Origin: Clostridiaceae bacterium
GTDB taxonomy: Bacteria; Bacillota; Clostridia; Saccharofermentanales; UBA5734
NCBI GenBank assembly: GCA_012729935.1
Contig: JAAYBY010000107.1
Coordinates: 1 to 36,135 of the forward strand
Direction: 5' to 3'
DNA: 36,135 nucleotides
Positions within the stretch are counted from its first letter, which is position 1, and the number at the start of each line of letters is the position of its first letter. A model generated the notes under the pieces. That model saw only the letters and a program-made list of their open reading frames with translations. It ran no database searches and had not been told where the DNA came from. The position numbers and the translations under genes were made by a program. Of this stretch, positions 1 to 36,135 are shown one piece after another.

Positions 1-432
1 GCAGGCCGATGGACGTCAACAGACGTCAATAGCGGCTTCTTTCCTTTTCGCTTCAAATGCAGCGCCAGTTTGGCCGCTGTGGTCGTCTTACCGGCACCCT
101 GCAGGCCATATAACATCACAACGGTGAATCCGGTCGGCGAAACGGCCAATTTACTGACTTTCTCGCCCAGGATATCGACCAGAGCCTCGTGAACGATCTT
201 GACGATCTGCTGCCCCGGCGTTAACGATTCTGTTACCGCGCTGCCACGTGCTTTTTCTGAAATTTCATCAATCAGGTTCTTAACGACATCGTAATGGACA
301 TCTGCCTCCAGTAAAGCCAGACGGATTTCACGCATCATGTCTTTGAGATCTTGTTCACTGATTCGTGATTTACCACGCATACGGCCGACAATTGCGGTCA
401 GTTTATTAGAAAGCCCATCCAGTAAAGCCATC
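1..432 (-). CDS. ffh: Signal recognition particle protein Ffh, N-terminal part (gene runs off the left edge)
   Basis: Absent from the ORF track because it is truncated. Hand translation of the minus strand from ATG 432-430 gives MALLDGLSNKLTAIVGRMRGKSRISEQDLKDMMREIRLALLEADVHYDVV...VMLYGLQGAGKTTTAAKLA, i.e. the N-domain plus the GxxGxGKT P-loop. A GGAGGA RBS lies about 5 nt upstream. The position after ylxM is the conserved one. Confidence 0.9.
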
Positions 433-443
433 AAAATCCTCCG

Positions 444-788
444 TTACAAAATTTGTTCTAGTTTCAGCAGTCGGGCCCGTACAGATTCAATCTGACCTTG
501 ATCCAGTTCCTGGATTGCCTGACTGATCTCGTTTTTCTGATTGACAAAGCGCGTTGCCAGACCCAGCTTTTCCTCGTATTGTCTCAAACGATCCAATCCC
601 TGATGCAGACGATCGTGAACGGCCTGCCTGCTGATAGCGTGCTGTTCGGCAATTTCAGCCAATGACAGATCATCTTCGAAATAACTGGTCAGAACTTCTC
701 GTGCGCGCTCAGACAGCAGCTGCCCGTAAAAATCAAGGAGCAAACTGATTTGAGCACGATCGTCCTGTCTGTCTGTAACCGAATTCAT
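444..788 (-). CDS. ylxM: YlxM/p13-like small helix-turn-helix protein (UPF0122), SRP-operon associated
   Basis: 114 aa with a sigma-70 region-4-like HTH (LSLAEIAEQHAISRQAVHDRL). It lies between ftsY and ffh, as ylxM does in Bacillota. Confidence 0.8.
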   Translation of the reverse strand: MNSVTDRQDDRAQISLLLDFYGQLLSERAREVLTSYFEDDLSLAEIAEQHAISRQAVHDRLHQGLDRLRQYEEKLGLATRFVNQKNEISQAIQELDQGQIESVRARLLKLEQIL

Positions 789-794
789 TTGACA

Positions 795-823
795 AGAATA
801 TCAGACAGCAGGAAGTCTGTCAA
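795..823 (-). promoter_or_regulatory. Candidate sigma-A promoter directly upstream of ylxM (-35 TTGACA 823-818, 17-nt spacer, -10 TATTCT 800-795)
   Basis: Hexamers read on the minus strand. Only 6 nt separate the -10 from the ylxM ATG and no SD is visible. The -35 sits inside a 9-bp inverted repeat (817-825 / 832-840). Confidence 0.35.
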
Positions 824-850
824 GCATATAAGCTTGACAGATCGATTAAT

Positions 851-1783
851 TTACTGGAAATTTGATTCGGATTCATCCGGTATCAACGCGTTAACAAATG
901 CTTGCGGATCGAAATCTGACAAATCATCGATTCCTTCTCCCAGACCGGCCAGACAAATAGGTGTCTGCGTCTGATGGGCGACGGCAACTGCAACACCGCC
1001 TTTGGCATTTCCATCGAGCTTGGTGATGACTAGACCCGTAATCTCCGTTGTCTCGTGGAATACTTTTGCCTGCTGAACGGCATTTTGTCCCGTTGTCGCA
1101 TCGATAACAAGAAGTGATTCGCAGTGTGACTGCGGTGCTTCTCGTTCAATGACTCGACGGATTTTGGCCAGTTCATCCATCAGGTTTTTTTTGTTGTGCA
1201 GACGGCCTGCGGTATCGATAATCAGCACATCAGCATTTCTGGCTTTAGCCCCGCTTATGGCATCATAGACGACTGACGCGGGATCTGCTCCAACCTGGTG
1301 GGCAACAACCGGTGTCTGTGTCACGTTGCCCCAGTGCTTTAGCTGATCAATCGCTGCCGCCCGGAATGTATCCGCTGCTGCCAGCATGACCTTATAGCCC
1401 TGACTTTGAAAACGGTGACATAGTTTTCCGGCAGTCGTTGTTTTACCGGTACCGTTCACGCCAACCAATAAAATAACTGTCATGGCCTCATGATTGACCG
1501 TCAAAAACCGCGGACTGCCGAGAATCTCCAGCCAGATAGATTTCAGATAGCTGGTCACCTGCGCTCGGTCAGCTGATCCGCCGCCACGTATTTTTTCTTT
1601 GAGCCGGTCGAGAATATCCGTCGATGCAGCCATACCAAAATCTGCCTGGACCATCAGGGCTTCAAGCTCATCGAGCATTGTTTCGTCGAATGCCGTTACG
1701 GATGCTGTAATTCGGTTTAATCCGCCGGTTATCAGGTCTCTGGTTTTCTTCATACCCCGTTTAAAGGAGTCAAATAACGTCAT
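851..1783 (-). CDS. ftsY: Signal recognition particle receptor FtsY
   Basis: 310 aa with an SRP-GTPase NG domain: GVNGTGKTTTAGKL P-loop, DTAGR and TKLDG motifs. RBS GGAGAGGA upstream. Confidence 0.95.
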   Translation of the reverse strand: MTLFDSFKRGMKKTRDLITGGLNRITASVTAFDETMLDELEALMVQADFGMAASTDILDRLKEKIRGGGSADRAQVTSYLKSIWLEILGSPRFLTVNHEAMTVILLVGVNGTGKTTTAGKLCHRFQSQGYKVMLAAADTFRAAAIDQLKHWGNVTQTPVVAHQVGADPASVVYDAISGAKARNADVLIIDTAGRLHNKKNLMDELAKIRRVIEREAPQSHCESLLVIDATTGQNAVQQAKVFHETTEITGLVITKLDGNAKGGVAVAVAHQTQTPICLAGLGEGIDDLSDFDPQAFVNALIPDESESNFQ

Positions 1784-1799
1784 GTTGGTTCCTCTCCAC

Positions 1800-4700
1800 T
1801 TAATCAGTCAGTTTCATTGATAAAATGCGTGAAATGCCGCGTTCAGGCATCGTTACGCCGTAAAGCCGGTCAGCTGCCTCCATGGTGCCTTTTCGATGCG
1901 TCACCAGGATAAACTGTGATTCATGCGAGTACCGGCGTATGTATTCCGTAAACCGGATGACATTGGCATCATCAAGAGACGCCTCTACTTCATCAAGCAC
2001 ACAGAAAGGTGTCGGCCTGAGTTTAAGGATGGCAAACAGCAAGGCAATCGCAGTGAGGCTTCGCTCGCCGCCTGACAGCAGCAGCAGATTCTGAAGCTTT
2101 TTACCAGGAGGTTGTGCTTTAATCTCGATACCGCAATTCAAGACATCAGACTCATCTTCAAGATTGACTTCAGCTGTTCCGCCTCCGAACAGTTCGGAAA
2201 ACACCTGGCAGAAATTTTCATTGATCAGTCTGAAATGTGCCATGAACTGCTTCTTCATTTCCTGGATCAAACCATCGATCACGCTGGTCAGCTGGTGTCT
2301 GGCCTGTTCGATATCATCTCTTTGCTTCGTTATAAAGGCATAACGGTTCCGGACAGCAATGTGTTCATCAATAGCGCCGATATTAACCGGTCCCAGTTCT
2401 TTTATCTGGTTTTTCAGAAGGTTAACGTGTTTGGTTGTTTCAGAGCGGTTCAGAGACGGCTGTTTCCATTGTTCAGCCTGATCTGCTGTCAATTCATAAA
2501 ACTCCCACAATCTGTTCTTGGCATCATCAATCTGTCCCTCGTAGCGGGATGCTTTTGCTTCAATCCGGCTGATTTCACCTTGTAATGAAGCAATACGGCT
2601 TGTCGCAGATTCCAGCTTCTCGAAAAAGCTGTTCTGCTCCCCTTCCAGACGTGATTTCTCCTCAAATAGCTGTTGAGCCTGATGCGACAGCTCTGTTTCC
2701 TTCTTCTGGAGCTGATCAAGATTCTGTGTATCTTCAACCTGCTCTTTTTGCAGGCGATTGATTTCGTCTTGATACTCCACCTGGTCCTGACGTCTCCTGG
2801 TTAACCGGCCGGTCCGGCTTAACCGGTCCTGTTCAATCCGGCTGATCATTTCCTCTGCTGCCTGAATGGACTCCTCAATTGACTGCAGTGAAACACGCCA
2901 TTCGGTCACAGTCTCACGTAAATCATCGCGTTTGAGACGATCTTCACGACTGCTGCCTTCCTGTTCACTGATTGACTGACGCAGGTTTGCAAGTGTCTGT
3001 TCCATCGATGCGATGTTCTGGAGGATTGATTCCTTGTCCGCTTGTATTTGAGTCAGCTGCTGGTTTAATTGCTGTTGATCTGAGATTAGGATTTCCCGCT
3101 GACTCGCTGTTTTTTTCTGTTCTTCACTGACCGATGCGATTTGTGCTTCCAGACGGATTCGTTCATGAGACCGTTCTAAACGGTTTTGCTCTATCTGGGC
3201 GAGCTTTCCGGCTTGGTCGTTCAGGCTTGTTTCGTCTGTTTTCAGCTGCTGTTCCATTGCCTTTATAGACGCGTTAACGGTTTCAATCGTCACTTTAAGC
3301 GTCTCAATATCGCGTGCTCTGCCCAGCAATCCGCTGCCGCCTTGTTTCTGATAACCACCGGTCATCGAACCACCCGGGGCGATCACATCGCCTTCAAGCG
3401 TAACCAGTCGCAGAGTCTGTCCAGATTGGCGTGAAAGTTTCATTGCCGTGTTCAAATCTTCTGCGACAACAACACGGCCGAGCAGATAAAGCACAACGTT
3501 CTCCAGTTCAGGATCCGCTGTTACCAAATCACTCGCCAGGCCGACAAATCCAGGCAGATTTTGAACAGATGTGATTTGATTTTTTTCTAAGGGTCTGGCT
3601 CTCAATGTATCAAGCGGTAAAAAAGTTGCACGACCTGATCGGGTCTGCTTGAGATCTTCAATCAGACGTGCGGCTGTCTTCTGGTTGTCTGTGACGATGT
3701 TCTGAATAGCAGCACCGAGTGCTGTTTCAATTGCGCGTTCATACCGGTTTTCCGTATATATCAGAGATCCGACAGTCCCCTTGATTCCTGTCCCGAAACC
3801 AGGGTGTTCATCAACCTTTTTGAGGATTGAACGGACAGCCTGCTGATAACCTTCGTAGTTTCTTTCCAGTTTTTCAAGCATTTGCAGCCGGTATGACTGA
3901 TTGCGCAGCTCCTGACGCTCTGTCTCCAGTTTTTTCGCCAGGCTGTTGCATCTGTCCCGTTGTTGATCGATTTCTTCTTTGAGCGCTGAATAAACTTCGT
4001 TTTGCTCTGTCTGCTCGACATCAAGCTGTGTCATCGCTCCTTGTTTTTCTTCCTGCAGGATGCGCAGGCGATCCAAATCACTGATTCGTTCAAGCAACTC
4101 TTTATCGATGGCCTTAATTCGGTTTTGGACCAGGTCGATCTGGTTATCAAGCTGTCCCAGCCGTGACTTTGCGTCAAATGCCTTGTCCAGCAATTCGTCC
4201 AGATGCGTTTTATCCGCTTCAATCTTTTTTTCTGAAGCATCCAGGGTCTGAACCAGAAGTGACATCTCGGCTTCTGCAGCTTTTAATTTTGCATTGTAGA
4301 CTTCACGCTGCTTATGCAGCGTATCGGATTTTGCCTGTCGAGATGCAATTTCCTGATCAAACTCTCCAATGTTGCCGCTTAATTCCAATTCCTCTGCCGA
4401 AGCCAGTTGAATCTGATCATGAAGATGTCGAATCTTTTCACTGTGCAAGGCCAATTTTCGCTGGTAATCATGCGTTTCCTGATTCATGTGTGCCAAGCGC
4501 TGATTAATAGACTGACTTTCTATATCGAGTGCTTCGAGACGCTCGACAGTCTGATGATTTTCTGTTCTGATGTGCGTCAGATGGGCATTGGCCTGCGCCA
4601 AGTCAGATAACACCAGATTTTTCTCGCTATCTGCTTCATCTATCCTCTGCTGATACTGGTCAATCTGATCCAGGATCAGTGCGATTTCTTCGCCTTTCAA

Positions 4701-5363
4701 TTTTTCACTCAGCGTCTGGTACTGACGGGCTGCATCAGCCTGCTCAGCCAACGGTTCTAATCGGCTTTCCAGTTCAGCGATCAGATCATTGATCCGGATA
4801 AGATTCTGTTCTGTTCCCTGAAGCTTTCGTTCAGATTCTTCCTTACGCGTCTTATATTTAACGATACCGGATGCTTCTTCAAAGATGCGTCTTCTCTCCT
4901 CAGAACGGTGGCTTAGAATCTCATCGACCCTGCCCTGGCCAACGATTGAGTAACCGTCGCGACCCAGTCCTGTATCCATAAACAAACGTGAAATATCACG
5001 CAGCCGGCAGGTTGTCTTGTTGAGCAGATATTCACTTTCGCCGGAACGGTAAAGACGCCGTGTAATCTGGATTTCTGAATAGTCCAGCGGCAGACGGCCG
5101 TCTGTGTTATCGATGACCATCGTGACTTCGGCAAAACTCATCGCACGTCTCGATTGCGTACCCGTGAAAATAACATCTTCCATTCGGGCACCGCGCAGCG
5201 TTTTAATGCTTTGTTCACCAAGCACCCATCGGATCGCATCGGTTACGTTAGATTTTCCGCTGCCGTTCGGGCCGATAATGGCTGTGACACCTTCATCAAA
5301 TGCAATGACAGTTTTTTCTGGAAATGATTTGAACCCTTGTATTTCAAGAGCTTTGAGATGCAT
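1800..5363 (-). CDS. smc: Chromosome partition/condensation protein SMC
   Basis: 1187 aa. N-terminal Walker A GPNGSGKSN, long coiled-coil arms, a central hinge (GYQQAVRSIL...GAAIQNIVT), and C-terminal LSGGE signature with Walker B FCVLDEVEASLD. Confidence 0.97.
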   Translation of the reverse strand: MHLKALEIQGFKSFPEKTVIAFDEGVTAIIGPNGSGKSNVTDAIRWVLGEQSIKTLRGARMEDVIFTGTQSRRAMSFAEVTMVIDNTDGRLPLDYSEIQITRRLYRSGESEYLLNKTTCRLRDISRLFMDTGLGRDGYSIVGQGRVDEILSHRSEERRRIFEEASGIVKYKTRKEESERKLQGTEQNLIRINDLIAELESRLEPLAEQADAARQYQTLSEKLKGEEIALILDQIDQYQQRIDEADSEKNLVLSDLAQANAHLTHIRTENHQTVERLEALDIESQSINQRLAHMNQETHDYQRKLALHSEKIRHLHDQIQLASAEELELSGNIGEFDQEIASRQAKSDTLHKQREVYNAKLKAAEAEMSLLVQTLDASEKKIEADKTHLDELLDKAFDAKSRLGQLDNQIDLVQNRIKAIDKELLERISDLDRLRILQEEKQGAMTQLDVEQTEQNEVYSALKEEIDQQRDRCNSLAKKLETERQELRNQSYRLQMLEKLERNYEGYQQAVRSILKKVDEHPGFGTGIKGTVGSLIYTENRYERAIETALGAAIQNIVTDNQKTAARLIEDLKQTRSGRATFLPLDTLRARPLEKNQITSVQNLPGFVGLASDLVTADPELENVVLYLLGRVVVAEDLNTAMKLSRQSGQTLRLVTLEGDVIAPGGSMTGGYQKQGGSGLLGRARDIETLKVTIETVNASIKAMEQQLKTDETSLNDQAGKLAQIEQNRLERSHERIRLEAQIASVSEEQKKTASQREILISDQQQLNQQLTQIQADKESILQNIASMEQTLANLRQSISEQEGSSREDRLKRDDLRETVTEWRVSLQSIEESIQAAEEMISRIEQDRLSRTGRLTRRRQDQVEYQDEINRLQKEQVEDTQNLDQLQKKETELSHQAQQLFEEKSRLEGEQNSFFEKLESATSRIASLQGEISRIEAKASRYEGQIDDAKNRLWEFYELTADQAEQWKQPSLNRSETTKHVNLLKNQIKELGPVNIGAIDEHIAVRNRYAFITKQRDDIEQARHQLTSVIDGLIQEMKKQFMAHFRLINENFCQVFSELFGGGTAEVNLEDESDVLNCGIEIKAQPPGKKLQNLLLLSGGERSLTAIALLFAILKLRPTPFCVLDEVEASLDDANVIRFTEYIRRYSHESQFILVTHRKGTMEAADRLYGVTMPERGISRILSMKLTD

Positions 5364-5377
5364 CTTAGATCCCCCGG

Positions 5378-6187
5378 TTAATCAGATGTTCGGCGTGTAC
5401 ACCCTTCCCGGCTACAGTCCAGCTTTTCGAGAGCATCTCGAGAGGCGTTCTGTTCAGCTTCTTTTTTGCTGCTTCCGTTACCGGACGCAATCAGCTGGCC
5501 ATCAACGATGACACCTGCTGTAAAGACACGCTCATGAACAGGACCGGTTTCCTTCAGGATGATAAATTCAAGTGTACTGTTTCCGCGTGTCGCCTGGACA
5601 TTTTCGATCAGGCGACTCTTATAATCATACACCAGATCGCCTGCAAGCGCTAACTTAAGCGGTTCATCAAGCAATCGTCGGATAATCTCGCCTGTTTTCT
5701 CATAACCAGCATCCAAAAACAGGGCGCCGAAAAGTGCCTCGACTGCGTTGGCCAGATTGGATGGCTTTTCACGGCCGCCCGTCGCTTCTTCCCCTTTTCC
5801 CAGAAAAAGACATTGTCCCAGGTTCATTTGCCCGGCTAAAGCGGCTAATGTCGTTTCCCTGACGACAAGTGCCCGGATCTTGGTCATATATCCTTCCGCA
5901 TACTGGTCCGGCTCTCGAAAAAGCATATCACTGATTGCGAGATCCAGAACAGCATCACCCAGAAATTCCAAACGTTCATTGTCGGGTAATCGATCCTGTC
6001 TGTGTTCATACGCGTATGTTGAATGGGTTAACGCTTCCAGGATCAGATTCGGATTCTGAAATGTATACTGCATCACGTTATAAACGTTCTGCATCAACTT
6101 TTCAGTCTTATCTCCTGTGACATGATCACACCAGAGATCTTCACTTTTCTGGAAAATAAGCCCCCTTAGGGGCTTATCATCAGGCAT
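5378..6187 (-). CDS. rnc: Ribonuclease III
   Basis: RNase III signature [13 protein letters not shown] plus a C-terminal dsRBD ([12 protein letters not shown]...[14 protein letters not shown]). The start is uncertain. ATG 6187 overlaps the acpP stop by 8 nt, while the alternative ATG 6094 ([12 protein letters not shown]...) gives a more canonical length. Confidence 0.9.
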
Positions 6188-6419
6188 TGTTTTTTATAAA
6201 ATCGACGGCATCTCCGACCGTCTTGATACGCTCGGCTTCCTCATCCGGAATCGAGATGCCGAACTCCTGCTCCATCGCCATAACGAGCTCAACGATATCC
6301 AGGGAATCGGCATTGAGGTCATCAATAAAATTGGAGTCCATCGATACTGCATCTTCATCGACACCCAGCTGGTCGACAAGAATGGTGCGTACACTTTCGA
6401 AAATCTGTTCATTTGACAT
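6180..6419 (-). CDS. acpP: Acyl carrier protein
   Basis: 79 aa, acidic, with the phosphopantetheine-attachment motif [12 protein letters not shown] (DSL). Confidence 0.95.
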
Positions 6420-6555
6420 ATAGTATTCCTCCTGTTTTCAAGGCTTTTAACGTCTTTCAACACTCTCGGGCGAGAGCATATCATAGTTTTATTTGATAAT
6501 CAAGATTTTGTCAAGCAATTGATCATTAAATTCACGGTTTCTTCATGTAATGCAT

Positions 6556-7170
6556 TCAGGTATCATGCTCTGGCTGGTTAAGGAGTGAGCGGTGATGGTA
6601 AAGATACTGCATACCTGAAAGAAGTGTCATAACCACAGCAATCATGAGAAAGCTGTTATTGACCGCGATCAGAATTCTCGGTTCAAAATAACCTTCTGAG
6701 ATGGATAGAATAACCGGTTCAATCAGTAAAAGGAGCAACGCTATAATCTGAGAAACGGTCTTTGCCTTGCCTAGCCAGCCGGCAGCAATCACCTGTCCTT
6801 TTTCTGCCCCGATTAAACGGATGCCGGTTATAACGAACTCTCGGATAATAACGATTATGACAACCAGTGAATGAATCCGGCCGGTTTGAATCAAAACCAA
6901 CATGACTGAGATAACAAGCAGTTTATCTGCGATCGGATCAAGAAACTTGCCCAAATTGGTAACAAGATTCCGCTTCCGGGCGATGTGTCCATCCAGTAAG
7001 TCTGTTATTGAGGCGATGGCAAAAAGAAAAAAAGCGATCAGTCGTCCTGAATTTTGAATAAAGCCGTTCCAGTTGTCCCAAAAGGATGAATCCGGCATGG
7101 GAACAAGGAAAACCAAAATCAAGGGAATCAGGATGATGCGAAGCAGTGTCAAACGATTGGGTAAATTCAC
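6556..7170 (-). CDS. pgsA: CDP-diacylglycerol--glycerol-3-phosphate 3-phosphatidyltransferase
   Basis: Polytopic membrane protein with the CDP-alcohol phosphatidyltransferase motif DLLDGHIARKRNLVTNLGKFLDPIADK. The GTG start overlaps the rimO stop (GTGA). Confidence 0.9.
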   Translation of the reverse strand: MNLPNRLTLLRIILIPLILVFLVPMPDSSFWDNWNGFIQNSGRLIAFFLFAIASITDLLDGHIARKRNLVTNLGKFLDPIADKLLVISVMLVLIQTGRIHSLVVIIVIIREFVITGIRLIGAEKGQVIAAGWLGKAKTVSQIIALLLLLIEPVILSISEGYFEPRILIAVNNSFLMIAVVMTLLSGMQYLYHHRSLLNQPEHDT

Positions 7171-8549
7171 GAAACAGTCACTCCTGTCATTTCATAGGCA
7201 TCAGCAGACGCGATCCGAACATTTCTGGTTTGCCCCAACTCAACCGACTCATCAGAAGCGGCGACATAAATGATCGGATCTGTATCCGGTGCTTCACCAA
7301 AACTACGGCCTACATAAAATATACCACGCTCATCGATTGATTCAAGCGTTACCGAAACCACAGAACCGATTCGCTTTTCAGCCTGCTCGGCCGCAATGAC
7401 CTGCTGATGCAGCATCAGTCGGTCATATCGTTCCTGTGCGATTGTCGCGTCAACCCTGTTTTTCAGTTTATAGGCAGGCGTTCCTTCTTCAGGCGAGAAA
7501 ATGAAGCAGCCTAACCGATCAAAGCGAATATCTGTTATAAATTGGATCAAGGCGTTGAAATCGTCATCTGTTTCACCCGGAAAACCGACCATAACGGTTG
7601 TTCGCAAAATAATGTCCGGGATCTCCTGTCGCAAGCGGCCGAATAATGCGCTGAGTGATTCTGACCTGTCGGGTCTGTTCATACGGCGTAACATCGGATC
7701 AGAGGCGTGCTGTATGGGGATGTCAAGATAATGTGCTGCTTTATCCTGGCGTTTCAACACATCAATCAAATCATCAGTGACTCCATCTGCGTACGTATAC
7801 AATATTCGAACGAGCCGGACTTCAGGAATCTGACAGATCGTCTCGATCAGTTCGGGCAATCTTTGACGGCCATAGAGGTCAACGCCGTAAGCGCCGGTAT
7901 CCTGAGCAATCAGTATCAATTCGCCGTAACCCTCTTTACTCAGACGTTTAGCTTCCTGGATGATCTCTTCAAATGATCTTGACTGATACGGACCGCGAAT
8001 ACCGGGAATCGCACAATATGAACAGTGATTTGAACACCCTTCTGCAATTTTTATCCATGCATAATGCTGAGTCGACGGCTGGCGGGCTACTGTCAGATGA
8101 TCAAGGCAGCCGGGTTCTCCCGGCAGATACGGTCTGTTCGTTCCTGTTTCCAGTTGATCGATGTATTTGCTGATCTGCCCATAATCAGCTGTTCCAAGAA
8201 CCGCATCCACTTCAGGCAGTTCACGGTATATATCCTCTGCGTAACGTTGCGAAAGGCATCCGGTCACAATCAACCACTTGGCAGATCCTTGCGGCTGTTT
8301 GAAGGATGCCAGCTCAAGAATCGCATCGATTGATTCACGTTTTGCAGATTCAATGAAACCGCAGGTGTTGACAATCAGAATATCCGCCAGTTCAGGTGAT
8401 GATACACTCTTGAAACCGTCATCCATCAGAATTCGGGCCATACATTCAGCATCAACTAGATTCTTGGCACAACCGAGTGACAACAAGTAGTAGCGGTATT
8501 CATTTTTCCTGCTGCCTGTTTTTGTAACAGGGTCCATCATTTCTTTCAT
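7167..8549 (-). CDS. rimO: Ribosomal protein S12 methylthiotransferase RimO (radical SAM MTTase)
   Basis: N-terminal UPF0004 cysteines (SLGCAKNLVDAE, NTCGFI, TGCL), radical-SAM CSNHCSYC, and a C-terminal TRAM-like domain. The SLGC-KNLVD form is typical of RimO rather than MiaB/MtaB. Confidence 0.85.
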   Translation of the reverse strand: MKEMMDPVTKTGSRKNEYRYYLLSLGCAKNLVDAECMARILMDDGFKSVSSPELADILIVNTCGFIESAKRESIDAILELASFKQPQGSAKWLIVTGCLSQRYAEDIYRELPEVDAVLGTADYGQISKYIDQLETGTNRPYLPGEPGCLDHLTVARQPSTQHYAWIKIAEGCSNHCSYCAIPGIRGPYQSRSFEEIIQEAKRLSKEGYGELILIAQDTGAYGVDLYGRQRLPELIETICQIPEVRLVRILYTYADGVTDDLIDVLKRQDKAAHYLDIPIQHASDPMLRRMNRPDRSESLSALFGRLRQEIPDIILRTTVMVGFPGETDDDFNALIQFITDIRFDRLGCFIFSPEEGTPAYKLKNRVDATIAQERYDRLMLHQQVIAAEQAEKRIGSVVSVTLESIDERGIFYVGRSFGEAPDTDPIIYVAASDESVELGQTRNVRIASADAYEMTGVTVS

Positions 8550-8627
8550 TCTATATACGCCTATCTATAAATTTTGCTGCTCTTAATCATGCATGATTGT
8601 CAATTGCTCTGTCAATAATCTTCGTGT

Positions 8628-8663
8628 AAAGAGAAACGGCACTGGTTGTCTGAACCAATGCCG
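8628..8663 (-). terminator. Rho-independent terminator downstream of recX
   Basis: On the minus strand: 11-bp stem CGGCATTGGTT / AACCAGTGCCG (one G-U), 5-nt loop, then TTTCTCTTT. Confidence 0.7.
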
Positions 8664-8690
8664 ACTGAACCGTATGTCCGATAAAACATG

Positions 8691-9233
8691 TTAATCGGGA
8701 TCACGACGGTTTAGAACGCGATCGATTATTGAGTGTTCAAAACCACGGCGACTTAAAAATTGTGCAAGTTTTAAAAAGAGCTTATGTCTCTCTTCCCGTT
8801 TCAGATCATTTGACTGGAAAACCGTATATTCCGTCGGAAAACGTGAATGCAGCAAGTCCTGCGCACGTGCCAGGTCAGAGTCGGACTTGCCCAGAACCAC
8901 ATCAACAATCTCCGGATCAAGTCCATTCGAAATCATGCGGTGGCGAAGAGCCAGTTTTGACTCCGCCTGTCGGCCTTGTCTCTGGCGGATAATACGTTTT
9001 ACAATAACCGCATCATCCAGATATCCTTCTGCCTTGAGTTCGTTGATGACTTCACGAATGACGGCTTCATCAAAACCTTCATTCAGTAAACGATCAAATA
9101 CTTTTCCAGACGGTTTTTTAGCCAGTCCAAGATAGGTTATCGCTTCTGATCGTGCCTCCTGAACCCGCCGCTGAAAAATCCGCTCGTCATCAGAGAGCGA
9201 TTCAGCCATCGAGTCCCAGGATATCTTTTTCAT
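8691..9233 (-). CDS. recX: RecA regulator RecX
   Basis: 180 aa of helical-repeat protein immediately downstream of, and overlapping, recA. It has RecX-like repeats ([15 protein letters not shown]..., [22 protein letters not shown]). Alternative start at 9209. Confidence 0.8.
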
Positions 9234-10305
9234 CAGCTGTCTCCTTCTCTTCGGTGATCGAACGTGCCGGATTGATGGTCTCTCTCACAAGGCTTTCAAT
9301 CTCGTCACGAATCTCAGGATTATCCTTAAGGAACTGCCTGGCATTATCTCTACCCTGTCCGATTCGCTGATCCTTGTACGCATACCATGATCCGCTTTTA
9401 TCAATGATATCACGATCAGCAGCCATATCAAGAATGCAGCCTTCCCGGGAAATCCCCTCGCCGTAGATAATATCGAATTCCGCTTCTTTGAAAGGCGGTG
9501 CAATTTTATTCTTCACGACCTTGACTCTCGTACGCGTTCCTATGATATCGGAACCGCTTCTCAGAGTTTCCAGTTTACGAACATCAAGCCGAACAGACGA
9601 ATAGAACTTCAACGCACGGCCGCCTGGTGTTGTTTCGGGATTGCCGAACATGATGCCGACCTTTTCACGCAGCTGGTTGATAAAAATCGCGACGGTTCTG
9701 GACTTGCTGATGACACCGGCCAGTTTACGCAATGCCTGCGACATAAGACGGGCCTGAAGGCCAACGTGTGCATCACCCATCTCGCCATCTATTTCAGCTT
9801 TCGGAACCAATGCAGCAACAGAGTCGACGACAACAATGTCGACCGCACCGCTGCGAACAAGTGCTTCTGTAATTTCCAAACCTTGCTCACCCGTATCCGG
9901 TTGTGAAACGATCAGATTGTCGATATCAACACCAAGCCGCGCAGCATACTGAGGATCCAGCGCATGTTCAGCATCTATAAAAGCAGCCGTACCGCCTTCT
10001 TTCTGCGCTTCTGCGATCATGTGCAGTGCGACCGTTGTTTTACCGGATGATTCAGGGCCGTATATCTCAATAACACGTCCTCGCGGTATACCCCCGATGC
10101 CCAGAGCGAGATCAAGCGACAGCGCACCGGTTGGAATTGATTCAACCTGAACATTCGCGCGATCACCCATTTTCATGACCGCTCCCTTGCCGAATTGCTT
10201 TTCAATCTGGCTTAGTGCTGCATCCAGCGCTCGTGCGCGATTTGATTCGTCTTTACGGGTCACTTCCTGTGATGACTTCCCGCCACTTTTGTCTCCTCTT
10301 GCCAT
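9202..10305 (-). CDS. recA: Recombinase RecA
   Basis: Canonical RecA sequence ([23 protein letters not shown], Walker [19 protein letters not shown]). Start placed at ATG 10305 (MARGDK...) because AGGAGG sits at 10311-10316. The ORF-track start at 10326 has no RBS. Confidence 0.97.
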
Positions 10306-10330
10306 ACAAACCTCCTGTAAGCCCAATCAA

Positions 10331-10342
10331 GAACAATCGTTC
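10331..10342 (-). promoter_or_regulatory. LexA (DinR) SOS/Cheo box GAAC-N4-GTTC in the recA leader
   Basis: The minus strand reads GGAACGATTGTTCT, between the recA -10 and its RBS. It matches the Gram-positive LexA consensus core GAAC-N4-GTTC. Confidence 0.8.
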
Positions 10343-10352
10343 CTTAATATGC

Positions 10353-10381
10353 ATTATAGACAGCCCGTGTAGTCAAGTCAA
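10353..10381 (-). promoter_or_regulatory. recA sigma-A promoter (-35 TTGACT 10381-10376, 17-nt spacer, -10 TATAAT 10358-10353)
   Basis: Near-consensus hexamers with exact 17-nt spacing, read on the minus strand. Confidence 0.8.
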
Positions 10382-10434
10382 GCAGCTGTCAGACGCCAAA
10401 ACCAGTCAAAAGACAGCCAACTGAATGATTTCGC

Positions 10435-12078
10435 TTATTTTTTTATTGACTTGATCAAAACTGACAAGCGGCCAGCCAGTTGGCGTATCTTTTCCTGAAC
10501 CATCTTTGACTCGTGCAGTCCGATCATCCAGGCGATCGTCAAATAAGCGGCGAATCCGAGCAACGCCCGGCCACCATACCAGGCCAGCTGCCAGAACTTT
10601 CCTGCCGGTGATATCGGCAGCTGCGCGAGCAGCAGAATAGCAATCATCAAAACTGAGGTGCACAGCAGCAGACGGATGATAAATGGCCAGATGCGACGGG
10701 GTGCAGCATTCTTAAAACCTTTTCGATAGAGCGTATACAACAGGAAAGCACTTATCAGGCTTGTCAGCATGTAGGACAAAGAAAGCGCTGAAACGCTGAG
10801 TGCCTCGTTTTTGGTCAAAAAATAGCAGAAAATGGTATTTAGCAGCAGCGACAAGATGCCGTTATACAGGGCAATGTGCGTGATTCGTCTGGCATAGAAG
10901 GCATGATTAGTGATAAAGACGACACTTTGGGCAACCATGGCGATACAATACCAGCGCAGAATGGCAGCAGTTGCAACCACTGCCTGTTCCGAGTAATGGC
11001 TGCTCCATTGAAAGATCGCCCGTATGGTGTCTGCCTGCATCACCAGGAAAATCGCTGCTGCCGGGAAAATCAGGAACAAGGCCGAACGCAGGCTCTGTGT
11101 ATAAATGGTTCTGGCTTGCTTTTGGCTTTTGGAGGCGCAGGCGGCTGCCAGTGATGGCAGCATCACGTTGCCGATCGCTACGACAATGACACCATACGGC
11201 AGCTGCCAGGTTGTCGTTGCCTGTCTGAGCGCCGTTGCTGCACCGTCAAACTGAGTGGCAAAGCGAGTCAGAATAATGGAATTCAGCTGGATGATTGATC
11301 CGGATATCAACGTGGGAATGGCCAGTCGAAGTAATTTCCGAAAGCCGGAATCATGTATATCCAACGAGAAAACGTACTGTCTGAATTCTTTTCTCGCCAG
11401 AAAAAACTGGATCAGAAAAAAGACAAGCGCTGAAATCATTACGCCAAAAGCCACCCGGATAGGGCCGTTTACAGTCGCCTGCCCGAGAATCACCATCGAC
11501 AATACAACACAGGTGTTATAAATCGATGGTCCAAATGACGTTGATCCGAATTTTTTATATGCGTTGAGTATACCGATGCACAAAGCGGCAAGCATCATGA
11601 AAAAGACTTGCGGGAATAGTGCGCGTGTCACCCGTATCGCTAAGGCGATTGTCTGGGGATTTTTGCCGACATTGTACGTTTTAATCAGCAGAGGTGCCAG
11701 CAGCTCACCCAGAACGACCGCCAGAACCATCACCACAGCAGCAGTGTTGATGAAAATGCTGATGCTCCGCCATCCGGCTTTTTCTCGCTTGCGTTCAATG
11801 GCGCGAGCTAACGTCGGGGTGATTGCAGCTTGAATTGCGCCGCCAACCAGCAATTGATAAAACAGATCAGGAATCTGAAAACCGATAATAAAGGCATCAG
11901 ATTCGACACCCAGTCCGCCAAATATCGGCACAATCAGGATTTCACGCAGCTGACCTGTCAGTTTACTGAGCAACAGTCCGATCATCATCAGGACTGTTGC
12001 GGTTGATCGGGTCATCCGTTTCTTCTCATCAGGCGGAGTGATGGTTACCGGGCGTATCATGTCAGATGGCTGACTCAT
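10435..12078 (-). CDS. murJ: Lipid II flippase MurJ/MviN (MOP superfamily)
   Basis: 547 aa with about 14 TM segments. MurJ-like N-terminus (LLSKLTGQLREILIVPIFG). Strong AGGAGG RBS 7 nt before ATG 12078, inside the cinA 3' end. Confidence 0.85.
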   Translation of the reverse strand: MSQPSDMIRPVTITPPDEKKRMTRSTATVLMMIGLLLSKLTGQLREILIVPIFGGLGVESDAFIIGFQIPDLFYQLLVGGAIQAAITPTLARAIERKREKAGWRSISIFINTAAVVMVLAVVLGELLAPLLIKTYNVGKNPQTIALAIRVTRALFPQVFFMMLAALCIGILNAYKKFGSTSFGPSIYNTCVVLSMVILGQATVNGPIRVAFGVMISALVFFLIQFFLARKEFRQYVFSLDIHDSGFRKLLRLAIPTLISGSIIQLNSIILTRFATQFDGAATALRQATTTWQLPYGVIVVAIGNVMLPSLAAACASKSQKQARTIYTQSLRSALFLIFPAAAIFLVMQADTIRAIFQWSSHYSEQAVVATAAILRWYCIAMVAQSVVFITNHAFYARRITHIALYNGILSLLLNTIFCYFLTKNEALSVSALSLSYMLTSLISAFLLYTLYRKGFKNAAPRRIWPFIIRLLLCTSVLMIAILLLAQLPISPAGKFWQLAWYGGRALLGFAAYLTIAWMIGLHESKMVQEKIRQLAGRLSVLIKSIKK

Positions 12079-13336
12079 TCATCACCCTCCTGATCAGTCG
12101 ATAAGCATTTAAAGCTGCCAGCGTTCGTATCCGTTCACGGTTGCCAACAAGCTTCAGTGATTCAGTCTGTGTATGGCCGTGTCCGGCTACAGCGAGAAAG
12201 ACAGTCCCGACCGGTTTTTCAACTGTTCCGCCATCTGGTCCGGCGATACCGGTAACAGCGACTGCCCAGTCCGATTTAAAGAGTTTAAGACATCCTGACG
12301 CCATTGCGACAGCACACTTTTCGCTCACCGCTCCGTCTCGTTCAAAGATTCCACTGTCGACACCCAGGACATCTCTTTTGATTGCATTCTGATAAGCAAC
12401 CAAACCGCCTGCAAAAACATGTGAGGCATTCGGATAATCTGTCAGTTGCTTGGCTATCAGACCACCCGTGCAGGACTCCGCAAAACTGATCGTCTGACCT
12501 GCCGCGGACAGCAGGTCACGAACCACTTCCGGCAACGTGCGTCGGCCGATTTCATAAATGTAAGGACCAGCACGCTTCTTGATCTCTTCAAGAAGCGGTT
12601 GAATCAGATCTTCATCTTCCGTGTTGCTCAACGACTGTGTGATCCGAAATATGACCTCACCGGTTGAGGCATACGGAGCCAGGGTCGGATTCTGTTGCTG
12701 ATCGATCAGATCGCGCAATAACGTTTCTGCCGCTGATTCACCAATGCCGGCCATTCTGACGAAGACATGCTTCAGCCGACTTGTGATCTGGCCGGTCAGC
12801 CAGGGTAAGACGAAGTCATGGAACATCGGCTGCATTTCAGCCGGTGGACCGGGCAGCAATACGAAATGACAGTCATCTTTCATTGTTTTCATGCTGATGA
12901 TGCAGCCCGGTGCTGTTCCGTGATGATTTGGCAACGGCTGGCACGTTTCCGGTAATAATGCCTGCTTCCAATTATTTTCTGTTATATGTGTACGGTTCAT
13001 TTTCGCAAAATAGGCTGCTATTGCGTCTTTGCTCGGCTGATGAAGCTGCAGCGGTACACCGGCGACTTCGGCCGTACAAGCCATGGTGATATCGTCCTGA
13101 GTGGGTCCAAGTCCGCCGGTCAGAAAGATGTAATCGGATCGGCTGACGGCTGTCCGCAGCACTTGCTTTAAACGATCCGGATTGTCGCCGACGACCGTCT
13201 GATAATAAACATAGACACCGGCGAGACTTAATTGACCGGATAGCCAGGCTGCGTTCGTATTGACAATCTGTCCGAGCAGCAGTTCAGTACCAACGCAGAT
13301 GATTTCAGCTTTCGCGCTCTTCGTCCCCTTCATCAT
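12062..13336 (-). CDS. cinA: Competence/damage-inducible protein CinA (MoCF-like domain + nicotinamide-nucleotide amidase PncC domain)
   Basis: N-terminal AEIICVGTELLLGQIVNTNA...TGGLGPTQDDIT and a C-terminal CinA/PncC domain (SFAESCTGGLIA...GIAGPDGG). Confidence 0.92.
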   Translation of the reverse strand: MMKGTKSAKAEIICVGTELLLGQIVNTNAAWLSGQLSLAGVYVYYQTVVGDNPDRLKQVLRTAVSRSDYIFLTGGLGPTQDDITMACTAEVAGVPLQLHQPSKDAIAAYFAKMNRTHITENNWKQALLPETCQPLPNHHGTAPGCIISMKTMKDDCHFVLLPGPPAEMQPMFHDFVLPWLTGQITSRLKHVFVRMAGIGESAAETLLRDLIDQQQNPTLAPYASTGEVIFRITQSLSNTEDEDLIQPLLEEIKKRAGPYIYEIGRRTLPEVVRDLLSAAGQTISFAESCTGGLIAKQLTDYPNASHVFAGGLVAYQNAIKRDVLGVDSGIFERDGAVSEKCAVAMASGCLKLFKSDWAVAVTGIAGPDGGTVEKPVGTVFLAVAGHGHTQTESLKLVGNRERIRTLAALNAYRLIRRVMNESAI

Positions 13337-14492
13337 TCTCTTCTCCTGTCCTGTCTGATTCTTCAGTCATTCGATTATCACTGTTGAAAGACTCCAGCTG
13401 GTTATTGACCTGCCGCGCATGATACAGACATCTCTCTAATTCTTTGAGCGTCCGCGTCAGACGGCCGTGTGTCTGGTTTAGACTGGATTCATAGTGTCTA
13501 AAATCGATTTGCAGCTGAGTCAGTGTCTGGGCAATCTCAAGTGAACGCTGTTCCATGCTCTGCAATCTGAAAACAGCCTGAAGCCCTGCAAGAATAGATG
13601 CCATCGAAGTTGGCCCGGCCAGTAAAACACGGTACTGGCGATAGAGATCGCCGGCCAGTGAACCATCACGCATGACCTCTGCAAACAGCGTTTCTCCAGG
13701 CAGATACAAAATCGCGAAATCAGTTGTTTGAGGCGGCAGTATGTATCGTTCAGATATTTTTTTGGCTTCCTGTCGCAACCGGCCGGTCAGCTCCTTTAAA
13801 AAGACGGCCGCTGCCGCGTCATCATCTGCTTCGCGCGCAGACAAAAGTCGATTGAGATAATCCAGCGGAAACTTGGCATCGATCGGCAGCCAGACAGTTG
13901 ACCCGTCAGCGGGATTTTCTGACAAACGAATTGCGGCATCGACCGCTTCCCGTGAACCAGAACGCAGTACTGCCTGCATCTGATACTGTGTCGGAGAAAG
14001 CATGTCTGCCAGCAGCTGCTCAAGCTGCAATTCGCCGATAACACCTCGGCCGCGTATGGATCCCAGCGCCTGTTTCAGTGAACGAACATCACCGGAAACA
14101 GCTTGCATTTCCCGCAAGTGACCGGCAATCTGGTTCATCTGCACCTGAACCGATGTCCGGATACCATCCAGCAATTGTTGGTTTCCTCTGCTGGCTTCCT
14201 GCAGCTGATTCAGAAACATCGCATTGATGTCCCGTTGATCGCGGTTTGATTCCATAATCCGCTGTGCAGCTGTTTGTTGAATCCGTTCATTATCCTGGTT
14301 AAGCTGAGTCAGCATCTGACGAAGGTTGTTATCCTGCTCTCTTTTATACGACAGGCTGCGCTGAAGCCGAATAATCAGAATAATCAGGACTGCGATCAGG
14401 ACAACGAATATGACGGATAGCATAAAAACCAGGCTGTCCGAACTGATTGAAGGCCACACTGTTTCTAAAGAAACTGCCACGTCATACCTCAC
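13305..14492 (-). CDS. rmuC: DNA recombination protein RmuC
   Basis: N-terminal TM helix, a coiled coil, then the RmuC nuclease-like core (LPIDAKFPLDYL..., FAILYLPGETLFAE). The start is uncertain among GTG 14492, GTG 14480 (preceded by GAGG) and ATG 14423. Confidence 0.85.
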   Translation of the reverse strand: MRYDVAVSLETVWPSISSDSLVFMLSVIFVVLIAVLIILIIRLQRSLSYKREQDNNLRQMLTQLNQDNERIQQTAAQRIMESNRDQRDINAMFLNQLQEASRGNQQLLDGIRTSVQVQMNQIAGHLREMQAVSGDVRSLKQALGSIRGRGVIGELQLEQLLADMLSPTQYQMQAVLRSGSREAVDAAIRLSENPADGSTVWLPIDAKFPLDYLNRLLSAREADDDAAAAVFLKELTGRLRQEAKKISERYILPPQTTDFAILYLPGETLFAEVMRDGSLAGDLYRQYRVLLAGPTSMASILAGLQAVFRLQSMEQRSLEIAQTLTQLQIDFRHYESSLNQTHGRLTRTLKELERCLYHARQVNNQLESFNSDNRMTEESDRTGEENDEGDEERES

Positions 14493-15348
14493 CGGTCAAT
14501 TTTTCGATACGCAGAAATGCATCAAGCGTATTCTGCAGCAACATGGCAATAGTCATCGGTCCAACTCCGCCGGGAACAGGTGTAATGGCACCGGCAACAG
14601 TTGAAACCGATTCAAAATCAACATCACCTGCCAGTTTTCCATCGCTGCAGCGGTTGACACCAACATCGATGACTGTCGCACCGGGTTTGATAAAGTCAGC
14701 TGTAATCATGCGGGCTCTTCCAACAGCAGCGATCAGAATGTCAGCTTGGCGACAGAGTTCAGGCAAATTTTGCGTTCTGGAATGGGCTGTTGTGACGGTC
14801 GCGTTTTCACGAAGCATCAACTGGGCCATCGGCTTACCGACAATGTTACTTCTGCCGACAATGACACAGTGTTGACCGGCAATCGGAATTTTATAGGCTT
14901 TCAACATTGCCAGAACACCCAACGGTGTACAGGGCACAGGTGCTTCTCTTCCCAAAAACAGCAGTCCTGCATTGAGCGGATGAAAACCATCTACATCTTT
15001 TTCGGGTTTGATTGCTGCTGTTGCCGTAAAAGCGTCAAACTGATCCGGCAAGGGTAATTGACAGAGTATGCCGTGGATGGATTCATCCCTATTCAGCTGT
15101 TCAATCAAGGCCATCAGCTCCAGCTGAGAACTATCACGTGACAGCCGATGAACGGACGACCTGATTCCAGCTGCCTGGCAGGCTTTCTCCTTATTGTTGA
15201 CATAGACGGTCGATGCCGGATCCTCACCCACCTGAATGACCGCAAGTCCGGGTCGCTTATGTGTCTTCAAGTGATACGCTTCAACAGCCCTGGCGGTTTT
15301 TTCCCGCAATGTCTGTGCCAGTTCTTTGCCTCTGATGATGGTGCTCAT
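14482..15348 (-). CDS. folD: Bifunctional methylenetetrahydrofolate dehydrogenase/methenyl-THF cyclohydrolase FolD
   Basis: Typical FolD motifs (PGLAVIQVGEDPASTVYVNNK, GILCQLPLP, VVGRSNIVGKPMA, TPVPGGVGPMT). Start set at ATG 15348 (MSTIIRGKE...), preceded by a GAGGA RBS. Confidence 0.95.
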   Translation of the reverse strand: MSTIIRGKELAQTLREKTARAVEAYHLKTHKRPGLAVIQVGEDPASTVYVNNKEKACQAAGIRSSVHRLSRDSSQLELMALIEQLNRDESIHGILCQLPLPDQFDAFTATAAIKPEKDVDGFHPLNAGLLFLGREAPVPCTPLGVLAMLKAYKIPIAGQHCVIVGRSNIVGKPMAQLMLRENATVTTAHSRTQNLPELCRQADILIAAVGRARMITADFIKPGATVIDVGVNRCSDGKLAGDVDFESVSTVAGAITPVPGGVGPMTIAMLLQNTLDAFLRIEKLTGEV

Positions 15349-15419
15349 ATGTGTTCCTCTTTCTGTACGTTCGCCAGCCACAGCTGACTCTATTTGACTG
15401 TCAGGTTTCGGTTCAATGA

Positions 15420-17321
15420 TTATCTTCTGCGTTTCATTATATTGGTGTCCGGGATCAGGGCGTCCGGTCCGCGCCCGATCAGATCCGTTCGTCCTGCGGT
15501 TTGTAAAGCTTGAATGACCAACGGGCGATTCTTATTCAGAGTAGGCTGTAACAATGCCCGCTGCAGCCTTTTTTCTCTTTCATCTGGTATATGAACCGGG
15601 TTAAGTGTGAATGGATCAAGTCCGGTGTAATACATGGCTGTCGACAGTGTTCCCGGCGTCGGATAAAAATCCTGAACCTGTTCCGGTACACGTTTTTCCC
15701 GCTTGAGAAAAAGGGCTAGTTCGATTGCATCATCCAGTGTGCTGCCTGGATGTCCTGAAATCAGATACGGAACCAGAAACTGGCGGCGCTTCAGTCGTTC
15801 ATTGGTCAAACGGTAACGTTCAGAGAAATGGTTATAGGTTTCAACGCCAGGTTTTCCCATTGCCTTCAGGACGGATGGGCTGATATGCTCTGGGGCAATC
15901 TTCAGCTGGCCGCTGATGTGATACCTGCATAACGTTTCCAGATATCTTTCTGCCTGAGGATCAGCCATAAAAATATCGTATCGAATACCCGAACTGATAA
16001 ATACTTTGCGGATTCCGGGCAGGGCTCGAATCTGGTCCAGAAGTTTGAAATATGCCTGGTGGTCAACTGACAGCTGTTTGCAGGGTGAAGGATGCAGGCA
16101 GGCACGTTCATGGCAGACCGCTCCGTTTGACTGCTTCTCACAGGCAGGTGCGTGAAAATTAGCCGTAGGTCCGCCAACATCTGTTATGATGCCCTTAAAA
16201 TCAGGCATCTGGCTGATGCGTTCCGCTTCAGCCAAAATCGACTGATCACTCCGTGCGCGGACGATGCGTCCCATATGATGACCGATGGCACAAAAGCTGC
16301 ATCCGCCATAACAGCCCCGATGGGCTGTTATGCTGAAACGCACGGTCTCAATCGCCGGCACGCCGCCCTTTTTTGCATAAACCGGGTGTTCAGATCGTTC
16401 ATAGGGCAACCCATAGACGTGATCCAGGTCACTGGTTGTCAGATAAGGGCGAACAGGATTCTGCACCACATATCGATCCCGGTGAGCCTGGATAAAGGTC
16501 AGTGCGGATGCCGGATCCTGATAGCGTTCAAGCATGCGCGAAGTGACCGCATAAGCAACACGGTTCGTACGCAACTGGTCAGCAGAGGGTAAAAGAATCA
16601 GATGTCCGCTGCGCGGCAAATCTACCGGTTTGCTCAGTTCTTCGGGATCAGCCTCGAAAAAACGCTCTGTTACGCGACCAATAAAATCAGCCATTTGACG
16701 CGGCATCTGTTCCTGATGAACCAGTACAGCGGTTCCCTTGACCGCTACAAGTCGTTTAACCGGTATACCGCGGGCAAGAAATCCGGCAATTTCCAGAAGG
16801 GTGTTTTCGCCTTCACCGTATATCAGAATGTCAGCTGTACTGTCCTGCAATATGCTGTTGCGCACAGAATTCGACCAGTAGTCATAATGAGCAAAACGCC
16901 GCAGACCTGCTTCGACACCGCCAATAATCAGCGGAATCGAACCGAATTGCTCGCGCACCATCTGCCCATAGCGAATCAGTGCGCGATCCGGCCGAAATCC
17001 ACTTATCCCGCCAGGACTATACACGTCAGTCGAGCGTTTTCGTTTTGCCGCGGTATAGTGATTGACCATCGAATCGACGACACCCGATGAAGCCAGAACA
17101 CCAAGTTTCGGTCGGCCCATCAACTGAAGACTCTGCGGGTCGTTTACATCAGGCTGGGCGATGATGCCGACCCGATAGCCGGCATCTACAAGCAAACGCG
17201 TCAAAATGGCACAGCCGAACGACGGATGATCAATGTAGGCATCGCCGCTGATGAAAAGAAAATCAAGTTCATCCCATCCATAGGCAATCATTTCCGAACG
17301 GTTGATCGGCAAGTGTGCCAT
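15420..17321 (-). CDS. ygiQ: YgiQ-family (UPF0313) radical SAM protein
   Basis: 633 aa with the YgiQ-type N-terminus (WDELDFLFISGDAYIDHPSFG) and radical-SAM cluster motif CYGGCSFCAI. Confidence 0.85.
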   Translation of the reverse strand: MAHLPINRSEMIAYGWDELDFLFISGDAYIDHPSFGCAILTRLLVDAGYRVGIIAQPDVNDPQSLQLMGRPKLGVLASSGVVDSMVNHYTAAKRKRSTDVYSPGGISGFRPDRALIRYGQMVREQFGSIPLIIGGVEAGLRRFAHYDYWSNSVRNSILQDSTADILIYGEGENTLLEIAGFLARGIPVKRLVAVKGTAVLVHQEQMPRQMADFIGRVTERFFEADPEELSKPVDLPRSGHLILLPSADQLRTNRVAYAVTSRMLERYQDPASALTFIQAHRDRYVVQNPVRPYLTTSDLDHVYGLPYERSEHPVYAKKGGVPAIETVRFSITAHRGCYGGCSFCAIGHHMGRIVRARSDQSILAEAERISQMPDFKGIITDVGGPTANFHAPACEKQSNGAVCHERACLHPSPCKQLSVDHQAYFKLLDQIRALPGIRKVFISSGIRYDIFMADPQAERYLETLCRYHISGQLKIAPEHISPSVLKAMGKPGVETYNHFSERYRLTNERLKRRQFLVPYLISGHPGSTLDDAIELALFLKREKRVPEQVQDFYPTPGTLSTAMYYTGLDPFTLNPVHIPDEREKRLQRALLQPTLNKNRPLVIQALQTAGRTDLIGRGPDALIPDTNIMKRRR

Positions 17322-17323
17322 GC

Positions 17324-19990
17324 TCAGTTTTTCTCCCCTGTTTTCAAAGATTCATACTGAGTCTGTGTGATGAGCAGCTTGCGCGGTTTGCTGCCTTCAA
17401 AGGGTCCAATGTACCCCTGATCATGCAGTGCATCAATCAGGCGGGCAGCCCGGGGGTAGCCAACGTTCAGGCGGCGTTGCAGCAAAGAAACGGATGCGTA
17501 TCCGGTTTGAACAACAATCTCCAGCGCCTGGGGCACCAGTTCGTCCTGAATATCTTCTTTTGTTTTGCCCGTTTGTGACGACTGCGCCGTCATGATCGCA
17601 TCTGAAACTGTCGAATCATAATCAGCTGCGTGCTGGTTTTTGATGTAATTGAGAACCTGTTCGACTTCCGAATCTGTGACAAAAGCACCTTGTCCGCGAA
17701 CCGGCTTGGTTGCACTTTGTGGATAATACAGCAAATCACCTTTTCCCAGAAGTTTTTCAGCTCCACCCATGTCCAGAATCGTTCTCGAGTCGACCTGGGA
17801 TGCGACAGCAAACGCAATACGCGACGGAATATTGGCTTTGATGACACCGGTGATGACATCAACGGAAGGGCGCTGAGTGGCAATGATTAAATGAATTCCG
17901 GCGGCGCGTGCCATCGCTGTCAGCCGGGCGATTGAATCCTCCACCTCTGTCGGGGAGGTTGCCATCAGATCAGACAACTCATCAATGACCAGCAGAATCA
18001 GAGGCAAATGTTCATAGACATCTGCGTCTGTTTGATTGTTCTCGTCCTCTTCTGGCTGTCTGCTGCTTTTACTGGCAACTGACGAGGCACGGTAGGAATT
18101 AAAATCCCGGACAGATTTCTCAGCAAACAGGCCATAACGCCTGACCATTTCCTGCACAGCCCAGTTCAGCGTGTTAGCTGCCTTCTTCGGATCTGTCACA
18201 ACAGGAGCCAGCAGATGTGGTATACCGTTATAGACACTTAACTCAACGACCTTCGGATCTATCATCAGCATTTTCACGTTATCTGGAGAGGACCGAAAAA
18301 GGATGCTCATCAGAATAGCGTTGATGCAGACCGATTTACCGGAACCAGTGGCACCGGCGATTAGAAGATGAGGCATTTTGGCGATATCACACAGAATCGG
18401 GCTGCCCTGAATGTCCCGGCCAAGTGCCGCTGCCAAAGGTGATGTGCTGCTCTGAAATTCCGGCGATTCCAAGAGACTTCGCAGCAATACCGGTTGGGTT
18501 TCCTTGTTGGGAATTTCAATGCCGATTGCAGATTTTCCGGGAATGGGTGCTTCAATCCGGACACCAAGTGCAGCCAGACTTAATGCGATGTCATCAGAAA
18601 GACTGACAATTCGGCTGACCTTGACGCCCGGTCCGGGGCTTAGTTCAAATCGGGTAATCGTCGGTCCGGTTGTCACATGAACAACATGTGCCTGAATGCC
18701 AAAACTTTCAAGTGTCTGTTCGAGCTTGAGTCCCAGCGCTTTAACAGACGAGTTCCGGTTTGGTCCACTCTGTGGGATTTCGTGCCGCAGCAGTCTCAGC
18801 GGCGGAGCCTGATAGGGTAAATCGAGACTTAACTGGGTGCCGGGTGCAGCAGGTATTCTTTTTGCAGAATGCTCCGTATCTGAAATCGGCTCCGTTCGAT
18901 CGGTCCAGTGTTCACGACTGCCGGAAACCGGATCCTCATGTTTTGCAACTGTGTCTGCCGGAGCGGAGACCCGATGAACACCGGCTGGCAGAACGACATG
19001 ATCATCAGTTCCATCCCGGGGAGATGAAACGGTTACATTAAAAGGTGACGTCTGACTCAGTGACCGTATTGCCTGTTCGCCCGTCTGTTCAACATGTTTC
19101 GCCGTATTTTTCTCCTGACCCGCATCAAGAAACGGCGGCACTGATAATTCCGCTTCGCTCAGCGTCGGCAATTCATCAACATAATTGGGTTGAAACAGCT
19201 TTTTCAGGCTTTCGAGAAGTGTCGGCCGATGTTCGTTTAAAGGATGATCCTGACTCGCCTGACTGCCCTCGGAATGACCAGACTCTTTATCTGACGGCTC
19301 GGTTTTCAGCTGCAGATCAAAGCTTTTGGGATCCACCGTATCTTGTGCCGTGCGCATTTCTGTTACACGATCCCGAACAGCCTGATCCATCTTTTGACCG
19401 GTTGTTTTGATCGCGTCCGCTGTATGACCGAACAGTCGTGATGGTGAAACATTAAACAACAGGATCATTAAGGAAATAATCAGCGCGATCGTCAAAATGA
19501 TCGAGCCGACGGTTCCCGCAACGGCATGGAAACCAAGTGCTGCGCCTCCCCCGAGCAGACCGCCGCTAAACGTGCGCTGTCCGCTTTCAACGATTTGCGG
19601 ATCCTGTCCACTCTGCCAGAGAAGCCGGATCGCCTGCCAGGCCGGCCGTGGTTGATCGATTGTTTTTAATCGGATCGCATTAAGATCTGTTGACAACAGA
19701 TGGAAAAGTGCCGCAACTGAAATAAACAGGATGACGACCGCAGTAAAGCGGCGATGCGTGAGAATTGAATTCTTTTCCAGCAGATAATCGATAGCCATAT
19801 AGAGTGCAAGGACCGGAAGCGCATATGAGACGGCGCCGAAAAGACCAAAACCGCCTGACTGAACAACCATGCCCAGCCAGCCACTGCGGGCAGGCGGCAG
19901 ATAAAAAGCCACGCCCAGGATAACAGCGATTGCCAGAAAAATAACACCATTAATTTCACGTCTTTTGTCAACTGATTTTTTTCTTGCCAT
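17324..19990 (-). CDS. ftsK: DNA translocase FtsK/SpoIIIE
   Basis: 888 aa. N-terminal TM segments, a low-complexity linker, a motor domain with Walker A GATGSGKSV and Walker B LLVIDELSDL, and a C-terminal gamma winged-helix (LLQRRLNVGYPRAARLIDAL). Confidence 0.95.
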   Translation of the reverse strand: MARKKSVDKRREINGVIFLAIAVILGVAFYLPPARSGWLGMVVQSGGFGLFGAVSYALPVLALYMAIDYLLEKNSILTHRRFTAVVILFISVAALFHLLSTDLNAIRLKTIDQPRPAWQAIRLLWQSGQDPQIVESGQRTFSGGLLGGGAALGFHAVAGTVGSIILTIALIISLMILLFNVSPSRLFGHTADAIKTTGQKMDQAVRDRVTEMRTAQDTVDPKSFDLQLKTEPSDKESGHSEGSQASQDHPLNEHRPTLLESLKKLFQPNYVDELPTLSEAELSVPPFLDAGQEKNTAKHVEQTGEQAIRSLSQTSPFNVTVSSPRDGTDDHVVLPAGVHRVSAPADTVAKHEDPVSGSREHWTDRTEPISDTEHSAKRIPAAPGTQLSLDLPYQAPPLRLLRHEIPQSGPNRNSSVKALGLKLEQTLESFGIQAHVVHVTTGPTITRFELSPGPGVKVSRIVSLSDDIALSLAALGVRIEAPIPGKSAIGIEIPNKETQPVLLRSLLESPEFQSSTSPLAAALGRDIQGSPILCDIAKMPHLLIAGATGSGKSVCINAILMSILFRSSPDNVKMLMIDPKVVELSVYNGIPHLLAPVVTDPKKAANTLNWAVQEMVRRYGLFAEKSVRDFNSYRASSVASKSSRQPEEDENNQTDADVYEHLPLILLVIDELSDLMATSPTEVEDSIARLTAMARAAGIHLIIATQRPSVDVITGVIKANIPSRIAFAVASQVDSRTILDMGGAEKLLGKGDLLYYPQSATKPVRGQGAFVTDSEVEQVLNYIKNQHAADYDSTVSDAIMTAQSSQTGKTKEDIQDELVPQALEIVVQTGYASVSLLQRRLNVGYPRAARLIDALHDQGYIGPFEGSKPRKLLITQTQYESLKTGEKN

Positions 19991-20001
19991 GGTCGCTCTC
20001 C

Positions 20002-20565
20002 TTATGACCGGATCAGTGTCGGATCCTGATCAATCCTGCGACAGGCCGTTAACAGAGCTGCCAGCGTTTTTGCATCGCCAATCTGATCCAAATCAATCAT
20101 TGCGAGCAGTTCGTCAAGCGGCACCCATTCGCAGGTCAGAAATTCACCTTGATCCAAGTGAGCCTTGCCGGCTGTCAGGTCAGTCGCCAGATATAGATGC
20201 AGCGTCTCACTGCAATATCCAGGTGATGGATTGAGGGTTGCAAGTTTTTGGTAACAGCGCGCAGTGAGTCCGGTCTCTTCTGACAGTTCTCGCCTGGCGC
20301 AATCGAGCGGATCTTCGCCAGGCTCCAGCTTACCGGCAGGTATTTCCAGCATAACGCGATCCAGCGCTTTGCGGTACTGCCGAACCATGGCAACTCGTCT
20401 GTCCGCGTCAATCGCAAGGACACAGGCACCACCGCTGTGGCGAACGATCTCACGTTCTGACACCTGGCCGTCCGGTAATGTCACAGCATGAACTTCCACA
20501 GTAAATACCCGGCCGGCAAATGGCTTGTCGATCATCAGGCTTGATTCCTCAAACAAAACGTTCAC
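20002..20565 (-). CDS. nudF: ADP-ribose pyrophosphatase (Nudix hydrolase)
   Basis: Nudix box GKLEPGEDPLDCARRELSEETGL. The N-terminal FEESSLMIDKPFAGRV resembles the NudF N-terminus, so the GTG 20565 start is kept. Confidence 0.85.
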   Translation of the reverse strand: MNVLFEESSLMIDKPFAGRVFTVEVHAVTLPDGQVSEREIVRHSGGACVLAIDADRRVAMVRQYRKALDRVMLEIPAGKLEPGEDPLDCARRELSEETGLTARCYQKLATLNPSPGYCSETLHLYLATDLTAGKAHLDQGEFLTCEWVPLDELLAMIDLDQIGDAKTLAALLTACRRIDQDPTLIRS

Positions 20566-20571
20566 CCTTTC

Positions 20572-21036
20572 TCAGAGCGATTCCGATACATCGCCGAGTC
20601 TTATTTTCGTGATCTGGGCAACAGCGAGCTTATCACATCTGTTATTGAACGGATGATCAGCATGCCCTTTTACCTTGATCCATTCAATAGTATGCTGCTG
20701 GGAAACAGCAAGCAGTTCCTGCCATAAATCCATATTGCTGACAGGATCTTTCGCTGCGTTTCGCCAGCCGTTGCGCTGCCAGTTCTCTATCCATCCCTGG
20801 TTAAAAGCAGATATCAGATAAGCGCTGTCACTGTACAGCTTAACATGACAGGGTCTCCTCAGTTGTTTCAGCGCTTCGATCGCAGCAGTCATTTCCATCC
20901 GGTTATTGGTTGTAGAAAGTGCATGTCCGGCGATCTCCTTTTCCACTCCCTGTGCGACTAGAATGGCAGCCCAGCCACCGGGTCCCGGGTTACCCGAACA
21001 GGCACCGTCTGTATAAATCTGAACCGGTTCAGCCAT
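20572..21036 (-). CDS. rnhA: Ribonuclease HI
   Basis: IYTDGACSGNPGPGGWA..., NNRMEMTAAIEAL, YSDSAYL, KGHADHPFNNRCDKLA (DEDD catalytic set). Start ATG 21036 with a GGGGA RBS; it overlaps the proC stop by 8 nt. Confidence 0.93.
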   Translation of the reverse strand: MAEPVQIYTDGACSGNPGPGGWAAILVAQGVEKEIAGHALSTTNNRMEMTAAIEALKQLRRPCHVKLYSDSAYLISAFNQGWIENWQRNGWRNAAKDPVSNMDLWQELLAVSQQHTIEWIKVKGHADHPFNNRCDKLAVAQITKIRLGDVSESL

Positions 21037-21832
21037 GCTTTTTCCCCATCTGTCTTGAACGATCAGCGGCAGCCGATACTGCACGGATCAGTGCTGAGCG
21101 GAGTCCGTCTGACTCAAGGCTGTCCACAGCCCGGATCGTCGTTCCTCCGGGTGAACAAACCTGATCTTTCAGTACCGCTGGATGAGTCTGCGTGTCAAGG
21201 ACCATCTTGGCCGCTCCATAGACCGTCATCGCGGCCATTTCCAATGCCATGTCACGGGGTAGTCCTTCGAGGACGCCACCATCAGCCAGCGCTTCGATAA
21301 CCAGCATGATATACGCGGGACCGCTGCCGGAAAGCCCGGTAACTGCATCCATTGATGACTCGTTGACAGTAAACACACGGCCGCAGGCTGACAGCAAATT
21401 GAGCGTGTCTTGTCGTTGAGCTTCGCTGGTCTGGTCAAAGCAGACAGCACTGACGGCCGCTCCCACCTTAGCCGGCGTGTTGGGCATGATCCGGGCAAGT
21501 GCAGGTTTATCACCTGCCCAGCCGCGCAAGTCAGAAAGCGTGATTCCTGCTGCTATGGAAAGTACGATCTGAGTCGTTAAAACGGGTCGGATGGTTTCCA
21601 GCACATTCGCAACAACCGCCGGTTTGACAGCGATCAGGATCAGATCACCTTGAGACGCTGCCTGTTCTGCCGACTGGCTGATATGGGCTCCGTATTGTTC
21701 AGCGATTGCCGTAACTTTGGCTTTATCTGAATCATAAAGCCACACATTGTCCGGCTCGATCGCCTGATTCTGGATCATACCCTGGATCAGAGCCTGACCC
21801 ATCTGACCGGTTCCGATAACAGAAAGAACCAT
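21029..21832 (-). CDS. proC: Pyrroline-5-carboxylate reductase
   Basis: Rossmann N-terminus MVLSVIGTGQMGQA, and a C-terminal P5CR signature (VCSPGGTTIRAV). Start ATG 21832 has GGAGG 8 nt upstream. The longer ORF-track start at 21901 runs into the promoter. Confidence 0.93.
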   Translation of the reverse strand: MVLSVIGTGQMGQALIQGMIQNQAIEPDNVWLYDSDKAKVTAIAEQYGAHISQSAEQAASQGDLILIAVKPAVVANVLETIRPVLTTQIVLSIAAGITLSDLRGWAGDKPALARIMPNTPAKVGAAVSAVCFDQTSEAQRQDTLNLLSACGRVFTVNESSMDAVTGLSGSGPAYIMLVIEALADGGVLEGLPRDMALEMAAMTVYGAAKMVLDTQTHPAVLKDQVCSPGGTTIRAVDSLESDGLRSALIRAVSAAADRSRQMGKKHG

Positions 21833-21896
21833 CTGTACAACCTCCAAAATGGTTACGCACAGCATTAATTGCTGATTTGTTCTATGATTGATACCA

Positions 21897-21916
21897 GTCA
21901 AATGATATCATTTGAC
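21897..21916. repeat. Perfect 20-bp palindrome GTCAAATGATATCATTTGAC (operator-like), with an 18/20 copy at 21965-21984
   Basis: Read directly: GTCAAATGAT / ATCATTTGAC are exact reverse complements. The second copy is GTCAAATGATATGATTTGAT. Confidence 0.85.
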
Positions 21917-21930
21917 ATCCTGACATGCAA
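21902..21930 (-). promoter_or_regulatory. Candidate proC promoter (-35 TTGCAT 21930-21925, 17-nt spacer, extended -10 TGaTATCAT 21910-21902)
   Basis: Hexamers read on the minus strand. The -10 is the centre of the 20-bp palindrome at 21897-21916. Confidence 0.5.
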
Positions 21931-21950
21931 ACAATTCGACCACAACATTG

Positions 21951-21979
21951 TTGACAGAGAATGGGTCAAATGATATGAT
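21951..21979 (+). promoter_or_regulatory. tRNA-Trp promoter (-35 TTGACA 21951-21956, 17-nt spacer, extended -10 TGaTATGAT 21971-21979)
   Basis: Consensus -35, exact spacing and an extended -10, 14 nt upstream of the mature tRNA 5' end. Confidence 0.8.
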
Positions 21980-21992
21980 TTGATTCGGTCTT

Positions 21993-22067
21993 AGGGGAGT
22001 GGCTCAACGGTAGAGCAACGGTCTCCAAAACCGTCGGTTGCGTGTTCGAATCGCGTCTCCCCTGCCA
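21993..22067 (+). tRNA. trnW: tRNA-Trp (anticodon CCA), CCA-3' encoded
   Basis: Hand-folded cloverleaf. Acceptor AGGGGAG/CTCCCCT, anticodon stem ACGGT/ACCGT with loop CTCCAAA, T-arm GGTTCGAATC-type (GTGTTCGAATCGC), discriminator G + CCA. Confidence 0.9.
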
Positions 22068-22070
22068 ATA

Positions 22071-22103
22071 AAAGTCTTGATGTTAAAACATCAGGACTTT
22101 TTT
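22071..22103 (+). terminator. Rho-independent terminator after tRNA-Trp
   Basis: 12-bp stem AAAGTCTTGATG / CATCAGGACTTT (one G-U), loop TTAAAA, followed by a T-run. Confidence 0.8.
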
Positions 22104-22273
22104 AAACCCATCTGTTAAGTTAAACTCTGCTATAAATTGACCGTAGACTTCACACGCCAAGACACGTTTTATCAAGTTTGGATAAGCACAGTCTTTTACC
22201 TGCATATTTTGTTATTCCAGCTGAATGGTCGTCTGAAACGCTTGTCTTTCTTCGCCATTCATTCTTCTGTCAT

Positions 22274-22302
22274 TTGTTCCCTTATTTCCTTTACGTTATA
22301 AT
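22274..22302 (+). promoter_or_regulatory. Candidate promoter of the MATE-like transporter gene (-35 TTGTTC, 17-nt spacer, -10 TATAAT 22297-22302)
   Basis: Perfect -10 and weak -35, about 40 nt upstream of the start codon. Confidence 0.4.
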
Positions 22303-22341
22303 GAGTTTTGTTCATCATCCGCGGGAGGAGTATTGAGATTC

Positions 22342-23706
22342 ATGCTAACAATTGATGACCAGCGGCACCGATTATCCCAACGGGAGTTGTCTTTATTTTT
22401 TCTTCCGCTGGCGATGACATCTTTTGTTATCATCATCACGCATTCATTATTTAATGCGGGTCTGGCACGACTGCCGTCTCCGGAAATCATGATTGCCGCT
22501 TTTGCCGTCGCTAAAAGCCTGATGCATATTTTTCAGAGCCCGACCATGATGTTTCGTCAGACCATCACCTCGCTGGTCGATCATCGACGTAACTTCCGCC
22601 GCACGATCATCTTTCTCTTATCCATCCTGATAGGGGTTGTACTGCTTCTCATTCTGATCTCCTATACCGGTATCTCACGCTATCTCTTTGAACATGTTAT
22701 GGGTCTTCGCGGACAGACACTGGATGAAGCGGTCCGCATGCTGCGTGTTCTCGCCATTTTCCCGGCTCTTGTCTCAATCCGGGATTTCTATGCTGCCTTT
22801 TCGATCAAATTTCGTACCACGCCGTTGATAACGCTGGCCTCTGTCATCCGTATCATCTACGTGTTTATTTTTATCAATCTGATCGATAGGATTACGTACA
22901 TAGCCCCGGCGTATCTTGCAGCTTTGATGTTTCTTGGTGCGGTCACGACTGAAGCCATTGCGATGGCGATCGGCACCCGAATTCTGAACAAAAGCATCAC
23001 TCGTTCACTCGATACTCTCGACCGGGAAAACCCGGATATCATTCCGACAAAACTAACCTACATCAATATTGTCATGTTTTTCATGCCGCTTATCGCCACC
23101 ACTCTGATCCATACGACATTGATCCCGATCGTCAATGCCGGTTTGGCAAGGACCCACCAGCCCGATCTCGCACTTTCGGTCTTTTCGGTTGCCTGGAATC
23201 TTGGTGCGATCTTCCACAGCCCGTTCGGAGCATTTCATCAGGTAACACTCAACTACATGGACGATGCCAACGACCCGCGGCGCAAAAGCGTCATCCGCTT
23301 CGCCCTGATCACTTCTCTAGCATCCTCAGCAATGCTGGCAATCGTCGCATTCACCAATATCGGCTATTTCATACTTCGCCAGTGGATCGGTGCCAGTCAC
23401 GAAATCAGCGTTCTTTCTGCCACTGTCCTCAAATTGATGACGATACTGCCTCCTTTGATCGTTGCGCGCGAATATTACTGGGGCATTTTGATGAAAAAGC
23501 GAACCACACGGTTTATCTGGATCGGCAAGGCTGTCAACCTGACCACCCTGATCTCAACGATCACCATCATGACATTGATCGGGCCGGCCAATGCGGCGAT
23601 TGTTGGTGTCATCGGCATGATCGCCTGTGAACTGGCAGAATTCCTGTATCTCTTCTTCGTCAGTAAGCGACCCCCAAAAATACCGGTGTCATTCACATCG
23701 ATGTGA
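22342..23706 (+). CDS. Polytopic membrane protein, divergent MATE/MOP-superfamily-like transporter (function unknown)
   Basis: About 12 predicted TM helices. There is a clear internal duplication: FFLPLAMTSF...NAGLARLPSPEIMIAAFAVAKSLMHIFQSP versus FFMPLIATTL...NAGLARTHQPDLALSVFSVAWNLGAIFHSP. ATG 22342 is preferred over the track's TTG 22333 because of distance from GGGAGGAG (22323-22330). Confidence 0.55.
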   Translation: MLTIDDQRHRLSQRELSLFFLPLAMTSFVIIITHSLFNAGLARLPSPEIMIAAFAVAKSLMHIFQSPTMMFRQTITSLVDHRRNFRRTIIFLLSILIGVVLLLILISYTGISRYLFEHVMGLRGQTLDEAVRMLRVLAIFPALVSIRDFYAAFSIKFRTTPLITLASVIRIIYVFIFINLIDRITYIAPAYLAALMFLGAVTTEAIAMAIGTRILNKSITRSLDTLDRENPDIIPTKLTYINIVMFFMPLIATTLIHTTLIPIVNAGLARTHQPDLALSVFSVAWNLGAIFHSPFGAFHQVTLNYMDDANDPRRKSVIRFALITSLASSAMLAIVAFTNIGYFILRQWIGASHEISVLSATVLKLMTILPPLIVAREYYWGILMKKRTTRFIWIGKAVNLTTLISTITIMTLIGPANAAIVGVIGMIACELAEFLYLFFVSKRPPKIPVSFTSM

Positions 23707-23797
23707 TTGATCGTGGCAGACACGTATTGCAAATTCCGGTATAAGTTATCTGTGTGATATAATCATGAAATTATGAATGAGGTGTGGTGGCGTCCGG

Positions 23798-24505
23798 ATG
23801 TCAAAGGAAACAAGATTTGCATTGAAGCATACAGTCCCGGTTCTGGTCGGGTACTTGTTTCTCGGTATCGCGTTCGGACTGATGCTGCAAAACGCCGGAT
23901 ATCATTTTCTCTGGGCATTACTCATCAGTACGGTCGTCTACGCCGGATCGATGCAGTTCGTCCTGTTGTCCATGCTGATTGCCGGCGTTGATCCGGCAAC
24001 AGCTGCAGCCATGACCCTCAGTGTAAACAGCCGGCACTTTTTTTATGGTCTGTCCTGTATCGACATCTTTCGCAACATGGGAAAACGGGCCGGGTATATG
24101 ATTTTTTCCCTCACCGATGAAACGTTCGCGCTTCTGGCAACTGTTAAGATTCCCGATCAACTTGATCGAAAAAAGACGATCTTCCGGATCGCCCTTTTCA
24201 ATCACCTCTATTGGATCCTGGGTTCTGTGACCGGTGCCATCGGCGGTGATGTCCTGACACTCAACTTGACCGGCATCGATTTTGCCATGACAGCGCTCTT
24301 TGTCGTTCTCTTTATGGAACAGATCATCTCCGCACCGGGTAAACGAAGGATTCCTGCTGTGATCGGCCTTGGCAGCGGTATCGTCATGCTTATCCTGCTG
24401 GGTCCCGATCGTTTCATTCTGCCTTCGCTGGTGCTGGCTGTCGGACTGTTGATTGTGACGCGGCCTGTCATCCAGAAAACCAGAAAGGAACCGGCTGCCC
24501 GATGA
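23798..24505 (+). CDS. azlC: Branched-chain amino acid exporter, large subunit AzlC
   Basis: AzlC-like N-terminus (FALKHTVPVLVGYLFLGIAFGL), multi-TM, with an ATGA overlap to a small AzlD-like partner. Start ATG 23798 (GGTGG RBS). An extended -10 TGATATAAT lies at 23755-23763. Confidence 0.8.
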   Translation: MSKETRFALKHTVPVLVGYLFLGIAFGLMLQNAGYHFLWALLISTVVYAGSMQFVLLSMLIAGVDPATAAAMTLSVNSRHFFYGLSCIDIFRNMGKRAGYMIFSLTDETFALLATVKIPDQLDRKKTIFRIALFNHLYWILGSVTGAIGGDVLTLNLTGIDFAMTALFVVLFMEQIISAPGKRRIPAVIGLGSGIVMLILLGPDRFILPSLVLAVGLLIVTRPVIQKTRKEPAAR

Positions 24506-24843
24506 GAACATTAACCAGCAGCGAATCTCTGATTATCATTATGGTCGTCGCAGCGATGACTTTTTTCATTCGCTTGCTTCCATTTTTAATCGCCGGAAAA
24601 ATGAATCGGTCGGCCGCCATCTGGCAGTCCATCAGTCTCATGCTGCCAACGGCCATTTTAGGGGTTTTGCTGATTTACGCCATCCGGACAATCGAGTTTG
24701 CAAATTTACATGGATTTATGCCGCAAATTCTCGGCGTTGCCATAGTGATGCTGCTCCATCGCTGGAAGCGCAATACACTCATCAGCATCGGTGTCGGCAC
24801 GATTTGCTATATGTTGATGGTGCAGTTCATCTGGCCGGCCTGA
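24502..24843 (+). CDS. azlD: Branched-chain amino acid exporter, small subunit AzlD
   Basis: 113-aa 4-TM protein, translationally coupled (ATGA) to azlC, with an AzlD-like FFIRLLPFL motif. Confidence 0.8.
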   Translation: MRTLTSSESLIIIMVVAAMTFFIRLLPFLIAGKMNRSAAIWQSISLMLPTAILGVLLIYAIRTIEFANLHGFMPQILGVAIVMLLHRWKRNTLISIGVGTICYMLMVQFIWPA

Positions 24844-25926
24844 TCAACCCTGCAGTTGAACCGGCTTCGTCAATTTCAGGACGCGTTCTGCAGCGTCATA
24901 CCAGCCGGTCGGCCGGTAATGGTCTGAATGCATAAAACAGCGGACTGTTATCTGGTCATCACCGTCCGTGAACTGAATCAACCGGCTCATGGGGATACCG
25001 TATTTGAGATGATTGACATGATAGCGGGTCAAAGAGGATGCGTTAACAAAATGGGTTCCCCAGCGCGTTTCTATATGCGATTTGCCGCCGGCTGAGTCGT
25101 CCGGATTGGTATGGGTATGACCGCCGATCCATAGATCGACCGATCCCGGATGATTCTCAAGATACTGCTCAAAAGACCGGGCATCCGGCCGGCTGCCAAC
25201 CCAGTACAGGTACGAAGCACCTTCCGGTGTTCCCCTATCTTTGTAGCCATGGTATTTTCCTGTCCAATGGCCATCCTCGTCCTTTTCCATGCCTTCCCAG
25301 GCGCCTGAAGCGACCGTTGTATCCTTCAGCATATAATGGTGGATACTGATGATGATTTTGTCGGCATTGGACTCGACCTGCTGCCTCCACCAGTCAAACG
25401 TTACCTGGCTGACGACACCTCCAGGATTCCCCCCCAGATCGCCCCGGCCGATCGTCTGTGTCGGTTCGTTGATATCACTCATCATCAGAAAAAGGATGTT
25501 GCCGACCTGAAAAGAATATCGTTCCCAGGTACCAGTAACCGGATAAGGTCTGCGCTCAGTGTCCACGCCGGAAAAGGACGTGTTTTGTCCCATCGGATCG
25601 ATCCATTTGCGAAACCACCAGGCCGGTTCTTCTTTGAGACCGCTGCGGTCGTGGTTGCCGCAGATACTGTAGATCGAATGTCGATCATGCTGTTTTAAGA
25701 CAGATAGCTGCCGGACTATTTCTTCGCCCTCTTCATCAGTCGGCAGCCCCTGAGCTCCTGAAAGATCTCCGAGATTAATCGCCAGATCCCAGTCAAATGG
25801 CTGTTGCCATATCGATGTCTCTTCCGACTGAATCAGGGCATCTGCCAGACTTAATCGACCGTGCACGAGATCAGAGCCGACATGTGCATCCCCAAAGGCC
25901 CAAACGTTAAGTTTTTGCTTCACCAT
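24844..25926 (-). CDS. Calcineurin-like metallophosphoesterase (substrate unknown)
   Basis: All five MPE motifs are present: GDAHVG, GDLSG, GNHD, HHY, GGHTH. Start ATG 25926 follows GAGGTG; the track start is GTG 25932. Confidence 0.85.
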   Translation of the reverse strand: MVKQKLNVWAFGDAHVGSDLVHGRLSLADALIQSEETSIWQQPFDWDLAINLGDLSGAQGLPTDEEGEEIVRQLSVLKQHDRHSIYSICGNHDRSGLKEEPAWWFRKWIDPMGQNTSFSGVDTERRPYPVTGTWERYSFQVGNILFLMMSDINEPTQTIGRGDLGGNPGGVVSQVTFDWWRQQVESNADKIIISIHHYMLKDTTVASGAWEGMEKDEDGHWTGKYHGYKDRGTPEGASYLYWVGSRPDARSFEQYLENHPGSVDLWIGGHTHTNPDDSAGGKSHIETRWGTHFVNASSLTRYHVNHLKYGIPMSRLIQFTDGDDQITVRCFMHSDHYRPTGWYDAAERVLKLTKPVQLQG

Positions 25927-25936
25927 TATCACCTCA

Positions 25937-27169
25937 TCAGAGAATGGGTTCCTCTATCTCATTCAGACGATAACCAACAGCAGCGACCGCTTCTGTCTCC
26001 ACCTTGCCGTCCATATGATCGAGAACAAACTGGACGCACATCGCGCTTCCGACCGGCAGTGCGTCTTCATCGACATCAAAATAACCGTTATGCGGCGATA
26101 CTGTAATGCCACGCGCTTCATTTCGCACGCCAATCCTGAAGAAAATGCCGGGTTTTTTCGTCAGGTAATGAGAAAAATCCTCGGATCCCATTTTCATCGC
26201 CATCGGTTCAACACGATCACTGCCCAAAAGTTTGATCGCTGACTGCGTCCAGCTTTCAGAAAGCTTGCGGTCATTGTAGACCGGAAGACATTTCAGATTG
26301 GACTGCAGTTGCACCTGACCGCCTATTTCACTGGCCGTGTTATTGGCAATCGATGTGATCCGATCCAGAAGATAGGTGTCATGTTCGGCTTCATACGATC
26401 GGATAGTCCCGAGCAGTTCAGCCGACTCAGCGATGATATTCTGGGTCTGGCCGCCACTGATTTTGTTAAAGGAACACACGAAACGGGCCAAAGGATCCAT
26501 TTCGCGGGCGACCATCAGCTGAACAGATCCATAAATTCTGAATGCCATGGCAATGGCATCGATTCCTTTTTGCGGCTGTGTTGCATGAGCAGGCTTACCG
26601 CTCAGCTGGATTTTCACTGTACGACTGGCGGGCATTGAGTAGCCGGGACAGACACCGACTTTTCCGCTGTCCAGTGCCAGTTCAACATGCTGCCCGATGA
26701 TTATATCAATATCATCCATCACTCCATCACGCACCATCAGTTCAGCCCCCGATTGATAGCCTTCCTCACTCGGCTGAAAGAGCAGCTTGATTCGGCATGA
26801 TATCTGATCTTTCATCGCCTGAAGGGCTTTGGCTGTGCCGAGCAGCATAGCTGTGTGGGCGTCGTGGCCGCAGGCGTGCATTTTACCGGGTACTTTTGAC
26901 TGATAGTCAGATTCGCGTCTTTCTTCAAGCGGCAAAGCGTCCATATCAGCCCGAATCCCAATCGTGAAATGGTCTTTTTCAGGATTGATGGTTGCGACGA
27001 CACTGCTCTTGCCGAATTTCTCCGTATAGCTGATGCCCAGTTTGTCCAGCTCACGTTTGACGAGCGCAATGGTTCGCGGCAAGTCAAATGCCAGCTCCGG
27101 ATATTGATGGAGTTCTCTGCGAAGCGCGATGATGGTTCCCTTGTCAATGTCCTTTTCCGAAAATTTCAT
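25937..27169 (-). CDS. M20D-family amidohydrolase (N-acyl-amino acid / hippurate hydrolase-like)
   Basis: 410 aa with M20D motifs (HQYPELAF, MHACGHDAHTAMLLG, FQPSEEG). GAGAGGGA RBS. Confidence 0.85.
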   Translation of the reverse strand: MKFSEKDIDKGTIIALRRELHQYPELAFDLPRTIALVKRELDKLGISYTEKFGKSSVVATINPEKDHFTIGIRADMDALPLEERRESDYQSKVPGKMHACGHDAHTAMLLGTAKALQAMKDQISCRIKLLFQPSEEGYQSGAELMVRDGVMDDIDIIIGQHVELALDSGKVGVCPGYSMPASRTVKIQLSGKPAHATQPQKGIDAIAMAFRIYGSVQLMVAREMDPLARFVCSFNKISGGQTQNIIAESAELLGTIRSYEAEHDTYLLDRITSIANNTASEIGGQVQLQSNLKCLPVYNDRKLSESWTQSAIKLLGSDRVEPMAMKMGSEDFSHYLTKKPGIFFRIGVRNEARGITVSPHNGYFDVDEDALPVGSAMCVQFVLDHMDGKVETEAVAAVGYRLNEIEEPIL

Positions 27170-27202
27170 ACAGTATCCCTCTCTTGTTCATATTGATCTT
27201 GA

Positions 27203-30088
27203 TTAGATGATCGGTTTAAGATCCGCTATAAATTTAAGTGGTTCGTCCAGCGGCTGTGCCTTCAGGCTGTCCTGATGTATCAGTTGAAGAACGATATCCT
27301 CTGTCATCGGTTGATTTTTGAAGACCCGAATCCGTTCAGTCAAATCCTGATTGAAGATGTTAAAGGCAAACAAGTGATCGGACTGGATCATCAGTCCGAG
27401 GCCATCCGGATCTCTTAAGGTCAGTTTTCTGATTTGCCGGAAGACACCTGGTTCAGCATCTGCACGACATAAGTGGCGCAGAGCAGCTTCGTAATGGTCA
27501 CTGCAGGGCTTAACAGGTATCAGACGACTGATTGAACGCTCAGGACCCAGGCCAAACCACGAAACCTGTTGCAGCGATCGCGCCGGATTCAGGCAAAAGC
27601 TGAAACAGGGCGGCGGCAGAATGCCGGTTCTGAGCGGCGTCAGACTGGCAAACAGACGAAGTGCGCCTTGTGCACTTATTTCATATCGCACATTCATCGC
27701 GTAATATGGCTCTACCCCGGCAGCCCCGATATGTGTCGTCATTTCAATGACCGCATTTTTCCCGTCACAGCCATCCTCGACCGATATGACCTGTGTCATC
27801 AAACGGTCAAATCCCGCTTCACTCCAGCGAACCCAGTCCGGCTCATCAACAGGCTCCGGCTGGCGAATCAAGCTGCAGCGCAGTCCGGCCAGCGGCGGAT
27901 GGCGCATCATATCACTGCCGGACAGGGTCAGCCGGCGTGGTGCGAGCCACTCTCGATCTCCTGTCCGCCAGCTTTCCAGGGTTGCATGAATCCTGTTAAA
28001 GACAAACCAGAACCGTGAACCGGATACAATCAGATGATGACGGTCGGACTCCAGCCTGAGCCGGCCACCCTGATGCTGGGTTCGCGGAATCGGTGAATCG
28101 GCAATCTGCAGCATGTGCTCCTGTATGGACAGTTCTTCATCAGGTTCATACCAGAAAAAATATTGGTTTGCGCTGACGGTCCAGCGGATCAGATAATCCG
28201 CGCCGTCTGAGAAATCAATATCCCCGTACCAGAGTTCAATCATCTGGCTGTGTCCTGGTTCAGCGACAACACCGTCCAGCGCACCCGCCAGAACCGGCTG
28301 TCCATTTCGAATTAATGACCAGTTAAATTTGAAACAATCTGCCTTTACCCGGCTCAAGCGATTTCTGATATTGAACGAACCAATGATCGGATTGATCGGT
28401 TCAATGACAATCGGTTCGATCTGTTTTGCCAGCGGCGGCAGGAGTTCCTGCGGTAACGCATGATCGAAAATACACCAAGGCTGCTCGTGTGCGTCTGGCA
28501 AACGGATCCAGCTGATGTCAGCCAATCTGGTAAGATCTTGAGACAATAGCCAGTTGTCGAGATGTCTGCCCAGATGGCTGAAATCAATCCCGTGAATCAA
28601 CCGGCTTGTATCCAGTTTTCGAACCTGGTCCAGCAGACGGTCCGCCAGCAGAGCCATCATTGAATCACTGCGGTCGATGTCGAGGAACAAACCGCAGGAC
28701 CACGCAATAATCGATGGATGATTGCGATCTCTTATGATCAGTCTGTTCAGGCGATCGAACATCCATTTTTCCGGTAGGGATTGTCTTTTTTTTGATAGTC
28801 CGCGAACCCATGACGGACTGGCTTGCAGCGGTGCATCCTCGATCACATAGAACCCGTAGATGTCACATAAATCGAGCATAATGGGATCCGGAGGTACATC
28901 GCAAAACCAGATCGCGTTCAAATGACTTCGCTTATAACGTTTCAGCTGCGTGATCAATTGCGGCAGATCGGCAGTCGGATCGACTTGACTGGCCAGAGAC
29001 CAGCGAATCGCTTTCAGTCGAACCGGTCTCTGATTGACGCTGAGACATTCATCATGCCAGTCCAGTTGCCGGAAGCCAACAGCTTGCTGAAGGCAAATCT
29101 GATCGTGGCCATGCTGGTCATGAACAGAGACAAACAGATCATACAAGACCGGATCCTCATCACTCCAGGGTCTGATGTCCCTGATAAGCAGACTGGCACG
29201 CAGAACGCCTGCTGTCTGGACTGGTGCCGGATAGCGATCCGGTTCAACCGGCTTCATCACGACAGACCAGCCGGCTTCATAAATCGACTGATTCGCATCA
29301 TACAAGGATGCATGCACGGTCGGCTGTTCCATGGCAATCCGGTAGGACAGCAGAACGGCAGAAAGATCGAGCCGCCAAGCCTGCTCCTGGTCAACCCATG
29401 TTGTCCGGACATGAAGATCATGGAGTGTCAAAGTTGGATGTGCTTCAAGATAGACGTCACGAATACAACCAAACCAGGGTTGATCGGGCTGTTGTTCCAG
29501 ATAGCTTCCGACATGGTACGGATAGATGATCAAGAATATCTCATTGTCTCCGTCATGGAGCAGCAGCGTGATATCGAAATCAGCCGGAAGACCACTCCCC
29601 TGCCCGTATCCGGCAAGTTTCCCGTTGACAAAGACATGACAGGCTGATCGAACACCCTGAAGAACAATTCGCTTACGGCAGCGTCCCCATAAAACAGGCA
29701 GCTGACAGGTTTTTCGGTAAACGAAAACCGGTTGTTCATCGCAAATAATCGGCGGATTGACCGGAAAAGGAAACGTATCGTCAGCGGTCAGCTCCGGGCA
29801 GATGCATGATTCTTCCGGGACAGGCCGCTTCTCAAATCCGGAGCGGAAAGAAAGAATATTCTCGGGTAACTGCAATACACTGGGATACATCCGAAAATCC
29901 CAGTCGCCCCGCAAGGACAAAACGTGTGGTGACAGGTATCTCCTGTGATCTGCTAAAGCATGTTTACAGCTGACCGAATCAGGAAATGGAACAAACGACG
30001 CATGCGGTGGAAGCATCAGTCGCTCAAGTATGTCCGGATTGTTCCAGTCAGGACTTGTTCCACGGCCAGGATAAATCGCAACGTTCAT
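27203..30088 (-). CDS. LacZ-like glycoside hydrolase family 2 homologue, apparently catalytically inactive
   Basis: 961 aa, colinear with E. coli LacZ by hand alignment (FPVNPP, VFVNGKLAGYGQGSGLPADFDIT, RDRNHPSIIAWS, WFGLGPE). WSLGNE is WSCGLF (28705-28685) and CEYAHAM is CIFDHAL (28474-28454). Confidence 0.8.
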   Translation of the reverse strand: MNVAIYPGRGTSPDWNNPDILERLMLPPHASFVPFPDSVSCKHALADHRRYLSPHVLSLRGDWDFRMYPSVLQLPENILSFRSGFEKRPVPEESCICPELTADDTFPFPVNPPIICDEQPVFVYRKTCQLPVLWGRCRKRIVLQGVRSACHVFVNGKLAGYGQGSGLPADFDITLLLHDGDNEIFLIIYPYHVGSYLEQQPDQPWFGCIRDVYLEAHPTLTLHDLHVRTTWVDQEQAWRLDLSAVLLSYRIAMEQPTVHASLYDANQSIYEAGWSVVMKPVEPDRYPAPVQTAGVLRASLLIRDIRPWSDEDPVLYDLFVSVHDQHGHDQICLQQAVGFRQLDWHDECLSVNQRPVRLKAIRWSLASQVDPTADLPQLITQLKRYKRSHLNAIWFCDVPPDPIMLDLCDIYGFYVIEDAPLQASPSWVRGLSKKRQSLPEKWMFDRLNRLIIRDRNHPSIIAWSCGLFLDIDRSDSMMALLADRLLDQVRKLDTSRLIHGIDFSHLGRHLDNWLLSQDLTRLADISWIRLPDAHEQPWCIFDHALPQELLPPLAKQIEPIVIEPINPIIGSFNIRNRLSRVKADCFKFNWSLIRNGQPVLAGALDGVVAEPGHSQMIELWYGDIDFSDGADYLIRWTVSANQYFFWYEPDEELSIQEHMLQIADSPIPRTQHQGGRLRLESDRHHLIVSGSRFWFVFNRIHATLESWRTGDREWLAPRRLTLSGSDMMRHPPLAGLRCSLIRQPEPVDEPDWVRWSEAGFDRLMTQVISVEDGCDGKNAVIEMTTHIGAAGVEPYYAMNVRYEISAQGALRLFASLTPLRTGILPPPCFSFCLNPARSLQQVSWFGLGPERSISRLIPVKPCSDHYEAALRHLCRADAEPGVFRQIRKLTLRDPDGLGLMIQSDHLFAFNIFNQDLTERIRVFKNQPMTEDIVLQLIHQDSLKAQPLDEPLKFIADLKPII

Positions 30089-30194
30089 ATTGATGTCCCT
30101 CAGTCAGTTGCTTCAGTCTACCCCTATCCTACCATGAATCGAAGACAGGCATCAATTTAATTCATGGATAAATCGCAACACATTCATCTCCCAT

Positions 30195-30235
30195 AGAAAA
30201 AACCGTAATGCTGAATTCAAATCAAGATTACGGTT
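30195..30235 (-). terminator. Rho-independent terminator, now orphaned next to the tRNA-Pro 3' fragment
   Basis: Minus strand: stem AACCGTAAT / ATTACGGTT (9 bp, 17-nt loop) followed by TTTTTTCT. It lies 6 nt beyond the displaced tRNA-Pro 3' end. Confidence 0.65.
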
Positions 30236-30241
30236 CTTATA

Positions 30242-30289
30242 TGGTCGGAGTGACAAGACTTGAACTTGCGACCTCTTGCACCCCAAGCA
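30242..30289 (-). repeat. Displaced 3' 48 nt of tRNA-Pro (distal att direct repeat)
   Basis: tggtcggagtgacaagacttgaacttgcgacctcttgcaccccaagca is identical, base for base by my reading, to 33195-33242. Confidence 0.9.
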
Positions 30290-30584
30290 CAACACACCAT
30301 AAATATGTCATATCTATCGGGATTTATAAGGGTATATTAGGTATTATAGGATGTTCTAAATCTTAATGACACCCCTTATTTCCTGCTATATACTTACTAT
30401 CTGCAATTTTAACTGCAATTCAACATTATTTGAAATAAGCAGATTGACATTTAAATATTGATCAGCTACAAATGTCGTTAAATTATACTGCACATATGAT
30501 CAATTATTTTATATGAATGTGTTTGTCTCACATTTTGTGGAAAGATTACTTATAGTTGATCGGGCTGTAAATTTACAAAATATC

Positions 30585-31931
30585 TCATGGATTACAATTC
30601 CCACAGGGAGAGTAGCCCTGAGCAATAATTTCACTCTTGCTCTGAGTTGTCTCAAGTTTGTTTTTCTCGCTCATTTGCTTTACGCTTTTACAGTCTGGAT
30701 AGTGAAATTTCTTAGTATTTGTATTCAGTATGTATTTTGTCCCTGAAGGACTATTAGTTGTTGATGTTGTCACCTTTGTTGTTTCTTTTATTGTCTCTTT
30801 CGTTTTACTTTCAGTTGGAGTAGTTAGATTGAATCCAGCTACCAATGTATTAGCATTTGCATTTCGTTCGACTGTATAAGTTACGCTCTTTCCATCACTT
30901 ACGAATATGATGTCTCCTTGCATATCTGTTCGCATAACCTTTGCATCTGCATCACGCAGCCTACTCAGTGTGTTATCTGTCGGATGGCCATATGAGTTAT
31001 TATTGCCTACCGAGATTACGGCAAATGTCGGCATTATCTCCCTTAAAAAAGGATACGTTGTTGAAGATTCGCTACCATGATGACCTACCTTTAGAACTGT
31101 GCTATCCAATTTAAAACCTTTATCCAGAATATCCTGTTCCTCTTCGCGTTCAGCATCACCAGCAAATAAAAAAGATATTTCGTCATGTATAACTTTTAAT
31201 ACGATTGAATTGTTGTTCGGATCATCACTTGTCCTAACTGGACCTAAAACCTGAACGCTTGCGCTGCCCAAAGAAAATGAATCGCCAACCTCGGGAACAA
31301 TAATGCCTCGATTCTGTTTATTTAAATACTTCACAAAGCTATTAAAAGCTTTACTGTCATACGATGTCGTAGGCGCAAAGGCATATTCAACGGTGGCATA
31401 ATTCAATGCACCCGCTAATCCACCAACATGATCTTCATGAGGGTGTGTATTTACAATATAGTTGAGGTGATCAACGCCCTGTTTCTTCAAGTAAGAATAA
31501 ATAAGATCTGAATCCTCAGCATTCCCACCGTCGATAAGCATTGATTCGCCATCACAAAGGACTAAACTTGCATCTGCTTGTCCAACATCAATAAAGTGTA
31601 CTTTCAAAATATCTGGAGTAATGATATCAGCCTGAATTGGTGCCCCTGTCTTATGAGTTGTTTGTGATACAGAATTGACCGTTGGCATTGAGGGTGACTC
31701 AATTGATTCCGATGTATTATCCGTTGATAAACTGGTTATTGCCAAAAGAGAAGCTCTACTGTCAGAATTATTTGAGAATATTCCTATAAACACTAAAAAA
31801 ACTATAAAAGAAACAAAGCCCTTGACCCAACCATTCCAATTTGGTTTGTGTCGCCACATAAATAATAAACCAATTGGTGGGAGCATCATTAACATCAAAA
31901 TAATGAACCAGGTCTTATTTTTAAATCTCAC
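30585..31931 (-). CDS. Membrane-anchored ComEC/Rec2-type metallo-beta-lactamase-fold hydrolase with a Thr/Ser-rich linker and a C-terminal Ada-like H/C/C/C zinc module
   Basis: Two N-terminal hydrophobic helices. MBL core FIDVGQADASLV...IDGG...NTHPHEDHVGG...VGHHGS. C-terminus KFHYPDCKSV...GYSPCGNCNP. GTG start with a GGGGA RBS. Confidence 0.75.
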   Translation of the reverse strand: MRFKNKTWFIILMLMMLPPIGLLFMWRHKPNWNGWVKGFVSFIVFLVFIGIFSNNSDSRASLLAITSLSTDNTSESIESPSMPTVNSVSQTTHKTGAPIQADIITPDILKVHFIDVGQADASLVLCDGESMLIDGGNAEDSDLIYSYLKKQGVDHLNYIVNTHPHEDHVGGLAGALNYATVEYAFAPTTSYDSKAFNSFVKYLNKQNRGIIVPEVGDSFSLGSASVQVLGPVRTSDDPNNNSIVLKVIHDEISFLFAGDAEREEEQDILDKGFKLDSTVLKVGHHGSESSTTYPFLREIMPTFAVISVGNNNSYGHPTDNTLSRLRDADAKVMRTDMQGDIIFVSDGKSVTYTVERNANANTLVAGFNLTTPTESKTKETIKETTKVTTSTTNSPSGTKYILNTNTKKFHYPDCKSVKQMSEKNKLETTQSKSEIIAQGYSPCGNCNP

Positions 31932-31969
31932 AATTTATCCCCAAATAAATTAAAATAGAATAATCAACT

Positions 31970-32458
31970 TTAAGGATCACAATTTCCGCAAGGACTAAAT
32001 CCTCTCGCAATTATGTTTTCTCTGGTATCGAACACTTCTTCACGGTTTTCAGGACTTATTTTTGCGGCAGAACCACAACCAGGTTCATGAAATTTCATCG
32101 TATTTGTATTTAAAACGTAATCGAGTTTCGTCGGTTCGCTATTTGTAGTTTCTATTGTTGTTTGCTTCACAGTTGTTTCAATCGAAGTTGGCTTTTGAGT
32201 TGTAGTGGTAGCCTGAGTTGTGGTGGTAGCTTGAGTTGTAGTGGTAGCTTGAGTTGTGGTGGTAGCCTGAGTTGTAGTGGTAGCTTGAGTTGTGGTGGTA
32301 GCTTGAGTTGTGGTGGCAGCCTTCTTAGTTGTTGTAGTTTTAGTGTCGTCAATAGTTGATGTTGTGCCTTGTGTAGATGTATTAGGTATTCCACATGAGG
32401 TAAACACAGCCAAACTAACTATTAACATAAGAAAAACAATATAGAAAATTCTTTTCAT
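31970..32458 (-). CDS. Small putative lipoprotein with a (A/T)TTTTQ x7 repeat linker and the same C-terminal H/C/C/C zinc module
   Basis: Signal peptide MKRIFYIVFLMLIVSLAVFTSC with a lipobox-like FTSC. Thr-rich repeats. C-terminus KFHEPGCGSA...GFSPCGNCDP. AAGGA RBS. Confidence 0.7.
   Translation of the reverse strand: MKRIFYIVFLMLIVSLAVFTSCGIPNTSTQGTTSTIDDTKTTTTKKAATTTQATTTTQATTTTQATTTTQATTTTQATTTTQATTTTQKPTSIETTVKQTTIETTNSEPTKLDYVLNTNTMKFHEPGCGSAAKISPENREEVFDTRENIIARGFSPCGNCDP
32195..32320. repeat. Seven tandem 18-bp in-frame repeats (encode ATTTTQ on the minus strand)
   Basis: Units are (c/t)tgagttgt(a/g)gtgg(t/c)agc. All unit-to-unit differences are synonymous except one (ACC to GCC, Thr to Ala, in the most upstream unit). 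Confidence 0.95.
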
Positions 32459-32511
32459 ATTACTATTTCCTTCTTTCTAATTTAAAATAATTAATAAGTA
32501 CACACATATGA

Positions 32512-32540
32512 ATTGTAATACAATATAAATTTATAAGCAA
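32512..32540 (-). promoter_or_regulatory. Candidate promoter of the islet two-gene cassette (-35 TTGCTT 32540-32535, 17-nt spacer, -10 TACAAT 32517-32512)
   Basis: Hexamers read on the minus strand, about 50 nt upstream of the lipoprotein ATG. Confidence 0.5.
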
Positions 32541-32679
32541 AAATGAGTTGAAGATCAACTAAATGTTCATTGGAGTTTTTTATCATGTCTGTTTTTTGTT
32601 TTATCGTGGTCAAAACATTAACCACTGTCGTCATCAATTCCTATAATCACCAGTATATAAATATATGGGAAAAAAATGA

Positions 32680-33150
32680 GTGGAATACTTTATTCGCATG
32701 ACAGGGTGCAGACGGTCAGAGGCAATCAACCTCAAGTGGACAGATATAGCAGAACAGATACACATTAGAGAAACAAAGACAGATGATTCTGACCGTTATA
32801 TTCCAATAGTTCAACCTGTTCAATCCATGTTAGACAGGCGCAGACTGACAAAAAATAGCGAATACGTGTTTGCCACTTCCAACGGAACACGCCTTGACGG
32901 TTCCAATCTGCTACGATGGATGAGAGAGAACACCAACTATACCGTCCATGATTTACGCCATACCTACATCACGCGTGGCGCACAGGCAGGGGTCAATCCA
33001 AAGGTTTTACAGACCTTGACAGGGCATAAAAGAATCGAAACACTTCTTAATATTTATACACACGTATCAGACCAAGACAGGACAGACGCTGCACAAAAAA
33101 CTGCTATCTGCATCGCATCTGCAATTCCAAGCGAAAAACCATCACCTTGA
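32680..33150 (+). pseudogene. Tyrosine recombinase (phage-type integrase) remnant: catalytic domain only, N-terminal core-binding domain missing
   Basis: 156 codons from a GTG with an in-frame TGA immediately upstream. The catalytic set is present: TGCRRSE (R), ETKTD (K), HDLRHT (H-x-x-R), GHKRIETLLNIYTHV (H...Y). The usual preceding ~150-200 residues are absent. Confidence 0.75.
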
Positions 33151-33194
33151 GGAAATGTAAAAACCCCGGAACCTTACATTCACAGGGCTTTTCG

Positions 33195-33271
33195 TGGTCG
33201 GAGTGACAAGACTTGAACTTGCGACCTCTTGCACCCCAAGCAAGCACTCTAGCCACCTGAGCTACACCCCG
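33195..33271 (-). tRNA. trnP: tRNA-Pro (anticodon GGG), CCA-3' encoded
   Basis: Hand-folded 77-nt cloverleaf. Acceptor CGGGGTG/CACTCCG, D-arm GCTC-AGGTGGCTA-GAGT, anticodon arm CTTGC-TTGGGGT-GCAAG, T-arm GCAAG-TTCAAGT-CTTGT, then A + CCA. Confidence 0.9.
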
Positions 33272-33283
33272 ACGCGCCTTATC

Positions 33284-33312
33284 ATTTTAGACAGCGGTCC
33301 ATCTTCTGTCAA
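33284..33312 (-). promoter_or_regulatory. tRNA-Pro promoter (-35 TTGACA 33312-33307, 17-nt spacer, -10 TAAAAT 33289-33284)
   Basis: Consensus -35 with exact spacing, 12 nt upstream of the tRNA 5' end. Confidence 0.7.
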
Positions 33313-33322
33313 GCAAAAGGGC

Positions 33323-33366
33323 GAAGAAAAACCGGTATCCGTGCTTTTCTTATAACGGATACCGGT
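33323..33366 (-). terminator. Rho-independent terminator of pnp
   Basis: Minus strand: 11-bp perfect stem ACCGGTATCCG / CGGATACCGGT, 14-nt loop, then TTTTTCTTC. Confidence 0.8.
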
Positions 33367-33378
33367 CTGTTTGCTTAA

Positions 33379-35676
33379 TTAGAAATGACGCTCGTTACGT
33401 CGGCCTGATGAGCCGTTGTCATCGCGTTCGCGTTGTACCGGTCGATTACGTTCAGGAGCATTGCTTCGTTCCTGACGCTCAGGACCGCTGTTTCGGTCAT
33501 GACTGCGGGGATTGCGTCCACCACGTCGACGATCAACAGTAGGACGATCATTCGATCCTTCTGATCGTTGATCCTCGAATCCTTCCGGTTTTTGCTGGGT
33601 ATCGCGAATTGACAGATTAATGCGTCCCTGACTGTCGATCTCCAGCACCTTGACTTTGACCGTATCGCCTTCCTTCACAACGTCTTCAACCCGTTCAACC
33701 CGTCTCCAGGCAAGTTTTGAAATATGGACCAGTCCTTCTTTACCGGGCAGGAATTCGACAAAGGCACCAAAATTCATCAGACGTGTGACAACGCCTTCGA
33801 ATTCCTGGCCAACTGCCGGATCATGCGCGATACCTTCAATCATCTTTAAAGCTTTGTCCGCAGCCGCGCTGTTCGGTGATGCGACAAATACACGGCCATC
33901 ATCTTCAATATCAATCTCAACACCGGTCTCTTCAATGATTCGGTTGATAACTTTACCGCCGGCTCCTATGACTTCGCGGATTTTGTCAACAGGAATCACC
34001 GTTTGAATAATTTTCGGTGCATAAGGTGACAGTTCCTGGCGCGGCTCGCTGATGCACGGTGTGATAACGTCTTCAATGATCTGCAGACGTCCTTTGCGCG
34101 TCATGGCCAGTGCATCTCGGATAATGCCATGCGAAAGGCCGTCCACTTTAATGTCAACCTGAATGGATGTTATTCCTTCAGTTGTGCCGGCTACTTTGAA
34201 ATCCATGTCTCCAAAAAAGTCTTCGATTCCCTGGATATCCATGAAAACCATATAATCGTCTGCTTCCGCATCTTTGACGATGAGGCCAGCAGATATACCG
34301 GCAACCGGACGTTTGATCGGAACACCTGCATCCATCAGAGCCAGCGTACTGGCACAGACAGATCCCTGAGATGTTGATCCATTCGACATTGTGACTTCCG
34401 AGACGCATCGAATAGCATAAGGAAAATCGTCCTCACTGGGCAGGACCGGAACCAGAGAACGTTCTGCCAATGCACCATGACCGATTTCGCGACGGCCAGG
34501 TGAACGCGCGAACTTCGCTTCACCCGTAGAATAGCCGGGCATATTATAGTGATGCATGTATCTTTTTTCATCTTCATTATCCAGGCCATCAAGCTTTTGT
34601 ATTTTAGACAGCGGCCCCAGTGTGCAGGTTGTCAGCACCTGTGTCTGTCCTCTCTGGAACAGGCCGGTCCCGTGAACACGCGGAAGCAGACCAACATCAG
34701 CCGATAAAGGTCTGATTTCATCAAGTCTGCGGCCATCCACACGTCTCTGTTCATTCAACAGATATTCGCGTACCACAAACTTTTCAAGCTGGTCGATTGC
34801 ATCTGCGGTATATGCTTCCCATTCCGGATCGATTGATACCAAATGGGCTTTTGTCTCGTTTAGCAGTTCGGATACCGCTGCATCACGCTCGCTTTTATCA
34901 GCAGCAAGAACCGCATTACGCATCGTTTCATATGCGAAGTCTTTTGTTGCCGCTGTAACAGCTTCCGGCAGTTTATTCGATTCATAGGCAAACTTTTCTT
35001 TGCCGATTTCTGCAACGATTGAATTGATGAATGTGCAGAGTTCCTGTATAACTTTATGTCCTTCGACAATACCTTCAAATACCTTATCATCCGGCACTTC
35101 GTTGGCATTTGCCTCGATCATGCACACTTTCTTGCTGGTTCCGGCCAGAGTGATAATCATCTCACTCGTTTCACGCTGTTTCTCATCCGGATTAATGACG
35201 ATTTCTCCGTCAACCAGTCCTACATGAACGCCGGCAATCGGGCCGTTAAATGGAATGTCCGAGATGCAGGTTGCAATTGATGTGCCGATCATCGCGGCAA
35301 TTTCCGGTGAGCAATCCTGATCAACGGACAACACGAGATTGTTAACCGCAACAGAATTGCGCAGATCTTTTGGGAATAAAGGACGCAGCGGCCGATCGAT
35401 CACACGAGAGGTCAGGATGGCTTTTTCTGTCGGTCGGCCTTCTCTTTTGATGAAGCCGCCGGGAAATTTGCCAACGCTGTACATTTTTTCCTCGTAATCA
35501 ACGCTAAGCGGGAAATAGTCGACGCCCTGACGCGGCTCAGGTGAAGCGGTAATGGTTGACAATATTACGGTCTCACCATACCGGATCAGACACGATCCAT
35601 TCGCGAACTGTGCGATTCGGCCGGTTTCCACGATAAAGGGTCTGCCAGCCAATTCTGTTTGAAAAATTTTCTCCAT
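33379..35676 (-). CDS. pnp: Polyribonucleotide nucleotidyltransferase (PNPase) with an Arg-rich C-terminal extension
   Basis: Two RNase PH domains, KH (VIGAGGKVINRIIEETG) and S1 (GVVTRLMNFGAFVEF). Start ATG 35676 (MEKIFQTEL...) follows GAGGAGGAA. The track start at 35703 lacks an RBS. Confidence 0.97.
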   Translation of the reverse strand: MEKIFQTELAGRPFIVETGRIAQFANGSCLIRYGETVILSTITASPEPRQGVDYFPLSVDYEEKMYSVGKFPGGFIKREGRPTEKAILTSRVIDRPLRPLFPKDLRNSVAVNNLVLSVDQDCSPEIAAMIGTSIATCISDIPFNGPIAGVHVGLVDGEIVINPDEKQRETSEMIITLAGTSKKVCMIEANANEVPDDKVFEGIVEGHKVIQELCTFINSIVAEIGKEKFAYESNKLPEAVTAATKDFAYETMRNAVLAADKSERDAAVSELLNETKAHLVSIDPEWEAYTADAIDQLEKFVVREYLLNEQRRVDGRRLDEIRPLSADVGLLPRVHGTGLFQRGQTQVLTTCTLGPLSKIQKLDGLDNEDEKRYMHHYNMPGYSTGEAKFARSPGRREIGHGALAERSLVPVLPSEDDFPYAIRCVSEVTMSNGSTSQGSVCASTLALMDAGVPIKRPVAGISAGLIVKDAEADDYMVFMDIQGIEDFFGDMDFKVAGTTEGITSIQVDIKVDGLSHGIIRDALAMTRKGRLQIIEDVITPCISEPRQELSPYAPKIIQTVIPVDKIREVIGAGGKVINRIIEETGVEIDIEDDGRVFVASPNSAAADKALKMIEGIAHDPAVGQEFEGVVTRLMNFGAFVEFLPGKEGLVHISKLAWRRVERVEDVVKEGDTVKVKVLEIDSQGRINLSIRDTQQKPEGFEDQRSEGSNDRPTVDRRRGGRNPRSHDRNSGPERQERSNAPERNRPVQRERDDNGSSGRRNERHF

Positions 35677-35724
35677 AAAGGTTCCTCCTCGGGTATGCAG
35701 CATATTTGCGCTGCTTGTTCTGAA

Positions 35725-35799
35725 CCCGCGGAGCGGTAGACTGTAGATTCCATTCCCGGACTGTTCCGGACGCGCAATCTACCTGCTACTGCCCGCAGG
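35725..35799 (-). promoter_or_regulatory. Long interrupted stem-loop in the rpsO-pnp intergenic leader (candidate RNase III / autoregulatory site)
   Basis: Four helical segments of 7, 7, 7 and 5 bp: 35725-31/35793-99, 35733-39/35786-92, 35743-49/35776-82, 35756-60/35765-69. They are separated by internal loops, with apical loop 35761-64. Confidence 0.5.
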
Positions 35800-35810
35800 T
35801 TGCTCTCAAA

Positions 35811-35841
35811 TTGTGAAAATGGTGAGCGGAAACCGCTCACC
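35811..35841 (-). terminator. rpsO terminator/attenuator hairpin
   Basis: Minus strand: perfect 9-bp stem GGTGAGCGG-TTT-CCGCTCACC followed by ATTTTCACAA. The short T-run suggests partial read-through into pnp. Confidence 0.65.
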
Positions 35842-35852
35842 AGAACACGTTT

Positions 35853-36116
35853 TTACTTTCTGATATTCAGTTTGCTGATAATGGCACGATAACGTTCGAT
35901 ATCGATACGGATCAGATAGTCGAGCATACCGCGTCTCTGGCCGACCATCATCAGAAGGCCACGGCGGGAATGATGATCATTCTTGTGTTCCTTCAAATGC
36001 CCGGTGAGATGGTTGATGCGTTCTGTTAAAAGTGCAATCTGTACTTCCGGTGAACCGGTATCGCCCTCGTGTAAACCATAAGTAGCGATCAGTTCTGCTT
36101 TTCTCTCTTTGTCCAT
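35853..36116 (-). CDS. rpsO: 30S ribosomal protein S15
   Basis: 87 aa with a canonical S15 sequence ([38 protein letters not shown]). AAGGAGG RBS at 36121-36127. Confidence 0.97.
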
Positions 36117-36135
36117 AGTTCCTCCTTAATGTGCC

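Follow-up and report, generated by a model that had tools for sequence, protein, structure and literature searches.

Two adjacent genes in the window, by which we mean the whole 36,135-nt stretch of DNA analysed here, lie on a horizontally acquired islet in a tRNA-Pro gene; they are cargo genes of an integrative element that has decayed, most likely a remnant of prophage type. One encodes an anchored ComEC-type enzyme with a C-terminal module that may bind DNA, and the other a lipoprotein that carries the same kind of module and seems independent of the enzyme. We give this combined reading a probability of roughly 0.55. The features on which it is based are the following.

30242 to 30289, no strand assigned: distal 48-bp direct repeat (3′ end of tRNA-Pro), a perfect 48-nt match to 33195 to 33242; islet boundary
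30585 to 31931, minus strand: gene for a 448-residue membrane-anchored metallo-β-lactamase (MBL)-fold hydrolase with a C-terminal ADA_N-like module (ORF, Pfam, PHROG)
30588 to 30737, minus strand: ADA_N-like His-Cys3 module, predicted to bind zinc, residues 399 to 448 of the MBL protein (Pfam 20.5 bits; pLDDT 91 to 98)
30738 to 30851, minus strand: Thr/Ser/Lys-rich linker, predicted disordered, residues ~361 to 398 (pLDDT <50; 46% Thr+Ser)
30852 to 31619, minus strand: MBL domain of the ComEC C-terminal type, residues ~105 to 360 (9ic4, TIGR00361, Foldseek)
31773 to 31931, minus strand: N-terminal anchor, residues 1 to 53, hydrophobic segments ~6 to 27 and 33 to 53 (hydropathy peaks, AF2 helices)
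31970 to 32458, minus strand: gene for a 162-residue lipoprotein with signal peptide and lipobox, Thr-repeat stalk and ADA_N-like module (ORF, lipobox)
31973 to 32122, minus strand: ADA_N-like His-Cys3 module, predicted to bind zinc, residues 113 to 162 of the lipoprotein (Pfam 18.3 bits; pLDDT 92.5)
32195 to 32320, minus strand: seven tandem copies of an 18-nt repeat encoding (A/T)TTTQ-type stalk units (TRF period 18, 7 copies, 90% matches)
32530 to 32558, minus strand: candidate sigma-A-type promoter for both genes, TTGATC-17 nt-TATAAA (read by eye only)
32680 to 33150, plus strand: truncated tyrosine integrase of 156 residues, C-terminal catalytic part only (Pfam Phage_integrase, phrog_1)
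33195 to 33271, minus strand: tRNA-Pro(GGG), the integration target (ARAGORN; Rfam tRNA 58.8 bits)

The islet, 2,953 bp long, is cleanly inserted in tRNA-Pro, the 3′ 48 nt of which (33195 to 33242) form the proximal direct repeat. In a relative whose two flanks are 98 to 99% identical to the window (locus L090), the order is pnp-tRNA-Pro-GH2, the islet is absent, and the 48-bp repeat occurs in a single copy. This empty site bears out the earlier suggestion that the islet was horizontally acquired. Together, the repeats of a tRNA 3′ end, the adjacent integrase gene and the empty site in a relative define a tRNA-targeting integrative element. The integrase remnant matched Pfam Phage_integrase (7.4e-20, profile positions 32 to 171 of 172) and the phrog_1 integrase family (1.1e-39, positions 297 to 447 of 611); since this integrase is truncated, the element is probably immobile. 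The GC content is 36 to 38% in the islet versus ~50% in the flanks. A second metagenome contig (L091) carries the same islet, 99.9% identical and with the same gene arrangement, and a plasmid search with the islet DNA returned only weak matches to the MBL gene, in Monoglobus.

Both open reading frames are intact, retain every catalytic and predicted zinc ligand, and lie, like the two modules, exactly where the original prediction had placed them. The MBL gene starts with GTG, with GGGGAT just 5′ of it, and the lipoprotein gene with ATG, with GAAGGAAA just 5′. The genes are co-directional and adjacent, with 38 nt between them and a ribosome-binding site for each, and are probably co-transcribed in the islet. 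A single promoter had been proposed for the two; a candidate (TTGATC-17 nt-TATAAA) can indeed be read by eye at 32558 to 32530, but a strict consensus scan picked up no minus-strand promoter 5′ of the lipoprotein gene. The terminator scan predicted none, including between the two genes. These consensus scans for promoters and terminators speak neither for nor against a single operon.

As judged from sequence comparison and modelling, the catalytic domain is an MBL domain of the ComEC C-terminal type, and we infer that it is a nuclease. It aligned end to end (query 3 to 243, chain 3 to 258) with the MBL domain of ComEC in PDB 9ic4 at 36% identity (E 4e-42 to 1e-41), and its model (pLDDT >90) superposed on 9ic4 in Foldseek with a TMt of 0.86 and an rmsd of 2.3. 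Pfam Lactamase_B (PF00753) matched the protein with 59.6 bits (E 5.4e-16), above the gathering score of 22.7. The match to TIGR00361 (ComEC/Rec2) was confined to positions 441 to 663 of 663 and, with 128.6 bits, missed the cut-off of 190; Pfam Competence and DUF4131 did not match the protein. The domain contains the motifs HPHEDH (residues 163 to 168), GDAE, HHGS and GHP. The metal-ligand motifs are kept throughout 57 relatives, in the residues H163, H165, D167, H168 (nearly invariant), D259, H284, H285 and H316. Both the ComEC/Rec2-type assignment and the HPHEDH motif of the original prediction thus stand.

The C-terminal domain of ComEC is extracytoplasmic and has been shown experimentally to be a Mn2+-dependent nuclease (Silale et al. 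2021, PMC8579336). Although the entire MBL domain aligns with ComEC/Rec2 (TIGR00361; 9ic4), the window enzyme is a stand-alone, anchored protein without the competence channel or OB-fold domain, and has HPHEDH where ComEC has HPDADH. Haloferax Hvo_1477 was considered as an earlier case of a ComEC-like lipoprotein at the cell surface and rejected, as the corresponding paper shows a protein of the thermonuclease type that is no homologue of ComEC.

The topology of the MBL protein is ambiguous, as had been expected from its two N-terminal helices. The protein has no match to the lipobox pattern and two hydrophobic segments instead, with AF2 helices at residues 4 to 16, 20 to 26 and 32 to 51; the N-terminus and the loop each have a charge of +3, and the stretch beyond the second segment one of 0. 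Positive charge is equal on both sides, and a plain N-in reading of the two segments would leave the enzyme in the cytoplasm. Among 62 orthologous MBL+module proteins, however, ~38 have a lipobox and most others an N-terminal signal or anchor, so an extracytoplasmic location, as proposed earlier, is likely for these proteins. In relatives with a multi-helix anchor there seem to be three helices, one of which is spanned by a gap in the alignment with the window protein.

Homologues of the MBL protein number more than 7,900, and 119 of the best 120 carry the same C-terminal module; the closest are 63 to 68% identical to the window protein. The fusion also constitutes a PHROG family: phrog_14556 (PHROGs v4) matched residues 66 to 448, module included, at 2e-88 (profile positions 88 to 451 of 451), although the window copy lies in a decayed element and not in a recognisable phage.

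The two proteins end in a shared module of ~50 residues, 26/50 (52%) identical, as the original prediction had reported; a BLASTP alignment of the whole proteins covers the C-termini only (33/69 identical, E 2e-19). In the MBL protein the ligands are H410, C414, C443 and C446 and the net charge is +4; in the lipoprotein they are H124, C128, C157 and C160 and the net charge is -3. The family mean is +1.7, and the lipoprotein copy falls in the lowest 4 to 7%. All sequences in alignments of 12 and of 60 relatives keep the pattern H-x3-C...C-x2-C, and 340 of 344 copies of the module have His as first ligand. The lipoprotein module is 57 to 61% identical to modules elsewhere versus 48 to 52% to that of its neighbour, and is therefore not a local duplicate. 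A recent local duplication was accordingly rejected as the origin of the modules, which share 52% protein identity and both have closer relatives elsewhere.

Sequence profile and predicted fold both support an Ada-N-like nature of the module. A module profile searched against the PDB retrieved the N-Ada domains of E. coli as sole matches, aligning the module His with Ada Cys38 and the three Cys with Cys42, Cys69 and Cys72; the four-ligand Cx3C...Cx2C arrangement is thus present with His as first ligand, just as had been described. The AF2 model of the lipoprotein module (pLDDT 92.5) shows the small β-sheet, short helices and C-terminal helix with CxxC of the Ada fold. Its top four PDB matches in Foldseek are all N-Ada (probability 0.93 to 1.00, TMq 0.61 to 0.70, best rmsd 2.1 Å over 50 columns) versus a probability of 0.10 for the next match; the superposition suggested earlier thus succeeded, with a TMq of 0.70. 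The Pfam check suggested alongside it gave a divided answer. The bare modules matched Ada_Zn_binding (PF02805) with 20.5 bits (E 4.8e-4, MBL protein) and 18.3 bits (E 2.4e-3, lipoprotein), and the whole proteins with 15.4 and 15.9 bits, but both modules stay under the gathering threshold of 23 bits. At E ≤ 0.001, PF02805 was found in 99 of 148 module-bearing representatives.

In Ada, C38 is the methyl acceptor and the basis of an electrostatic switch (PMC4437013). The module shares fold, ligand spacing and the context G(F/Y)xPCxxCxP with the E. coli Ada N-domain (N-Ada10; PF02805; PDB 1adn/1u8b), but the acceptor Cys is absent, with His aligned there, and R67, K70 and R71 are not kept. Moreover, the module is C-terminal and probably extracellular, without following HTH/AraC or methyltransferase domains, whereas that of Ada is N-terminal and cytoplasmic. 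Because the acceptor position is occupied by a neutral His, the module would be unable to accept methyl groups from phosphotriesters, and its metal site would be less negative, resembling methylated Ada, which has high affinity for DNA. The basic residues of Ada GFRPCKRCQP are S, G and N in the window modules, so the DNA-contact mode of Ada need not be kept.

Previously, a 2025 ECOD study (Proteins, PMC12353581) placed "ADA_N-like domains" of secreted Gram-positive proteins in an X-group that accepts members with altered sites; its examples include the C. difficile ComEC/Rec2-family protein Q187P0, Cwp27 and M. tuberculosis ArfC. What the window proteins have in common with these is the Ada-N-like zinc domain at the C-terminus of a secreted or membrane-anchored Gram-positive protein, and the ComEC(MBL)+ADA_N-like architecture with signal peptide. 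In our search of the literature on the "sunset" domain and Ada_Zn_binding (PF02805), this paper alone was relevant. The window sequences themselves are new, their nearest MBL relatives being 63 to 68% identical, but the novelty originally claimed was overstated, as that architecture appears in the ECOD paper and the fusion is a PHROG family (phrog_14556). Neither window protein is of a new kind; both belong to very common, catalogued families. The study proposes alkylated-DNA sensing for such domains, a role that is unlikely for the window modules because of the His at the acceptor position.

An exhaustive profile search, with clustering at 50% identity, recovered the module from no fewer than 9,449 protein clusters, and small lipoproteins account for many of these. 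Among the best 148 representatives, it is fused to Lactamase_B (12), Endonuclea_NS_2 (11), Endonuclease_NS (5) and SNase (2), that is, to secreted nucleases of three unrelated folds (MBL, NucA/EndA-type and staphylococcal-type); the NucA/EndA-type and SNase-type fusions are absent from the accessible part of PMC12353581. These fusions support a nucleic-acid-binding accessory role, with which the positive charge of the average module (+1.7) and of the MBL copy (+4) agrees. The DNA-related function first proposed for the module is strengthened by them for the family and weakened for the lipoprotein copy, which is acidic (-3). In the enzyme, a Thr/Ser linker predicted to be disordered (residues 362 to 395 at pLDDT <50) joins the MBL domain to the putative His-Cys3 zinc module, which could act as a non-catalytic binder of the nucleic-acid backbone that keeps substrate near the active site.

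Lipoprotein signal peptides (PROSITE PS51257-type) combine an N-terminal K/R and a hydrophobic core with a lipobox whose closing Cys is among the first ~35 residues. The 162-residue protein matches this pattern with the N-terminus MKR... and the lipobox LIVSLAVFTSC (Cys22). Its linker is 50% Thr and contains the sevenfold 18-nt repeat, in agreement with the Thr-repeat lipoprotein foreseen in the original prediction, as is the occurrence of Thr/Ser-rich linkers before both modules (50% Thr here, 46% Thr+Ser in the MBL protein). The repeat number varies; the copy on the second contig has 2 units and encodes 132 residues. A lipobox occurs in 41 of 102 small module proteins. The window lipoprotein is an ordinary member of this very large family of small lipoproteins, which display one or more modules on a mucin-like stalk.

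The original prediction saw in the two genes a dedicated pair, an enzyme with a paralogue of its targeting domain. A surface system of this kind, in which the lipoprotein would capture or modulate extracellular DNA or serve as a decoy while the MBL enzyme degrades it, is quite unlikely. The two proteins share the module and are plausibly both surface-exposed, and their genes are co-directional neighbours 38 nt apart, with their own ribosome-binding sites, no predicted terminator between them and an arrangement kept in the second contig. That contig, the sole other instance of the pair, is however the same islet at 99.9% identity, and so does not count as independent evidence. The neighbourhood survey called for earlier found a second small module ORF near none of 62 genomic MBL+module loci (±6 kb) and none of 80 loci on IMG/VR viral contigs (±8 kb), 142 in all, and five further contexts contained no pair of an MBL gene with a small module protein; the pairing does not recur in independent genomes. 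Besides, small module lipoproteins stand alone in unrelated contexts, the two modules are not each other's nearest relatives, and the acidity of the lipoprotein module speaks against DNA binding by this copy. We conclude that the two are probably independent cargo genes and not a conserved two-component system. A broader scheme also seems unlikely, if somewhat less so. It envisions a widespread extracellular module, borne by small lipoproteins and by secreted nucleases of Gram-positive bacteria, that binds the nucleic-acid backbone through an Ada site locked in the DNA-binding state by the Cys38-to-His change, with the nuclease and the acidic lipoprotein forming a surface DNA trap or exclusion device.

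The enzyme might instead be a surface phosphodiesterase or hydrolase other than a DNase, acting on teichoic acid like pneumococcal Pce or on β-lactams like AHM-1, with the module retaining it in the envelope via a polyanionic wall polymer. Of the alternatives we regard this as the least unlikely, though still improbable. The second to fourth structural neighbours of the MBL domain are Pce/CbpE (teichoic-acid phosphorylcholine esterase), but at 18% identity and TMt 0.66, versus 36% and 0.86 for ComEC. The NCBIfam AHM family (NF049846) matched residues 77 to 350 at 1.2e-27, but the score, 96.6 bits, lies below the cut-off of 590. AHM-1, reported as a C. difficile β-lactamase in work cited in PMC13203522, is likewise a stand-alone ComEC-like MBL from a Clostridia-class organism, whereas the 304-position AHM profile ends with the MBL domain and includes no ADA_N-like module. 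The motif of the window enzyme has the canonical form HxHxDH, not the HPDADH of ComEC, and the module co-occurs with wall-binding PG_binding_1 and, in PMC12353581, with CW_binding_2 and LGFP; its fusions to NucA/EndA-type and SNase-type nucleases and its relatives on ribosomal proteins (the "sunset" domain, RplD) point to nucleic acid. It is also doubtful that these are prophage "moron" genes that shield the lysogen and destroy or block incoming foreign DNA at the surface, as superinfection exclusion or as an anti-transformation barrier. They directly adjoin the integrase remnant, in a position that may be analogous to lipoprotein Sie/Ltp genes beside integrases, MBL+module is a PHROG family, a PHROG "tail protein" family includes the MBL domain as well, and relatives reside on 165 IMG/VR contigs. 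Another small module lipoprotein lies between a Sie-like match and a serine recombinase, although that match is weak (5.9e-7) and at a different locus, and the majority of genomic copies have an ordinary chromosomal setting without phage genes in the vicinity. PADLOC found no complete defence system, only partial, generic MBL-domain matches (LmuA, RTasMBL, Avs1a, PDC-M48B). Finally, it is very improbable that the islet is decaying cargo with little or no current function, its MBL anchor being a possible deletion derivative that mislocalises the enzyme. The integrase cut to 156 residues, the mere 2.95 kb of islet, the GTG start of the MBL gene and the gap over one anchor helix would fit such decay; intact reading frames with all catalytic and zinc ligands, plausible ribosome-binding sites on both genes and 99.9% conservation in a second sample, repeat number excepted, argue against it.

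A known anti-phage defence system was likewise considered and rejected, there being no system-specific matches and no partner genes in the islet.

Under the preferred reading, that of a decayed element with two independent cargo genes, the locus itself adds little: it provides a further member of each family, carried by a dead mobile element, in a pairing that does not recur. The wider interest lies in the module. If it binds DNA, a substrate-targeting domain could be named for the very abundant nucleases and lipoproteins at the surface of gut Clostridia, and for those of their phages, and a natural "constitutively on" variant of the electrostatic switch of Ada would be at hand. Module-bearing proteins bear on the turnover of extracellular DNA, on biofilms and transformation, and on the conflict between phages and hosts.

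The NCBIfam "sunset" domain (NF051437; L17/L20/S2 variants) is a related small C-terminal domain. It differs in its cytoplasmic, ribosomal context, and the bare window modules had no NCBIfam match; the sunset model nevertheless overlaps the module copies of two proteins (P0126 and P0141), and the lipoprotein matched the L17 sunset variant weakly (6e-5).

The two open reading frames described in the original prediction were found on the minus strand, as follows:

30585..31931, minus strand, MBL protein gene: open reading frame of 448 aa with a GTG start
31970..32458, minus strand, lipoprotein gene: open reading frame of 162 aa
32195-32320 of the window, tandem repeat in the lipoprotein gene (18 nt x7), underlying the stalk

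A gap of 38 nt separates the two genes, and a purine-rich ribosome-binding site lies upstream of each (GGGGAT for the GTG of the MBL protein, GAAGGAAA for the ATG of the lipoprotein). The lipoprotein starts with MKR, followed by a hydrophobic core and a lipobox (LIVSLAVFTSC, Cys22); its stalk, encoded by the 18-nt repeats, is 50% Thr. The shared C-terminal module was also confirmed, with 26/50 residues (52%) identical over the last 50 positions. When the whole proteins were compared by BLASTP, the C-terminal end only was aligned (33/69 identical, E 2e-19). The H-x3-C...C-x2-C-x-P signature is invariant across alignments of 12 and 60 relatives. The exact sequence of the lipoprotein is absent from a 15-billion-protein collection in which the neighboring MBL protein of the same contig is present. 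The source annotation probably left the lipoprotein gene uncalled.

In Pfam, the bare 50-residue modules match only Ada_Zn_binding, at 20.5 and 18.3 bits, just below the gathering threshold (23). When 177,635 PDB sequences were searched with a profile built from 12 modules, only E. coli Ada N-domain entries were retrieved (E 0.0065-0.016), with the module His falling on Ada Cys38 and the three Cys on Cys42, Cys69, and Cys72. The AlphaFold model of the lipoprotein module has a pLDDT of 92.5, and N-Ada accounts for its four top PDB structure matches (1u8b: TMq 0.70, rmsd 2.1 Å, probability 1.00); beyond these four entries the probability drops to 0.10. The best matches in a viral structure library include phage proteins named 'Metal binding domain of Ada'. 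Thus, the profile and predicted-structure matches show that the proposed resemblance to Ada, including the His-for-Cys replacement, is correct. A review of the Ada response names C38 as the methyl acceptor; methylation there makes the site less negative and increases the affinity for DNA by about a hundred-fold (PMC4437013). A neutral His at this position cannot accept a methyl group and, by inference, gives the module a site resembling the 'on' state of Ada. The naming of the acceptor differs between sources: it is C38 in PMC4437013, citing He et al. 2005, and Cys69 in PMC12353581; the module His aligns with Cys38.

The ComEC-type assignment of the enzyme domain holds as well. The MBL protein matches Lactamase_B in Pfam (5.4e-16) and the C-terminal third of ComEC/Rec2 in NCBIfam (profile positions 441-663 of 663; 128.6 bits, below the cut-off of 190). 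Its best PDB match, 9ic4, is the ComEC beta-lactamase-like domain (end to end, E 4e-42), and full-length ComEC structures come next. AlphaFold predicts N-terminal helices and disorder for residues 53-104 and for the linker (362-395); both the MBL domain (pLDDT >90) and the C-terminal module are modeled with confidence. With Foldseek, 9ic4 again ranks first (TMt 0.86, 36% identity). The C-terminal domain of ComEC has been shown experimentally to be a Mn2+-dependent nuclease (PMC8579336). In contrast to ComEC, the MBL protein has neither the competence channel nor the OB-fold domain; its MBL domain is of the ComEC type, but the protein itself is no ComEC. The MBL domain (residues 110-351) also matches phrog_7043 'tail protein' (profile positions 622-882 of 1077, 5.5e-58), which suggests that some phages may carry a nuclease-like MBL domain inside a large tail protein.

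Both families are widespread. More than 7,900 of the 8,000 candidates scored are significant homologues of the MBL protein, bearing no names other than 'MBL fold metallo-hydrolase' or 'competence protein ComEC', and 119 of the top 120 have the same module at their C-terminus. When 1.84 billion representative proteins were searched exhaustively with a profile, 9,449 clusters contained the module at E <= 0.001 (4,705 at E <= 1e-10). Among the best 148 module-bearing representatives, 102 are short (<=260 aa), 41 of these having a lipobox and 30 more a hydrophobic N-terminus; many of the 148 carry two to six tandem modules. A Pfam scan of the same 148 detected Ada_Zn_binding in 99, Lactamase_B in 12, Endonuclea_NS_2 in 11, Endonuclease_NS in 5, and SNase in 2, with PG_binding_1, KTSC, and Dockerin occurring occasionally. 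The module is thus joined to three unrelated secreted nuclease folds, and these fusions are the best available argument that it may bind nucleic acid. Fusions to NucA/EndA-type or staphylococcal-nuclease-type enzymes, often with two to three tandem copies, are seen in P0128, P0153, P0122, P0200, P0233, and P0246. The NCBIfam 'sunset' domain (NF051437) overlaps module copies in two representatives (P0126 and P0141), and the lipoprotein weakly matches the ribosomal protein L17 sunset variant. The sunset domain and the sunset variants of ribosomal L17, L20, and S2 appear to be related to the ADA_N-like module, in agreement with the ADA_N-like domain that ECOD reports on Cutibacterium RplD.

The novelty was not sustained. 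The ECOD curation paper (Proteins 2025, PMC12353581) defines 'ADA_N-like domains', places them mostly C-terminally on Gram-positive proteins, gives as examples a C. difficile ComEC/Rec2-family protein with a signal peptide and Cwp27, and suggests alkylated-DNA sensing. Furthermore, phrog_14556 matches the MBL protein over its whole length, module included (2e-88). Therefore, the architecture is already catalogued. The ECOD section on these domains makes no mention of the module in combination with NucA/EndA-type or SNase-type nucleases.

Whether the two genes form a functional pair was assessed in 80 genome loci encoding MBL relatives, scanned in six frames with the module HMM. The fusion is present in 62, and no further small module ORF lies within 6 kb in any of these. 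All 80 IMG/VR loci examined carry the fusion, and none has another module ORF within 8 kb. The closest relatives have no partner gene nearby, and their gene contexts are mutually unrelated. Small module proteins occur singly in other mobile-element contexts: P0121 adjoins HNH, methyltransferase, and NUDIX genes, and P0192 is flanked by a weak Sie-like match on one side and a serine recombinase on the other. The lipoprotein module is 57-61% identical to those of P0121 and P0084, versus 48-52% to that of the MBL protein; the net charges are -3 for the lipoprotein module and +4 for the MBL protein module (family mean +1.7). With no such pair at the 142 other loci and a lipoprotein module closer to modules elsewhere, a true functional pair is unlikely in spite of the adjacency, which is best interpreted as a case of two cargo genes that happen to share a common domain. 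A prophage exclusion function of the two genes, for which the weak Sie-like match beside P0192 may be considered, is quite unlikely. The only one of the 142 loci with two module-bearing ORFs is a Lachnospiraceae locus (L042), where two MBL+module lipoprotein paralogues (5803-6999 and 11277-12521) lie about 4 kb apart.

A lipobox is found in about 38 of the 62 MBL+module orthologues, and a single hydrophobic segment at the N-terminus in most of the rest; thus, the family is probably extracytoplasmic. The MBL protein of the window instead has two hydrophobic segments; the charge is +3 on the N-terminal side of the first, +3 in the loop, and 0 beyond the second. The complex anchors of some relatives seem to comprise three helices, one of which is opposite a gap when the window protein is aligned to them. 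From homology and the subsequent Ser/Thr-rich linker, we favor an outside location for the protein.

A surface nucleic-acid role is probable. We give a probability of about 0.55 to the following reading. The MBL protein would be a membrane-tethered metallo-nuclease of the ComEC-CTD type, with a flexible linker bearing a His-Cys3 ADA_N-like module that would bind the nucleic-acid backbone. The adjacent lipoprotein would be independent, though of the same domain family, and both genes would be cargo of a dead tRNA-Pro element. Of the original prediction, the Ada-like module, the ComEC-type MBL domain, the horizontal origin, and the probable surface nucleic-acid role are retained, whereas the dedicated pair and the novelty are not. 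Alternatively, the MBL protein could be a non-DNA phosphodiesterase or a beta-lactamase whose module binds a wall polymer. The second Foldseek match is indeed Pce, the pneumococcal teichoic-acid phosphorylcholine esterase, at TMt 0.66 and 18% identity; beside the ComEC match and the nuclease fusions, we consider this alternative doubtful. That the genes are decaying cargo without function is very improbable, even on an element as reduced as the islet.

The islet has a GC content of 36-38% against ~50% in the flanks. At its edges lie direct repeats of 48 bp (30242-30289 and 33195-33242), perfectly matched and corresponding to the 3′ end of tRNA-Pro(GGG) (33195-33271), and a 156-aa tyrosine-integrase fragment, comprising the catalytic C-terminal part only, adjoins the tRNA. 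A relative (L090; GCA_025563055.1, JANHAN010196115.1) with 98-99% identity on either flank lacks the islet, its pnp, tRNA-Pro, and GH2 gene being directly contiguous. Its positions 4067-4403 align to 30058-30289 and 33189-33408 of the window, the overlap of the two blocks being exactly the repeated tRNA segment. This empty site gives the exact insertion boundaries and, together with the repeats and the integrase fragment, identifies the islet as a 2,953-bp insertion, the remnant of a tRNA-targeting integrative element; its horizontal origin is thereby upheld. Both genes recur at 99.9% identity on a metagenome contig of 1,090 bp (L091), with two six-residue stalk repeat units (208-243) versus seven in the window and a lipoprotein of 132 aa versus 162 aa. 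Either genuine VNTR variation or collapse of the repeat during short-read assembly could account for the difference. A Logan contig with an identical PNPase (L082, SRR29050539) ends at about the 48-bp repeat boundary in tRNA-Pro (3716-3851), which is what branching of the assembly graph at that point, through a repeat or presence/absence variation, would produce; two others (L083 and L084) likewise end shortly past pnp. Just outside the distal direct repeat, an inverted repeat of 20 nt (30198-30238; 80% complementary, 1-nt loop) corresponds to a hairpin after tRNA-Pro in L090. It probably represents the native terminator of the tRNA, which the insertion has displaced.
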